Source: Bacteroidales bacterium (GTDB taxonomy: Bacteria; Bacteroidota; Bacteroidia; Bacteroidales; P3). Taken from it: a stretch of 64,000 bases of DNA. Position numbers and translations under genes: made by a program. A model generated the notes under the pieces. It searched no databases, was not told the origin of the DNA, and worked only from the letters and a program-made list of their open reading frames with translations. This document shows positions 1-64,000 of this stretch, piece by piece. The stretch covers positions 32,022-96,021 of the forward strand of contig JAFXXI010000009.1 in the NCBI GenBank assembly GCA_017542345.1, in the 5' to 3' direction. Each line of letters opens with the position of its first letter. Position 1 is the first letter of the stretch.

Positions 1-3000
1 AGACGTTGCCGCCGATGGTGGCACTGCCGCTGTAGGAGCCGGCGCCGTTGTCCTGACCGATGTTGACGGTCACCACGCCGTTGACAGCAGCGGCGTAGGC
101 CGGCGAGGTGCTACCCAGGCCGCCGCCGAAGACGTGGCCTTTAATCTCGCCGTTGAGGATATTGACAGTGGTAGAATCAGTGCTCTCGTTGTTGACGTTA
201 CCGAAGCCCGAGCCGCCGTAGACGTCGCCCCAGACGGTGACGCCAGCGCCGTTGATATTGACTTCGATGTCGCCCTGGGTGCTGGTGTTGTTACCATAGC
301 CGCCGCCGAAGACGCTGGCGGGGGAGCCGTTGGCGCCGATGGTGCCACCGGTGACGTCGACGGTGATGTCGCCCACCACGTTACCGCGCTCGTTACAGCC
401 GCCATAGACGCCAGTGGTGATGGTGCCGGCGGCAATGGCTACCTCGACGTCATTGCTGACGGTGGCCGAGATGGCAGGTGAACCCTGACCCATGCCGCCA
501 CCGTAGATGGTGCCGTTGAGGGTGCCTTTCTTGAAGTCTACCTTGGTGAGTTTGCCGTTGGCACCCACCTCGCCATAGCCCGAACCGCCATAGACATCGC
601 CATAGATGGTGGGCGTGGCGCTGTTGCCGATGGTGACGGTGACGTTGCCGTCGGTGGTGGTGTACTGACCGAGGCCGCCGCCGAAGATGTCGACGCTGTT
701 GCCAGCGCCCGTGGCGCCGACATTGGCTTCGATGTTGACGGCGATGTCGCCGGCCACGTCGCCGTTGACGTTGGCGCCGCCATAGATGCCGGTGAGGCCG
801 CTGTTGGCGGTGTTATAGTTGATGACCACATCGCCGAGGGTAGTAGCCTGTGTGGAAGCCGCGGTGCCGGAACCCATGCCGCCGCCGAAGATCTTGCCAT
901 TCAGACCGCTGCCTCCAATGGTGACAGTGGTGGTATTGCTGCTGCTGCCGTTGACCGAGCCAAGGGCCGAGCCGCCATAGAGGTTGCCGTAGACGGTGGT
1001 GCCGTTGAGGGTGACGGCGATGTCGCCGCCAGTGGCGGTGCTGTGGCCGAAACCGCCGCCGTAGACCACGTCGGTGGTGGTGCCGTTGACACCTACAGTG
1101 CCACCGTTAAGAGCCACAGTGATGTCGCCGCCCACAGTGCCGCTAGTGTTGCAACCACCATAGAGGCCATCGGTGACCTTACCACTGGTGATGGTAACGG
1201 TGGTGGTGCCGCTGACGCCAGCCGCATTGCCGCCACCAAAGAGGTTGGCCACGGTGCTCGAGGCATTATTGTCGTTGTAGGTCACAGTGGTGTTGCCGGA
1301 CACAGCTGCTGCGTCGCCGCCACCATAGACATTACCAGAGACGGAAGCTATATGGCTGGCGTTGGCGTCACCGATAGTCACCACAGGATTGCCGGTGACG
1401 ATGGCCGTGGCACCCTTACCACCGCCGAAGACATTGGTGGCTGTACCATTCTTAATATTTACAGCGGGGTTGCCGGTGTGAGGCGCCAGATTACCGGCAC
1501 CATAGACGTTGCCTAAATATTTGTCGCTACAGCCCGGAGTGGTCCATTCTACATCGACAGTGATGTCGCCGCTGATGGTGCCGCTGTTGTTGTTACCGCC
1601 AAAGGCGTTGTTGATGCGGCCACCGGTGATGGTGAGGGTGATGTCGCCGGTAATGTCAGCGCGGTTAGCGCCGCCGTAGACATAATCAATATATTCGCTG
1701 GAGCTGATGCCAGTACAGCCGATGGTGAGGTTGCCGGCATTGCTGGCAGCATAGTTACCACCGCCATAGACTTCGGTGATGACCATGTCGCACGAGTTGT
1801 CGTCCTTGTCGATGGTCACATTGATGGTACCGCCGATGGTACCGTTACTGTTCGAGCCACCGAAGACCTGATTGATGGTGCCGCCGGTGACGGTGACGTT
1901 GGTGTTGCCAGCCACATTGGCCGCGATAGCGGGTGAAGCATCCTTATCGCCATGGCCACCACCAAAGACCGAACCGCTGATGGTACCACCGTCAATGGTC
2001 ACCGAGGTGGCCGGCACATCGGCAGCATTACCGCCGCCGTAGACATTGGCGATCTGGGTGTTGCACTTAGCAGGCACCGATACCGTCGGGGTTCCAGTGA
2101 CGACCTTGGCAGCATTGCCGCCGCCATAGACGTCGCCGCTGACGATGGCCTGATAACTTTCATGACCCACAGTCACGTCGCCAACAATGACATGGGGGGT
2201 ACCAGTGACGGAACCCAAAGTCTGGGTAGCGTCGTCGGGGTCGCCGTTACCGCCGCCGAAGACATCGCCCGTGACGGTGCCTTTGTTGATGTATACATAG
2301 GGGTCGCCGGTGTAGGTAGCCAGGTTGCCGCCACCGTAGACGTTGCCGCCCACGTTGTTGTTGATGTCGACCCGCACGGTGCTGGTCGGACGACCGTTGA
2401 CGTTGTTGCAGCCGAAGACGTCGTTCACGCTGCCGCTGTTGACAGTGACCTGCACGGCACCTTTGACAAGAGCCTCGTGGGTGTTGTCGCCGAGGCCGCC
2501 GCCATAGACGCCGCCACTGACGGTGCCGCCGTCGATGGTCACAATAGTGTGGTCGCTGCTGCTGGTTCCCACGTCGGCCAGGGCGCCGCCGCCATAGATG
2601 TCGAGGGTCACAGTGCCGCCGTTGACAGCCACATCAGTAGAACCGGCCACGTCGGCCAGGTTACCGCCGCCAAAAACATTCTGTGACACAGTGCCGCCGT
2701 TGATGTCCACATCGGTGGAACCCGACACGTTGGCCAGGTTGCCGCCGCCATAGACGTTGCCGCTGACGGTGGTGCTGGCGGTGACGCCGCCGCCGGTGAC
2801 TCTGTCGATGGTCACCGTGGTGCTGCCCGTCACAGGTGCCGCCTCGCCACCGCCGTAGACGTTGCCGGCGATAGCGACGGTGGAGGTCGTCAGCGTGGAG
2901 CCCTTAAGTGTTGAGGCCAGCGAAGACATGGAGGCCTGATAGCCCACGTTGACCGTGGGGGTGGAGGTGACGGTGGCCGTGGAGCCGAAGCCGCCGCCGT

Positions 3001-4390
3001 AGACGTTGCCGCCGACGCCGGCATTCTTGGTCACCGAGCCATGGATGATGTTCACCTCGGGATAGGCTCCCGGGGTGCTGGGAGTATAGGGAGCGTTCTT
3101 GCCGCCGCCGTAGATGTTGTGCACTACCAGCGGGCAGGAGCCGCCCTTGTCAAGCATGTTGACGGTAATCTTGCCGTTGATGTAGCCGCCCTGGTTGTTG
3201 CCGCCGAAGGCGGTGTCGATGGTGCCGCCCAGCAGGTTGAGGGTGACGTTGCCGGTGATGGTGCCGCCCTGGTTGTTGCCGGCGAAGAGACTCGCGTACT
3301 CGCCGCCCTCGATGGTGAGGGTAACGTTGCCGACGACGTCGGCGTTGCGCGAGCCGCCGAAGACGGCGTCGATGTCGGCGTTGTTGGATTGACAGCCCAT
3401 GGTGATGTTGATGTCACCGGCCGTGGCGGCTTCGTTGCTGCCGCCGTAGAGCTCGGCGATGTGCTTGGTGGGACAGCTGCCGTCGGCGAGGATGTCCACG
3501 GTCTTGTCGCCGCTGACGTTACCATACTGGTTCGAGCCGCCAAAGACGTAGGTGATGTCGCCGCCATGGAAGGTGACGGTGGCATCGCCGTAGATGTTGG
3601 CGCCTGGGTTGTAGTTGGCAGCCGAGGGGTCGGTGTGGTTGCCTGTGGCGCTGTAGCCGTTACCGCCGCCGAAGACCCACTCGATGCGGCCGCCGTCGAT
3701 GATGACGTCGGTGGCGCTGCTGGTGGTGCTGTTGCCCACGTCGGCAGCGTTGCCGCCGCCATAGACATACTGGATGGTGTTGTCGCAGGTGTAGACATGC
3801 ACGGTGGTCACCTTGCCGGTGGTGGCGGGCAGGTAGGCTGCCTTGTTGCCGCCGCCAAAGACCTGGCCGAGGGCAAAGCCGGCATCGCTCACCGTGTTGA
3901 CGCCACTGGTACGGGCCGTCTTGTAGATGTTCACGAAGACATTGTCTCTCGGGGTGCCGTTGACGTTGTTGCAGCCGAAGACGGAACCGCCGATGGTGGC
4001 CTCGCCGCTGACACTGCCGCCGTTGTCCTTACCGATGTTGACGGTCACGACGCCGTTGACCAGAGCTGCCGTACCGTCATTGCCAAGGCCGCCACCGTAG
4101 ACGTTGCCGCCCACGTTGCCGCCCTCGATGGTCACGGTGGTGGCGTTGCTGTTGTCGGTTCCCACGTCGGCCAGAGCACCGCCGCCGTAGACGTCGGTCT
4201 CGACGGTGGCGTGGTCCTGCATGAGCACCGTCGAGTTGCCGGTCACGTCGGCAGCGTTGCCGCCGCCGAAGACGTTACCGTTCACAATGACCTGTGCCGA
4301 TGCTCCGAAAGTACCGAAGACAAGCAGTCCGCCCAAAATCATGCCGGCGCACCAGCGTGAAAGGGCAAAAAATCCCTTATTATATTTCAT
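1..4390 (-). CDS. Secreted beta-helix repeat surface protein (N-terminal ~1463 codons; 3' end lies beyond the window start)
   Basis: Absent from the ORF track because there is no stop inside the window. The reverse complement of 4388-4390 is ATG. It is followed by MKYNKGFFALSRWCAGMILGGLLVFGTFGASAQ (signal peptide), then VIVNGNVFGGGNAADVTG... I hand-translated 4261-4390, 1271-1462 and 2-85; all give G-N-[VI]-[YF]-G-G-G type turns in the same frame. No stop-bounded ORF is reported in that frame. It is paralogous to the C-terminal half of 4646-8878. Confidence 0.75.
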   Translation of the reverse strand, partial: MKYNKGFFALSRWCAGMILGGLLVFGTFGASAQVIVNGNVFGGGNAADVTGNSTVLMQDHATVETDVYGGGALADVGTDNSNATTVTIEGGNVGGNVYGGGLGNDGTAALVNGVVTVNIGKDNGGSVSGEATIGGSVFGCNNVNGTPRDNVFVNIYKTARTSGVNTVSDAGFALGQVFGGGNKAAYLPATTGKVTTVHVYTCDNTIQYVYGGGNAADVGNSTTSSATDVIIDGGRIEWVFGGGNGYSATGNHTDPSAANYNPGANIYGDATVTFHGGDITYVFGGSNQYGNVSGDKTVDILADGSCPTKHIAELYGGSNEAATAGDINITMGCQSNNADIDAVFGGSRNADVVGNVTLTIEGGEYASLFAGNNQGGTITGNVTLNLLGGTIDTAFGGNNQGGYINGKITVNMLDKGGSCPLVVHNIYGGGKNAPYTPSTPGAYPEVNIIHGSVTKNAGVGGNVYGGGFGSTATVTSTPTVNVGYQASMSSLASTLKGSTLTTSTVAIAGNVYGGGEAAPVTGSTTVTIDRVTGGGVTASTTVSGNVYGGGNLANVSGSTDVDINGGTVSQNVFGGGNLADVAGSTDVAVNGGTVTLDIYGGGALADVGTSSSDHTIVTIDGGTVSGGVYGGGLGDNTHEALVKGAVQVTVNSGSVNDVFGCNNVNGRPTSTVRVDINNNVGGNVYGGGNLATYTGDPYVYINKGTVTGDVFGGGNGDPDDATQTLGSVTGTPHVIVGDVTVGHESYQAIVSGDVYGGGNAAKVVTGTPTVSVPAKCNTQIANVYGGGNAADVPATSVTIDGGTISGSVFGGGHGDKDASPAIAANVAGNTNVTVTGGTINQVFGGSNSNGTIGGTINVTIDKDDNSCDMVITEVYGGGNYAASNAGNLTIGCTGISSSEYIDYVYGGANRADITGDITLTITGGRINNAFGGNNNSGTISGDITVDVEWTTPGCSDKYLGNVYGAGNLAPHTGNPAVNIKNGTATNVFGGGKGATAIVTGNPVVTIGDANASHIASVSGNVYGGGDAAAVSGNTTVTYNDNNASSTVANLFGGGNAAGVSGTTTVTITSGKVTDGLYGGCNTSGTVGGDITVALNGGTVGVNGTTTDVVYGGGFGHSTATGGDIAVTLNGTTVYGNLYGGSALGSVNGSSSNTTTVTIGGSGLNGKIFGGGMGSGTAASTQATTLGDVVINYNTANSGLTGIYGGANVNGDVAGDIAVNIEANVGATGAGNSVDIFGGGLGQYTTTDGNVTVTIGNSATPTIYGDVYGGSGYGEVGANGKLTKVDFKKGTLNGTIYGGGMGQGSPAISATVSNDVEVAIAAGTITTGVYGGCNERGNVVGDITVDVTGGTIGANGSPASVFGGGYGNNTSTQGDIEVNINGAGVTVWGDVYGGSGFGNVNNESTDSTTVNILNGEIKGHVFGGGLGSTSPAYAAAVNGVVTVNIGQDNGAGSYSGSATIGGNV

Positions 4391-4488
4391 AGCGTAGTAT
4401 TTTTTCTGCATCATGTTAATATATTATTATATATTAGTCCCTGAATACCAATATACAAACTGGCATCAGCGGGGTATAGTTCAAAAGA

Positions 4489-4496
4489 CAAATATA
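4489..4496 (-). promoter_or_regulatory. Candidate Bacteroidetes -7 box (TATATTTG) for the 1-4390 gene
   Basis: The minus strand reads TATATTTG, matching TAnnTTTG, about 95 nt upstream of the ATG. No clear -33 TTTG. Confidence 0.35.
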
Positions 4497-4582
4497 AGAA
4501 AAAAACTTGAACTATCCGCTAAAAAAAGTTAAATCAAGCTGTTTGGTGTGTCGCTGCAGGCAGGCAGTCCCCCATCGGTGAC

Positions 4583-4611
4583 AAAAAAAACCGTGGGAGA
4601 TTGTCCCACGG
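4583..4611 (-). terminator. Rho-independent terminator of the 4646-8878 gene
   Basis: Hairpin CCGTGGGA-gattg-TCCCACGG (4591-4611). On the minus strand it is followed by an 8-nt U run (A run at 4583-4590). It lies 35 nt after the stop. Confidence 0.7.
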
Positions 4612-4645
4612 TCATTATCTGTCGACTCCCAAACGGAGCTTGACG

Positions 4646-7600
4646 TTAATCGCGCAGTTGCACGTTGGTCTGGCCCGTCACCTGTGCAGCGTCTCCGCCG
4701 CCGTAGACGTTGCCCGTCACATGTGCCGTGCCACTGAGGGTCACCTGCGGGTTGCCTGTGACGATAGCTGTAGCACCCTTGCCGCCACCGAAGACGTTGG
4801 TAGCCTGGCCACCAGTCATATTCACCACCGGGTAGTTTTGGCCTGACTTGCTGTAGGCTGCCGCGTCGCCGCCGCCGAAAACGTTGCCGTTCACACGGCC
4901 ACCGTTGACGGTGACGGTAATCCGGCCGTTGACGACAGCGCCGTTGCCGTAGGCTCCGCCGAAGAGGTTGCCGTTGACAAGGGCTTTGTTCATGGTCACC
5001 GTTGTCGTGTTGTTGGCGCTGCCATTGTTGGTACGGCCGAGGGCCGAGCCGCCGTAGACGTTGCCGTTGACGGTGGCCGAGTCGGTGGCCGACGTGCTGG
5101 CGCCGAGGGTGACGCTGACGTTGCCGGTGACGATGGTCGAGCTGCCGTAGCCGCCGCCGAAGACGCCGTCGCCGTCAGTGCCGTCGCCAACGGTGCCGCC
5201 GTTGACCTGTATGGAGATGGGGCCGGCCACGGTGCCGGTTGTGTTAGAGCCACCATAGACTCCACTGTTGACCTGGCCTTCGGTTACATAGATATTTACA
5301 ATCTGGCCATTTTGATTGTTGCTTCCACCGAATACGGAGCCGTCGACAGTTCCTCCCATGACATGGATATCGCTTTTGTGACCTGTACCGGCGCACACAT
5401 ATCCGTAGTTGCCGCCGCCATACACATTGCGTTCTACATAGCATTCATCGGCTATTACTACTGTTGAATTATTAACCTCGCCGACTGTGGCTCCTGCATC
5501 GGCATCACTGTTTCCACTTCCTGCACCAAAAATGTTGCCCCCGGTGGCATTACCGCTTCCCATGGTGGTGTTGGAGCCTTCGCTGTCGCATCTTGCATTA
5601 CCGCCGAAATAAACATAAGTGTCTCCGGTGAGCTTTCCTCCGGTTGTTTGTGTTCCGTTGGCACCTCCTGCGACCCAGCCTTTCAGGTTGCCACCAGTGA
5701 TGATGATATAGCGGTTGCCGTAAGAGGCGGCATACTGTGCGGCGCCGTACAAGGCGCCTTTAACAGTGCCTCCTTTCATGCGGATTTCCAACATGTCGGC
5801 TGCTGCAACCTGATTGTCATTAACATCAATGCCGCCAGAAATGTCGGAGAATACGCCTCCTTCAATCACCATGGTTTTCTTTCCGTAGGTTCCGCTTCCG
5901 GTATTTCCCCACAGTGAAAGGTAGAATTGCACGCCGCCACCATAGTTGCCCAAATCGAAGTCGCCGCTTTTGACGGTGCAACGCAGGAAGTCGTTGCCCT
6001 CGTTATTGTTGCTTCCGCCTGCTCCGTTGTGACCTGCAATAATATCATCCGTAATCTTCAGCTTACTATTGTCGTCCATAGCTCTGTCGTAGTCACAGCC
6101 GATGACGGAGGTAAGAACGCCCGCCGACATTGTGCGACCATCGCCGCAGAAATACAAGTTGGTGAATCTGCCACTGGCAAAGTTGAAACGGAAACTGGTG
6201 GTGTTGTTCCCATTCAATCCATACAGGTTTGTGGCACAGAGTCCGCCATTATATCCACTCACACCGCGGCCGATGGTGAAGTTCTTGCCATTGGCATTGA
6301 CTGTGCTGTTGTTATTCCTCAGGATGATGTATTCTATTTTGCTGTCGGTGGCGGCTGTAAAGCCGCCGTATTTATACACGGTGACGTTAGTTGCTGCGGT
6401 GGTGCCGTCAGTGGTGCCGTTTGGGTATATGGATGTATAAGTGCATGGAGAATTGCCTGCGGTGATATTGCTGTTGGCACTGGCCGTGAATACATAGAAG
6501 TTGCGCTCTACGCCTAAGTTGTTGTTAGGAGCACCAGTTGTGCTTACATATGCTCTTGCCCAAAGAGCCTCGAACTCTACTTCCATACCATACTCACTCG
6601 AGGGGGCAAAATATATATCGGTTTCTGCATTGATAGTGCTGCCGACGGCATAGCTGGTACCAGCTGTGGCTGCGCTATGGATTGTTCCACCGCTGAGTTT
6701 TTTGACTCGCCAAGCATAGAAACCACGGTATTTTGACGTGCCGTCGCTGTCGTAGGTGGGACGCACGCTGAAGGGATTGGCAATGGTGGTGTAAGCGCAG
6801 CGTCCATTGGCGGCCGAAGCCGAGGCTGCACCTCTACCATTGACGCGCTCCAGTGTTTCAAGGTAAGTGAATGTGTTGGCATCGGCATCAATACCTACCT
6901 TGACGGTTGTGGCATTGGCATTCCATTCTGTTGGGTTGTCGTTGTTGTTGGTTTGAACTGTGCCAGTTCCATTGCCGTAGTAGGTGATTTTTACATCGGC
7001 GGGGTTTAGGCTGCGGATGGGGCAGTCGGGGTCGCTGTAGTAGCTCCAGGCATGGTCTTCGCGGTCGTCGAGGATCACCTTGCCGCCGCTCACGCCGCCA
7101 GTGACATATTCATCCATGGCCACGTCAGAGGTGACATAGTCGGCCTTCACGGCGATGGCCATGATGGTCTGCGTGTTGGCGAGCTGCACGGGGGCCGAGT
7201 AGGTGGGCGAGCTGGCCGTCGGCATCGAGCCGTCGGTGGTGTAGTGGATGGTGGCACCGGCTTCGGCGGTGATGGTTGCCAAGCCCGTGTTGCTCACCGT
7301 GATGACAGGAGCCGCCAACTGCATCTGGAAAGCCTCGCTCGCCACCGTCGAGCTGTGCCCGTCGCGGATGGCTATAGCCTTCACCGTGGTGGGACTCGCG
7401 GTGAGGTCGAAGGGACCTGTGTAGGGGGTGCTGCTGGCCGTCGGCGTGCTCCCGTCGGTGGTGTAGTAGATGGTGGCGCCGACACTGGCACTGGCCAGGC
7501 TGATGGTGTTGCCGCTACGCGTGATGGTGGGCTGCACCATCGGGCCGTAGGCCGTGATGGTGGCCGTGGCCGTCTTGGCGCTGACGCCCGCGGCCGTGGC

Positions 7601-8878
7601 CGTGACCGTAAGCGTGGCCGTCTGGTCCGTAGGGCTCTGCGTGGTGTGCGTCACCGTGGTGGTGGTGCCCGTAGTGGGAGTGCGCGTCAGGTAGCTGGCC
7701 GCCGACCCGCTGAGGCTCCACGTGAGGGTGACAGGCACCGTGGTCGACGAAATGGTGCTGAAGTCGTCGGTGTTATCGTAGAGCGTGCCCTCGTAGTAGT
7801 AGTAGGTGCTGCCGCCGCCCGTGAGGGTGGTGTGGGCAGGAACGGTGGTGGTGGTGCTGTTGGCTGTCACCCTGACCGAGCTGAAGGCCTGGCTCCCTTC
7901 GTTGTAGTAGAGCGCGGCCGTCGAGGGGCTCACCGTCGGGTCGGTCATGGTCGAGGTGGTCGTCGCATTCTCGCTTATGGCGGCACGCGTCAGCGTGAAG
8001 TCCACGGTCTTGTTGCTCAGCGGGCTGATGTTGCTCACCGTCAGGCGCACGGTGATGTTGCCCGTGGGGGCTCCGCTAAGGGTCACCACGCCCGTGGCGG
8101 CGTTGAGGGTGGCCACGCCGCCGCCATTGGCCGTAAGGCTCCAGGTATAGGTGGGGGTCAACGTATTGGCATTGACGGAAGGCACGGTGCTGCCATAGTC
8201 GGTCTCGTTATACCAGTTGTGTGTGGTGCTGTTGAAGACATAGCGGGTGTACTGCGGCACATAGGTGCCGCCCAGGGCGCTGTGGCTGAGGGTGAGGGTG
8301 TTGCCGCTCACGCTGGCGACAGAGATAGTTGGGGCCGTGGTATTGTCGGCAGGCCCCTGCGTGGTGATTGTGGCATCATACAATCTACCGTTGTTGCTAT
8401 TAGTGCTGTTTAATTGCCAAGTGGTGCCATTGAGCCGGAGATAGTAATTTGTATTCGTCCAACCACTGGAAACTCTTGCTCGTATGATTTCTTCGTCGTC
8501 ACCTCTGTACCAGTCTCCCCAGTCGGTACCAAGAGATACGGATGTGTATTGCAGATAGTTGCTGTTGGTGGAGGTTATAGCCACGCCTTCGCTGTTTGCT
8601 GTCCGGATATAGTCGCGACGCACATAATGCCACAGGCAGGTGGCAGGGTTGAACGAGGTGGTGGCAGCCGAGTTCACGCTGGTGCCGGCCTCGTTGTGCG
8701 TCAGGTAGTAGTTGCCGCTCATGATAACAGCCTGTCCTTGAGCACTTGTCCATCCGGTCAGCAGCGCCGCCAGCAAAGCAACGCCGCGCCCCAGGCGGCG
8801 CCAGTTGTTTTTGTCCTTTGTTTGGGTGTTTTTTTCCATAGTATGGGTGCGTGTCTGTTGTATTATATTGTTCTGCAT
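4646..8878 (-). CDS. Large secreted surface protein: two chitobiase/hexosaminidase-C-like modules + Thr/Ser-rich region + C-terminal beta-helix repeats, no recognisable sorting domain
   Basis: 1410-aa ORF with signal peptide ..GVALLAALLTGWTSAQG. Motifs ATIYYTTDGSTPT and ATIHYTTDGSMPT. About 600 C-terminal residues of GNV[YF]GGG turns. It ends ..GNVYGGGDAAQVTGQTNVQLRD. An alternative start is the internal Met (MEKNTQ..). Confidence 0.85.
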   Translation of the reverse strand: MQNNIIQQTRTHTMEKNTQTKDKNNWRRLGRGVALLAALLTGWTSAQGQAVIMSGNYYLTHNEAGTSVNSAATTSFNPATCLWHYVRRDYIRTANSEGVAITSTNSNYLQYTSVSLGTDWGDWYRGDDEEIIRARVSSGWTNTNYYLRLNGTTWQLNSTNSNNGRLYDATITTQGPADNTTAPTISVASVSGNTLTLSHSALGGTYVPQYTRYVFNSTTHNWYNETDYGSTVPSVNANTLTPTYTWSLTANGGGVATLNAATGVVTLSGAPTGNITVRLTVSNISPLSNKTVDFTLTRAAISENATTTSTMTDPTVSPSTAALYYNEGSQAFSSVRVTANSTTTTVPAHTTLTGGGSTYYYYEGTLYDNTDDFSTISSTTVPVTLTWSLSGSAASYLTRTPTTGTTTTVTHTTQSPTDQTATLTVTATAAGVSAKTATATITAYGPMVQPTITRSGNTISLASASVGATIYYTTDGSTPTASSTPYTGPFDLTASPTTVKAIAIRDGHSSTVASEAFQMQLAAPVITVSNTGLATITAEAGATIHYTTDGSMPTASSPTYSAPVQLANTQTIMAIAVKADYVTSDVAMDEYVTGGVSGGKVILDDREDHAWSYYSDPDCPIRSLNPADVKITYYGNGTGTVQTNNNDNPTEWNANATTVKVGIDADANTFTYLETLERVNGRGAASASAANGRCAYTTIANPFSVRPTYDSDGTSKYRGFYAWRVKKLSGGTIHSAATAGTSYAVGSTINAETDIYFAPSSEYGMEVEFEALWARAYVSTTGAPNNNLGVERNFYVFTASANSNITAGNSPCTYTSIYPNGTTDGTTAATNVTVYKYGGFTAATDSKIEYIILRNNNSTVNANGKNFTIGRGVSGYNGGLCATNLYGLNGNNTTSFRFNFASGRFTNLYFCGDGRTMSAGVLTSVIGCDYDRAMDDNSKLKITDDIIAGHNGAGGSNNNEGNDFLRCTVKSGDFDLGNYGGGVQFYLSLWGNTGSGTYGKKTMVIEGGVFSDISGGIDVNDNQVAAADMLEIRMKGGTVKGALYGAAQYAASYGNRYIIITGGNLKGWVAGGANGTQTTGGKLTGDTYVYFGGNARCDSEGSNTTMGSGNATGGNIFGAGSGNSDADAGATVGEVNNSTVVIADECYVERNVYGGGNYGYVCAGTGHKSDIHVMGGTVDGSVFGGSNNQNGQIVNIYVTEGQVNSGVYGGSNTTGTVAGPISIQVNGGTVGDGTDGDGVFGGGYGSSTIVTGNVSVTLGASTSATDSATVNGNVYGGSALGRTNNGSANNTTTVTMNKALVNGNLFGGAYGNGAVVNGRITVTVNGGRVNGNVFGGGDAAAYSKSGQNYPVVNMTGGQATNVFGGGKGATAIVTGNPQVTLSGTAHVTGNVYGGGDAAQVTGQTNVQLRD

Positions 8879-8949
8879 GTTTTACAATTATATCTATCGC
8901 ACTGAAATCCACAGCGATAAGCCGGGACCTCAGTGTTTGGTTTAAGTTG

Positions 8950-8957
8950 CAAAAATA
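8950..8957 (-). promoter_or_regulatory. Candidate -7 box (TATTTTTG) for the 4646-8878 gene
   Basis: The minus strand reads TATTTTTG, 72 nt upstream of the ATG at 8878. No well-spaced -33 element. Confidence 0.35.
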
Positions 8958-9004
8958 CAACTTTTTTCATATATAATCGCGCGCCCAAAAGTTAATAATT
9001 ATAA

Positions 9005-9135
9005 AATACCCTCTCCCCCACCCCTCACCATCCTCGCCGCATCCCCGCCGCATCCCCTTCGCAATTTGTACCAAAATGAGCGGAGCGGGACCGGAGCGGG
9101 ACCGGAGGGGGACCGGACCGGGACCGGAGGGGAAG
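9005..9135. repeat. Strand-skewed C-rich then G-rich intergenic block with GGGACCGGAG(C) tandem units
   Basis: 9005-9060 is C-rich (CCCTCTCCCCCACCCCTCACCATCC..). 9082-9135 is G-rich, with about 4-5 imperfect 10-11-nt units of GGGACCGGAG. It resembles the C-rich flank and G-rich centre of repeat copies at 28250 and 38091. Confidence 0.4.
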
Positions 9136-9139
9136 GGTG

Positions 9140-9165
9140 AAAAAAAAACACCCCGTGGAGGGGTG
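9140..9165 (-). terminator. Rho-independent terminator of the 2870-aa gene
   Basis: On the minus strand: CACCCC-tccac-GGGGTG followed by T9 (A run at 9140-9148 on plus). It lies 28 nt after the stop at 9193. Confidence 0.55.
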
Positions 9166-9192
9166 GAAAAGGGGGTGGAGAAACACCCTCGG

Positions 9193-12100
9193 TCAGCGGA
9201 TGAGGAGCACCGTGCCTTGGAGGGTCTGGTAGACGTTGGGGAAGTAGCGGTCGGCGTAGCGGACGATGTAGATGTAGGCGCCCGCAGGACAAGAATCCCC
9301 ATTGATACTGAGTCCGTTCCAACGGTCAGAGAGGTCGTCGGCCTGGAAGACGAGGATGCCGCGGCGGTCGTAGACACTCATCTCGAAGTGGGCGATATCG
9401 ACACCCTCGGCGCCAAAGGTGCTGTTTTCGGACAGTCCCGGAGTGAAAGCGTTGGGAATGAAGAGCCCGGAGCGTTGCACGGGGATGAGGGCGAGGGCGC
9501 TGTCGGCACAGTGGCCGTCGGAGACGACGAGCATGATGCCCACGGTGTCGGCATGGTCGTCGGCGCGGCCCGTGAGGAGCCAGGAGGTCTCGGGCTGCAG
9601 CACGCCGTCGACATACCAGTAGCGGTAGGGATAGGCGACGGGACTCACGTCACGCGCCTCGAATTCAAGTTGTTCGGCGCTAAGGGTGGAGGGGCCGTAG
9701 CGCATCTCGGCATGGGGTGGCACGAGGGGCTGGAGGGTGACTTCGAGGGAGGCCGGACAGAGGGGGTCGGGGTGGTAGTCGGCATAGAGGTAGTAAGAGG
9801 TGCAACGGCTAGGGGCGACGGTGACAACGCTGTCTTCGACGACACGTTCAAAGAGGCTTCCCTCGATAGGAAGCGTCCATCGGATGTAAGGCACATTGCT
9901 GTGGGCCTCAAGGGTATAGGTGCGCTCGGCGCAGTGCCAGAGGGTGTCGACGGCGAGGGTGACCAGAGGCATCTCGGTGAGGTCGATGGCGAGCACGCTG
10001 TCGCAGCCGTAGAGGGTGTACAGGGTGTCGGCAAGGTGGTGGTCGGTGACGGTGGCCACGGTGCCCGGGGCGGCGCCAGCGGTGTGGTCGCGCCAGCGGT
10101 AGGGTTGGCCTGTGCAGAAGGTGTCGAGTTCAGTGTCGAAGGTGGAGTGGTGGAGAGTGAGGTGGAGGGTGACGGTACTGTCGCAGCCGAAGACGGTGGC
10201 GAAGGTGTGGGTGGGGCCGACGGTGTCGGCAAGGTAGAGACGCCCGTCATACCAGCGCAGGGAGTCGCACCGCTCGATCTGTTCATCGCTGAATGCCAGC
10301 GGCATAACAGCAAGGTCGAGGGTGACGGTGCTGTCGCATCCGCGGAGGGTGGTGTCGGGGTGTATGTAGCGGCCCGATGTGGCCAGGAGGGTGTCGAAGA
10401 AGGGGCGCAGTGAGTCGGCGCAGACGGTGTCGATGTGGTAGGGCTGATAGGATGATAACAGGTTGAGTGCAAGGGTCATGGTGCTGTCGCAGCCATAGCG
10501 GTCGAGGCGGTGGAGGGTAGCGGTGAGGGAGTCGGTGGCCGGTCGCGGCGGGAAGGCCACCGCGGTGTCGAGCCAGGGGTAGGTGCCGGCCGACGAGCAG
10601 ACGGTGTCGGCATAGTGGCGGAGGTAGATGGAATGGACGGTGAGGGGGTGGTGGAGGGTGTCGGGGCAGCCGTTGGTGTCGACGGTGTAGCAGACGGCTA
10701 CGGTGTCGGCCGACGGGCTGACGAGGGCGGGTCCGGAGGCTCCCGAAGACCACTGGTAGGCGACCGCGCCACGGACGCGGAGGGTGTCTGGAATAGCGTT
10801 GATACAACGTTCATTAGGCCCTTGGATGATGGCGGGGGGATAGGGCCGCCGGACACGGATGGTGTGCCGCAGGGTGTCGGTGCACTGGTCGTCGGCGATG
10901 CCGGCAATAAGGGTGACTGGGATGTCGGCCGTGTCGTCGAGGTGGAACTGCAGCGCCTGGGCACTGCTCTCGGCACCGCCGGGCAGGAGCCAGCGCAGGG
11001 TCTCGACGGGCTCGCCGGTGCCCAAGGGGGTGACGCCGTCGCCCGAGATGGTGCTGCGGTTCTGCAGGCGCAGGTCAAACTGACAGTCGGCCACGGTGAG
11101 CACAGTGTCGAAGAGGGCCAGGGGATAGCGGGCGCCGGCGAAGGCGCTCATGGTGAAGTGGCACTGCGGGTTGTCGATGAAGGAGAGGCGGCAGTAGTAG
11201 GTGACGCTGTTGTCGGAGCGCACCCAGAGGCTGGAGGAGTCGGAGACGGTGGCCGTGGTGTCGAGCGAGGAGTACCAGCGGTAGACGAAGCCCGAGGGGA
11301 CGGTGAAGCGGTTGTCGGGCACCACGCTGCAGCCTTCGGTCTGCATGCGTTTGGAGGCGCAACGGAGGGTGAAGTAGGCGTAGCCGAAATGGGAACCCTC
11401 GCCACAGTCGTGGGTGGTAAGTCGCACAAAGACAGTCTGTCCGTCGTAGGGTGTGAGGTCGACGCCGACGGTGGTCCAATCCTTCCACAGCACCTCGCCC
11501 GGGGCCTGGGCCCAGCCCAGGGAGGCGTCGGCAATGAAGTCGGCCATGGCGCAGGAGTCGATGAGCTGACCCTGCTGGTTGAGGATTTCGAGGCGGAAGC
11601 GGGGCTGGTAGGAGGGCGAGTGCTCAGGATCCTGTAGCACAGCAGCATAGCGCAGCACCAGCAAGTCGGCGTCGGCAGCGTCGACGGTGAAGCCATAGGT
11701 GATGCTCTCGGCTTGCGGCTGGGCGTTGCCGCCGGCGGTCCAGTTGCCCAGACGCACAGAGGCATGCTCGCCAGGCGGGATAGTGCGCAGCAGGCCTCCC
11801 GTGCGCGCGTCGCGCTCGGCGGTGTCGATATGCACGGTGTGACGGCTGGCGGCGCTGAGGTAGCCATAGTCGATGCTGCCCTGGTGCTCCATGGGGTTGA
11901 GGTAACTGCCATAGGTACAGGTGACATAGGAGGCGTGGAGGTCGGTGTAGTCGATGCAGCCTTCACCGCCCTGGGGGGTGAAGGTGTAGAAGGTGTCGAC
12001 GTGGGCGGTATGGGGTTGGGCGAAGAGGGTGTCGCAGGCAGCATCGCAGGAGTGGCTGATATAAAAGACATAGTCGGTAAGGGGCGAGAGGCTGTCGACA

Positions 12101-15100
12101 CGGGCCGTGCGCGGTCCGGAGGGGAGGGTGTCGGAGAGGGCGAGGAGGCGCTGTTCGGAGGCCGCTGCCTCGCGCGCGCCATACAATATATATAATATTG
12201 GATTGCCTTGCTGCTGCCATTGGAACTCGACATGGTCGGTCTCCATGGCGGTCATGCGCACATCGTAGGCTGAGCAGGTGGAGAGCAGCAGGTCGTCGAG
12301 GTCGAGCACATCGTCGTCGGCTACACGGAGAGCCAGGAAACGGCCGCCGCCATAGTAATCGGCGAAGGAGTGGAAGCAGCGGGTATAGGTGGAGCGCATA
12401 GAGGTGAAGGAGGCCAGCGAGTCGAAGGTGGAGGGGTCGGAGGCATCGCTCATGGTGCCAAGGGTGAGTTGGTGGTTGTTGCTTTGGCGGAAGCGGGCAC
12501 GGAAGCTTACGGTCAGGCGGCGCAGACTGTCAACGTCGGGCTGCGGCAGGACGAGGTAGGTGGTGCCGTAGTAGTTGCTGACGGTGAGGTGTCCGGATTC
12601 GATATGGGCGTAGTTGGCGGGGCGGTTGACAAGGACACGCCAGCCGGCGAGGTCGCTGTCGAAGGTGCTGCAATAGGGCAGCGAGACCGAAGCGGAGAGG
12701 GTGACCAGCCGCTGCGGCGGACGGGCGGTGCGCTCGGCGGAGTCGCAGCGCAGGTAGAGGTTGTAGGCCGTGTCGGGGTCGAGCACGAGGGTCAAGGGCG
12801 GGGTGCCGACAGGGATGGTGACGCCGCTGCCGAGGGGCGCTCCGGCATGGACATATTCAAGCCAGAAGCCGCTGAAGGTGGTGGGCCAGGAGAGGATGAC
12901 ACGGCCGTTGCCGGGCTGCGACACGGTGAGGCTGTCGGGCAGCGGACAGCGGTCGACGGCGGTGCGCAGCTGCTGGGGCGGCGCACAGGTGGCGGCGCCC
13001 GAATCGCAGAGGAGGTGGAAGTCGTAGAGGGTGTTGTTAGCAAGGATGACGGTGTCGGGGGCCCGGACGGTGGTGCCGCTGCCGAGGGTGAAGCCGGCGG
13101 GACCGTATTCCACGGCACCGCTGCCGCTGACAATGGCGTGGTTGTCGGAGGTGAGGCTGACCGAGGGCAGCTCGCAAGGGAGCACCGTGAGGTCGGCCAG
13201 CTGGGCGTTGCCGCCGTCGGTGGTGCGCAGGGCCACAAAGCGGCCGTCGCCCTGATAGGTGGCGAACGAGACATGGCGGCGCACCCAGGTGCTCACGGGC
13301 GCGTTGACGGTGGCCAGCGGCTCGAAGCTGCTCCAGTCGCCGTCGCGTTGCAGCACGCCCACCTCGACGGGATTGCCGCCGCGGAGGCTGAAGTAGAGGT
13401 GCAGGCGGGAGACGCTGTCGACGGAGAACTCGGGCAGGACGAGGGTGGCGACGGTGTCGCTCGTGCGGCAGTAGGGCAGGTCCTCCTCGGTGGGCATGGT
13501 GACGGCGAGGGGTGCAAGGCAAGTGGGGGTGGCATTATGGCGGCAGTAGAGCCAGTAGCTGGCACCGGGGGTGAGGTTCTCGAGGCGGAAGAGGGTGTCG
13601 GTGACGTGGCGCACCGTGCCCTGTCCCTGGAGGAAGCCCACGGGACCATATTCTATATAGTAATTGGTATCAGCGTTTTGAAGCTCGATGCGGCGCGCCG
13701 AGAGGACAGCCACCGAGGGGGTGAGACCGTGGGTGACGGCGAGGGTGTCGATGAGGAGCTCGGCCGTCTGAACGGTGGCTTCGCAGGCGAGGGCCAGGCG
13801 GGCGCCGGCGGTGAAGCGCGTAAGGGGTAGCCTCAGAGTGTGCCAGCGGTTGCTGACGGAGGGCACGAGGGTGTCGCGCGGCTGGAAGCTGTTGGGGTTG
13901 GCGTCGAGGCCTATCTGACCCACCACCAGACGGGCGCGGTTGTGGTTGGGGGTGCGCAGGCTGAGGGTGAGCTGGTGCGCGGCGAGGCTGTCGGCAGCCA
14001 GCAGCGGCAGCACCACGATGCTGCGGTTGCCCGCGGCGGCACGGAGCTGCATAGCCTGGGTGCCGCCCGAGGTGGTGAGGGCCGGGGTATTGCTATAGGT
14101 GCGGCTGACCGCCCACTGGTAGGGCATGCCCGCCTCGGGGGCGTCGTCGAAATTCTCGCAGTAGGGCGTGGACATGGCGCTGCCGAAGGAGAACATCAGG
14201 CGCTGGCAACTGTTGTCTGTGAGGCTGATGGGTTTGAGGTAGAGGTCGTAGTTGCTGCCTTCCACCACGCCCGGCACCGCGAAGGTGGTGAGGGGTGCGT
14301 CGACGGTGTCGGCGGTGCCTGTGCCGGGCTCGAAGCCCGCGGGGCCGTATTCCACCGCCACACGGCTGACATCGTGCCAGGTGCGCCAGGTGGCCACCCC
14401 TGCGGAGGTGACGGCGACATTGCCGATGGCATAGCGCGCCACGCTCAGGTCGTCCATGAAGAAGGTGCCTGCCGCAGCGGCGGCGCGCATCACGATGTAG
14501 CGGCCGGTGCCTACATAGGCGGAGAGGTCGGCCACACGGTGCTGCCACACGCCGAGCTGCGTGAGGCGCAGGGTGTCGAGTGGCACGAAGGTGTGGAGCG
14601 AGTCGGGGTCGTCCATGACGCCCACCACGAAAGCATCCTGGGCCATCAGCGCCTCGGAGGCTCCGTAGAGCCAGAGGCTGACGGTCAGCTGCTCGACAGA
14701 GCCCATCGGGGGCAAGACCACCTGCTGGCCGCCGGTGAACTGGCCCGCATGACTGCCGCCGTGATAGTTGCGATCGGTGGTCACCACACCGCGGCAATAG
14801 GAAGGTGTGCGGCCTGTGGGGAGACTCTCAAAGTTGACACAGTAAGGGATGGAAGCTGAGGGCGGTGAGGTGTATTTGCTGGTATTCACCCGCTGGATTC
14901 TGTTGTCGGAAGGGCCGTAGCCCGCATAGTAGGCGGCACCGGTGTCGCCGCAACTGCAGGTCGCCAGAAGGGTGATGATGTAGTTCGCCCCCGGGACAAG
15001 ACCATCAATAACGGCCGGCGAATGAGTAATCGTGCCTGTAAGCAGTTCGCCGCCACCCGTCAACGTGTAGTGCAACGTCAGGCTGTCGTCGCTCTGCCAA

Positions 15101-17805
15101 GTGAGGGTGATGCTGGTGCTGTCGGCAGCGGCGAGACGTACATTTTTGGCCGCGCAGGTGTTCAAAGCGAGGTTCTCCACGAAGACCTGGGCCGCCGCCG
15201 CGTCGGTCTGCAGCATCAGGGCCAGATGCCCCTGCACCGAGTCGACATGGAGGTGGTAGGGCAGCCACGTTTCGGCGCTGGTAAAGAGGACGGTATCAAC
15301 CGGGGTGAAGGTGGCGAGGTCGGACACATCGCCGAGGAAGCCCAGGACAAGGCGCGTAGCGCCCAGTCCCTGCGTGAGGTTGGCATAGAAGGAGATGCTG
15401 CGGCCGGGGGCGCACGAGAGGGCGTCGGGCAGCACGGCCACCGTGGGGGCGCCGGCACCGGCGGCAAACTGCAACGAGCGGCCTCCCGTGAGGTTTCTCA
15501 CCGTGCTGACGATGGGATACTCGCCGTAGGTGGAGAGGCGGCGCCAGTTGGGCGGATAGCCGCTGACGGGCACCGTGTTGAACGACTGGCAATAGGGCAT
15601 CGTCACCGGACCGTCGAGGGTGGTGAACCACAGCGAGCGGTAGTGGCAGCCGTCGCCCTCGAGGGGGCTGACATGGACACAATAGGGGGTGCCGGAGGCG
15701 AGGTTGGCGAGGACGACCGCCGTGTCGGAGACGAGGGAGGTGCCGTGGCCCGGGGTGAAGTCGACACCCTCGGTGGCCACGGGGGCATACTCGATGTGCA
15801 CGCTGTCGCCACGCTGCAGCAGCCAGTCGATGCGGGCCGACACAGCGCTGATGGCGCCCACCGACGCCTGCAAGAGGCGTGCGTTGCGCAGTGCCAAAGC
15901 ATCGACATTCCATCCGCCCACGGCCCGCAAAGCGAGGCAACTGCCGGCCGTGGAGGCCAGCGCCACGCTGTAGCGACTCCACACGCCGGTGCCCGCCAGC
16001 GTGTCGGTGGGAACGAAGGGATCGTAGGGACTGCTCTGGCGGCCCACTATCAGTGAGCCGGTGCCGATGGCGTAGAATTCCAGAAAGACGGTATCGGGCG
16101 CGGCATCGCCCATGAGGGGCATGGTGGCCACGGCGCCGTTGGCCAGCGACAAGGCGCGGGAGCCCTCGCTGGCGTTGGTGCCCACAGTGACGCCCGCGGT
16201 GCCGACCCATCCCTGCGGAAGGGCGCCGCCCTCCTCAAAGCCAGTGCAATAGGGCGGAAGCACCTCGTGGGCGAAGGTGCGAAAACGGTGGCGGTCGCAG
16301 TCGGCCGGGAGGTCGCCGCAGGTGGGCCAGAGGTAGAGGTCGTATTCGGTATCGGCCGAGAGGTCGTGCAGGGCGAGGCGTGTGCCGTCGAAGTGAATGG
16401 TGGCGGTGTTGACGGGACCTGTCAGCACAAAGCGGGAGCCGCTGCCGGGGGTGAAGCCCGCAGGGCCGTATTCAAGCTGCACGGCGCCGCTGTCGGCCAG
16501 GTAGAGGGTATCCCACTCGACGGTGACTCCCTCCTCGGTGATGTTGTAGAGCCGCGCGTTGTCGAGCAGGCAGTGGGCCAGGCGTAGGTTGTCGACGGTC
16601 AGGATCCCGTTGCCCAGCGCCAGCAGCGCTGGATAGCGGTAAGTGCCTGTGTAAGGCGCCAACGACAGCAACTGCGGCGATGACGAGGGCAGCAGCGTGT
16701 CAATAGGGGTGAAGCCCTCGGGCTCGCCGGCAAACTCCATGGCTCCCACCACCAGCCGCACGTCGCCGCTGCCGCCGAGCGACAGCGCGAGGGTGAGCTC
16801 GCCCAGGCGTGACGAATGGTAGGAGGAATGGGTGTCGGCACAGACAGGTGCCGGCAGGACGGCCAGGCAACTGTCGCCCGTGGCGGGCATCATGCGCAGC
16901 ACGCCGGAAGCCGTCTGCGGACGATTGGGCAGCGGGGTGCGCCAGCGTGGCGGCAACTGCCCTCCGGCGAGGGAGAAGGTCTCATTGTAGGCGGGCACCA
17001 TGCCGACACGCTCGAGGGTGCGCACCGTCACCTCCTCGCGGTGGCCGTCGGTGCAGCCCACGCTGAAGGTGTAGTCGGTCTCGGGCTCGAGGCCGGTAAT
17101 GACTAGCGGACTCTGTGCCGGGCTGATGACGGTCTGGCCGTAGCGCACATCGACAATGCCCATGCCGAAGACGTCGAAATGCAGCGTCAGCCGGTCGCTG
17201 CCGAGGTGGGAGACCCATGGCACCGAGGTGCCGCAGCTCTCGATACTGACGTCGTCGATGTGCATCTCGCTGCCGTCGGGCTGCAGGCTGCGACGCATGC
17301 AGAACGCCAGGCGCCGCCCGTTGCCAGTGTAGGACGAGAGGTCGATGGCAAATTCCTGCCACGTCGAGCCGCGGTCGACATGGAGCGTGTCAATCGGCTC
17401 GAAGGCACGGGTGTATCGGTTGGTGTCGGCGCAGAAACCCACCAACAGGCGGGCCGACGTGGAAGGCGAACGAAGACGGAATCGGAGGTAGAGCCCCTCG
17501 AGCGAGGAGAGGCCGGCCAGCGGCGGGACGATGACCATGCTGTAGTGGCTCTCGGCCAAAGTGCCGGGATAGAGCACCAGCGAGGCGGTGCCGCTGTAGT
17601 GCTGCAGGGCGTCGACGTGGGGCGGATAGCCCATGTCGTAGTTGCGGGTGGCAAACCAGCACGGAGGCATCACCTCGGAGCCGGCGCCGTAGGTGTCGAA
17701 CGCCTCACGCAACGGCACGGTGAGCGAGTCGCAGGGCGTCTGTGCCGACAGCCGCAAGGCCAGCACGAATGCTGCCGCAAGAGCTATAATCCGCCTTAAA
17801 CGCAT
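9193..17805 (-). CDS. Giant modular cell-surface protein with T9SS type-B (gliding-motility-associated) C-terminal sorting domain
   Basis: 2870-aa ORF with signal peptide MRLRRIIALAAAFVLALRLSAQ. About eight modules start with ..PYCxxF.. and alternate with Fn3-like EYGPAGFxPGxG segments. There are four GCDS[TV]xxLxL Cys repeats. The C-terminus IPNAFTPG..FEMSVYDRRGILVF..RWNG..CPAGAYIYIVRY..GTVLLIR fits the type-B CTD pattern. Confidence 0.9.
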   Translation of the reverse strand: MRLRRIIALAAAFVLALRLSAQTPCDSLTVPLREAFDTYGAGSEVMPPCWFATRNYDMGYPPHVDALQHYSGTASLVLYPGTLAESHYSMVIVPPLAGLSSLEGLYLRFRLRSPSTSARLLVGFCADTNRYTRAFEPIDTLHVDRGSTWQEFAIDLSSYTGNGRRLAFCMRRSLQPDGSEMHIDDVSIESCGTSVPWVSHLGSDRLTLHFDVFGMGIVDVRYGQTVISPAQSPLVITGLEPETDYTFSVGCTDGHREEVTVRTLERVGMVPAYNETFSLAGGQLPPRWRTPLPNRPQTASGVLRMMPATGDSCLAVLPAPVCADTHSSYHSSRLGELTLALSLGGSGDVRLVVGAMEFAGEPEGFTPIDTLLPSSSPQLLSLAPYTGTYRYPALLALGNGILTVDNLRLAHCLLDNARLYNITEEGVTVEWDTLYLADSGAVQLEYGPAGFTPGSGSRFVLTGPVNTATIHFDGTRLALHDLSADTEYDLYLWPTCGDLPADCDRHRFRTFAHEVLPPYCTGFEEGGALPQGWVGTAGVTVGTNASEGSRALSLANGAVATMPLMGDAAPDTVFLEFYAIGTGSLIVGRQSSPYDPFVPTDTLAGTGVWSRYSVALASTAGSCLALRAVGGWNVDALALRNARLLQASVGAISAVSARIDWLLQRGDSVHIEYAPVATEGVDFTPGHGTSLVSDTAVVLANLASGTPYCVHVSPLEGDGCHYRSLWFTTLDGPVTMPYCQSFNTVPVSGYPPNWRRLSTYGEYPIVSTVRNLTGGRSLQFAAGAGAPTVAVLPDALSCAPGRSISFYANLTQGLGATRLVLGFLGDVSDLATFTPVDTVLFTSAETWLPYHLHVDSVQGHLALMLQTDAAAAQVFVENLALNTCAAKNVRLAAADSTSITLTWQSDDSLTLHYTLTGGGELLTGTITHSPAVIDGLVPGANYIITLLATCSCGDTGAAYYAGYGPSDNRIQRVNTSKYTSPPSASIPYCVNFESLPTGRTPSYCRGVVTTDRNYHGGSHAGQFTGGQQVVLPPMGSVEQLTVSLWLYGASEALMAQDAFVVGVMDDPDSLHTFVPLDTLRLTQLGVWQHRVADLSAYVGTGRYIVMRAAAAAGTFFMDDLSVARYAIGNVAVTSAGVATWRTWHDVSRVAVEYGPAGFEPGTGTADTVDAPLTTFAVPGVVEGSNYDLYLKPISLTDNSCQRLMFSFGSAMSTPYCENFDDAPEAGMPYQWAVSRTYSNTPALTTSGGTQAMQLRAAAGNRSIVVLPLLAADSLAAHQLTLSLRTPNHNRARLVVGQIGLDANPNSFQPRDTLVPSVSNRWHTLRLPLTRFTAGARLALACEATVQTAELLIDTLAVTHGLTPSVAVLSARRIELQNADTNYYIEYGPVGFLQGQGTVRHVTDTLFRLENLTPGASYWLYCRHNATPTCLAPLAVTMPTEEDLPYCRTSDTVATLVLPEFSVDSVSRLHLYFSLRGGNPVEVGVLQRDGDWSSFEPLATVNAPVSTWVRRHVSFATYQGDGRFVALRTTDGGNAQLADLTVLPCELPSVSLTSDNHAIVSGSGAVEYGPAGFTLGSGTTVRAPDTVILANNTLYDFHLLCDSGAATCAPPQQLRTAVDRCPLPDSLTVSQPGNGRVILSWPTTFSGFWLEYVHAGAPLGSGVTIPVGTPPLTLVLDPDTAYNLYLRCDSAERTARPPQRLVTLSASVSLPYCSTFDSDLAGWRVLVNRPANYAHIESGHLTVSNYYGTTYLVLPQPDVDSLRRLTVSFRARFRQSNNHQLTLGTMSDASDPSTFDSLASFTSMRSTYTRCFHSFADYYGGGRFLALRVADDDVLDLDDLLLSTCSAYDVRMTAMETDHVEFQWQQQGNPILYILYGAREAAASEQRLLALSDTLPSGPRTARVDSLSPLTDYVFYISHSCDAACDTLFAQPHTAHVDTFYTFTPQGGEGCIDYTDLHASYVTCTYGSYLNPMEHQGSIDYGYLSAASRHTVHIDTAERDARTGGLLRTIPPGEHASVRLGNWTAGGNAQPQAESITYGFTVDAADADLLVLRYAAVLQDPEHSPSYQPRFRLEILNQQGQLIDSCAMADFIADASLGWAQAPGEVLWKDWTTVGVDLTPYDGQTVFVRLTTHDCGEGSHFGYAYFTLRCASKRMQTEGCSVVPDNRFTVPSGFVYRWYSSLDTTATVSDSSSLWVRSDNSVTYYCRLSFIDNPQCHFTMSAFAGARYPLALFDTVLTVADCQFDLRLQNRSTISGDGVTPLGTGEPVETLRWLLPGGAESSAQALQFHLDDTADIPVTLIAGIADDQCTDTLRHTIRVRRPYPPAIIQGPNERCINAIPDTLRVRGAVAYQWSSGASGPALVSPSADTVAVCYTVDTNGCPDTLHHPLTVHSIYLRHYADTVCSSAGTYPWLDTAVAFPPRPATDSLTATLHRLDRYGCDSTMTLALNLLSSYQPYHIDTVCADSLRPFFDTLLATSGRYIHPDTTLRGCDSTVTLDLAVMPLAFSDEQIERCDSLRWYDGRLYLADTVGPTHTFATVFGCDSTVTLHLTLHHSTFDTELDTFCTGQPYRWRDHTAGAAPGTVATVTDHHLADTLYTLYGCDSVLAIDLTEMPLVTLAVDTLWHCAERTYTLEAHSNVPYIRWTLPIEGSLFERVVEDSVVTVAPSRCTSYYLYADYHPDPLCPASLEVTLQPLVPPHAEMRYGPSTLSAEQLEFEARDVSPVAYPYRYWYVDGVLQPETSWLLTGRADDHADTVGIMLVVSDGHCADSALALIPVQRSGLFIPNAFTPGLSENSTFGAEGVDIAHFEMSVYDRRGILVFQADDLSDRWNGLSINGDSCPAGAYIYIVRYADRYFPNVYQTLQGTVLLIR

Positions 17806-17928
17806 TGAAATATATAACGAGCACGCAACACAATTTATTGTATATTATTTCTTTTTTCTCCTCCCCCCACCCCACCGATGGTGCGCCCTTCGGGCGGAGT
17901 TTTTCCATCCATATTCAAAAAAAAATTG

Positions 17929-17936
17929 TATCTTTG
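17929..17936 (+). promoter_or_regulatory. Candidate -7 box (TATCTTTG) upstream of tnaA
   Basis: TATCTTTG matches TAnnTTTG. It lies 227 nt upstream of the tnaA ATG, implying a long leader. Confidence 0.4.
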
Positions 17937-18162
17937 CACGTTAAAATGTGAAGTCTAATAATTGATATGCCTGCCAGAAAGATATACGCAAACATCAAGG
18001 ACAGAGACTCTTACACTGGATAAAGGTCGTGCGCGAGAGATAATTTCACACGCACGGAAAAGAGCGTTTTCCCCGTGGCGAACCGTCGCCGACGGGGTAA
18101 AAATCACTCATTTGTAGAAAGAGAAAACATAAAAAAAGTTAAAAAAATTAAAATATAATAAA

Positions 18163-19539
18163 ATGGAACTCCCCTTTGCAGAAGCCTGGAAAATCAAAAT
18201 GGTTGAGCCCATCAAGAAGAGCACCCGCGAACAGCGCGAGAAGTGGCTCCTCGAGGCCCACAACAACATCTTCATGCTGAAGAGCGACTACGTCTACATC
18301 GACCTGCTGACCGACAGCGGCACCGGCGCCATGAGCGACCGCCAGTGGAGCGCAATGATGATGGGCGACGAGAGCTACGGCGGCGCCCGCTCGTTCTACC
18401 ACATGAAAGATACCATCACCGACATCACCGGCTTTGAATATGTCATCCCGACCCACCAGGGCCGTGCAGCCGAGAACGTGCTGTTCAGCTATCTGGTGAA
18501 ACCCGGCATGATCATCCCCGGCAACGCCCACTTCGACACCACCAAGGGCCACATCGAGAGCCGCAAAGCCTTCGCTATCGACGTGACCGTGCCCGAGGCC
18601 TACGACACCCAGCTGGAAGTGCCCTTCAAGGGCAATGTGAGCCTCGAGAAACTCGAGAAGGTGCTCAAGGAGAACCAGGGTAATGTGCCGTTCATGGTGC
18701 TCACCGTGACGAACAACACCGTCGGCGGCCAGCCCGTGAGCATGCAGAACATCCGCGAGACCTGCGAACTCTGCCACAAATACGGCGTGCCCGTCAACAT
18801 CGACAGCGCCCGCTTCATCGAGAACGCCTACTTCATCAAAACCCGCGAGAAAGGCTATGAGAACAAGACCCTGCGCGAGATCTGCAAGGAGATGTTCAGC
18901 TATGCCGACAGCATGACCATGAGCGCCAAGAAGGACGGTCTGGTGAATATGGGCGGCTTCATCGCCACCAACAAGCAGGACTGGTACGAAGGCGCCAAAC
19001 TGTTCTGCATCCCCTTCGAGGGCTTCCTGACCTACGGCGGTATGAACGGCCGCGACATGGACGCCCTGGCCGTGGGTCTGAAGGAGAACATCGAGTTTGA
19101 GATGGTGGAGACCCGCGTGAAACAGGTGCAGTACCTGGCCGACAAACTGGACGAGTACGGCATCCCCTACCAGCGTCCCGCCGGTGGCCACGCCATCTTC
19201 GTTGACGCCGACAAGGTGCTGACCAACATCCCGAAGGAAGAATTCCCCGCCCAGACGCTGACCTGCGAGCTCTACCTCGAGGCCGGTATCCGCGCCTGCG
19301 AGATTGGCTATGTGCTGGCTGACCGCGACCCCGTGACCCGCGAGAACCGCTTCGGTGGCAACGACTTCGTGCGCCTCTGCATCCCGCGCCGCGTCTACAC
19401 CAATAACCACATGGACGTCATCGCCGCCGCCCTGAAGAACGTCTACGACCGTCGCGACACCATCAAGCGCGGCCTGGAAATCACCTGGGAAGCCGAGCTG
19501 ATGCGCCACTTCACCTGCCAGTTCAAACGCCTTCAATAG
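18163..19539 (+). CDS. tnaA: Tryptophanase (tryptophan indole-lyase)
   Basis: 458 aa in the beta-eliminating lyase family. Motifs DLLTDSGTGAMSDRQW and DTTKGH. The PLP-lysine motif MSAKKDGLVNMGG is as in E. coli TnaA (SAKKD), not tyrosine phenol-lyase (SGKKD). It is collinear with my recollection of the TnaA sequence. Confidence 0.93.
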   Translation: MELPFAEAWKIKMVEPIKKSTREQREKWLLEAHNNIFMLKSDYVYIDLLTDSGTGAMSDRQWSAMMMGDESYGGARSFYHMKDTITDITGFEYVIPTHQGRAAENVLFSYLVKPGMIIPGNAHFDTTKGHIESRKAFAIDVTVPEAYDTQLEVPFKGNVSLEKLEKVLKENQGNVPFMVLTVTNNTVGGQPVSMQNIRETCELCHKYGVPVNIDSARFIENAYFIKTREKGYENKTLREICKEMFSYADSMTMSAKKDGLVNMGGFIATNKQDWYEGAKLFCIPFEGFLTYGGMNGRDMDALAVGLKENIEFEMVETRVKQVQYLADKLDEYGIPYQRPAGGHAIFVDADKVLTNIPKEEFPAQTLTCELYLEAGIRACEIGYVLADRDPVTRENRFGGNDFVRLCIPRRVYTNNHMDVIAAALKNVYDRRDTIKRGLEITWEAELMRHFTCQFKRLQ

Positions 19540-19560
19540 CAAACCCTCAGCGCACACGCG

Positions 19561-20343
19561 ATGAACAAGTTAAGAATCATATCCATAGTTTCTGCCGCAG
19601 CCATGCTGATGCTGACGTCGTGCGTCACACCCCGCCGCGTCAACTACCTGCAGGACATGACTCAGGGCACCCAGATTAAGCTCGAGCACCGTTTCGAGGC
19701 CAAGATAGCCCCCTACGATGAGCTGAGCATCTTCGTGTCAACCTCGCAGGTTGACCAGACCTTGGCGGCACCGTTCAACACCATCGGGACTCCGAATGGC
19801 GTTGGCAACCGCGGCAGCTCCTACCTGGTGGACGTCAACGGCAACATCGACTTCCCCGTGCTGGGCAAGCTGCGTGTGGCCAACCTGACGCGCTTGCAGC
19901 TGCAAGACACCATCACGGCGATGCTGACCCGGGGCGGTTACCTGGACGATCCTTATGTGAATGTGCGCTTCAACAACTTCAAGATATTCTTCATCGGCAA
20001 CGGCACAGGTAAGGTGCTGACTGTAGAGAACGAGCGCTGCACCTTCCTCGAGGCGCTGGCCATGTCGGGCGGACTGGACAACTACACCCGCCGCGACCGC
20101 ATCGCGGTGATGCGCGAGGTGGACGGCCGCATGGTGATGCGCTATCTCGATCCGCGCTCGGCAGAGATATTCTTCGACCCCTTCTACATGCTGCAGCAGA
20201 ACGACTTCATCATCACCGATGGCACGAACGTCGGCACGCTGCGCACCGAGGTCAGTTACTGGACAGGACTGGTTTCAACCCTGTTGACAGCGGCTTCGCT
20301 TATCACCACCATCATGCTTTTCAAAGCAACCAAAAACAACTAA
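19561..20343 (+). CDS. Polysaccharide export outer-membrane lipoprotein (Wza/BexD/CtrA family)
   Basis: 260 aa with lipoprotein signal ..MLMLTSC. It has a Poly_export-like N-terminus and a C-terminal hydrophobic helix. It sits immediately upstream of the wzc-like gene. Confidence 0.8.
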   Translation: MNKLRIISIVSAAAMLMLTSCVTPRRVNYLQDMTQGTQIKLEHRFEAKIAPYDELSIFVSTSQVDQTLAAPFNTIGTPNGVGNRGSSYLVDVNGNIDFPVLGKLRVANLTRLQLQDTITAMLTRGGYLDDPYVNVRFNNFKIFFIGNGTGKVLTVENERCTFLEALAMSGGLDNYTRRDRIAVMREVDGRMVMRYLDPRSAEIFFDPFYMLQQNDFIITDGTNVGTLRTEVSYWTGLVSTLLTAASLITTIMLFKATKNN

Positions 20344-20358
20344 CAACTGATACGACCC

Positions 20359-22791
20359 ATGGCCGACGAAAGCAGACATACTGACACATCGTTCCTCGAC
20401 GAGAAAAGCGGTCCCAAACTGCATGTGAAGGATGTGCTGTTCATCATCCTGCGCAACCTGCACTGGCTGGTGCTGTGCGGTGCCGTGGGAGCCTTTATCG
20501 CCGGCTACTGGGTGCGTCATCAGAACCGCGTCTACGAGAGTAGCGCCCGGGTGCTGATCAAGGGTTCGTCGACCGGCAGTTCCAACAACGCCATGCGCGA
20601 AGCGTCGGTGAAGACCATGTTCGCCAACAAGGCGCTCTACAACAGCGACATCAACAACGAAATGATGATATTCACCTCGAAGTCGGCCATCACCGAAGTG
20701 GCGCAGACCTTGAAATTGAATATCACCTACACCGCCAAGACCCGTATTGTCAACCGTGTGAAGGATCTCTATGGGGAGATGCCCTTCACCATCGACTTCA
20801 TCGACAACAGCGAAGACGACTACGTGAGCTTTGACGCCACACCGCTGGACGCCGAGCAACTGCGCATTGACATGGAGGGATACGAACCAATGACCCTGAA
20901 GTACAACGACACAGTGGCTGCACCATTTGGCCGCATCGTTGCCCATAGCACCTGGTTCCTCACTCCATCGTACTATGACGTACCCATCCATGTGACGCAC
21001 AACAGCATCGACGCCACGATTGACCACTACCGTGCCGCCCTGCAGGTGTATCGCGACGACGACTTCAACACCATCGTGAACATCAGACTGAACGACTCGT
21101 CGCCCATCAGGGCCACCGAGGTCATCAACGAGGCCATACGCGTGTACAACGAAGATGCCGTCAAGGACAAGAAGCGCATCATCGCCTACACCTATGACTA
21201 TATCAATGAGCGCCTCCAGATGCTGCAGTCGGACCTCGGCATACAGGAGAACGCCCTCGCCAACTTCAAGCGCGAGAACAGGCTGCTCGACCTGTCGTCC
21301 TACGGCGAATCCTATCTGGCCACCAGCATCAAGAGTTCGGAGGAAATTGACCGTCTGAACAAGCAGCTTTCGACCGCCCGCTACCTGATTCAGGCCAACG
21401 AGAGCGGTACCGAGGCACACCTGATACCGAACAACATCGGCATTGACGACGACCACATCATGCAGCTCATCAGCAAGCATAACGCACTGGTGCTGGAGTT
21501 GACAAAATACCAAAGCCAGAACAACCCTGTGGTACGTCAGCGGACCAGCGAACTGAAAACCTTGCGGAGCGACATGAACACCCTGCTGGACGTCTATGTG
21601 GGCGTACTCCAGGAGCGTATCGCAGAGGCCCAGATTGCCGCCGATGCAGCCTCGAGCAAGATGAGCAATGTACCTCGGCAGCAGCTCTATATAGAGAGCC
21701 TCGAAAGGGTACAGAAAATCAAAGAGGAGCTCTACCTGCACCTGCTCAGCCGCCGCGAGGAGCTGATGATCAGCCAGCCCTCCATCGAGCCCAACGGCAA
21801 GATTCTCGACCCCGCACGCATCAACCGCACCCCCATATCGCCCAACGAGAAACGCACCACCATGATGGGCCTGCTGATTGGCCTGCTGGTGCCCGTGGCA
21901 ATCTTCTTCCTGCGTCGTCTGCTTGACACCAAGGTGAAGTACTACACCGACGTGATGAGGGGCACCGCAGCACCGTTCCTGTGCGAGATACCGCAGCGCG
22001 AGAAAGACGACGACCGCGACCTGGTGGTCACCGACCACGACCATGACGCCATGTCGGAGTCGTTCAGGCTGTTGCGCGCCAAAGTGGACTTCCTCGACAC
22101 CGATGCCGGCCGCAAGCAGGCTCGCATCTATATGGTAACCTCACTGCTGCCAGGCATGGGTAAAACCTTCATCTCGTCCAACCTGGCCGCCAGCCTCGGC
22201 ATCGCCGGCAAACGGGTCATCCTCCTTGACCTCGACCTCCGCCGCGGTTCGCTGACACGCCAGTTCTACTCTCGCCAGCACGCCGGTCTCTCCAACTACC
22301 TGGTGGGCAAGACCGACAACTGGGAAGGTCTTATCAAGCACGACATGATATGCAAAGGCGTGGACAGCATCTTCACCGGTCCTATACCGCCCAACCCGAC
22401 AGAACTCTTGGGTAACGGTAGACTTGAGGAGCTGGTGGAGAAGCTCAAACAAAACTATGAATACATACTCTTCGACACCGCCCCCACCGGACTGGTTGTC
22501 GATACCGATATTATCAAGCATCTTGTGGACAACACATTGTTTGTCATCCGCTCCGGCAAGTTCGACAAACGTATGCTCGAAGATATCGAACAATTGTACC
22601 AAAGTCATTCCTTCCCCAACATGGCACTGCTGCTCAACGACGTGCACTACAAGAAGCTCATGCCCTACGAAAAGAAATACGGATACGGGTATGGCTATGG
22701 TTACGGGTACGGGTATGGTTACGGCTATGGCTACGGGTATGGCTATGGCTACGGTACCAATGAACAAGAAGACAATAACCAAAACGAATAA
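20359..22791 (+). CDS. Polysaccharide co-polymerase / BY-tyrosine kinase (Wzc/GumC-like) with (YG)13 tail
   Basis: 810 aa. It has an N-terminal Wzz-type domain with two TM helices and a coiled coil. The C-terminal P-loop ATPase shows SLLPGMGKTFISSNLA, LLDLDLRRG and ILFDTAP. It ends in a Tyr-rich tail. Confidence 0.88.
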   Translation: MADESRHTDTSFLDEKSGPKLHVKDVLFIILRNLHWLVLCGAVGAFIAGYWVRHQNRVYESSARVLIKGSSTGSSNNAMREASVKTMFANKALYNSDINNEMMIFTSKSAITEVAQTLKLNITYTAKTRIVNRVKDLYGEMPFTIDFIDNSEDDYVSFDATPLDAEQLRIDMEGYEPMTLKYNDTVAAPFGRIVAHSTWFLTPSYYDVPIHVTHNSIDATIDHYRAALQVYRDDDFNTIVNIRLNDSSPIRATEVINEAIRVYNEDAVKDKKRIIAYTYDYINERLQMLQSDLGIQENALANFKRENRLLDLSSYGESYLATSIKSSEEIDRLNKQLSTARYLIQANESGTEAHLIPNNIGIDDDHIMQLISKHNALVLELTKYQSQNNPVVRQRTSELKTLRSDMNTLLDVYVGVLQERIAEAQIAADAASSKMSNVPRQQLYIESLERVQKIKEELYLHLLSRREELMISQPSIEPNGKILDPARINRTPISPNEKRTTMMGLLIGLLVPVAIFFLRRLLDTKVKYYTDVMRGTAAPFLCEIPQREKDDDRDLVVTDHDHDAMSESFRLLRAKVDFLDTDAGRKQARIYMVTSLLPGMGKTFISSNLAASLGIAGKRVILLDLDLRRGSLTRQFYSRQHAGLSNYLVGKTDNWEGLIKHDMICKGVDSIFTGPIPPNPTELLGNGRLEELVEKLKQNYEYILFDTAPTGLVVDTDIIKHLVDNTLFVIRSGKFDKRMLEDIEQLYQSHSFPNMALLLNDVHYKKLMPYEKKYGYGYGYGYGYGYGYGYGYGYGYGYGTNEQEDNNQNE
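22678..22755 (+). repeat. (Tyr-Gly)x13 coding repeat at the Wzc C-terminus
   Basis: There are 13 consecutive TAY-GGN codon pairs with mixed synonymous codons (tac gga tac ggg tat ggc tat ggt ...). Confidence 0.9.
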
Positions 22792-22824
22792 ATACAAACA
22801 AAAGACCACTGCTGAAACTGTCCA

Positions 22825-24303
22825 ATGAAACGTCTAGTCACCATATTATCACTGCTCATCATCACTGCAAGTCTGTCGGCACAGAACTTCCAGCGGAAGG
22901 GATTCTCCCTCGGTGCAGACCGTGATACCCTGCTCTATATCATTGCGTCTCCCTTTGACAACTGGTACATTACACCAAGTATTGGATTGCAAACATTTAT
23001 TGGAAATGCACCAGATAATGAGGCCTGCTGGAACAAACTCGACTATAACATACGTGTTGAGGTCGGGAAATGGGTTATCCCCGATATTGCTGTAGCCTTG
23101 CGCATGGGATTCTCCACTATTCATAGTCAGTCGCTTCATGGCGGCAATAACCCGTTGACAGACCTCAATTCCCCAATTACATATCCGAATGCTGCCACTG
23201 CTTACTATCCTATCAGTGCATATTCCTTCTTTGCACAAGGAATAGTAAATATGGACTGGACTAACTTCCTCAAAGGCTACGAACGCGGCAAACGTTCCCG
23301 CTTCCATATCAACACTCCGCTTGGCTTTGGCGGTATCGTATTGTTCGGCAAAGTTATCAATCAAAACTATATCGACAAAGTCCATCGCAACGATAATGAG
23401 AATGATATGGAGCTCGGCCAAATGAGCAGAAACCTTGAACTGGCTTTTACTGCCGGTATAATGGCTGAATACTATGTATCTAAAAAAATAGCCATCAACG
23501 CATCCACCGAATTACTTTGGGCCCGAGGCAGTCTTGACGACTACAACTACAATCTGGATGCAGACAACAGGCGTGTTGACTTCATGCCCTCATTCAACAT
23601 AGGCATCCGCTTCAACCTGTTGGAGAACGTCACCAAATACAACCCCTACACCAAAGTCTCCTCGCGCGAGAAAGTGAACCACGAGTTCATCTCCTTCGGC
23701 TCACGCAATACCCTCTCGACCCTCAAAGGCCGCATCGATCGTCTCAACTCGCAGATTGACTCGGTGCAGAACCTCTCCGACCTCCGTGGCCAGCAAGACT
23801 CCTTGGCTATTGCCGCCATGACCGAAGAGCGCGACAGCCTCCAGCGCCAGCTTGATTCTGCCGACTACCGCACCTATGGCCGCGCGCCAGCCAACATGAT
23901 TGAGGAGCTTATCTCCGCCAACGAGGTTCTCGGTCTGCCCGCCACCATCGTCTACTTCCAGCTCGACCGCTACGACCTCGACTACAACGGCCGCAAGCGT
24001 CTGCAGAACTTCGCCAAGGAGATTTCCAACGTGGACGACACCGTCGAGTTCTATATCATTGGTGCTGCCGACTCGCTCACCGGCACCAAGCGCCACAACA
24101 TGTGGCTCTCCGAGCGCCGCAGTGAGGCAGCCTACAACATGCTTGTCGAGCGCTTCAACGTTGATCCCAACCAGCTGATCAAGATAGCCCTGGGCGGCAT
24201 CACCGAGTACGATCCGCAGGAGAACAACCGTATGGCGATGGTCATCATGCGCACCCCCGAGGTGGAGGCCATCATTGAGCGCTGGACAAAGGATAAGAAA
24301 TAG
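22825..24303 (+). CDS. OmpA-family outer-membrane protein (N-terminal barrel + coiled coil + OmpA_C peptidoglycan-binding domain)
   Basis: 492 aa with signal peptide ..LIITASLSAQ and a central heptad-like region. The C-terminus reads ..IVYFQLDRYDLDYNGRKRL..IIGAADSLTGTKRHNMWLSERRSEAAYNML. Confidence 0.85.
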   Translation: MKRLVTILSLLIITASLSAQNFQRKGFSLGADRDTLLYIIASPFDNWYITPSIGLQTFIGNAPDNEACWNKLDYNIRVEVGKWVIPDIAVALRMGFSTIHSQSLHGGNNPLTDLNSPITYPNAATAYYPISAYSFFAQGIVNMDWTNFLKGYERGKRSRFHINTPLGFGGIVLFGKVINQNYIDKVHRNDNENDMELGQMSRNLELAFTAGIMAEYYVSKKIAINASTELLWARGSLDDYNYNLDADNRRVDFMPSFNIGIRFNLLENVTKYNPYTKVSSREKVNHEFISFGSRNTLSTLKGRIDRLNSQIDSVQNLSDLRGQQDSLAIAAMTEERDSLQRQLDSADYRTYGRAPANMIEELISANEVLGLPATIVYFQLDRYDLDYNGRKRLQNFAKEISNVDDTVEFYIIGAADSLTGTKRHNMWLSERRSEAAYNMLVERFNVDPNQLIKIALGGITEYDPQENNRMAMVIMRTPEVEAIIERWTKDKK

Positions 24304-24320
24304 TCCAACGGCATAAAGAA

Positions 24321-24355
24321 AGGCCCCGCAAGCATCTGCTTGCGGGGCCTTTTTC
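24321..24355. terminator. Bidirectional hairpin terminator between convergent genes
   Basis: AGGCCCCGCAAGC-atct-GCTTGCGGGGCCT followed by TTTTT, with an A-rich stretch on the other side. Confidence 0.8.
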
Positions 24356-24369
24356 ATTCCCTACTCTCC

Positions 24370-24882
24370 TTATTTCAGACCCAGTTTTTTCTTCACCTGG
24401 GGCATGATGTCATCGCTATCCTGCGAGTAGAGCACCGTTGTCGAGCCGGCGTCAAGGATATAGGTGTAGCCACCTTCACGGGCAACATCTTCAATAGCCT
24501 TCTTGGCACGGTCAATGATGGGTTTCAGCAACTCAGCCTCACGGTCCTGCAACTGCTTCTGGGCATTCTCCTGGAACTCCTGGATACGGGCAGCCATATC
24601 CTGAATCTCGCGCTGCTTGGTCTGGCGAATGAGTTCGGTCCAGCCGGCCTGTCCGGCCACATATTCGTTATAGCGTTTCTCGGCCTCGGCCTGCATCGAC
24701 TTGAGGGTCTCCTCCAGTTCGGTCACCTCGGCCTGCAGAACTGCCTGTGCCGAGTCGCGGCCGGGCATAATCTGCATAAGTTCGGTGGAATTGATGTGGC
24801 CCAATTTGAGGTTTTTCTGGGCCATGGCGCTGCCGCCAAAGGCCAGCAGGCACACTGCAATTGCGATAAGTGTCTTTTTCAT
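24370..24882 (-). CDS. ompH: OmpH/Skp-family periplasmic chaperone
   Basis: 170 aa with a signal peptide. Helical and Q/E/K-rich, with ..ELLKPIIDRAKKAIEDVAREGGYTYILD.. typical of OmpH. Syntenic with bamA. Confidence 0.88.
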   Translation of the reverse strand: MKKTLIAIAVCLLAFGGSAMAQKNLKLGHINSTELMQIMPGRDSAQAVLQAEVTELEETLKSMQAEAEKRYNEYVAGQAGWTELIRQTKQREIQDMAARIQEFQENAQKQLQDREAELLKPIIDRAKKAIEDVAREGGYTYILDAGSTTVLYSQDSDDIMPQVKKKLGLK

Positions 24883-24905
24883 TCTTGTATAGTTTGTTTT
24901 ATTTG

Positions 24906-25598
24906 TTATCTCTTCTTTGCATCACCGAGAGGCATCGGCACACTCTTGGCACCGAGTTGCTGTCCCTGCGGCTTCCGCAACTCGGGGTTTGACGGGCGCG
25001 AACGTTCTGCTTTTTCCGACTGCTTGTCGCCACCCTTGCCCTTACTCTCTGAGGCCGACGGCTGCTCCGAGACAGCTCCCGGCTTGATGCCCAGCGCCTC
25101 CAGCACCTCGTCGCTGATGTCATACTTCTTGCTGGCATAGAGCACCGTGGCGCTGCCTGCCTTGTCGAAGATGAAGGCGTAGTTCTTCTCCTGGGCAATG
25201 CGCTCTATAGCGGAATAGACACGGTCCTGCACCGGCTTGAGCAACTCGGCACGACGTGCATCGAGGTCACCGCCTGCGCCAAAGCGCTGCTGCTGCAAGG
25301 TGCGTATTTCCTGCTCCTTGGCTCTAATGTCCTCCTGACGACGCTTCTTCAGGTTGTCAGGCAGCAGATAGCTCTCTTGCTCATACTCGGCACGCATATT
25401 GTCCAGCTCGGCGGCCTTGTCCGACAGCTCTTTCGTCCAGTCGGCCACATACTTGTCCAACCGCTTCTGTGCATTGGCGTAGTCGGGAATCGACTTCATC
25501 ACATAGTCGGTGTTGATGCAGGCATACTTCTGGGCCAGGGCCACAGGAGCCAAGGCCAGCAGTGCAAGGAGTATGGTCAAACGCTGTTTCATGGTCAA
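24906..25598 (-). CDS. ompH: OmpH/Skp-family chaperone, longer paralogue with basic disordered tail
   Basis: 230 aa with a signal peptide. It shows ..AELLKPVQDRVYSAIERIAQEKNYAFIFD.. and a C-terminal ~60-aa S/K/G/P-rich extension. Confidence 0.85.
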   Translation of the reverse strand: MTMKQRLTILLALLALAPVALAQKYACINTDYVMKSIPDYANAQKRLDKYVADWTKELSDKAAELDNMRAEYEQESYLLPDNLKKRRQEDIRAKEQEIRTLQQQRFGAGGDLDARRAELLKPVQDRVYSAIERIAQEKNYAFIFDKAGSATVLYASKKYDISDEVLEALGIKPGAVSEQPSASESKGKGGDKQSEKAERSRPSNPELRKPQGQQLGAKSVPMPLGDAKKR

Positions 25599-28141
25599 TC
25601 AAGGCTTTGTCCGAGAGAGAAGTGGAACTGGCTGCCGCCGCTGGCGCCGTCGAAGCCGTAGCCCCAGTCGACACCGATCAGTCCAAACATGGGCATGAAC
25701 AGACGCACGCCAATACCGGCCGAGTTATACATCTTGAAGGGCTGGAAGTCCTTGATGTCACTCCAGCAGTTACCGCCTTCCAGGAAGCCCGCCACCCAGA
25801 TAGTGGCATTGGGGCTCTCGATGATGGGCTGGCGCAACTCGAGGGTGAAGCGGTCGAACACCGAGCCGCCGGCAGTGGGGCTGAGCGAGTTGTTCTCGTA
25901 GCCACGCAACGGCACCACCTCGCGTCCGTCGAGCATCCACGATGACAGACCGTCGCCACCGAGGAAGTAGCGGCCGAAGGGCGCCAGGCCGATGTCCTTG
26001 TTATAGTAGCTCATAAAGCCGAAGCGGAAGCGCGTGTTGAGCACCACGTCGCCCACCAAATTGAGCATCCACGAACCACGCAGGTTCACCTTGTAGTACT
26101 CCACCCAGCGATACTTCTCCTGGTCGGTGGCGCCACTATAGTCCTTGCCGTTCATCAGCGAATAGGGCGGCGTCACATACGTCGCCACGCTCACCTCCGA
26201 ACCACTTCGGGCGTAGATGGGCGAGTCGAGCGAATTGCGGCTCAACGTGAAGCCGTAGGACACATCGTTGGCCACGCCATCCGCGAACAGACCTGCCGCC
26301 AGGTTGTTGTAGTTCTTCAACGTGTAGTGTTTATAGCTGAGGCCGTGGCTCATGATGAAATAGTCGTCGGGCCACTTTAGGCGTTTCGAGAAGCTGATGC
26401 CCGCACCGGTAATCTTCAGACTGTAGTAATCCGGGTGGGTATCCTTATAGTAGAATCCGTTGCTATAGAGGTTGTGGTAGATGCTGCCGGTGAGGCTCTG
26501 TGCGCGGTGGCCACCCAACCATGGTTCGGTGAACGAGGCGCTGATAGCGTAATAGTAGGTACCGTTGGTAACGGCATTGAAGCTCAACTTCTGACCATCG
26601 CCGGCAGGCAGCGGCGCCCAGGCATCCCTGTTGAAGATATTGCGCACGCTAAAATTGTTGAGACTCAAACCTATCTGACCAATCACCATGCCGCTACCGT
26701 AGCCGCCCTGCAGGTTTATCTGGCTCGTCGAGCCCTCTTCTACCTTGTAGACGATGTCCACCGTGCCGTCCTCGGCGTTGGGCTTGGGCTCGGGCACAAT
26801 GCTTTCCTCTTTGAAGTATCCAAGAGTCACCAACTCGCGGCGGCTGCGGATGACCGCGTCGCGGCTGAACAAATCACCCGGACGCGTGTGCAGCTCACGC
26901 ATGATGATTTTGTCATTGGTGATGGTATTGCCCTCCACCCACACGTTGCGGATGCGGGCCTGCTTGCCCTCGACAATGCGCACCTCGATGTCAATCGAGT
27001 CGTCCACCACGGCTACCTCCACAGGCGTGGCACGGAAGAAGAGGTATCCGTTGTCCATGTAGAGCGACGTGATGTCGGTGCCCGAGGGGTTGTAGGTCAT
27101 GTTCTCGTCGAGCTGCTTGCGGTTGTACGGGTCGCCCTTGCTGATGCGCAGCGCACGGCGCAGCACCTCGTCGCTGTACACCGTGTTGCCGCTGAAGGTG
27201 ATGTTTCGGAAGAAGAAACGCTGGCCCTCGTAGACCTGAACCTTCACCTTCACACGGTCCTGGCTCTGCTGTTTCTTCTTGCTCACCTTCAACTCATCCT
27301 GCGGCACGTCCCACACCGTGTCGCTCACGATACGCGCGTCGCGGAAGCCCTGCTCGTTATAGTAGTCGATGACTTTGCCCAGATCCTCGCGGAAGTCGTT
27401 CTCCACATAGCGGCTCTTCTTCCAGAATGCCTTGGTCCAGAAGCGCAACTTCCAGAAGTAGTGCACGTCGTGTGTCTTCTCCATCTTGGTCTGCAGCTTC
27501 GTGTCGCTCAACTGCTCGTTGCCCTCGAACATCAGCGAGTCAATCTTCACCTTCTTGCCGCGCTTGACATTGAATGTAATGGTGATACGCCCGTTGGTGT
27601 CGGCCTTGGTCTCGGGGGTCACCTCCACACGGGTGTAGCCCTTGTCGATGTAGTATCCTTTGATTTTGTTGGACGAGGTGCGCAAAAGGTTCTCTGTCAC
27701 CACGTCGCCCGTCACCAGTTTTATTTCCTCGCGCAGCTTGTCAGCCTCGCCCTTCTTCACGCCGGTGAAGTTGAAGTTTTCCATGCGGGGGCGTTCCTTG
27801 AGCACAATCTTCAGGAATGCGATGTTGCCCTGTATGCGCGTCACCTTGATCTGCACATCCTCAAACATGCCCTGCTTCCATAGGTTCTCGATGGCCGCCG
27901 ACAGCTTGTCGCCCGGAATCTTCAGCCGCTCGCCCACCTGCAGTCCTGCCACCAGCTGCACCACACGGGTATCGAAGTTGTCGGCACCCTCAAAGGTGAT
28001 GCCTCCGATTTCATAGGTCTTAGGGGTCAAGTAGTCAATGTCGTAGCCCCCATCGCCTCCAACCACGGTCTGCGACCGCAGCGCGAAAACGTTCACTAAC
28101 AACAGGGCTGCGAGCAGCAGCTGGCGTTTTGTATCTTTCAT
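25595..28141 (-). CDS. bamA: Outer-membrane protein assembly factor BamA (Omp85)
   Basis: 848 aa with a signal peptide. It has repeated POTRA-like units and a C-terminal barrel. It sits in the conserved uppS-bamA-ompH-ompH order. Confidence 0.9.
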   Translation of the reverse strand: MKDTKRQLLLAALLLVNVFALRSQTVVGGDGGYDIDYLTPKTYEIGGITFEGADNFDTRVVQLVAGLQVGERLKIPGDKLSAAIENLWKQGMFEDVQIKVTRIQGNIAFLKIVLKERPRMENFNFTGVKKGEADKLREEIKLVTGDVVTENLLRTSSNKIKGYYIDKGYTRVEVTPETKADTNGRITITFNVKRGKKVKIDSLMFEGNEQLSDTKLQTKMEKTHDVHYFWKLRFWTKAFWKKSRYVENDFREDLGKVIDYYNEQGFRDARIVSDTVWDVPQDELKVSKKKQQSQDRVKVKVQVYEGQRFFFRNITFSGNTVYSDEVLRRALRISKGDPYNRKQLDENMTYNPSGTDITSLYMDNGYLFFRATPVEVAVVDDSIDIEVRIVEGKQARIRNVWVEGNTITNDKIIMRELHTRPGDLFSRDAVIRSRRELVTLGYFKEESIVPEPKPNAEDGTVDIVYKVEEGSTSQINLQGGYGSGMVIGQIGLSLNNFSVRNIFNRDAWAPLPAGDGQKLSFNAVTNGTYYYAISASFTEPWLGGHRAQSLTGSIYHNLYSNGFYYKDTHPDYYSLKITGAGISFSKRLKWPDDYFIMSHGLSYKHYTLKNYNNLAAGLFADGVANDVSYGFTLSRNSLDSPIYARSGSEVSVATYVTPPYSLMNGKDYSGATDQEKYRWVEYYKVNLRGSWMLNLVGDVVLNTRFRFGFMSYYNKDIGLAPFGRYFLGGDGLSSWMLDGREVVPLRGYENNSLSPTAGGSVFDRFTLELRQPIIESPNATIWVAGFLEGGNCWSDIKDFQPFKMYNSAGIGVRLFMPMFGLIGVDWGYGFDGASGGSQFHFSLGQSLD

Positions 28142-28249
28142 CTACAATGTCTCTTTGTCAAATGCCGGTCACCCCGACAACCTTATAATAACTCCCCATT
28201 GTCTGTTTTATTATATATCATACATATTTTTTGAGAAAATTAACATCGC

Positions 28250-28427
28250 ACCACCTTCGGCACGCCTTCCGCACCCCCTCTTCCCCGCACCATCACCGTA
28301 TCATCACCGACGACGGTCGGAGGGGGTACGGAGGGGGTATGTCGATGGTACGGTGTTGATACGGTGTTGGTCCCTTTACAATACTGGTAACCAGTCGATT
28401 GGGAATGTTAAAAAATATGTTAAATTC
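28250..28427 (+). repeat. Structured intergenic repeat, copy A (79-nt core 28297-28375)
   Basis: The core is about 93% identical to copy B (38146-38224) and to the reverse complement of copy C (44235-44313). It contains the hairpin CCGAC-GACG-GTCGG and a 10-bp long-range stem (28294-28303 with 28357-28366). The AT-rich tail ends GTTAAAAAATATGTTAAATT. Confidence 0.8.
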
Positions 28428-28430
28428 ACC

Positions 28431-29168
28431 CTATTTTGAGGCTTCCACCTGGGCCTCGGTCTTGCCATAGCGACGCTGGCGCTGCTGGTAGTCGTAGACG
28501 GCTTCATAGAAGTGCTCGTGACGGAAGTCGGGCCACAGCAAGTCGGTGAAATAGAACTCAGTATATGCTGCCTGCCAGAGCAGGAAATTGCTGATGCGAA
28601 GCTCGCCGCCGGTACGGATGAGCAGGTCGGGGTCGGGATAGTCGCGAGTGGCGAGGTAGCGACGGATTGTCTCCTCGTCGATATCGCTGTCTTTCAAGCC
28701 GTCGCGGCAGATTTGCCTCAGGGCCTCGGCCACCTCCCAGCGCGAACTGTAGCTCAACGCAAGAATTAGGGTGGTGGCGGTGTTGGCGGCGGTGCGGTCG
28801 ATGCAGCCTTGCAGCACGGTGCGCGAACGCTCGGGGATGCGCTGCAGGTCGCCGATGGTCTGAAGACGCACATTGTTGTCCATCAAGGTCTTGGTCTCGT
28901 CGTGGACGGCTTTGATGAGCAGTTCCATGAGGCCGTCGATTTCGGCCTGCGGACGGTTCCAGTTTTCGGTGCTGAAGGTGTAGAGAGTCAGGTACTCAAC
29001 ACCCAGTTGGACAGCGGCTTCAACAGCCTGCCTGACGGCGGTCATAGCGTTGCGGTGGCCGAACAGGCGCTCGTGTTTCTGGCGCATGGCCCAGCGGCCG
29101 TTGCCGTCCATGATGATGGCCACATGGCGGGGCACCCGGCTGCGGTCTATTTGCTCTATGGTGGTCAT
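28431..29168 (-). CDS. uppS: Undecaprenyl-diphosphate synthase (isoprenyl transferase)
   Basis: Motifs RHVAIIMDGNGRWA and ELRISNFLLWQAAYTEFYF. The start is taken at the internal ATG (MTTIEQIDR..) at 29168, because the ORF-track start at 29225 would overlap the upstream gene. Confidence 0.92.
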   Translation of the reverse strand: MTTIEQIDRSRVPRHVAIIMDGNGRWAMRQKHERLFGHRNAMTAVRQAVEAAVQLGVEYLTLYTFSTENWNRPQAEIDGLMELLIKAVHDETKTLMDNNVRLQTIGDLQRIPERSRTVLQGCIDRTAANTATTLILALSYSSRWEVAEALRQICRDGLKDSDIDEETIRRYLATRDYPDPDLLIRTGGELRISNFLLWQAAYTEFYFTDLLWPDFRHEHFYEAVYDYQQRQRRYGKTEAQVEASK

Positions 29169-29181
29169 AGTATGAGGGTTA

Positions 29182-30042
29182 TTACAGTTTGCAACGTTTG
29201 GAACGCATCCAGCCGAAGAGCACATCGAGGTTCAGTCCGACATGTATGTTGAAGTAGGCATACCAGTCGTCGAGCGAGTCGTCGCCGCGCTTGATGCCGG
29301 GACTGTTGACATAGCCCGCCTCCACTTCGCCACTGCGGTCGGCCAGTTGGGCCGCCATGGCGCCGTCGACGCTGCCGTCGTTCAGCAGGGCGGCACCCAC
29401 ATAGGTTGTGCTGACATCGTCGAGGTAGTCGGTCCAGGTCTTACGGAATCCGTATTCAGCAGACAATGAGAAGGTTTTGTTCAGACGGAACTTGACACCC
29501 ACACCAAAGGGTAGACAGAGTTGCACCAGCTGGTAGGGGCGGCGGAAGGCGTAGGCATGGGTGTTTTGGCCTTCGGTGCCGAGGGGTTGGAGGGGTACCC
29601 ACCCTACGTTGCCGTCGACGTCGGTGCAGTAGGCCATGGGATCGAAATGAAAGACACCTATGCCGCCGAAGAGGTAAGGCGTACAGAAATGGTCGGTGGC
29701 ACCGGCGCCGAAGGACTGGAAGTTGAACTCGGCAAGGGCCGAAAACTCAGCCACATGGCTGCGGAAACTGAGGTTGCGCAGTATGATGCGATCCCGGCTG
29801 TTGGCGATGTGGCCATAGCTCACCTGGCCGCGCAGCGCCCAGCGGTTGTCGAGACGGACACGCAGGGCGGCACCGCCGGCGAGGTTGACCTCAGAGAAGG
29901 CACTCTGCTTGTTGAGGTCGCCGATGTAGTTCATGCCGCCGCCCATGAGCAGCAACTCGGAACGGCTGAGGAAGTCGTCGCGCTGGGCTCGGAGGGAAAT
30001 CGCCGAGAGCAACAAAAAGACTATGACAAGATACCTATTCAC
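29182..30042 (-). CDS. Outer-membrane beta-barrel-like protein (DUF6089-like, family name from memory)
   Basis: The ORF is 29182-30078. I prefer the GTG at 30042, which gives (M)NRYLVIVFLLLSAISLRAQ as a clean signal peptide and only an 8-nt overlap with the upstream gene. It occupies the conserved position upstream of uppS. Confidence 0.7.
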   Translation of the reverse strand: MNRYLVIVFLLLSAISLRAQRDDFLSRSELLLMGGGMNYIGDLNKQSAFSEVNLAGGAALRVRLDNRWALRGQVSYGHIANSRDRIILRNLSFRSHVAEFSALAEFNFQSFGAGATDHFCTPYLFGGIGVFHFDPMAYCTDVDGNVGWVPLQPLGTEGQNTHAYAFRRPYQLVQLCLPFGVGVKFRLNKTFSLSAEYGFRKTWTDYLDDVSTTYVGAALLNDGSVDGAMAAQLADRSGEVEAGYVNSPGIKRGDDSLDDWYAYFNIHVGLNLDVLFGWMRSKRCKL

Positions 30043-31033
30043 CTGTATTCCACTTGATTGAACGACAGATACCGTCAACTTGCATCAGGTAGTCGCGTTT
30101 TTTGAAACGGGGACAGTATACATAGCCCGTGAGCTCGACCACCTGGCTGCCGTCGGGCGAGAGGAGGGTGTAGCTGACAAAGGGGCCACCCATGAAATCG
30201 CCGAAGAGGCGCCACAGGCCACGGGTCTCGATGCAGTATTTCGAGCCCTTGAAATCGACGGCACGGCTCAGCAGCTCGACGCGGCGCTCGGTGCCCATGT
30301 AGCTGCCTTCGGCCGGACCCGGCACCTCGCGGCGCATGATGGTATCAAGACGGTTATAGATCTTGGCCGTGTCAAACTGGGTTTGGTCGCGATAGGGCAT
30401 CACGTTGACCAGCACGCCAAGACCGAAGTCTTTGGTCTCCTTGCGCAGCCAGAGGAAGTCACCGTCCTCTTTGGCCCACGAGAATTCCCTGGGCAGACTC
30501 ATGGTGAAGCCGTATTTCTCCTGCACGCGGTTCATGAGCTCGACGTTGCGGTCTTTGTAGAAGGCGCGGTCCATTCGCTCATACTCGGCCAAATAGAGCT
30601 CCTTGACAATGCGGTCGCGGTGGGTGGAGAGCATGGCGCGCAACGATTCCTCGCTGGAGGCGGCGATGTCGACCACCACCTGCGGCTCGGCCCACTGGTT
30701 GTGATGGATGTAGAATTTGTCGGGGTTGTCGGGGTTGATGTCGCAAATGATGATGTTGCGGTGCATCTTGAACATCTGCGTGTTGTGCAACGAACTGACG
30801 GGGATGTTGACCACGTCGAAGCGCGCTTCGGGCTGGGGCAGGCACTGCTGGGGCGAAAGCAGGATGGTATCGAGCAACGCCTTGGTGACGCCGGTGTAGT
30901 GGCCTTTGTCGGCAGCTACCAACACCTCGCAGGTCTTGCCCGAGGAACTGCGCTTGGCGAGCGCCTTGTTCTCGGGGCTGTTGCATGCCGCCAATAGTAC
31001 GACGGCCAGTAGGAGAAACACTGTCTTTTTCAT
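30035..31033 (-). CDS. Lipoprotein of unknown function (DUF4837-like, family name from memory)
   Basis: 332 aa with lipobox LLAAC. It overlaps its neighbours by 4 and 8 nt. Confidence 0.75.
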   Translation of the reverse strand: MKKTVFLLLAVVLLAACNSPENKALAKRSSSGKTCEVLVAADKGHYTGVTKALLDTILLSPQQCLPQPEARFDVVNIPVSSLHNTQMFKMHRNIIICDINPDNPDKFYIHHNQWAEPQVVVDIAASSEESLRAMLSTHRDRIVKELYLAEYERMDRAFYKDRNVELMNRVQEKYGFTMSLPREFSWAKEDGDFLWLRKETKDFGLGVLVNVMPYRDQTQFDTAKIYNRLDTIMRREVPGPAEGSYMGTERRVELLSRAVDFKGSKYCIETRGLWRLFGDFMGGPFVSYTLLSPDGSQVVELTGYVYCPRFKKRDYLMQVDGICRSIKWNTGE

Positions 31034-32016
31034 ATCTTGTCGGTTTTATTTCGCCATTGATGAAAGTCGGAAACGGCCTGTGCAATAGGGGTCTCGGAAT
31101 AGTGCAGGGCACTTCTGCCGAGGCTATTGTCATAGTATTCGCATACCCGCAGTTGCCGAATGTTGCAGGTGGAGAGTTCGGTGCGGATGCCGACGGCACG
31201 AAGCAGATCCCCCACCCTGCCGGCCAGCGACATCAGCCAGGTGGGAAGCGTGAGCACCCGCTGACGATAGTCGCAGAGGTCGGCCTGCAGGCGGTATAAT
31301 TCTCGAATGGTAATGCAGCCGGAATTGTTGGTCACCAGATAACGACCTCCGTTCGCGCCCAGCGTGAGGGCGTTGACAGCGGCCTCGGCCACGTCCTGCA
31401 CGGACACGAAAGCCTTGCCTCCACACGGCGCGAACATGAGCGGACGGCGATAGGCCGCCAACAGCATCCGCCCCGAGGAGGGCTTGACGTCGTAAGGACC
31501 AAGCATAAAGCCGGGATTGAGCGCCACGGCGTGCCAGTCGGGATGACGCTGTGCGGCGTCAATTACCACTTGCTCGCCGAGGATCTTGCTTTGGGCATAG
31601 AAGCTGTCTTGGAAAGGCTGTTGCATGGGGGTCGATTCGTCGGCCGGATGCGTCGCGGTGCCGTAGCCAATTGTGTTGGCCGTAGAGGTGTGCACCAGGA
31701 TGCCGATGCCCTGCTCCTCCATCAGCTTAACGAGCATGGCGGGCAGGTCGCGGTTGACAGGCAGGTAGTCGTCCAGGTGCCGCAAAGACATGTCGGTGGT
31801 GCCGGTGCAGTTGACCACAGCGTCACAGCCTTCGGCAGAGCGACAGAGCGTTTCATAGTCGAGCGGTGACCCCACCACCGTCTGCCAGCCGCTTTGCGGG
31901 AGGCGGATGCCGTCGGGACGTCTGACCAATGCCACTACATGGTGACCGCTGGCTATCAGTCGCTCCAGCACATTGTGTCCCAAGAGACCTGTGGCGCCCA
32001 ACAACAGTATTTTCAT
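31030..32016 (-). CDS. NAD(P)-dependent epimerase/dehydratase-family (SDR) protein
   Basis: 328 aa with N-terminal Rossmann motif MKILLLGATGLLGHNV. Confidence 0.8.
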   Translation of the reverse strand: MKILLLGATGLLGHNVLERLIASGHHVVALVRRPDGIRLPQSGWQTVVGSPLDYETLCRSAEGCDAVVNCTGTTDMSLRHLDDYLPVNRDLPAMLVKLMEEQGIGILVHTSTANTIGYGTATHPADESTPMQQPFQDSFYAQSKILGEQVVIDAAQRHPDWHAVALNPGFMLGPYDVKPSSGRMLLAAYRRPLMFAPCGGKAFVSVQDVAEAAVNALTLGANGGRYLVTNNSGCITIRELYRLQADLCDYRQRVLTLPTWLMSLAGRVGDLLRAVGIRTELSTCNIRQLRVCEYYDNSLGRSALHYSETPIAQAVSDFHQWRNKTDKI

Positions 32017-32148
32017 ATAGAAAATAACGCAGACCCACCTCTTTTATTATCATTGTATCAACATTTTTCCATCACTCCAACACGAAAAAAACATCCCTTT
32101 CGGGAGCGGTTTTTGACATTTTTCCGCTCGCAATTCAAAAAGATTACT

Positions 32149-32156
32149 TATCTTTG
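32149..32156 (+). promoter_or_regulatory. Candidate -7 box (TATCTTTG) for the 32221-35571 operon
   Basis: Matches TAnnTTTG 65 nt upstream of the ATG. It is followed by the palindrome TGTACC-tatat-GGTACA (32162-32178). Confidence 0.4.
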
Positions 32157-32220
32157 CAGTGTGTACCTATATGGTACAGGCACGTAACATTATTGAAAAT
32201 CAACAAAATGCATTTTAAAT

Positions 32221-32973
32221 ATGAAAACAAGTTTTACCCTTTTTGCCGCTGCTATGGCAATGATGACTGCTTTCACGGCCTGCAACCCCGAGAAGTTTGT
32301 GAAAGAAGTGATTGACGAGAACGACGGCGAGATGACCCTCTCGGCCTCCAATGCCTCGGCCGGCGACCAAGCCTATTCCGACGGCAACGCCATCAGCTTC
32401 CAGGCTGTGCTGTGCGACGCCGACAGCGGCAAGAACAGCATCCGCTTTGTGGGCATGGCCAACAAGCTGACCGAACGCGTGGAAGGCAATACCTACCCCA
32501 TTTTCGGCATGAACCTGCTGGACACTGCCAACACCAGCTTCACCATCAATTTCCCGATCAATGACCCCGATTTCCTGCTTGCCCTTGACTGGACCACCCT
32601 GCTGACCGGCGACAATAGCATGAACATCATGGTTGTTGCCACCAGCAACGACGCCTACTATGTCGCCACCGAGGGCACCATCACCATCAGCTCGCTCGGA
32701 CAGGTGGGCGCACAGGTGACGGGCTCCATCAATGGTGTGACATGCAAGTACATCACCAACAGCAAGATTGAATACATCCGCGGCCTGAAAGAGCGTATTG
32801 CCAGAGGCGCCGCCAACCCCTCCGAGTACGGTGCCGATGCACAGGCCGCCGCAGCGGAACTGGGCGCCATCAACTGGGAGACCTACTTCCCCTCCCTGGT
32901 GCTCACCGGCAACTACTCGAGCCTCCGCGCCGGCCTCAGCCGCTACCTGAACGCAATCAATGCAGTGGAATAA
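32221..32973 (+). CDS. Hypothetical lipoprotein
   Basis: 250 aa with signal/lipobox ..MMTAFTAC. No family recognised. Confidence 0.75.
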   Translation: MKTSFTLFAAAMAMMTAFTACNPEKFVKEVIDENDGEMTLSASNASAGDQAYSDGNAISFQAVLCDADSGKNSIRFVGMANKLTERVEGNTYPIFGMNLLDTANTSFTINFPINDPDFLLALDWTTLLTGDNSMNIMVVATSNDAYYVATEGTITISSLGQVGAQVTGSINGVTCKYITNSKIEYIRGLKERIARGAANPSEYGADAQAAAAELGAINWETYFPSLVLTGNYSSLRAGLSRYLNAINAVE

Positions 32974-33721
32974 ACACATTGCTCCACTCATTCTCGTACC
33001 GCTGCTGGCCCTTGGGCAATCAGCCACGGCACAGACCCTTCTCACCGCCCATAGTGCACGCAACAGCGCTATGGGCGGTTGCCTTTCGGCTGACGACACG
33101 GCGGGGCATGTGCGTCTGTCCTACAGGCAGGCATACCTGCTGCCGGAACTGGCTGACAAGACGTTGACGCTGGCACTGCCTACCGGCCATATCGGCCGCA
33201 TCGAGGCAGGATATACCCACCACGGGAACACCGACTATTTCGAGCATCTGGCCGAAGCGGCCTACAGCCTGCGGGTGACCGGCTGGCTCTGGGCAGGAAT
33301 TGCAGCGCATTACCTGCACATCGGCACGTCGGATCCACATTATGAGCACCAGCAATGGATTTCGGCCACGGGTGGCTTGCACGCGGATGTTGGGCAACGG
33401 CTGCGGATGTCGGTAATCGCAGGCTCGTGTCCCGGGACCGATACACACCGCTACCGCATCCTATTCCAAGGGGCCTACCATCCGACCCCTCAGCTGTTGA
33501 CCGTGATAGAGGCAGACTATCAGGCCCTGTGGCGTATCCGCTTCGGCATGGAATACAACTATTCCGGCAGCGTATATGTCCGCGCAGGCATGGCTACCAA
33601 TCCCATAACGGCGGCCGTCGGCCTTGGACTCCGCTACCGCAGCTACAGTTTCGACCTCGGAGCCGAGCTGCACAACACCCTCGGTCTCACCCCAAGCACT
33701 TCGCTTACGCTATGGTTCTGA
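32960..33721 (+). CDS. Hypothetical small outer-membrane beta-barrel protein
   Basis: 253 aa with signal peptide ..LLALGQSATAQ. It has alternating-hydrophobicity strands and C-terminal ..LTLWF. It overlaps the upstream gene by 14 nt. Confidence 0.7.
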   Translation: MQWNKHIAPLILVPLLALGQSATAQTLLTAHSARNSAMGGCLSADDTAGHVRLSYRQAYLLPELADKTLTLALPTGHIGRIEAGYTHHGNTDYFEHLAEAAYSLRVTGWLWAGIAAHYLHIGTSDPHYEHQQWISATGGLHADVGQRLRMSVIAGSCPGTDTHRYRILFQGAYHPTPQLLTVIEADYQALWRIRFGMEYNYSGSVYVRAGMATNPITAAVGLGLRYRSYSFDLGAELHNTLGLTPSTSLTLWF

Positions 33722-35571
33722 AACGCTGGTTCATCCTTATGCTGCTTGTGCTTCCGCTGGCCTCCTACGGGCAAGTGGAGGATGCCATGGAGCAGTGGCT
33801 GCTGGATGACGGGGAAGAGAACATGGCCGCCGACTGGCACGACAGGCTGGCGGAACTAACCGACAACCCGGCCAATATCAACGACACTACCCACCTCGCG
33901 CAGATTCCCTTCATGACCCCCTTCCGCATACAGGCACTGAAGAACTATATCCGTCTGTACGGCGAGTTGCTTTCGGTGAAGGAGCTACGCTATGTGCCGG
34001 GGTTCGATAGCAGCACCCTCGCGCTCATCGCCCCGTTGGTGAAGGCTGCGCCCTGCACGAGGAAGGAAAGCTGGCGTATATGGCAAGGGCACCACTCGCT
34101 GACCACCGGCATCGGTGGCACCGTGGAGCAGGCACAAGGCTATAGCAACGGGAGATACGAGGGCGACAATCTGCGCGCACTACTCTGCTACAGCTACAAT
34201 TACCATAACAAAGTCCAGTTGAGGCTCACCGCCGACAAAGATCCCACCGAAGCATGGGGCAAGGGAAACTACTACGGATATCACCTGATGCTGAACGACA
34301 TCGGGCCGGTGGAGAAACTGATCGTGGGGCGGTATAACCTACGTTTCGGACAGGGCGTGACCCTGTGGACAGGCCTGCGGCCATTCGACATCACCGGCAC
34401 CACGCCCGCCCGCTTTGGCACCGGCGTACGTCAAGCAGGCGCATTCAACGAGGAAGACTATCAGGAGGGCATTGCGGCCACGGTGAATCTCTGGCGCAGG
34501 CTGCACCTTTCAGGCTTTGCTTCACAGACAGACGGCGAGCGGTTGCTTGGCGGTCATGCCGAATGGCGGGGCAACAACCACGTCATAGGCCTGACGGTCA
34601 CCCATAGCGCCCTCGGCGACAGCCTCGCACCCCGCGACTATGTCTATAACCAAAACGCCTTCCGCGGAACCAGCCTTCTCAACGCCGGTATCGACGGCAC
34701 ATGGCAACACGGCCGCACCCTCATCTACGGAGAAGCGGCCATGAGCAACAATGGCAAGCCAGCCGCCACGGCAGGAGTGGACCTGTCCATTAGCGACAAG
34801 AACCGCCTCAGCGCCAATTTCCGCTACTATCATCCCCAATACCACAACCTTCATTCCTCAGGCTACAGTCTCGGCAACACGCAAGGCGAGCAGGGCGTCC
34901 GCCTTGACGCCCAGTCGCAGCTGCCGCTCAATCTGCATGGCCTGCTGAGCCTCGACCTGTACAGGTTCACCTCACTCCGCTACGCCAACTACCGGCCTTC
35001 CTCCGGCGCCTGGCTGCGGGCACAACTTGAGCAGCAATTTGGAGGCCACCTCCACGCCACCGCACGTTATTCCTATCGGCAGAAAGAGCGCAACATCCCC
35101 AATTACGACAGCATTCTCTATACCGGCGAGCAGACCTTCCGCCACCAACTACAGGCCGAGGCCAAAGCCACCCTAGGCGCCTGGCAGCTGTCCGCACGCG
35201 CCATGTGGGCCTGCTTCGACGCCGACCAGAGCGACACCCAGTACGGGCGCCTCGTCATGGGTACCGCCCGCTACACACAGCCCAAGTGGCAGGCCAACGC
35301 CTCGCTTGCCTGGTTCCGCACCGACGGCTACTACGCCCGATTCTACGTCAGCGAGAGCAATATCCAATATGCATGGACCATGCCCATGCTCTACGGGCAC
35401 GGAATGCGGGGATGCCTGCTGCTGCGCTACACTCCGAGCCGCAATCTCGCCATTGCCGCCAAATATGCCCTCAGCTATTACCCCGGGCAGGAAAGCATCG
35501 GCAGCGGCGACGCACAGACCGAAGGACCGTATCGCCAAACCTGGCATTTACAAATACGTTGGAAATTCTGA
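33712..35571 (+). CDS. Helix-hairpin-helix (ComEA-like) domain protein fused to a large predicted outer-membrane beta-barrel
   Basis: The start is at ATG 33712 (MVLKRWFILMLLVLPLASYGQ, a signal peptide) and overlaps the previous stop (ATGGTTCTGA). The ORF-track start at 33355 lies inside the previous gene. HhH pattern: NINDTTHLAQIPFMTPFRIQALKNYIRLYGELLSVKELRYVPGF. It ends ..LQIRWKF. Confidence 0.75.
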   Translation: MVLKRWFILMLLVLPLASYGQVEDAMEQWLLDDGEENMAADWHDRLAELTDNPANINDTTHLAQIPFMTPFRIQALKNYIRLYGELLSVKELRYVPGFDSSTLALIAPLVKAAPCTRKESWRIWQGHHSLTTGIGGTVEQAQGYSNGRYEGDNLRALLCYSYNYHNKVQLRLTADKDPTEAWGKGNYYGYHLMLNDIGPVEKLIVGRYNLRFGQGVTLWTGLRPFDITGTTPARFGTGVRQAGAFNEEDYQEGIAATVNLWRRLHLSGFASQTDGERLLGGHAEWRGNNHVIGLTVTHSALGDSLAPRDYVYNQNAFRGTSLLNAGIDGTWQHGRTLIYGEAAMSNNGKPAATAGVDLSISDKNRLSANFRYYHPQYHNLHSSGYSLGNTQGEQGVRLDAQSQLPLNLHGLLSLDLYRFTSLRYANYRPSSGAWLRAQLEQQFGGHLHATARYSYRQKERNIPNYDSILYTGEQTFRHQLQAEAKATLGAWQLSARAMWACFDADQSDTQYGRLVMGTARYTQPKWQANASLAWFRTDGYYARFYVSESNIQYAWTMPMLYGHGMRGCLLLRYTPSRNLAIAAKYALSYYPGQESIGSGDAQTEGPYRQTWHLQIRWKF

Positions 35572-35582
35572 CTTGAACGGCG

Positions 35583-36326
35583 TCAGTCCGTAGCCTCCTG
35601 GTGCTTCACCATGCCGGCTTCATCCAGAGCCTTGTAGGTCTTCTCAGCGGCAAGTTGTTCGGCCGCCTTAATGGTGTATTCGATGGCCGACTGCTGCGGG
35701 GCGCCGTCGATATTGACTCGGCACTCATACTCGCGCCGGCCCGAGCGGTCGCGAACCATCGAGCGTACCACCTCGAAGGTCACCTTCCGGTGGGACTTCT
35801 GCCCCCAGTCGATAAGTTTGCTCTTGTAGTTCCAGTCGGTCTTAGCCACACTGTCTATGTCGAGATATGTGCACAGGATGCGGTCGATGATGATTCTCCG
35901 CGTGAAGCGGAATCCCTTCTCAAGATAGATGGCACCTATCAGCGCCTCGAAGGCATCGCCGCCTGCCGACTTGAACGATCCGTCCACGCCCGGCTGATGC
36001 TCTATCAGTTCCAGCATCCCCATCTTCCGCGCCAACTGCCCGAGACTTTTGCGGCTCACTATCTTCGAGCGCATCTCGGTGAGGAACCCCTCGCCCTTGA
36101 CCGGGTATTTCTTATACAGGAACTCTGCCACCACAGCACCGAGCACAGCGTCGCCGAGATATTCCAAGCGCTCGTTGTTCACCTTGTGCCCTTGCTGTTT
36201 CGACGACAGCGAACGGTGGGTAAAAGCGATGTGATACAACTCCGTGCGCCGCGGCGAGAAGCCGAGCACATTCTTAAAAAAATGGCGGAACTCGGGAGAT
36301 TCTTCCCTTCTGTGAAACAGCGACAC
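35583..36326 (-). CDS. rnc: Ribonuclease III
   Basis: 247 aa with signature ERLEYLGDAVLG and a C-terminal dsRNA-binding domain. It sits in the acpP-fabF-rnc order. Confidence 0.93.
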   Translation of the reverse strand: MSLFHRREESPEFRHFFKNVLGFSPRRTELYHIAFTHRSLSSKQQGHKVNNERLEYLGDAVLGAVVAEFLYKKYPVKGEGFLTEMRSKIVSRKSLGQLARKMGMLELIEHQPGVDGSFKSAGGDAFEALIGAIYLEKGFRFTRRIIIDRILCTYLDIDSVAKTDWNYKSKLIDWGQKSHRKVTFEVVRSMVRDRSGRREYECRVNIDGAPQQSAIEYTIKAAEQLAAEKTYKALDEAGMVKHQEATD

Positions 36327-36406
36327 GGTCGGATGCTTTTGGTGATGGCTTCCTTCTTCTGTGCGGCACTCCTCCTGATTGGGCGCCGCATCCGTTCGCC
36401 CTGCCG

Positions 36407-37651
36407 CTACACCGCCCTGAAGGCGAGGCAGACATTGTGCCCGCCGAAGCCGAAAGCGTTGCTGAGCGCAAAATGCACCTCGTGCTTGCGGGCATGGTTA
36501 AATGTGAAATCGAGAGCCGGAATCTGCGGGTCGTCGTTGAAGTGGTTGATGGTGGGCGGGACGATGCCGTTCCTGATGGTCAGGATGGTGGCGATGGCCT
36601 CCACCGCTCCTGCGGCTCCCAGCAGATGGCCTGTCATCGACTTGGTGGAGTTGATGGCGAGCTTATAGGCATGGTCGCCAAAGAGGCCGACGATGGCCTT
36701 GGGCTCCGAGATGTCGCCGATGGGCGTCGAGGTGCCGTGGGTGTTGATGTGGTCCACATCGGTAATCTGCATGCCCGACTCTTCAACGGCCTGCCGCATG
36801 GCGGCGATGACGCCCAGTCCTTCGGGATGCGAAGCGGTGATGTGATAGGCGTCGGCCGAAAGCCCGGCACCGGTCATCTCAGCATAAATTTTGGCTCCGC
36901 GCGCCTTCGCATGTTCATACTCTTCCAGCACCAGACATCCCGCACCCTCGCCGAGCACGAAACCGTCACGGTCGAGGTCAAACGGCCGCGAGGCCGTCCA
37001 CGGGTCATCGTTGCGGGTCGACAAAGCCCGCATGTTGCCAAAGCCGCCGATGCTAGCCTCCATGACAGCGCACTCCGAACCACCGACCACCATGGCGTCA
37101 ACCTTGCCGAGACGGATCAGGTTGAAAGCGTCGTTGATGGCTGCTGCCGACGAGGCACATGCCGCCGCCGTACAGTAGTTGGGGCCGCGCAGTCCGTAGC
37201 GGATGGCTATCTGACCGGCACAGATGTCGATAATGACCTTGGGAACCAGGTAGGGGCTGAACCGGGGTGTGCGTCCGTTGACGGCAAACTCCATTATCTC
37301 TTCCTGCAGACTGGTGACGCCGCCCATGCCCGAACCCCAGACAACACCAACACGGTCCTTATCGAAGTTCTCGTCGGTAAGGCCTGCGTCATTGATTGCC
37401 TCGTCCACGACCACCAGTCCATAGACCGTATAGCCGTCGAGCAGGCGGATTTCTTTTCTGTCAAAATGCTGTAAAGGGTCGAACCCTTTCAGTTCAGCCG
37501 CGATGCGGCTTTTGAACTTGGAGGCGTCAAAATGCGTTATCGGCCCGGCACCGCTCACTCCCTTGACCATGTTGTCCCACATTTCGGGGACAGTGTTGCC
37601 AATCGGGGTGAGCGCGCCGAGACCAGTAACCACAACTCTCTTCAACTCCAT
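36407..37651 (-). CDS. fabF: 3-oxoacyl-ACP synthase II
   Basis: 414 aa with active-site Cys in AACASS and His motifs HGTSTPIGD and GHLLGAAG. Confidence 0.95.
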   Translation of the reverse strand: MELKRVVVTGLGALTPIGNTVPEMWDNMVKGVSGAGPITHFDASKFKSRIAAELKGFDPLQHFDRKEIRLLDGYTVYGLVVVDEAINDAGLTDENFDKDRVGVVWGSGMGGVTSLQEEIMEFAVNGRTPRFSPYLVPKVIIDICAGQIAIRYGLRGPNYCTAAACASSAAAINDAFNLIRLGKVDAMVVGGSECAVMEASIGGFGNMRALSTRNDDPWTASRPFDLDRDGFVLGEGAGCLVLEEYEHAKARGAKIYAEMTGAGLSADAYHITASHPEGLGVIAAMRQAVEESGMQITDVDHINTHGTSTPIGDISEPKAIVGLFGDHAYKLAINSTKSMTGHLLGAAGAVEAIATILTIRNGIVPPTINHFNDDPQIPALDFTFNHARKHEVHFALSNAFGFGGHNVCLAFRAV

Positions 37652-37684
37652 AGGCGAACGTTGAGTTGAAAGCTGCGTGTAAAT

Positions 37685-37921
37685 TTACTTCTTCTCGTTC
37701 TCGATGTAAGCAATAGCGTCGCCGACAGTGACGATCTTCTCAGCGGCCTCGTCGGGAATCGAAAGATCGAATTCCTTCTCAAGCTCCATGATGAGTTCGA
37801 CGGTGTCCAGGGAATCGGCGCCAAGGTCGTTGGTGAAGCTGGCTTCGGGGACCACTTGACTTTCTTCCACACCCAGTTTGTCGGTGATAATGCTGATAAC
37901 TTTGGTTGCAATTTCTGACAT
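37685..37921 (-). CDS. acpP: Acyl carrier protein
   Basis: 78 aa with [17 protein letters not shown]. Confidence 0.95.
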
Positions 37922-38090
37922 ATTCTTCAGTTTTTAAAGTTGAAATCGGATGCAAAGAAACGAAAAATTTCTGACATGTAAACATTTTTTAACACTTCTC
38001 ACCTACCCCCCGGACGATAAGGCGTTGATATAAAAGCATGTGAGTTATTAAAAAATTTAACTTTTCAAGCACCTCTGCAGCTGTTTTTTA

Positions 38091-38270
38091 CTCCCGCCGC
38101 GACCCTTTTCCCCCTTTTTGGACCCCTTCCCGGACCTACCATCGACGTATCATCTCCGACTAACGTCGGAGGGGGTACGGAGAGGGTAGGTCGATGGGAC
38201 GGTGTTGATACGGTGTTGGTTCCTGGAACAACTGGAATACAACATGTTACAAAGTATTAATTTTCCTTAA
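38091..38270 (+). repeat. Structured intergenic repeat, copy B (core 38146-38224)
   Basis: Same 79-nt core as copy A. The hairpin is TCCGAC-TAAC-GTCGGA. It has a C-rich 5' flank and an AT-rich tail (..CATGTTACAAAGTATTAATTTT). Confidence 0.8.
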
Positions 38271-38329
38271 TTTTGGGCGTATTTTAGCTGCCGGGAGAAA
38301 TTTTCTTCGCGTCGATTGGCTTTTTTTCG

Positions 38330-38337
38330 TATCTTTG
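38330..38337 (+). promoter_or_regulatory. Candidate -7 box (TATCTTTG) for purN
   Basis: Matches TAnnTTTG 26 nt upstream of the purN ATG. Confidence 0.45.
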
Positions 38338-38363
38338 CATTTCAAACCTATATTATATAAGGA

Positions 38364-38942
38364 ATGGAAAAGCCTGTGAGATTAGCCATACTGGGCTCCG
38401 GCAACGGCACCAACGCACAGCAGATTAGCGAGTATTTTGCGGGGAGCACCGATGTCGAGGTGGCTTGCATCATCTACAACAAACGCGACGCATACATAGC
38501 GCAGCGGGCCCGCAACTTGGGCATCGAGGCGCGCTATTTCGGCCGGAAAGATTTCTATGAGAGCACGGCGGTGCTCGACTATCTGCGCGAGAAACAGGCC
38601 GACTGGGTGATTCTAGCCTGGTTCCTCTGGCTGGTGCCCGAGCCGATGCTGGCTGCCTACCCCGGGCGCATCATCAACATCCACCCCGCCCTGCTTCCGA
38701 AATACGGCGGCAAAGGCATGTACGGCCACCATGTGCACGAGGCTGTCGTGGCCGCCGGCGAGCATGAGAGCGGCATCACCATCCACATCGTCGACCAACA
38801 CTATGACCGAGGCACCACCCTGTTCCAGGCGCGCTGCACGGTAACGCCCGACGACACCCCCGACACGCTGGCGGCAAAGATTCACCTGCTGGAGAAGGAG
38901 TATTTCCCGCGGGTGATTGACGAAACGATACACCGCGGTTAA
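38364..38942 (+). CDS. purN: Phosphoribosylglycinamide formyltransferase
   Basis: 192 aa with ..RIINIHPALLPKYGGKGMYGHHVHEAV.. typical of GAR transformylase. Confidence 0.9.
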   Translation: MEKPVRLAILGSGNGTNAQQISEYFAGSTDVEVACIIYNKRDAYIAQRARNLGIEARYFGRKDFYESTAVLDYLREKQADWVILAWFLWLVPEPMLAAYPGRIINIHPALLPKYGGKGMYGHHVHEAVVAAGEHESGITIHIVDQHYDRGTTLFQARCTVTPDDTPDTLAAKIHLLEKEYFPRVIDETIHRG

Positions 38943-38945
38943 GCC

Positions 38946-40073
38946 ATGCGCATCGCCATCAACACAAGACTGCTGCTTCCACATCGGATGGACGGCATCG
39001 GGTGGTTCACGGCCGAGACGGCCCGCCACATCGTGCTGGCCCACCCCGAACATACGTTCTACTTTTTCTTCGACCGCAAGCACGACCCCTCGTTCCTCTA
39101 CGCCGACAATGTGGTGCCGGTAGTGCTGTGCCCGCAGGCGCGGCACCCCGTGCTGTGGCAGATGTTCTTCGAATGGGCAGTCCCAGCAGCATTGAAACGC
39201 TACAAGATAGACCTCTTCGTGTCGCCCGACGGCATGATACCGCTGCACTGCAACGTGCCGACACTAAGCGTAATACACGACCTAAACTTCGAACACTCGG
39301 AGCAGAACCTCAAGGCGTCGCACCACCGCTATATGAAGTATTTCTTCCCGCGGTTTGCCCGCAAGGCTACACGCGTGGCCACGGTGTCGGAGTACTCAAA
39401 GCGCGACATCGCAGAGACCTACGTCATTAATCCCAAAAAGATTGACGTGGTCTATGACGGTGCACATTCCTGCTACCGGCCTTCCGATGACGCCCAGAAG
39501 GCAGCCACACGGCAGCGCTACACACAAGGATGCCCCTACCTGATTTTCATCAGCACCATACTGAAACGCAAGAACTTGGCGGCCCTGCTAACGGCCTTCG
39601 ACAAGGTGAAGGAGGACGACCGCCGCGGGCTGAAGTTAGTGGTGGTGGGACACCGCGCCTGGTGGCAGGATGAGTTGGCGGCGGCCTACGACGCAATGCG
39701 CCACAAGGAGGATGTACTGATGCTGGGCAGGGTGGACGCTGAGCCATTATCAGAGCTTCTGTCTGCAGCCGAGGCACTGGTCTATCCATCATACTTTGAG
39801 GGGTTTGGCATTCCAATACTGGAAGCCATGTACGCCGAAACACCCGTCATCTGCTCACAAACCACCTCGATGCCCGAAGTAGGTGGCGATGCGGTGCTGT
39901 ATATCGACCCGACCTCCACAGACAGCATAGCACATGCTATCAGGCAGTTAGAAGACCCAAAGGTGAAGGAAAGCTTGATTGCGAAAGGTCGCCTACAGCG
40001 AGAGAAATTTAGCTGGAAGAAGACCGCTAACCTACTGTGGACAAGCATGATGAATACCATCGGAAACAAATGA
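38946..40073 (+). CDS. Glycosyltransferase, GT4/GT-B family
   Basis: 375 aa with EX7E motif region YFEGFGIPILEAM. Confidence 0.85.
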   Translation: MRIAINTRLLLPHRMDGIGWFTAETARHIVLAHPEHTFYFFFDRKHDPSFLYADNVVPVVLCPQARHPVLWQMFFEWAVPAALKRYKIDLFVSPDGMIPLHCNVPTLSVIHDLNFEHSEQNLKASHHRYMKYFFPRFARKATRVATVSEYSKRDIAETYVINPKKIDVVYDGAHSCYRPSDDAQKAATRQRYTQGCPYLIFISTILKRKNLAALLTAFDKVKEDDRRGLKLVVVGHRAWWQDELAAAYDAMRHKEDVLMLGRVDAEPLSELLSAAEALVYPSYFEGFGIPILEAMYAETPVICSQTTSMPEVGGDAVLYIDPTSTDSIAHAIRQLEDPKVKESLIAKGRLQREKFSWKKTANLLWTSMMNTIGNK

Positions 40074-41212
40074 GACTCCACTGGACAACCCTCGCCTGCC
40101 TACTGATAGCCCTGCAATGGGGCGTATTGAATGCGCAGACTACTGATAACATGGTATTTAATCCATCGTTCGAAGAGCATCTGCGCTGCCCCGAGCGTAT
40201 CGACGCTCTGGGGGTGATGACCAGTGTCGAGGCGTGGTGGCAACCTACCGGCGGAAGCAGCGACTACTTCCACATCTGCGGCGGTCGCGACTGCGGTGTG
40301 CCCCGCAACAAGCTGGGGGTCCAGGCCGCACACTCGGGCGACGCCTATTGTGGCATCTACTGCTCACAGGAGAACTACCGCGAATACTTGCAAACTGAAC
40401 TGAAAGAACCCATGAAGGCCGGCCGGCGATACCACGTGAGCTTCTGGGTGAGCCTGGCCGACAAGTCGCCCCACGCCGTGGCAACATTAGGCGCGCTGTT
40501 CACCACTGAACGCATCAGCGATACGTCATGGGGATTGCTGATGCACAAGGAAATAGTGACACTTGAACACAACGAGAACCAAGTCATCGCCACACCATAT
40601 AATGCGCAAGTGGCGAACGGTGAGGAGCGGGTACTGGACAACGACAAGGAGTGGGTGGAAGTCAGCGGTGAGATGACCGCGTCGGGAGGGGAACGCTTCC
40701 TGACGCTGGGCAACTTCCGCACGTTCAACCACTCGAATGTCCGCAATAGAGAACAGATAAACGCTATCTTGCAGGGTGCCTATTACTACATTGACGACGT
40801 GAGCGTAACAGCGTTGGATGAAGACAAGCAACCGGCAAAGCCTCAACCAAAGCAACTTCCAGAGGAGGGCCAGGTGGTCACGCTATGGAACCTGTTTTTC
40901 GCCACGGGCAAAAGCGAGGTGCTGCCTCAATCGCACAATGAGCTGTACCGATTGCGTCGACTGATGGAGGAAAAACCAACCATGAAGATAGAACTGCGTG
41001 GGCATACCGACAACCAAGGAACCTCCGAATTCAACCGTCGCCTGTCGGAAGCGCGTGCCCAGGCCGTGGCCGACTATCTCGTTGCGCACGGCATCGACAA
41101 AGCAAGACTCACCACCGTCGGTTTCGGGAAGACCATGCCGATAGACTCAAACGATACGGCCGAGGGGAGGAGCCGCAACCGCCGCGTGGAGTACCGGGTG
41201 CTGACAAAATAG
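40070..41212 (+). CDS. OmpA-family protein (N-terminal beta-sandwich-like domain + OmpA_C)
   Basis: The start is at ATG 40070 (MRLHWTTLACLLIALQWGVLNAQ) in an ATGA overlap with the upstream stop. The C-terminus reads ..IELRGHTDNQGTSEFNRRLSEARAQAVADYL..NRRVEY. Confidence 0.85.
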   Translation: MRLHWTTLACLLIALQWGVLNAQTTDNMVFNPSFEEHLRCPERIDALGVMTSVEAWWQPTGGSSDYFHICGGRDCGVPRNKLGVQAAHSGDAYCGIYCSQENYREYLQTELKEPMKAGRRYHVSFWVSLADKSPHAVATLGALFTTERISDTSWGLLMHKEIVTLEHNENQVIATPYNAQVANGEERVLDNDKEWVEVSGEMTASGGERFLTLGNFRTFNHSNVRNREQINAILQGAYYYIDDVSVTALDEDKQPAKPQPKQLPEEGQVVTLWNLFFATGKSEVLPQSHNELYRLRRLMEEKPTMKIELRGHTDNQGTSEFNRRLSEARAQAVADYLVAHGIDKARLTTVGFGKTMPIDSNDTAEGRSRNRRVEYRVLTK

Positions 41213-41229
41213 ATTATGTATATATATAA

Positions 41230-41263
41230 AGAGGCGGGCTTCCGATGGAAGCCCGCCTCTTTT
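41230..41263. terminator. Bidirectional hairpin terminator
   Basis: AGAGGCGGGCTTC-cgat-GGAAGCCCGCCTCT followed by TTT, between convergent genes. Confidence 0.8.
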
Positions 41264-41279
41264 ATCTCGACAACTTTAA

Positions 41280-42554
41280 TTAATCCATCACGCGATAGAA
41301 ACTGACACGACGGTTGAGGGCGTACTGAATGTCGCCGAAGGCAACGCTCTTACCCTTATAGTCGGTCTGGATACGATCTTCGTCAATACCATAGCTCTTG
41401 ACAAGGAGGCGCTTGACCTCGTTGGCACGCTTCTCGGAGAGCTTCATGTTGTACTGGTCGCTGCCAGTGTAGTCAGCAAAACCAACAACCATGATCTTAA
41501 CATCGGAGTTGTCCTTCAGGACGCGAGCCACGGCTTTCACCTTGTCCATCTCCGTATCGGAGACCTTCCAGTCGTTGACCTCATACTGCACCGAGAAAGG
41601 CATAGCGTAGAAGTTGAGCTGGTCGGCCTTGATCTGGTCGATGACAGCCTGGAGGCTATCGGCAGCAGCGCTGTTGCCCTTGGCCTGGTTGGCCTGAGCC
41701 TCGGCGAGCTGATCCTCAAGCTCGGCAATACGGTTCTCGAGTTTCTTCTCGTTGTTGCGCGAAGCGGCAACCTGGTTCTCGAGGTTGTTAACCTGGGTGT
41801 TGAGGGCACCGAAGTTCTCCTGAGTCAGCATAGCTTTCTGAGCGGCTACAGCCTGGTCAGCGGCGGTCACGCCGAAGCAATAGAAGTAACCCAAACGGAA
41901 GATACGGTTGGTGTGGTGCAGATCCGAGGAGAAGAACACCTTGGGCGAGGGAGCATCACCGTTGATGTCATAGCCGTACTCCATGAAGAAGTGGTGAGCA
42001 TCGCCAAAACGGTAGTTCATACCAAGACCGCCGTCAAGAGTGATTCCAACAGTACCATAATCGGTATAGGGAATCGAAACGGTGTCTTTCATCAGACCGT
42101 TCATGCTGAGACCAAGACCGCCACCAGCAAAGATGTAGAGGTTAAAGCGACGATCAGGATCGTAGCCCATGATAGCGTTGTTCAGCGAGAACAGCAGGTC
42201 AAGAGTCAGCGTAGCATGACGGTCCATGCCAAAGCCCTTGCCGTTGCCATCCGTAGCCACTCTGGGAGCGCCGAAGCTAGGGAAGCCCAGACGGATACGC
42301 CAGTCAAAAGCGTGGTTAAGCTTCTGCTGGGCGAAGAAGTCCATGCCAGTGTTGGTGGACACGCGCCAACCTTCACCGAAGTTGAAACCGCCCATTTGGG
42401 CCTGATTGTTGAGGTCAATCGAAGTACCAATCGACCAGTTGCTCCAGAAACCATAGCGCGGATACTCGGGCTTACCGGTGTTCTGTGCAATAGCGGTAAT
42501 GGATGTCAGTACGATTGACATCACAACGCTCAATTTTAATACTTTTTTCAGCAT
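41280..42554 (-). CDS. OmpA-family outer-membrane protein (barrel + coiled coil + OmpA_C)
   Basis: 424 aa with signal peptide ..LTSITAIAQ. A coiled coil reads ..LENQVAASRNNEKKLENRIAELEDQLAEAQ. The C-terminus reads ..VVGFADYTGSDQYNMKLSEKRANEV.. Confidence 0.88.
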   Translation of the reverse strand: MLKKVLKLSVVMSIVLTSITAIAQNTGKPEYPRYGFWSNWSIGTSIDLNNQAQMGGFNFGEGWRVSTNTGMDFFAQQKLNHAFDWRIRLGFPSFGAPRVATDGNGKGFGMDRHATLTLDLLFSLNNAIMGYDPDRRFNLYIFAGGGLGLSMNGLMKDTVSIPYTDYGTVGITLDGGLGMNYRFGDAHHFFMEYGYDINGDAPSPKVFFSSDLHHTNRIFRLGYFYCFGVTAADQAVAAQKAMLTQENFGALNTQVNNLENQVAASRNNEKKLENRIAELEDQLAEAQANQAKGNSAAADSLQAVIDQIKADQLNFYAMPFSVQYEVNDWKVSDTEMDKVKAVARVLKDNSDVKIMVVGFADYTGSDQYNMKLSEKRANEVKRLLVKSYGIDEDRIQTDYKGKSVAFGDIQYALNRRVSFYRVMD

Positions 42555-42712
42555 ATTTTTTTCTGTATTTATAGTTATTTTCTTTTATAATTTTCGACTT
42601 ACATGCTCTAAATCAAAATGCAAAAGTACAAATATTTTTTCAATTGGAGAAAATATTTTTTTTACCTCTTCGTTAATTAGAAGAAAATATTGCAGTTACA
42701 GCATAAAAAATT

Positions 42713-42746
42713 TTTGCAAGTGCCTGTTTTTGGGCCATTATTTTTG
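42713..42746 (+). promoter_or_regulatory. Bacteroidetes-type promoter of pgi (-33 TTTG / -7 TATTTTTG)
   Basis: TTTG at 42713-42716, then a 22-nt spacer, then TATTTTTG at 42739-42746. It lies 30 nt upstream of the ATG. Confidence 0.55.
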
Positions 42747-42775
42747 AACAAAATATCAACAAAACAATACAAAAT

Positions 42776-44083
42776 ATGGAGACAATCAGCATCAACATTG
42801 AGCATGTGCTCAACAAACTGACGCGGGCAGAGATAGACGCCCTTCTGCCCGAGATACTGGAAGCGAAAAAGCACCTTCTGGCGGGCGATGCCGCCGGAAA
42901 CGACTTCCTTGGCTGGGTCAATCTGCCCGAAACCATCGACAGCGAGATGCTTTCACGGCTGAAAGCCGATATCCACAGACTCGCCCCCAAAAGCCGCATC
43001 ATGGTGGTTGTCGGCATCGGCGGTTCCTATCTCGGTGCGCGCATGGTAATCGAGGCGCTGCAATCGGAGTTCGACGCCATGAACCATGGGGAAAAGCCTT
43101 ATATTGTCTACGCGGGACACACCCTCGGAGAGGACTACTATCACCAGCTGCTCACCCTTCTGGACGGCTGTGACTATTCCGTCTGCGTCATCTCCAAAAG
43201 CGGCACAACCACTGAGCCCGCCGTGGCATTCCGTATCGTCAAGGCCCATCTGGAGAAAAAAAAGGGTGCCGAAGAAGCCAGCAAGCGCATCATAGCCATC
43301 ACCGACGCCCGCCGAGGCGCCCTGCACGAGATTGCAGTCCAGGAAGGCTACCCGATGTATGTCATCCCCGACGACGTCGGCGGACGCTTCTCCGTGCTCA
43401 CCCCCGTCGGCCTGCTGCCCATCGCCATGGCGGGCTACAACATCGACCGTCTGCTGCAAGGCGCCCGCGACATGCGCCGCACCTGTATCGACAACGACAC
43501 CCTCGACTCCAACCCCGCCCTGATGTACGCCGCCGTCCGTAACGCGCTCTACCGCAAGGGCATCAAGGTCGAGATGCTCGTCAGCTGCCAGCTGAACCTG
43601 CGCTACCTCGCCGAATGGTGGAAGCAGCTCTATGGCGAAAGCGAGGGCAAAGACGGCAAAGGCCTGCTGCCGCACAGCATCACCATCACTACCGACCTGC
43701 ACTCCATGGGCCAGTATGTGCAAGACGGAGAGCGTCTGATGATGGAAACCATGCTCCGCGTGCGCAAACCGAACGCCACCGTACCCGTGCCCACCGACGA
43801 ACGCAACCTCGACGGCATCAACTACCTCACCAACAAGAGTTTGACTGAAATCAACGACTGTGCTACCGAAGGCACCATCGCCGCCCATGTCTCCGGCGGT
43901 GTGCCCGTCATGGAAATCACGGTGCCCCGTGTGGACGAATATGTCCTCGGGCAACTCATCTACTTCTTCGAGTTTGCCTGCGGTGTGAGCGGCTATACCC
44001 TCGGTGTCAACCCCTTCGACCAGCCCGGTGTAGAAGCCTACAAGAAGAACATGTTCCACCTGCTCGGCAAACCCGGTTTCTAA
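42776..44083 (+). CDS. pgi: Glucose-6-phosphate isomerase
   Basis: 435 aa of the short PGI type, with DVGGRFSVLTPVGLLP and ..WWKQLYGESEGKDGKGL.. Confidence 0.93.
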   Translation: METISINIEHVLNKLTRAEIDALLPEILEAKKHLLAGDAAGNDFLGWVNLPETIDSEMLSRLKADIHRLAPKSRIMVVVGIGGSYLGARMVIEALQSEFDAMNHGEKPYIVYAGHTLGEDYYHQLLTLLDGCDYSVCVISKSGTTTEPAVAFRIVKAHLEKKKGAEEASKRIIAITDARRGALHEIAVQEGYPMYVIPDDVGGRFSVLTPVGLLPIAMAGYNIDRLLQGARDMRRTCIDNDTLDSNPALMYAAVRNALYRKGIKVEMLVSCQLNLRYLAEWWKQLYGESEGKDGKGLLPHSITITTDLHSMGQYVQDGERLMMETMLRVRKPNATVPVPTDERNLDGINYLTNKSLTEINDCATEGTIAAHVSGGVPVMEITVPRVDEYVLGQLIYFFEFACGVSGYTLGVNPFDQPGVEAYKKNMFHLLGKPGF

Positions 44084-44110
44084 ACCTCTTCCTTTATTCC
44101 TTTAAATAAT

Positions 44111-44158
44111 CATATAGCACTTTTGCCCGACTTAGGGTGAAAGTGCTATATGTTTTAT
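44111..44158 (+). terminator. pgi terminator hairpin
   Basis: CATATAGCACTTT / AAAGTGCTATATG is a 13-bp stem with a loop of about 16 nt, followed by TTTTATT. Confidence 0.65.
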
Positions 44159-44180
44159 TGCATCTCAAGCCTTCCAAACG

Positions 44181-44325
44181 TCCTAATTTTAACAATTTTT
44201 AACTGTTTGCAACGGCCTCTGTTTCAAGTCTTCCAGGGACCAACGCCGTATCAACACCGTCCCATCGACATACCCTCTCCATACCCCCTCCGACCACCGT
44301 CGGTGATGATACGTCGAAGGTACCT
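44181..44325 (-). repeat. Structured intergenic repeat, copy C (core 44235-44313, reverse orientation)
   Basis: The reverse complement equals the copy A/B core, with hairpin CCGAC-GGTG-GTCGG and tail ..CAGTTAAAAATTGTTAAAATT. It lacks the C-rich flank. Confidence 0.8.
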
Positions 44326-44347
44326 TGTTTAAGTTCTCCACAGGCAT

Positions 44348-44406
44348 AAAAAAAACCCTGCACACGCAAGGCATATCACAAAGGGCCACGGCATCTTGCG
44401 CTGCAG
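44348..44406 (-). terminator. Probable ssb terminator
   Basis: The minus strand has an interrupted stem CTGCAGCGCAAG...CTTGCGTGTGCAG followed by GGTTTTTTTT. The loop is long (24 nt), so confidence is moderate. Confidence 0.5.
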
Positions 44407-44439
44407 CCTCCATCGACTTGACATTATTGAGGTTAATCC

Positions 44440-44871
44440 CTAGAAGGGCAGGTCGCCGAGCGGTTCGGTATCGGCGTTGAGGATGTCCATCAAGGGGTTG
44501 TTGTGAGCGGCATTGTCGTCGTTGCGCTGCCGGTTGGAGAGGAGGAGCAGGTTGTCGGCCACCACCTCGGTGACGTGCCGCTTGTTGCCTTCTTTGTCCT
44601 CCCAGGTGCGGCTCTGGAGCCGTCCTTCTATATAGACTTGGGCACCTTTGGTCAGGATGCGCTCGGCCACATCGGCCAAGCCGCGCCAGCAAACCACGCT
44701 GTGCCACTCGGTGATTTCTACACGTTCGTTGTCGCGGCTGCGCCGGGTTTCGGTAGTTGCCAGGGGGAAGGATGCCTTTTTGACAGGCGCGGCGCCTTCG
44801 GAAGGAAATGTCACTACGTCAGGGTTCTTACCCACATTGCCCACAAGAATAACTTTGTTTACTCCAATCAT
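44440..44871 (-). CDS. ssb: Single-stranded DNA-binding protein
   Basis: The start is at the internal ATG 44871 (MIGVNKVILVGNVGKNPDV..). It has an OB fold and an acidic C-terminal tail ending DLPF. Confidence 0.9.
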   Translation of the reverse strand: MIGVNKVILVGNVGKNPDVVTFPSEGAAPVKKASFPLATTETRRSRDNERVEITEWHSVVCWRGLADVAERILTKGAQVYIEGRLQSRTWEDKEGNKRHVTEVVADNLLLLSNRQRNDDNAAHNNPLMDILNADTEPLGDLPF

Positions 44872-44995
44872 ACTTGTTTCGTTGTACGTTACTGTTTGCT
44901 GATGTCGTTTTTCCGGGTGCGGAAGACGCACTCCTATACTCATAAATTCGATTGCGAAAATACGACTTTTTTTGCAAACAGCGCTATAAAGATAT

Positions 44996-46042
44996 TCACA
45001 AACCCTGCAAATATCTGTCTATCAACCTTGACACAGGGATATCTTTTATCTCCTCGGCGGAAACCATGCGCATATTTTCAGGCATGGCGGCGGGCGGCGT
45101 GGCGATTTCGGCCCGCAGGAAAGCGGCGTGGACAGTGCGGTGAGTGAGCTGGTGGACACAGGTGCCCGCATCGCTGAACCGCAGCCCCGTCAGCCCAAGA
45201 CTCTCGCGGCAGTAGCGGCGGGCGGCAGCAACAAGGGCGGCGGGCGCGGACTGACTGTCGAACTCCACCAGCGGCAACTCCCACAGATTGCGCCAGATAT
45301 CGCGCGCGGTGCGCTGCTGCATCAGTCGGCTGTCGCCGCAGCGCAGGTCGAGATAGAGGAACCAGCGGTCGGTAGGTCGGACTTTGGCGGCCTTGACTGG
45401 CAGCGAGTCGACACGCCCGGTGCGCAACGCCACGCATTCGGAGGCGAAAGGGCAGGCCGCGCAGTCGGGGGCGGGCCGGCACTGGAGCGAACCGAAATCC
45501 ATCAGAGCGGCGTTGAAGCGGTCGGGCCGCTCGGGATCGATGAGACGCCGAAGCAGACCCTCAAACTCGGTGTAGGCAGCATCGGTGGCCACCGGAGTGG
45601 CGATGCCATAGAGGCGGCTGATGAAGCGGTAGACGTTTCCGTCGATGACGGGATAAGGAAGACGGTAGGCGAACGAGGCGATGGCGGCGGCGGTGTAGCG
45701 TCCGACCCCCTTGAGGCGAAGGATACCCTCGTAGGTATCGGGGAAACGGCCGCCACACTGGTCCATGATGTATCGGGCGGCGGCATGGAGGTTGCGGGCA
45801 CGGGAATAGTAACCGAGTCCCTGCCAGAGGCGCAGCACCTGCTCCTCGGTGGCGGCAGCGAGGTCGGCCACCGTGGGGAAGGCCTCGATGAATCGGAACC
45901 AGTAGTCGCGACCTTGCTCGATACGGGTCTGCTGGAGTATGATTTCAGACAGCCAGATGTGGTACGGATTGTCGATTCCGCGCCACGGAAGATCACGTCC
46001 GAAGTCGTTGTACCAAGCCTCCAATTTTTGCGAAAAAGCCAT
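44996..46042 (-). CDS. mutY: A/G-specific adenine DNA glycosylase
   Basis: 348 aa with WYNDFGRDLPWR, HhH-GPD, a four-Cys loop CRPAPDCAACPFASEC, and a NUDIX-like C-terminal domain. Confidence 0.9.
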   Translation of the reverse strand: MAFSQKLEAWYNDFGRDLPWRGIDNPYHIWLSEIILQQTRIEQGRDYWFRFIEAFPTVADLAAATEEQVLRLWQGLGYYSRARNLHAAARYIMDQCGGRFPDTYEGILRLKGVGRYTAAAIASFAYRLPYPVIDGNVYRFISRLYGIATPVATDAAYTEFEGLLRRLIDPERPDRFNAALMDFGSLQCRPAPDCAACPFASECVALRTGRVDSLPVKAAKVRPTDRWFLYLDLRCGDSRLMQQRTARDIWRNLWELPLVEFDSQSAPAALVAAARRYCRESLGLTGLRFSDAGTCVHQLTHRTVHAAFLRAEIATPPAAMPENMRMVSAEEIKDIPVSRLIDRYLQGL

Positions 46043-46200
46043 GCCGATTGTTGATAAATGTGCTGCTGAGAGACGCTAACTACCTGAAAAAAGAGTGTTA
46101 AATTGCAATTTTATATTTTATACACATCAATCGTTTACTGGTAGTTACGTTTTACAATATGTTAAAAATATTTAAATATCCACTTTTGAACCGCGAGAGT

Positions 46201-46232
46201 TTTGGTCATATCGGAAAAAGGTAGTACTTTTG
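46201..46232 (+). promoter_or_regulatory. Bacteroidetes-type promoter of rpmB (-33 TTTG / -7 TACTTTTG)
   Basis: TTTG at 46201-46204, then a 20-nt spacer, then TACTTTTG at 46225-46232. Confidence 0.6.
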
Positions 46233-46298
46233 CACTCCGTTTTCGAAAGAAAATGGACGCAATAGTAAACGTAAAAAAACAATAAAAAGTATACTGCA

Positions 46299-46538
46299 AT
46301 GTCAAAGAAATGTGAAATCACCGGCAAGAAAGTAGTCGTGGGTAACAACGTGTCGCATTCGCGCATCCACACCAAGCGCACCTTCTCCCCCAACCTGCAG
46401 ACCAAGAAGTTCTACATCCCTGAAGAGGATATGTGGATCACGCTGAAGGTCTCGGCCAAGGGCATGCGCATCATCAACAAGAAAGGCATCATCGCCGCCC
46501 TTAATGACGCTGCCGCCCAGGGACACTTGATGTTCTAA
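46299..46538 (+). CDS. rpmB: 50S ribosomal protein L28
   Basis: 79 aa: MSKKCEITGKKVVVGNNVSHSRIHTKRTFSPNLQ.. Confidence 0.93.
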   Translation: MSKKCEITGKKVVVGNNVSHSRIHTKRTFSPNLQTKKFYIPEEDMWITLKVSAKGMRIINKKGIIAALNDAAAQGHLMF

Positions 46539-46603
46539 ACGAGAAGACCCAAAAGTCTTAATAAATCAATTAGTATTAACCTTAAAAGAAAGAGGTATTA
46601 GCA

Positions 46604-46801
46604 ATGATCGTAGTTCCCATCAAAGAAGGTGAAAACCTCGAAAGAGCTCTGAAGAAGCTGAAACGCAAATTTGACAAAACCGGCGTGGTGAAGGAGATGC
46701 GTCGTCGTCAGCAGTTCACCAAACCGAGCGTCATCAATCGCGAGAAGCACCTCAAGGCCATCTACGTTCAGCACCTGCGTCAGCAAGAGCTGGACAAGTA
46801 A
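46604..46801 (+). CDS. rpsU: 30S ribosomal protein S21
   Basis: 65 aa: MIVVPIKEGENLERALKKLKRKFDKTGVVKEMRRRQQFTKPS.. Confidence 0.88.
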   Translation: MIVVPIKEGENLERALKKLKRKFDKTGVVKEMRRRQQFTKPSVINREKHLKAIYVQHLRQQELDK

Positions 46802-46850
46802 GCCCACCGAGAGAGCTCCACAAGAAGGAGCGACGCCATTGAACAAGAAA

Positions 46851-46881
46851 AGCCCGATACCCATGAGGTGTCGGGCTTTTT
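46851..46881. terminator. Bidirectional terminator shared by rpsU (+) and the six-gene operon (-)
   Basis: AGCCCGATAC-ccatgag-GTGTCGGGCT is a 10-bp stem with one G-U pair. It is followed by TTTTT on plus and TTTCTTGTT on minus. Confidence 0.75.
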
Positions 46882-46901
46882 GCATTGGTTAGCACCTTGG
46901 T

Positions 46902-47876
46902 TTATTGGTACTTCTGGGCCACTTCGTTGATGCTGAAGTTGCCCTGCATGTCTTGGACGGCAACGGTGCCACGGAGGATGCCGAAGAAGAACTCGCGCAA
47001 GCGGTCGAACGAAAGTACGGCGGTCTTGCCGTCTTTGTCGGGACCGAGGTCGTAGGTCTTCAGCAGCTGCGGGCCAAGAGCGGCAGCGGCAAGCAAGAAG
47101 TGGTTCTGGAACTTGTCAGTGTCGATAAGGTCGGCAGCAAGCACCTTACCCACAATGGTGTAGCTGCGCAGGGTCTTCTGCATTTCCTCGCTGGTGAGGG
47201 TGGTACGCACCTCATCGGCGTCGACATCGAGCACCACACGACCCGATTCGGGAGCTTGCGGCATGCCTTTGTAGAGCGAACCGAGGTCGGCAAGGCTGAG
47301 GTTGTAGAACTTGGCGCCGGTGGCCACGACCATCTTCTCGATGGAGAAGGCCGAGGGGAGCAGCAGCTGGACAGTGCCGTCGATGCTCACAGTGGGCGTG
47401 TTGAAGGTGCCCACGATGCAGTTGTTCATCTCAATGCCCTGGGTGGCGAAGACACCGCCAATCACCACGCAATTGTCGAGCACCACCTCGTCGGCATAGA
47501 TGCTGCCGGCTACGAAGGCGTTGTAGAGCGTGACGCTCTTGGCGTTGATGTCGCTCTGGAAGGTGAGCTGGCAACCCGAGGCCCGGGAGGCGATGGTGTC
47601 GACCGAGCCAACGCTCTTACGGAACACGATATTGCCCTTGGCATCAGCGTTGACGTAGAGTTCGAGCTGTGTGAACACGGCGCCGCGCAGTTCACAGTCA
47701 CCGTTCTGGATTTCAAGACGATGGGCATAGACAGCCCCTTCGATGACGGTATCTTCCTGGATGGTTATGTCGCGGGTCAACTCGCTCACCTGCTCGGGGA
47801 TGATGGAGCCTTTGACCAGATTGTCCTTCAGCAGAACGTTGCTGCCGTTGAAACGTATTTCATTCAATTCTTTCAT
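46902..47876 (-). CDS. Operon gene 6: hypothetical protein, N-terminal bactofilin-like beta-helix, C-terminal unknown domain
   Basis: 324 aa with no TM. Residues ~35-190 show a repetitive short-strand pattern (..TVIEGAVYAHRLEIQNGDCELRGAVFTQLELYV..VTLYNAFVAGSIYADEVVLDNCVVIGGVFATQGIEMNNCIVG..) reminiscent of polymer-forming bactofilins. Composition is normal, unlike the antisense ORF 46905-48098. Confidence 0.8.
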   Translation of the reverse strand: MKELNEIRFNGSNVLLKDNLVKGSIIPEQVSELTRDITIQEDTVIEGAVYAHRLEIQNGDCELRGAVFTQLELYVNADAKGNIVFRKSVGSVDTIASRASGCQLTFQSDINAKSVTLYNAFVAGSIYADEVVLDNCVVIGGVFATQGIEMNNCIVGTFNTPTVSIDGTVQLLLPSAFSIEKMVVATGAKFYNLSLADLGSLYKGMPQAPESGRVVLDVDADEVRTTLTSEEMQKTLRSYTIVGKVLAADLIDTDKFQNHFLLAAAALGPQLLKTYDLGPDKDGKTAVLSFDRLREFFFGILRGTVAVQDMQGNFSINEVAQKYQ

Positions 47877-47891
47877 GACTTGGATAATTTG

Positions 47892-48890
47892 CTAATTGTT
47901 AAACAAACGGATGATTTGTTCGCGGACACGCTCGCCGTGCTTGTCGGAACCCACAGCCGTGGAGACCTCCTCGTTGAAGTAGCGGCGGATGGCGCCCATG
48001 TCCTCTTCGGTGGGTCTGGGCCACTGTTGTTTACGCAATCCCTCTCCGATTTGATCCTTGTTGGAAGCCAGTTGCTCGGGGCTGTAGATGTTGCGTGAGA
48101 CGCTTCCGTGGCTGTCGGCAGCCTCCATGTAGCAGACCGGCAGGAAGAGGTAGCCCTCGCTGTTGCTGTCGATGATGCTCGAGGTGATGGTATCGGCAGT
48201 GTGCTTCTGCACTTGCAGGAAACGAGTGGCCTTGCCCAGAGTGTCGTTGGCGCGTTGCTTGGTCAGCGTGGCGCTGAGCTGTGCTCCCAGACGGGCGTTT
48301 TCGCCGCCCGAAATGGAGACAGTGGGCACCATGTCGCTCTCGACCAGACGGCTGTTGAGCTTGTCGGCGTCAGACCGGAACATGAAAGTGGGCTGGTCAA
48401 GATTGCGGATGCGGTTCTCCAGTTCGCGGTCGAGGTCGGAGAAGATTTTGAGGTACTGCTCGCACTTGCGGTTGTAGTCCACCTCCATCTGACGTTTCAT
48501 GTCGTTGCAACGACGGGCGTCGCTCTGCAGTTTCAGCAGGGTAGCTTCGACATTGTTCTTCAGCTCGTTGATTTGCTGGCTAATTTCGCTGCGCACGGTC
48601 TTGAAGAAGCCGTCGATGAGGGTCTTTCCGACCTTGCGGGAATTCTCCTTGATGGAAGCCACTTGGGCCGCCTCTGTGGCAGCAACGGAGCCTGTCAGCA
48701 GGTCTACCTGGCCTCCACAGTGGTGGGTGGATGCGTCGAAGGGTGTGGTGTCGACATTGACATTCACCACGACATCCTCGTAGGCTGTGCCGCTATAGGA
48801 GACTGAGCCACCATGCTCTGAGGCGGGGTAGCTAACCGAGCCCGAGTAGTGTACCGATATAGTTTTCCTTACTTGTCTTGTGTAACTCAT
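47892..48890 (-). CDS. Operon gene 5: hypothetical protein, paralogue of gene 4
   Basis: 332 aa. It is collinear with the 305-aa neighbour (..SEISQQINELKNN..QMEVDYNRKCEQYLKIFSDLDRELENRIRNLDQPTFMF..LPVCYME..). It has an extra N-terminal GSVSY-rich segment. Confidence 0.82.
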   Translation of the reverse strand: MSYTRQVRKTISVHYSGSVSYPASEHGGSVSYSGTAYEDVVVNVNVDTTPFDASTHHCGGQVDLLTGSVAATEAAQVASIKENSRKVGKTLIDGFFKTVRSEISQQINELKNNVEATLLKLQSDARRCNDMKRQMEVDYNRKCEQYLKIFSDLDRELENRIRNLDQPTFMFRSDADKLNSRLVESDMVPTVSISGGENARLGAQLSATLTKQRANDTLGKATRFLQVQKHTADTITSSIIDSNSEGYLFLPVCYMEAADSHGSVSRNIYSPEQLASNKDQIGEGLRKQQWPRPTEEDMGAIRRYFNEEVSTAVGSDKHGERVREQIIRLFNN

Positions 48891-48898
48891 AACGCCTC

Positions 48899-49816
48899 CT
48901 ATTGTTTAAGGGTTTGATATGAGGCGGCACGGAAAAGGTTGTTCATCATCTCCTTGACGCGATCGGGAAGGTTGGCAGAGGCCACCATCTTGCCATATTC
49001 GTTGATAGTCTCGCGGTCCTTGTCCGTAGTGTCGACCCAAGGAAGGTTGTCCTCCGTCGAGGTGATGGTGTTCTGGATGCTACGCTGCATCGAGGCACTC
49101 AAGCCCGTGTCATTCATCACAATGTTCTCCACGGTGGTTCCGTTGCGGTCGATGCAGGTCTCCATCATCACCACCGGCACGGCAAGGTGCGACTCACGGG
49201 CCTCGCCGCTGAGCAGGATGGTGGACGTCAGCCGACGTTGGTCGTTGAAGTCGGACAGGAAGTCGCGCATGGTGTTGATGACCTTCATGCCCTGGTATTT
49301 GGCATTAGAGGCCAGTATCTGCTGACTCTGCATAACCGACTCGAGCTGCCCGACCGGCACCGTGGCGGTGAGCAGTTTGCTGCGGTTGGTGATATGCTCA
49401 ACCTCGCCGAGGGCGAAGTTCATCGTGGGACGGTCAAGTTCCGCAACACGCTGCTTGAGGTTCTGGTTGAGACCAGTGAACAACTTGCTGTAACGTGCAA
49501 GGAGCATGTTGTAGTCACGCTCCATACGGGTGCGGATGCCGAGCAACTGCTTCTGCTGCTGAGCCAACTGCATGAGCAATGAGTCGACATCACTCTGCAA
49601 TTTGGCCATTTTCTGTGATATCTGCGAGCGAATCATGGTGTAGAAACCCTGATTTACTTTCTCACACACATGGTCGGAAGCTTCTTTCTCGGCAGCGATG
49701 ACGGCAGTCTTCATGGCGACCACTGCCGTGGTTGTGGCGGTTACATGGTGCGACACCTTGTCTATCTCATGCGCCATGGGCTTGGTGTCGACAACACAAT
49801 CTATATATGATGCCAT
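48899..49816 (-). CDS. Operon gene 4: hypothetical protein, paralogue of gene 5
   Basis: 305 aa with ..SQISQKMAKLQSD..RMERDYNMLLARYSKLFTGLNQNLKQRVAELDRPTMNF..VPVVMME.. No family recognised. Confidence 0.82.
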   Translation of the reverse strand: MASYIDCVVDTKPMAHEIDKVSHHVTATTTAVVAMKTAVIAAEKEASDHVCEKVNQGFYTMIRSQISQKMAKLQSDVDSLLMQLAQQQKQLLGIRTRMERDYNMLLARYSKLFTGLNQNLKQRVAELDRPTMNFALGEVEHITNRSKLLTATVPVGQLESVMQSQQILASNAKYQGMKVINTMRDFLSDFNDQRRLTSTILLSGEARESHLAVPVVMMETCIDRNGTTVENIVMNDTGLSASMQRSIQNTITSTEDNLPWVDTTDKDRETINEYGKMVASANLPDRVKEMMNNLFRAASYQTLKQ

Positions 49817-49835
49817 AATGAGCCGAATTTAGGGG

Positions 49836-51908
49836 TTACTGATTGTTTTCTTCCTCGTTGTCACCTTCTTCCTCGCCTTCGCCCTCTTCTTCATCGTCGT
49901 CACTTTCTTCCTCTTCTTCGTCGATTTCCTCTTCCTCCGAAGGCTCCTCTACCTCTTGGGGCTCTTCCTCTTCAAGGACGACCTCTTCCTCTATTTCCTC
50001 AGGCATCTCCTCCGGCACTTCCTCTTCCATCACGGGTTCCGGGGCTTTTGCCTGTTCGGCACCGCTCTCCAAGTCCTTCAGCGCCTTCTCGGCAATGGAG
50101 GGCAGGTCAAGGTTGAGGTATTCGAAGGTGATGTCATCCACATTGGGCGTGGGCGGCATATCAGCCTGCTTGGCAAGGAGCGGGTTCGCAGCGGCCAGCG
50201 GTTTGCGGCGGCTGTCGAGATGATTGACCTCGCCCGCTGCCACGGCTTCTTCGCTCGAATGGCCATCACGCAGTTTGGCGTCATAGTACTCCACATGGCC
50301 GAACTTCTCACCTTTCAGGCGAATGTCATCCTGCAGGCGGTCCATATAGTCCTCAAACTGGTTCTGCACCTGTTTGAACTGCTGCGACTGGGTCTCAAAG
50401 GCAACGGCGGTCTCGGCCACATTGTCACTGCTTTCAACCAGGGTGGAGTCGAGCTGGCCCTCGCTCTTAGCCATATTGGCTTCCGTGTGCTGCAGGGAGA
50501 CAAGCGTATTGTATGCCGCGGTGTACTCGCGCAAGCTCTCCTGCATGGCGGCAATAATCTTGTTGGCTTCGGAACGGTTATCGCGGTAGAACGCGTCAGT
50601 ATCCTGATTCCACTTGTTTAGATAGCTTATCTTCTGGTCCTTGATATGGTTATATATCTTCAAGCGCTCAATACGGGTCTCACGCATGAGGTTCTGTACC
50701 ACCGGGGCCACAATTTCCTCATAGAGCTGGTGTACACCGAAAGGCACCGTGGTGGTGCTGCCGTCCTCTGCAGTCCACATCCCTGTCACCAGGTTATAGC
50801 GCACACGGGAACTTTCCTTGAGCTGGAAGGGAGTATAACCCTGCACATCCTCCGAGAAGTCGAACTTCTCATTACGGATTCTTTCAATCTCATCATGCTC
50901 CAGAAGCGGAGAATAGTGGTTATAGGGGGCTTTCAGTATCTGATAGAGCAACTTGTTCGACTCAAATATCACTTTGTCGGCCGATGCGACCTTCAGGTTC
51001 GAGATAGCCTGCACCGAATGAGCCATGGTCACCATCAACTTCTTCAGCACATCCTCGAATTGCTCCGTCTTGCTCGACAGCGAGTCTTTCAGCCTGTTCA
51101 ACTCCTGGAACTTATTGATACTGGCGGCGTAGCGGCTCTTGTCGAAGACCTCCACGACAGGGGCCTCCTGCGGCACATCGCCTGTAGCATATTCGTCAAG
51201 GAACTCATGGTACTCACTCTTGTCCGCCACCAACGGGAGGCTCACGCTCGACACATCGAGGTCCTCCATGCAGTAGCCGATGGTGCGAAGCGAACGCTCC
51301 ATCTTGCCGAAGTAGTCGTGCTGGGTAACCTGCTGTATCGAGGTGGAATACTCGTCCGTATCCAGCGCTTCGGAGTCTTCCGAGCTCTCCACCACAGGGG
51401 CTCCTTTCGAGAGTTCCTCGATGTCTCCTATGGTGGACACCAGAAGGTCGTTCTGACGCGACATCTGCAGCGTCACCTCCGACTCGCCCACTGTCCCGGT
51501 ATAGTCCACGATAAAGCTCTTGTCTTCATACTTTATCTGGTCAGCCACCGGCACATAGGCCACACCTAACTTATTTACCTTATAGTCGCGGAAGATTTCC
51601 TTATGCTGCTTCTTAAACTCTTCTATCCTTACCGTGATATCATCAATCTCTTTCTGCAGTTGATTCTTCTTCACGAAATACAAGATAATTGGAATCAGCA
51701 GTATCGCCAATGGCAGCAGCCAAGGAATCCACAGCTTCGACTGCTGGGCAATCTTCTCTTCTTTCTCTCGTTCGAGCTTGGCAATCTCGCCTTCAATGCG
51801 CTCTTCTTCGCCAACAATCTTCTCGGCGGCCTGGCGGTAGTAGTTGAACAACACTCTCGCCTGGTCCTGGTAGATGTTGACCGACTCGGGGAATATCTTT
51901 CCTGTCAT
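49836..51908 (-). CDS. Operon gene 3: single-pass membrane, coiled-coil protein with 67-aa polyacidic C-terminal tail
   Basis: 690 aa. The TM helix is LWIPWLLPLAILLIPIILYF (aa 59-78), flanked by E/K-rich coiled-coil segments. The tail is EPVMEEEVPEEMPEEIEEE...EEGDNEEENNQ (49839-50039). Confidence 0.82.
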   Translation of the reverse strand: MTGKIFPESVNIYQDQARVLFNYYRQAAEKIVGEEERIEGEIAKLEREKEEKIAQQSKLWIPWLLPLAILLIPIILYFVKKNQLQKEIDDITVRIEEFKKQHKEIFRDYKVNKLGVAYVPVADQIKYEDKSFIVDYTGTVGESEVTLQMSRQNDLLVSTIGDIEELSKGAPVVESSEDSEALDTDEYSTSIQQVTQHDYFGKMERSLRTIGYCMEDLDVSSVSLPLVADKSEYHEFLDEYATGDVPQEAPVVEVFDKSRYAASINKFQELNRLKDSLSSKTEQFEDVLKKLMVTMAHSVQAISNLKVASADKVIFESNKLLYQILKAPYNHYSPLLEHDEIERIRNEKFDFSEDVQGYTPFQLKESSRVRYNLVTGMWTAEDGSTTTVPFGVHQLYEEIVAPVVQNLMRETRIERLKIYNHIKDQKISYLNKWNQDTDAFYRDNRSEANKIIAAMQESLREYTAAYNTLVSLQHTEANMAKSEGQLDSTLVESSDNVAETAVAFETQSQQFKQVQNQFEDYMDRLQDDIRLKGEKFGHVEYYDAKLRDGHSSEEAVAAGEVNHLDSRRKPLAAANPLLAKQADMPPTPNVDDITFEYLNLDLPSIAEKALKDLESGAEQAKAPEPVMEEEVPEEMPEEIEEEVVLEEEEPQEVEEPSEEEEIDEEEEESDDDEEEGEGEEEGDNEEENNQ

Positions 51909-51949
51909 GGTAAATAAGTTTTGGTGAATATTATTAATGAACTAATCTT

Positions 51950-52639
51950 TCAGTTTGAGTATTGCGTCCGACGGCGCTGCAACAGGCGTTCACACCGTGC
52001 CAGTACCTGTTCAGCCTGCTCGGCATTCATGCGATAGTCGCCCACCATGCGCCCAATCTCAACCGCACCTTCCACCAACTGGCGGTCGGTGTCCAGTGCC
52101 TCGGGGTTGTTTGTCGGCGAAAGATAGCGCATGTCCTGCACCATGGTATTGGTACGATCACGCAATGCTACCGGGAAGTCGGGCTGAAGGTCCATCTTCT
52201 CCAGCAGGTCGCGCCATGCATTCTTCACGCTGTCGCGATTTCCCACCTTCTGCTGCTCCTCTTTGTGCACACCCACAATCTGTTCCCGCGTACGAAGTGC
52301 CGCAGCCAAACCCAGTAGCAACAGCACGAGAATGCCGCCCTGCACGAGCAGCTGCACGCTGAACTCTTGGTTCCGCAATGCAATCATAAGTCCCACCGCA
52401 AGGATAGCGTAGATGAACGTAATCGTCCATCGCACACCCATCGCGCCCAACTTGGCCGTGTGTTCGTCGCCCCACGGGCGGGTAATATCCACAAAGAATA
52501 GTCCGATGATGATGGTGCACACCACCATGTCCAGAATCATCACCTCAGTCGGCATATCACCCCTGTACAGGAGGAAGGCTGCAATCATAATAGCCTCGCA
52601 TATTGCCAAGGCCACCCAAGACAAAAACTTGCGTATCAT
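51950..52639 (-). CDS. Operon gene 2: four-TM membrane protein with ~110-aa helical cytoplasmic tail
   Basis: 229 aa with four hydrophobic helices in aa 5-115, then a charged helical region ..VHKEEQQKVGNRDSVKNAWRDLLEKM.. Confidence 0.8.
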   Translation of the reverse strand: MIRKFLSWVALAICEAIMIAAFLLYRGDMPTEVMILDMVVCTIIIGLFFVDITRPWGDEHTAKLGAMGVRWTITFIYAILAVGLMIALRNQEFSVQLLVQGGILVLLLLGLAAALRTREQIVGVHKEEQQKVGNRDSVKNAWRDLLEKMDLQPDFPVALRDRTNTMVQDMRYLSPTNNPEALDTDRQLVEGAVEIGRMVGDYRMNAEQAEQVLARCERLLQRRRTQYSN

Positions 52640-52664
52640 ATCTCTTCGTTTTTATGGTTTACAC

Positions 52665-53954
52665 TTATCTCTTATTACCACACTTCGGGCAGAACTTGAC
52701 CGACGGCGGAAGCACGGCACCGCAACGCGAGCATACATCGCCCGACTGTGTCGGTTTGCCGCAACTGCTGCAGAACGACGCACCCGCGGGTATCGGAGCG
52801 TTGCAATGCGGGCAGCGACTCTCCGACGCCTGTAGTTGGGCACCACACCCCGTGCAACGACGGGCTTTCTCGTCGTTGTCGCGGCCGCAGTTGGGGCACG
52901 GATTATACTTATGTCCACAGCTAGGGCAGAACTGCGAGGTAGTCAGGAACTGTTTGCCGCAGTTGCTGCAGAACACCGCTGCCGGACGTGGCATGCCACC
53001 ACCTCCCTGCGGGGCCGCGCCCATCCCTTGCTGCTGTTGGCCTCCTGGGCCGAACGTCGGGTGGTCGTTATTGGGCGACATCAGCGGCTGACCCATGCTG
53101 CCGCCACCCATATTGCCACCGAAACCGCCCATCATGCCGATGGCCATCAAACCGCCCAGGATACCGCCCTGGCCGTTGCCCATGCTGTTGACCGCACCCT
53201 GCGCAGTGCTGAACATCTGCTCCTGCTGCCAGGTGTGGCCCGTGATGTGCATCGAACTCTGCTGGGCAATAGCTTCCTTGACCCTGCGGCCCTCTTCCGT
53301 CGTGGTGTCTATATCAATTTCGGTAATATAGAAATGCGCCAGCTCTATGCCAAACTGCGCCCAGAATGCGGCGATATTGCTCTTCAGATAGGTAGAGATC
53401 TGGTCCAGATGGCCCGAAATCGACTTATACCCGATTTGGTTACTGGTCATGTACTGCACAATGGCCGATTTGGTCTTGGTGATGAACTCTCCCAAGCACT
53501 GGTCGGTGACATCATCGCGCGAGAACTGATGGCGCGGCACCACGAGGTTGATGAGGAACTTCTCCGCATCCACCACCTTGATGCCATAGCGGCCTTTGGC
53601 CACCAACGGCAGCTGCGTCTGGTAGTCGGCGTCGTGGATTGACATGCTGCCCGTCGCCCATTCCAGATTGGCAGGCTGCAGCAGGTTGACATACCACACT
53701 TCCGCCGTGAAGGGGTTCTTTCCGCCAAACGGGATGCCGAACAGCGACCGAAGTATCGGCAGGTTCTCTGTATTGAGCGTGTGCTTGCCCGGACCGAACT
53801 TGCCCAACAGCTGTCCCTTCGAGAACAGCAGCGCCTGCTGCGACTCATACACCACCAACTGGGTATAGGTACTCAAGTTTGTTTCCGGGAAACGATAGGC
53901 GTAAAGCATCTTCCCATCGTCGGGGGACCATCTAACTAAATCAATTATTGCCAT
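52665..53954 (-). CDS. Operon gene 1: SPFH/band-7 protein of the YdjI (COG4260, 'virion core protein-like') type with Gly/Met/Gln-rich linker and four C-terminal zinc ribbons
   Basis: 429 aa. The N-terminal ~250 aa follow the YdjI-like pattern (..QLVVYESQQALLFSKGQLLGKFGPGKHTLNTENLPIL..FGGKNPFTAEVWYVN..). There are eight CxxC pairs arranged as four ribbons (aa 328-427). Confidence 0.85.
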   Translation of the reverse strand: MAIIDLVRWSPDDGKMLYAYRFPETNLSTYTQLVVYESQQALLFSKGQLLGKFGPGKHTLNTENLPILRSLFGIPFGGKNPFTAEVWYVNLLQPANLEWATGSMSIHDADYQTQLPLVAKGRYGIKVVDAEKFLINLVVPRHQFSRDDVTDQCLGEFITKTKSAIVQYMTSNQIGYKSISGHLDQISTYLKSNIAAFWAQFGIELAHFYITEIDIDTTTEEGRRVKEAIAQQSSMHITGHTWQQEQMFSTAQGAVNSMGNGQGGILGGLMAIGMMGGFGGNMGGGSMGQPLMSPNNDHPTFGPGGQQQQGMGAAPQGGGGMPRPAAVFCSNCGKQFLTTSQFCPSCGHKYNPCPNCGRDNDEKARRCTGCGAQLQASESRCPHCNAPIPAGASFCSSCGKPTQSGDVCSRCGAVLPPSVKFCPKCGNKR

Positions 53955-53962
53955 ATCTATTT

Positions 53963-54010
53963 AATTTATTGTTACTTATTCATTGTAATTTATTGTTACT
54001 TATTCATTGT
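53963..54010. repeat. Perfect 24-bp tandem duplication in the operon leader
   Basis: AATTTATTGTTACTTATTCATTGT occurs at 53963-53986 and again at 53987-54010. It lies between the -7 box and the start codon at 53954. Confidence 0.9.
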
Positions 54011-54024
54011 AAGAATTGGAAATG

Positions 54025-54056
54025 CAAAGGTATGAAGAAACAATCACTTTTGCAAA
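54025..54056 (-). promoter_or_regulatory. Bacteroidetes-type promoter of the six-gene operon (-33 TTTG / -7 TACCTTTG)
   Basis: Minus strand: TTTG (54053-54056), then a 20-nt spacer, then TACCTTTG (54025-54032). Confidence 0.6.
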
Positions 54057-54218
54057 TATTTTTTTTGCCATCCCCAGAACAAACAACACAACACACTAAT
54101 CCACAACATAATATCCTGTAAAATTTAACATTCAGGACACCTGGCCTATAGATACAAAACAAAAGGTTCGGGAAACATGCAGTCTCCCGAACCTCACTTT
54201 TTCTGTTTATTTGCTCAA

Positions 54219-55901
54219 TTACTGCTTTTCTGCGGTAATCTTTTCAAGCCACTTGAGCATGCCGAACATGACGGCCATGGCGATGAGGCAGATGACGGCG
54301 AAGACGGCCCAGCACATCCACAGCTTGGGCATACCGTTGTACAGGTACGGTCCAAGGAGGATAAGCAGGTTGCCGATGGCGGTGGCGCTGAGCCACAGAC
54401 CCTGGCAGATACCCTGGATATGCTTGGGGGCAATCTTCGACACGAAGCTCAATCCCAGCGGGCTGATGAAGAGCTCGGCCACAGTGAGGAAGAAGTAGGT
54501 GACTATCAAAGCCCACGGGCCAACCTTGACATCGAGGGGCACGCTGCCGTTGTAGTATTCAGGCGAGTTGAAGCCGGCGACCCCGCTCAAAGCCACCAGG
54601 AAGATGTAGGCACAAGCCGCGATGGCCATGCCGAAGGCAATCTTCTTCGGGGTGGAGACCTCCTTGCCGCTACGGGCGAGCTTGGCGAAGAGCCACATGA
54701 TGATGGGCGTGAGGATGATGACGAAGAAGGGGTTGATGCACTGCATAATCTCGGGCGGGATGGCGTCGTTCTGGATGAAGTCGCGGGCGAAGAGGGCCAG
54801 CGACTCGCCGTTCTGGTGGAATGCAAACCAGAAGAAGACGCACACGCCGAGCACGGCATAGAGGCCGGCCATGCGCTGCTTGACCTCCTTGGCCATGGCG
54901 GCTTTCTCCTCGGCAGTGTAGGTCACAGCCTTCTCTTCGGCAGCCGAGGATGCTTTCTTGACGGGGTTGGGCAGGCCCTTCTTGGTGCAGAGGAAGATGG
55001 TGAGGGAGATAAGCATGGCAGCCACGGAAGCAATAAAGGCGAAGTGGACGCCGGTGTTGAACACGGTGATGTAGCTGTCGCAGAACTGGGTCATGTCGAC
55101 ACCCTGGGTGGCCAGTTCGGGCTGCTTGGCAACGAGCTCGGTGAGGTTGGCCACTGCCTCGGGCTTCATGGCGTCGCTGTTGGCCACAAAGTCATGGCAG
55201 AGCTTGGGCAGGTCGGCATTGTAGACCATGTTGTGGGCATTCAGCCACCAGTTGCGGATGATGGGGGCGATGAAGGGGGCGATGACGCCGCCGATGTTGA
55301 TGAAGACGTAGAAGATCTGGAAGCCGGTGTCGCGTTTCTCCTTGGCTTTGGCCAGGGCCTCGGAACCCTGCTTGGCGGCCTCGGCCTCGAAGTCGTCGTA
55401 GAGCTGGCCTACGACAGCCTGCAGGTTGCCCTTGAACAGACCGTTACCGCAGGCGATGATGATGAGGGCCAGCATGGTGAGGACCATCACCCACGAGAAG
55501 CCGTGGCCGCTGAACACGGGGATGGAAAGGATGCAATAGCCAACGGCCATGACGATGAGGCCGGTGATGATGGTGCCCTTATAGTTCTTGGTGCGGTCGG
55601 CGATGATGCCGCCGGGCAGCGAGAGCACATAGATGAGGAAGTAGAACACGGCAAACATGATGCCGGCGGTCTTGTCGGGCACACCGAACTTCGAGCAGAT
55701 GAACAGCGTTAGCACGGCGTTCATGATGTAGTAGCCGAAACGTTCGCCCATGTTGCTCAAGGCGGCAGGAATGAGCCCCTTGGGATGTTCCTTCAGTGCC
55801 TTGCGCACATAAAAGATGATGAACGGAGTGACAACAATCAGACCCGCCACGAGCATAAACAGCGGCGTGTTGGCATTCCACAGATTTGTAATAAAATCCA
55901 T
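54219..55901 (-). CDS. Proton-dependent oligopeptide transporter (POT/PTR2 family, DtpT-like)
   Basis: 560 aa, polytopic. Motifs GERFGYYIMNAV and FYVFINIGG are typical of POT transporters. Confidence 0.88.
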   Translation of the reverse strand: MDFITNLWNANTPLFMLVAGLIVVTPFIIFYVRKALKEHPKGLIPAALSNMGERFGYYIMNAVLTLFICSKFGVPDKTAGIMFAVFYFLIYVLSLPGGIIADRTKNYKGTIITGLIVMAVGYCILSIPVFSGHGFSWVMVLTMLALIIIACGNGLFKGNLQAVVGQLYDDFEAEAAKQGSEALAKAKEKRDTGFQIFYVFINIGGVIAPFIAPIIRNWWLNAHNMVYNADLPKLCHDFVANSDAMKPEAVANLTELVAKQPELATQGVDMTQFCDSYITVFNTGVHFAFIASVAAMLISLTIFLCTKKGLPNPVKKASSAAEEKAVTYTAEEKAAMAKEVKQRMAGLYAVLGVCVFFWFAFHQNGESLALFARDFIQNDAIPPEIMQCINPFFVIILTPIIMWLFAKLARSGKEVSTPKKIAFGMAIAACAYIFLVALSGVAGFNSPEYYNGSVPLDVKVGPWALIVTYFFLTVAELFISPLGLSFVSKIAPKHIQGICQGLWLSATAIGNLLILLGPYLYNGMPKLWMCWAVFAVICLIAMAVMFGMLKWLEKITAEKQ

Positions 55902-56039
55902 AGTTGTAATGTTTTGGTTTATAATTTATTTAACTGATTTCAACATTCAGTGGACCGACAAATCAATGTGCAAAGGTACAAAAAAAAGTTGACACTGCCA
56001 AGTCCGTGCCGTTTTTTTTTGTATTTTTGCAGCGCAAAT

Positions 56040-56600
56040 ATGGAGCAGATTATCCAACAGACTGTCGAGGCATTGCAACGCGACGCCACCCTCCTCTACC
56101 CCACCGATACCATATGGGGCATCGGCTGCGACGCACGCAACACCGCCGCCGTGGAACGTCTCTATACCATCAAGGGTCGCGACCACAGCAAAAGCATGCT
56201 CATTCTTTGCGCCAGCGAACAAATGGAGAGCGGAAAGTGGAGAGTGAAGAACGGGGAACGGCCGACGACCTATATCCTGCCGGAGACAATCTGGCGACGG
56301 GAGCTGAAGGTGGCCATCGCCGACAACCTCTGTGCCGCTGACGGAACGCTGGGCATCCGCATACCCAACCATCCCTTCTGCCAGGAAGTCATCCGCCGTC
56401 TCGGCGCACCGCTGGTGAGCACCTCGGCCAACCTCTCGGGACACCCTTCTCCCAAAAACTACCATGAAATTGAGGACGAGCTGCGCCGGCGCGTGGACTT
56501 CTGTGTTCCGCCCCTCCCCGCACTGCTTTCCGAAGAGACCCGCGGCAGCCGTATTGTCAAAGTAAACCCAGACGGAACCACCACTGTCATACGCCCGTAG
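56040..56600 (+). CDS. tsaC: L-threonylcarbamoyladenylate synthase (TsaC/YrdC family)
   Basis: The start is at the internal ATG 56040 (MEQIIQQTVEALQRDATLLYPTDTIWGIGCDA..), just after the TATTTTTG box at 56022-56029. It also shows ..APLVSTSANLSGHPSP.. Confidence 0.85.
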   Translation: MEQIIQQTVEALQRDATLLYPTDTIWGIGCDARNTAAVERLYTIKGRDHSKSMLILCASEQMESGKWRVKNGERPTTYILPETIWRRELKVAIADNLCAADGTLGIRIPNHPFCQEVIRRLGAPLVSTSANLSGHPSPKNYHEIEDELRRRVDFCVPPLPALLSEETRGSRIVKVNPDGTTTVIRP

Positions 56601-57090
56601 CGACGGCCACGGCGGCTACAACGTCAGGCAATCCCGTATCCAAATCAGTAACCTCGCAGTCGCCCGCCCCCAGGGCGTCGACCATGCTTCCGAATCCTTT
56701 GATGCCGGTGCCTCGGCATTTGAGGACAGCCTCCTTGCGGGTCCAAAGGCGCAGGAACGCCATCACGGAGTCGTCCGCCGCACGCACCGCAGCCAGCTCG
56801 TCGGCCGTGCAGACACGCTCCATCAGCCCGTCGCCGATGCGGCGGCGGCACTCGATGTCAATGCCCACTTTGCCCTCCATGCTGACCGCTGCCGCCACCG
56901 CTGTGCGGCAGTGGCTGAGGCTCACATGCAGTTCAGGATGTTCCGGCAGATACGGCGCCCCCTCCGTGTCGTGTTCCAACGTGGGACGCCCCCCCGTCAA
57001 ACGGCACAGCAAACCATAGGCCGCGTCATGCTCGCGCTGGCGCGGACTGCCGTCAGTGTCGGCCCTCAAAGGCTCGACAAGCCATTTCAT
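56587..57090 (-). CDS. 4'-phosphopantetheinyl transferase superfamily protein
   Basis: 167 aa with motifs KVGIDIE and LWTRKEAVLK. Confidence 0.8.
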   Translation of the reverse strand: MKWLVEPLRADTDGSPRQREHDAAYGLLCRLTGGRPTLEHDTEGAPYLPEHPELHVSLSHCRTAVAAAVSMEGKVGIDIECRRRIGDGLMERVCTADELAAVRAADDSVMAFLRLWTRKEAVLKCRGTGIKGFGSMVDALGAGDCEVTDLDTGLPDVVAAVAVATGV

Positions 57091-57404
57091 GCCTTGCCAA
57101 TGATGTCGTAGGGCACCGTGTCACCCTGCATCGGCATCCTCGGCTCTTCGATGGTGCCGAATTGCTGCTCGTACTTCTTGATGTTGTCGTTCAGCGCCGC
57201 CAGCGTGCGTTTGGCGTGGATGGGATTCATGATGATGCGCTGGCGCACCGCTGCGCCATCGATGCCGGGCAGTATCTGAGCAAAGTCGAGGATTATCTCC
57301 GTAGGATTGTGGCTGATGACCACCAAATTGCTGTAGATGCCCTGCGCCGCTTCGGGCGTGATGTTGAGCTTCAGGTTCGGCTGTTGTTCTTTCTGGTTTG
57401 CCAT
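57087..57404 (-). CDS. DUF3467-family small protein (family name from memory; conserved downstream of rpoC in Bacteroidales)
   Basis: 105 aa from the internal ATG 57404: MANQKEQQPNLKLNITPEAAQGIYSNLVVISHNPTEIILDFAQ.. The upstream part of ORF 57087-57650 is Arg/Cys-rich and looks non-coding. Confidence 0.7.
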   Translation of the reverse strand: MANQKEQQPNLKLNITPEAAQGIYSNLVVISHNPTEIILDFAQILPGIDGAAVRQRIIMNPIHAKRTLAALNDNIKKYEQQFGTIEEPRMPMQGDTVPYDIIGKA

Positions 57405-57728
57405 TGTCTTGTCTGTTTTCCTCATATAACGCTGCCTCGGGCTGTTTATTGTGCCGCGTGTCCTGATTTTGCCACTCCACACAGCCCATGCACACGCTGT
57501 CCGACGCCTGTCCCGCATAGTCCTGCACAAAGCCATAGATCCACACCTTGGCGTCCCTCCAGCGGTCGGGCAACTGCAACGACACCTGCTCCGCACGACG
57601 CGGTGCCGAGCCCGACAGCATCCCCGTGCCCTCCGACGGACACCAGGCATAGAGGTACACCTCGTCCTCGCCCGACACCGGCAGGTGCTGCGGATTGCAT
57701 TCGAACGCCACCATCAGTCTGTTGGGCA

Positions 57729-57763
57729 TAAAAAAAGAGGCAACCGCGTTGGCGGTTGCCTCT
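57729..57763 (-). terminator. rpoC terminator
   Basis: AGAGGCAACCGC-gttg-GCGGTTGCCTCT is a 12-bp stem (57736-57763), followed on the minus strand by TTTTTT. It lies 24 nt after the rpoC stop. Confidence 0.8.
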
Positions 57764-57786
57764 TGGACGTAAGTGTCTGTGTGTGA

Positions 57787-62262
<4,476 letters not shown>

Positions 62263-62293
62263 GTTCTTCTATGCTTACAATCTATGGAACAAC

Positions 62294-64000
62294 TTATTCA
62301 AATGTTACCTCAAGGCCGAGGCCACGGAGTTCGTGGACAAGGACGTTGAACGACTCGGGAATACCCGGCACCGGCATATTGTCGCCTTTGACAATGGCTT
62401 CGTATGCCTTGGCACGACCCATGACGTCGTCGGACTTGACGGTGAGCACCTCCTGTAGGACATGCGATGCACCGTAGGCTTCCAGAGCCCAGACCTCCAT
62501 CTCACCGAAACGCTGGCCGCCGAAGTTGGCTTTACCGCCGAGGGGCTGCTGGGTGATGAGGGAGTAAGGACCGATGGAACGGGCGTGCATCTTATCGTCA
62601 ATCATGTGGTGCAGCTTGAGATAATAGATGTAGCCGACGGTGGCGGGCTGGTCGAAGCGTTCGCCGGTCTCGCCGTCGTAGAGGTAAGTGCGGCCGTTCT
62701 CGGGCAGACCTGCTTCACGCATGTAGCCGTTGATCTGTTCGAGGGTGGCACCGTCGAAGATAGGAGTCTTGAAGCGCTTGTTGAGCACCTTGCCGGCCCA
62801 TCCGAGGACAGTCTCGTAAATCTGGCCGAGGTTCATTCGCGAAGGCACGCCGAGGGGGTTGAGCACGATGTCGACAGGTGTACCGTCGGCGAGGAAAGGC
62901 ATATCCTCGGCACGGACAATCTTCGACACGATACCCTTGTTACCATGGCGACCGGCCATCTTATCACCGATGCGCAGTTTACGCTTCATGGCGATGTAGA
63001 CCTTGGCCATCTGGACGATGCCGCTGGGCAGGTCGTCACCAACGGTGAGAGCGAACTTGTTGCGGGTGAAGCGACCGTTGATTTCGCGGAATTTGATGTT
63101 ATAGTTGTTCAGTAGTTCTTTAATAAGGGCGTTGGTCTCCTTGTCGGTGGTCCACTTGTTGGGGCTGACCTCGGTGTAGTCGATGGTCTTGAGCGTCTTG
63201 GCGCTGAACTTCGCTTTCTTGGGGATGAGCTCCTCGCGGTGGTTCGTGTAGACACCATTGGAGACTTTGCCGTTGAGGATGACAAGCAACTGGGAGATAA
63301 GTTTGTCTTTCAGCTCCTCGCACTCGAAGCGGTACTCCTCCTCCGGCTTGGCAAGCAACTCTTTCTCCTTGGCACGGGATTTGCGGTCACGGATGACGCG
63401 GGCAAAGAGCTTCTTGTCGATGACCACACCGTGCATCGAAGGCGGAACTTTGAGGGAGGCGTCCTTCACATCACCGGCTTTGTCGCCGAAGATGGCGCGG
63501 AGCAGTTTCTCCTCGGGAGTGGGATCGGACTCACCCTTCGGGGTAATCTTGCCGATGAGGATGTCGCCCTCCTTAACCTCGGCACCAATACGGATGATAC
63601 CGTTCTCGTCAAGATCTTTGGTAGCATCATTACCAACATTGGGAATGTCGCGGGTGAGCTCTTCGTTGCCGCGCTTGGTCTCACGGACCTCGAGGGTGAA
63701 TTCCTCAACGTGAACCGAGGTATAAATGTCTTCGCGCACCACGCGCTCGGAGATAACCACGGCATCCTCGAAGTTGTAACCCTTCCACGGCATGAAGGCC
63801 ACCATCATATTGCGGCCGAGGGCAAGTTCACCACCCTGAGTAGCATAACCCTCGCAGAGCACCTGACCTTTCTTGACCTTGTCGCCCTTCTTGACGATAG
63901 GACGCAAGTTGATGGCGGTAGAATGGTTGGTGCGCTGGTACTTGGTAAGTTTGTATTCCTTAACATCGTCGTCGAAGGAGACGAGACGCTCCTTCTCGGT
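62294..64000 (-). CDS. rpoB: DNA-directed RNA polymerase subunit beta (C-terminal 569 codons; 5' end beyond the window)
   Basis: It shows ..[18 protein letters not shown].. and ..[18 protein letters not shown].. I hand-translated 63908-64000 and it stays in frame (..[14 protein letters not shown]). Confidence 0.95.

Follow-up and report, generated by a model that had tools for sequence, protein, structure and literature searches.

Which assembly is encoded by a six-gene operon that ties a YdjI-type SPFH protein to four uncovered protein families, with hundreds to thousands of homologues? SPFH proteins are present throughout life and, to our knowledge, bacterial SPFH partners are known for few types only, namely FtsH, NfeD, and PspA. 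The locus was analyzed in a stretch of 64,000 nucleotides from contig JAFXXI010000009.1 of a Bacteroidales bacterium, referred to here as the window, and all positions are those of the window.

Organization of the six-gene operon

Re-reading of the open reading frames returned exactly the six coordinates and the intergenic gaps (25, 41, 19, 8, and 15 nt) given in the initial annotation. The six genes, all on the minus strand at 46902-53954, run in the order g1 to g6, and they and their signals are listed below.

54025..54056, minus strand: promoter, Bacteroidetes-type (TTTG, 20 nt, TACCTTTG; -33/-7 motifs), by exact pattern match
53962..54012, minus strand: 5' untranslated leader, in which 24 nt are duplicated in perfect tandem (2.1 copies; Tandem Repeats Finder)
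52665-53954, minus strand: g1, SPFH protein of 429 aa, soluble, Band_7_1 (YdjI) type (Pfam, motifs, hydropathy)
51950-52639, minus strand: g2, four-helix membrane protein, 229 aa (hydropathy, alignment A7)
49836-51908, minus strand: g3, membrane-anchored protein, 690 aa (hydropathy, alignments A3, A5, A6)
48899-49816, minus strand: g4, 305 aa, soluble and containing a long helix, paralogue of g5 (hhalign, AF2 model)
47892-48890, minus strand: g5, 332 aa, paralogous to g4 but extended N-terminally by ~40 aa (BLASTP, hhalign)
46902-47876, minus strand: g6, soluble, 324 aa, N-terminal half repetitive and weakly bactofilin-like, beta-helix-type (Pfam, PDB profile)
46851..46881, unstranded: hairpin terminator common to g6 and the convergent rpsU (fold)
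46856..54217, minus strand: whole 7.4-kb block, indel flanked by rpsU and the gene of the PTR2 transporter (BLASTN to collinear relatives)

The TTTG-N20-TACCTTTG motif occurred four times in the window versus 0.31 expected, and the remaining matches were likewise upstream of genes. The consensus promoter proposed earlier at 54025-54056 was confirmed by pattern match; it is an ordinary housekeeping-type Bacteroidetes promoter, in which signs of stress regulation were not found. The duplication in the leader had 100% matches (score 102), and no Rfam match was obtained for 53962..54012. Folding of the hairpin gave -23.1 kcal/mol (z = -3.94), with 0/200 shuffles equally stable, in agreement with its earlier description as a strong terminator. 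Since this hairpin lies at one end and the upstream PTR2 gene ends in its own terminator at the other (54163-54195), the g1-g6 unit is bounded on both sides. Based on the short gaps, which stay short across loci, the single promoter, and the flanking terminators, g1-g6 are one operon, and the earlier reading as a single transcription unit holds for a transcription-unit-like block. GC content was 0.51-0.56 across the block versus 0.53-0.60 in the adjoining 2-kb bins. The flanks in the window were housekeeping genes, and as previously noted, no integrase or transposase adjoined the block there.

Conservation of gene order and two separable modules

We found the order g1-g6 conserved in ~100 loci from Bacteroidota, Ignavibacteriota, Treponemataceae, one Oscillospiraceae MAG, and further lineages; judged from these sequences, it is kept in at least four phyla. 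Of 74 genome loci, 55 had the complete set of six in this order, and contig ends truncated most of the remainder. When metagenome loci were anchored on g1, g2-g6 were present in 42/43 of those with sufficient downstream sequence. The neighborhood survey, which could have gone against the initial annotation, therefore strongly favored it, in that g2-g6 accompany g1 in several phyla. Median identity to the window across Bacteroidota was 68% for g3 and 66% for g6.

The six genes might instead be chance or historical neighbors, with g1-g2 an ordinary SPFH pair and g3-g6 unrelated to it, an explanation favored by the separate occurrence of the two modules described below. However, in the most distant loci (L081-L088, including Treponemataceae) the order was kept at 24-49% identity, and no conserved flanking gene was found when one was sought across loci. 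The gaps remained short (medians 23, 20.5, 12, 2, and 14 nt over 58-81 loci), and the identities of the six proteins co-varied across loci (Spearman rho 0.38-0.81). Chance proximity is effectively refuted by the synteny survey and is extremely improbable.

Six loci carried g3-g6 with g1 and g2 missing together (L012, L058, L062, L063, L065, and L075), and one carried g1-g2 alone (L116). The operon consists of two separable modules, g1-g2 (SPFH plus 4-TM) and the g3-g6 core. The SPFH protein had been placed at the center of the operon; since the core can exist alone, this protein is not an indispensable center and is possibly accessory rather than the organizer.

The SPFH protein and its candidate membrane partner

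g1 matched Pfam PF13421 (Band_7_1) over profile positions 2-209 of 211 (E 2.6e-33; 115.9 bits, cut-off 24), and the same family was recorded for its orthologues. Four zinc ribbons are present at its C-terminus, marked by 8 CxxC motifs and by matches to DZR (E 3.2e-26) and Zn_Ribbon_1, and the cysteines of ribbons 1, 2, and 4 were invariant in 24 orthologues. The linker is conserved and Gly/Met-rich, with a G/M/Q-rich span at 236-325. Hydropathy revealed no hydrophobic helix in g1, indicating a soluble protein without a membrane anchor. The assignment of g1 as a YdjI-type SPFH protein with four fused ribbons was therefore upheld. Hydropathy also bore out g2 as a 4-TM protein, with four hydrophobic helices and a helical cytoplasmic tail bearing the motifs RYxSP and C-terminal RK; position 2 of distant loci has the same four-helix architecture. 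g2 had no NfeD match at E <= 1 in Pfam, and no relation to YdjG, YdjH, or NfeD was detectable.

Gene pairs of the SPFH-NfeD type include QmcA-YbbJ, flotillin-YqiJ/YuaF, and HflK/C-FtsH, and classical SPFH proteins have a long coiled-coil cage wall after the SPFH domain. g1-g2 resembles such pairs as an SPFH protein and a multi-helix membrane partner that are kept or lost jointly. It differs in that g1 lacks a membrane anchor and continues after the SPFH domain into the Gly/Met-rich linker and zinc ribbons, g2 does not match NfeD, and no protease is linked.

In B. subtilis, YdjI is soluble, contains a stretch of low complexity, and carries a zinc ribbon at its C-terminus (PMC8581546, PMC11237479). 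It needs membrane proteins and recruits the polymer PspA (PMC8581546; PMC11237479; bioRxiv 10.64898/2026.02.06.704340), and thereby ties a polymer-forming protein to the membrane (PMC8581546, PMC11237479). YdjH is a TPM-domain membrane protein and YdjG a zinc-ribbon/NTF2-like membrane protein (PMC11237479). g1 shares with YdjI the Band_7_1 subfamily, solubility, a low-complexity stretch, and a C-terminal ribbon, and in both operons the SPFH gene is joined by membrane protein gene(s). The fused ribbons had been taken as a difference between the two; since YdjI also carries one, a fused zinc ribbon is not new. In contrast to pspA-ydjGHI (samGHI), the six-gene operon lacks a PspA/IM30 gene, a TPM-domain YdjH, and any protein of the YdjG type; its 4-TM protein g2 is unrelated, g3-g6 have no counterpart, and some loci have the g3-g6 core but not the SPFH gene. 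Because YdjI needs YdjG and YdjH, g2 may by analogy be the membrane partner on which g1 docks.

No PspA_IM30 match was found among the six proteins of the operon in the 64-kb window, as the initial annotation had stated for PspA/IM30-like genes. The g4 family aligned to a provisional sequence of E. coli PspA with an hhalign probability of 0.2%. A PSP system of the pspA-ydjGHI type was considered for the whole operon and rejected, its PspA, YdjH-type, and YdjG-type components all being absent from the six genes.

The g3-g6 core

In g3, a helix at the N-terminus is followed by a single hydrophobic helix (61-79), a body of ~530 aa that is conserved and mostly helical, and a polyacidic tail (621-690) with 42 D/E among the last 70 residues. 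In the alignments ~600 residues were strongly conserved with many invariant positions, the acidic tail being the variable part. The earlier description of g3 thus stood for the single TM helix and the polyacidic tail, but not for a generic coiled-coil. In ignavibacterial g3 a two-helix hairpin replaces the single hydrophobic helix, which would place both ends of the protein on the same, presumably cytoplasmic, side. All 2510 homologues of g3 are named 'hypothetical'. An exhaustive profile search with g3 returned its own family alone, with no Pfam or PDB match, and neither g3 nor g2 had a TPM_phosphatase or related match. In some lineages a zinc ribbon is fused to g3 (P0259), and in some the tether terminates with an L7/L12-type C-terminal domain, a possible sign that an additional client is recruited.

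The proposal that g4 and g5 are diverged paralogues was confirmed by BLASTP (27% identity, E 2e-23) and by hhalign of the two families (probability 100%, E 3.8e-40). Between g4 and g5 the median gap was 2 nt, with overlap of the two genes in 30/77 loci; g5 is probably translationally coupled to g4. Because of this coupling, g4 and g5 would probably form a hetero-oligomer. g4 has 793 homologues and matched nothing among families, PDB, or folds, the fold comparison having used a low-confidence model. Structure prediction of g3 and g4 was uninformative because the alignments were too shallow: the AlphaFold model of g3 (pLDDT 46) and the AF2 model of g4, a long helix at low confidence (pLDDT 62), were too poor for fold testing.

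g6 had been read as bactofilin-type in its N-terminal half. Against Pfam Bactofilin (PF04519) it reached E 3.3e-4 and 21.3 bits, below the cut-off of 27.9, and 15/22 orthologues matched at E <= 0.01, all sub-threshold (best E 2.8e-5). The sole PDB profile match was Bactofilin A (BacA) 2n3d at E 0.19, and hhalign to bactofilin gave a probability of 12%. The bactofilin reading is thus backed by weak, repeated signals over the N-terminal half, but every curated threshold was missed. g6 resembles bactofilins (BacA/CcmA, PF04519) in this repetitive half, with its weak but consistent beta-helix matches. It differs from them in its sub-threshold scores, its N-terminus (conserved as MKELKEIRFN), and a large extra C-terminal half, a conserved domain of ~150 aa with no assigned type. 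By analogy, g6 may polymerize as bactofilins do. Zinc ribbons are fused to g6 in some lineages (P0453, P0457).

These repeated signals, and the naming of one distant g6 orthologue as 'cytoskeletal protein C...' by JGI, raise the alternative of a cytoskeletal positioning system. In it, g6 would polymerize, be anchored by g3 and g4/g5, and localize cell-wall, division, or polarity factors, a task known from classical bactofilins, with the SPFH module as a membrane-domain cue. The non-enzymatic, conserved nature of all components and the housekeeping-type promoter also fit. However, no peptidoglycan enzyme, ParA-like ATPase, or division gene was linked at any locus, and g6 departs from bactofilins in score, N-terminus, and C-terminal domain. 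Moreover, the operon is absent from close relatives sharing the cell plan, and therefore cannot be a core morphogenetic system. We consider a positioning role quite improbable.

Five of the six proteins had been described as lacking a recognizable family. Indeed, g2-g5 had no match in Pfam, NCBIfam, PADLOC, PHROGs, or PDB sequences, and g6 had the sub-threshold bactofilin match alone. The g3-g6 families were not covered by curated libraries, solved structures, or searchable literature, and PspA, TelA, and catalogued defense families do not explain g2-g6. Because no described system fits the operon, its products are probably a protein assembly, as yet unstudied, at the cytoplasmic side of the cell membrane.

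Accessory status and genomic context

BLASTN against loci with an empty site (L089, L091, L096, and L098) indicated that homology extends to 46855 and is regained from 54218 onward. In related genomes with collinear flanks, rpsU is directly convergent with PTR2, or other cargo lies between them. Elsewhere the cassette was found in unrelated genomic contexts and was patchy over phyla. The previous view of the operon as native rather than mobile was therefore wrong on comparison. Only 2 integrases were present among 127 nearest neighbors (43 loci), and neither this count nor searches of phage, plasmid, and viral-contig records marked the block as mobile-element or prophage cargo.

A self-contained cassette with these properties could be an anti-phage or abortive-infection system, in which g2 and/or g3 would collapse the membrane while the soluble proteins sense infection, e.g. 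a membrane perturbation or a phage protein. Multi-helix membrane effectors are common among defense systems, and the unrelated contexts, the patchy spread over several phyla, and the indel at a spot with other cargo elsewhere all fit. Some copies adjoin restriction-modification, DRT-type reverse transcriptase, MkoA-like, or WYL/large-helicase genes, and the 127 neighbors, surveyed with no background control, gave scattered defense-model matches, mostly one protein each (type I methyltransferase, type II restriction enzyme, DRT, MkoA, GajB-like, and others). However, these matches were a scattered minority, several of them generic GTPases or helicases. A search against 5027 PADLOC models gave no match for any of the six proteins, the lowest E value (0.0078) falling on a coiled-coil stretch of LeoBC, nor was an NTPase, nuclease, protease, TIR, sirtuin-type, or other catalytic family matched. 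The flanks in the window are housekeeping genes, conservation is high rather than diversifying, and phage, plasmid, and viral-contig collections held no match to the operon. The block was present on each of 13 same-species contigs, so that strain-level turnover was not seen. Membrane-acting cassettes such as Kiwa and Zorya are likewise accessory, horizontally spread, self-contained, and equipped with multi-helix membrane proteins, whereas the operon has no PADLOC relation, motor, nuclease, or consistent defense-island context. Phage defense, the main alternative, is an unlikely function.

A proposed sub-membrane scaffold

We favor, with a confidence somewhat short of even, a PspA-independent sub-membrane scaffold in which a membrane-docked SPFH adaptor organizes a lattice of membrane-anchored g3, g4/g5, and g6. 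Beyond the observed operon structure, conservation, modularity, topology classes, paralogy, and accessory status, the physical interactions, polymerization, and physiological role that we infer would be as follows. Two modules would make up a multi-protein assembly on the inner membrane, facing the cytoplasm. In module A, the soluble SPFH protein g1 would dock on four-helix g2, by analogy with YdjI. In module B, the conserved core, membrane-anchored g3 with its flexible acidic tether would be combined with a g4/g5 long-helix oligomer and g6, whose beta-helix-like half may polymerize in bactofilin fashion. The SPFH adaptor would concentrate or stabilize the g3/g4-g5/g6 lattice at defined membrane patches, and would provide, independently of PspA, a scaffold for maintaining the membrane or responding to stress.

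A membrane location is consistent with the four hydrophobic helices of g2, the one of g3, and their absence from the other four proteins. Zinc ribbons, present on g1 and fused to g6 and g3 in some lineages, point to links between components, and the absence of catalytic family matches, the strong conservation, and the presence in 13/13 same-species contigs argue for a structural rather than enzymatic character. Against the scaffold stand the sub-threshold bactofilin signal, the unrelatedness of g2 to YdjG/YdjH/NfeD, and the ability of g3-g6 to do without SPFH; the ordinary housekeeping-type promoter speaks against a stress-response role. The patchy multi-phylum spread, variable context, and indel status would fit an accessory conflict system equally well.

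A more far-reaching proposal is possible, if doubtful: a new sub-membrane machine, with a lattice of g3, g4/g5, and bactofilin-like g6 positioned by an SPFH/zinc-ribbon adaptor and a 4-TM receptor, would serve ESCRT-III/PspA-independent membrane organization or repair and be horizontally traded among gut, rumen, termite, and oral anaerobes. A membrane scaffold or repair device would represent a new class of bacterial membrane-organizing machinery, possibly with a new polymer, and an immune system would be one made wholly of non-enzymatic proteins; on either reading four new protein families are defined. The operon is directly testable because cultivable carriers exist, namely Capnocytophaga sputigena NCTC11653 (L036) and Dysgonomonas termitidis.

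Operon layout and boundaries

The six minus-strand ORFs described in the initial annotation were all found in their places, separated by spacers of 25, 41, 19, 8, and 15 nt from g1 to g6. The Bacteroidetes promoter and the strong hairpin terminator claimed for them were likewise confirmed.

Features of the operon region (window coordinates)
54025-54056, minus strand: promoter TTTG-N20-TACCTTTG, two-part motif match
52665-53954, minus strand: g1, ORF
51950-52639, minus strand: g2, ORF
49836-51908, minus strand: g3, ORF
48899-49816, minus strand: g4, ORF
47892-48890, minus strand: g5, ORF
46902-47876, minus strand: g6, ORF
46851-46881, downstream of g6: hairpin terminator (-23.1 kcal/mol, z = -3.9)
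46856-54217: 7.4-kb block, an indel by its BLASTN breakpoints

Four matches to the two-part promoter motif were found in the window, where 0.31 would be expected, and those other than the operon promoter also lay 5' of genes. The terminator hairpin is common to g6 and the convergent rpsU, and the PTR2-type transporter gene upstream of the operon has its own terminator at 54163-54195. Together with the promoter, these signals therefore bound the unit at both ends. A search for a cis-regulatory RNA in the leader and operon region gave no Rfam match. The leader that separates the promoter from the g1 start codon carries, at 53962-54012, a 24-nt unit repeated in tandem without mismatch (TAATTTATTGTTACTTATTCATTG on the plus strand, 2.1 copies).

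The six genes are conserved as a self-contained unit

Gene content was surveyed by phmmer of ORFs at 74 loci obtained in a g4-anchored scan with one genome per species. The order g1-g6 on one strand was found in 55 of them, and nearly all remaining loci were broken by contig ends. In a g1-anchored metagenome scan, 43 loci extended 6.5 kb or more downstream, and 42 of them carried g2-g6. Thus g2-g6 co-occurred with the SPFH gene, a point on which the original proposal had been open to refutation, and chance adjacency of the six genes is effectively excluded. The arrangement recurred with the most divergent full-length g3 found by profile search (L081, L082/L083, L084, and L085) and with distant g6 orthologues (L088, and L087 on a Treponemataceae contig); an Oscillospiraceae locus (L086), assigned from one MAG contig, begins within g3. 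Named g6 relatives include Treponema, Termitinemataceae, and Deferribacteraceae. Identity of the distant loci to the window was 40-47% for g1, 35-43% for g3, 24-35% for g4, 26-39% for g5, and 38-49% for g6. Intergenic gaps were short throughout, with medians across loci of 23, 20.5, 12, 2, and 14 nt. The six genes are a self-contained unit, since each flanking family was limited to 6 of the 74 loci or fewer, and neither conserved flanks nor a conserved seventh gene was found.

The SPFH protein had been taken as the centre of the operon. However, g3-g6 occurred without g1-g2 in six loci with upstream room (L012, L058, L062, L063, L065, and L075), and in one locus (L116) unrelated genes on the other strand come after g1-g2. 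Because of these loci, g3-g6 constitute a core able to stand alone, to which g1-g2 are usually attached as a module. In some lineages, fusions to g1-like zinc ribbons were found at the g6 C-terminus, across an acidic linker (proteins P0453 and P0457), and at the g3 N-terminus (P0259), a hint that zinc ribbons connect the two modules.

Zinc-ribbon genes were also seen near the cluster: a DZR gene two genes downstream of g6 in L085, and, in L086, a Zn_ribbon_3 gene no more than about 4 kb away. In a Rikenellaceae MAG (L034, 13322-16052), the cluster was directly followed by a second, different SPFH set, in which two zinc-ribbon proteins accompany a Band_7_1 protein that bears a SHOCT domain. Two MAGs carried the cluster on two contigs each. 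All six phmmer E-values were equal on both contigs in JAFVBC01 (L010, L011), and the copies differed in JAKPTX01 (L013, L019), one having E-values near those of Bacteroidales bacterium CF (L014). These could be real duplications, strain mixtures, or binning contamination.

The operon occupies a variable site

The operon had been considered native. We compared relatives with an identical S21 protein and collinear flanks (rpoBC, DUF3467, ACPS, Sua5, and PTR2 on one side; rpsU, rpmB, ssb, and pgi on the other), and found the site between rpsU and PTR2 either empty or otherwise filled, contrary to that view. In L089, L091, and L095-L098, rpsU was directly convergent with PTR2 across a gap of about 100 nt with one shared terminator. 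The other cargo was a T9SS-tagged C10 peptidase (L090 and L094), a flavodoxin/glyoxalase/aldo-keto reductase/AraC set (L092), or a 167-aa ORF (L093). Since BLASTN matches to these relatives (73-91% nucleotide identity) ended at window position 46855 and restarted at 54218, the 7.4-kb block represents an indel at a variable spot. It was carried by every one of the 13 same-species contigs with an identical PTR2 protein, and therefore no strain-level turnover was seen. No integrase adjoined the block. Searches for relatives in a viral-contig collection (g3 and g6), phage records (g6), and plasmid records (g3) were negative, and on these searches phage or plasmid cargo was rejected.

The g1 and g2 proteins

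The reading of g1 as an SPFH protein with four fused zinc ribbons was borne out by a Band_7_1 match (Pfam E 2.6e-33) and eight CxxC motifs; the protein also has a Gly/Met/Gln-rich linker and no hydrophobic helix. The cysteines of ribbons 1, 2, and 4 and the linker character persisted in orthologues with identity as low as 42%. The linker (window 52980-53250, residues about 236-325) includes a Gly/Met/Leu-rich, glycine-zipper-like stretch, GGLLGGLMAxxMMGGxGG, whose retention to that identity makes it more than a spacer. A phmmer search of g1 against PDB returned zinc-ribbon noise only. The g2 protein contains four hydrophobic helices, and its helical tail bears an RYxSP motif. In distant loci, the position-2 gene encoded about four TM helices, mostly with a recognisable RYxSP-like motif, and the family was too divergent for a pattern scan.

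The g3 protein

The single hydrophobic helix and polyacidic tail attributed to g3 were found (42 D/E among 70 tail residues), but the coiled-coil label did not hold: strong conservation extends over about 600 residues, many of them invariant, which rules out a generic coiled coil. The acidic tail varied in length and was absent in some members. What follows it also differed. The window's g3 has nothing there, many Bacteroidales have a short helical motif (LxxILDxLxLEYD..FDR), Ignavibacteria have DUF2007, and two distant lineages have the C-terminal domain of ribosomal L7/L12 behind a long Pro/acidic linker.

g3 proteins with an L7/L12 C-terminal domain
L081 9846-12425: P0398/P0258, Pfam E 1.3e-17
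L082 8001-10331: P0245, Pfam E 2.1e-6

Pfam scans of the g3 family, member by member, gave nothing consistent. An exhaustive family-profile search of 1.84 billion representatives gave 351 matches, all to its own family and mostly fragments. Kinship of g3 to g4/g5 was tested and rejected. The AlphaFold2 model (pLDDT 46) was unusable, the alignment being shallow, with no sequence below 64% identity to the query.

The g4, g5, and g6 proteins

As had been proposed, g4 and g5 are diverged paralogues (E 2e-23 by BLASTP; E 3.8e-40 and 100% probability by hhalign). The overlap of their genes in 30 of 77 loci is suggestive of translational coupling. The AlphaFold2 model of g4 was unusable (pLDDT 62, pTM 0.25), the alignment being too shallow and its sequences too alike, and Foldseek with this low-confidence model found no match (best E 0.46).

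The bactofilin-type half claimed for g6 was retained as a repeated weak similarity, not as an identity. The Pfam Bactofilin match was sub-threshold in g6 and in 15 of 22 orthologues (best E 2.8e-5), the g6-family profile matched only Bactofilin A (BacA) among PDB sequences (E 0.19), and hhalign against a Bactofilin A fragment gave a probability of 12%. Because all three signals were weak, the N-terminal half of g6 appears weakly bactofilin-like and is not called a bactofilin. A bactofilin-style positioning system, which would draw on this same similarity, seems to us improbable.

Relation to known systems and proposed assembly

Profile searches of PDB sequences with g3, g4, g5, and g6 found nothing beyond the g6-BacA match. 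The absence of a recognisable family for g2-g5 was upheld by scans of Pfam, NCBIfam, PADLOC, PHROGs, and PDB sequences. Named homologues were annotated as hypothetical proteins, the exceptions being three automatic labels ("predicted DNA-binding protein", "ABC-type multidrug transport system...", and "cytoskeletal protein C..."), and full-text literature searches found the cluster nowhere described. The PSP/YdjFGHI system of Bacillus subtilis has PspA, a TPM-domain YdjH, and YdjG (PMC11237479), whereas Pfam detected none of the three in the operon, and this system was rejected. The lack of PspA agrees with the initial annotation; hhalign of g4 against E. coli PspA gave a probability of 0.2%, a weak negative beside those from Pfam, and a PspA-like nature of g4/g5 was rejected. 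Fused zinc ribbons had been listed as a difference from YdjI, but YdjI has a fused zinc ribbon as well (PMC8581546, PMC11237479). Because tests of membership fit no known system and g1 is the sole operon protein placed in a known family, we rate the operon as new as a system, a rating based on the lack of detectable counterparts and not on demonstrated function.

The B. subtilis SPFH type of g1 needs membrane partners and holds a polymer at the membrane (PMC8581546, bioRxiv 10.64898/2026.02.06.704340). We tentatively favour a structural assembly positioned at the membrane's inner face. It is the most economical reading because none of the six proteins matched a catalytic family, two are membrane proteins, and the set includes an SPFH protein, a weakly bactofilin-like g6, and coupled long-helix g4/g5. 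In this assembly, g1 would dock on g2, the g1-g2 pair would organise a lattice of g4/g5 and g6, and g3 would anchor the lattice at the membrane. These contacts are inferred, as are g6 polymerisation and the role in the cell. The main rival, a membrane-acting defence cassette, would suit an accessory, horizontally spread operon, but PADLOC matched none of the six proteins to a catalogued defence system, and we consider it unlikely. The remaining probability falls to functions outside scaffold, defence, positioning, and chance adjacency.

The 127 nearest neighbours at 43 loci were heterogeneous and mostly ordinary genes, with a scattered defence-type minority by simple count. Pfam Dynamin_N had two matching proteins in this set, as did PADLOC LeoBC. 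In the Treponemataceae locus (L087, 7001-16648), genes for a SEC-C protein, a WYL/WCX regulator, a DEAD-box helicase of 1715 aa, and an SNF2 helicase come after the cluster, and this neighbourhood resembles a defence island.

Elsewhere in the window, two giant minus-strand ORFs were observed. One (9193-17805; 2870 aa) combines fn3 repeats with a CHU_C type IX secretion signal and lies where GC content is 64-67% and GC skew is strong (0.28), and the other (4646-8878; 1410 aa) has Fn3_assoc/CHB_HEX_C domains.
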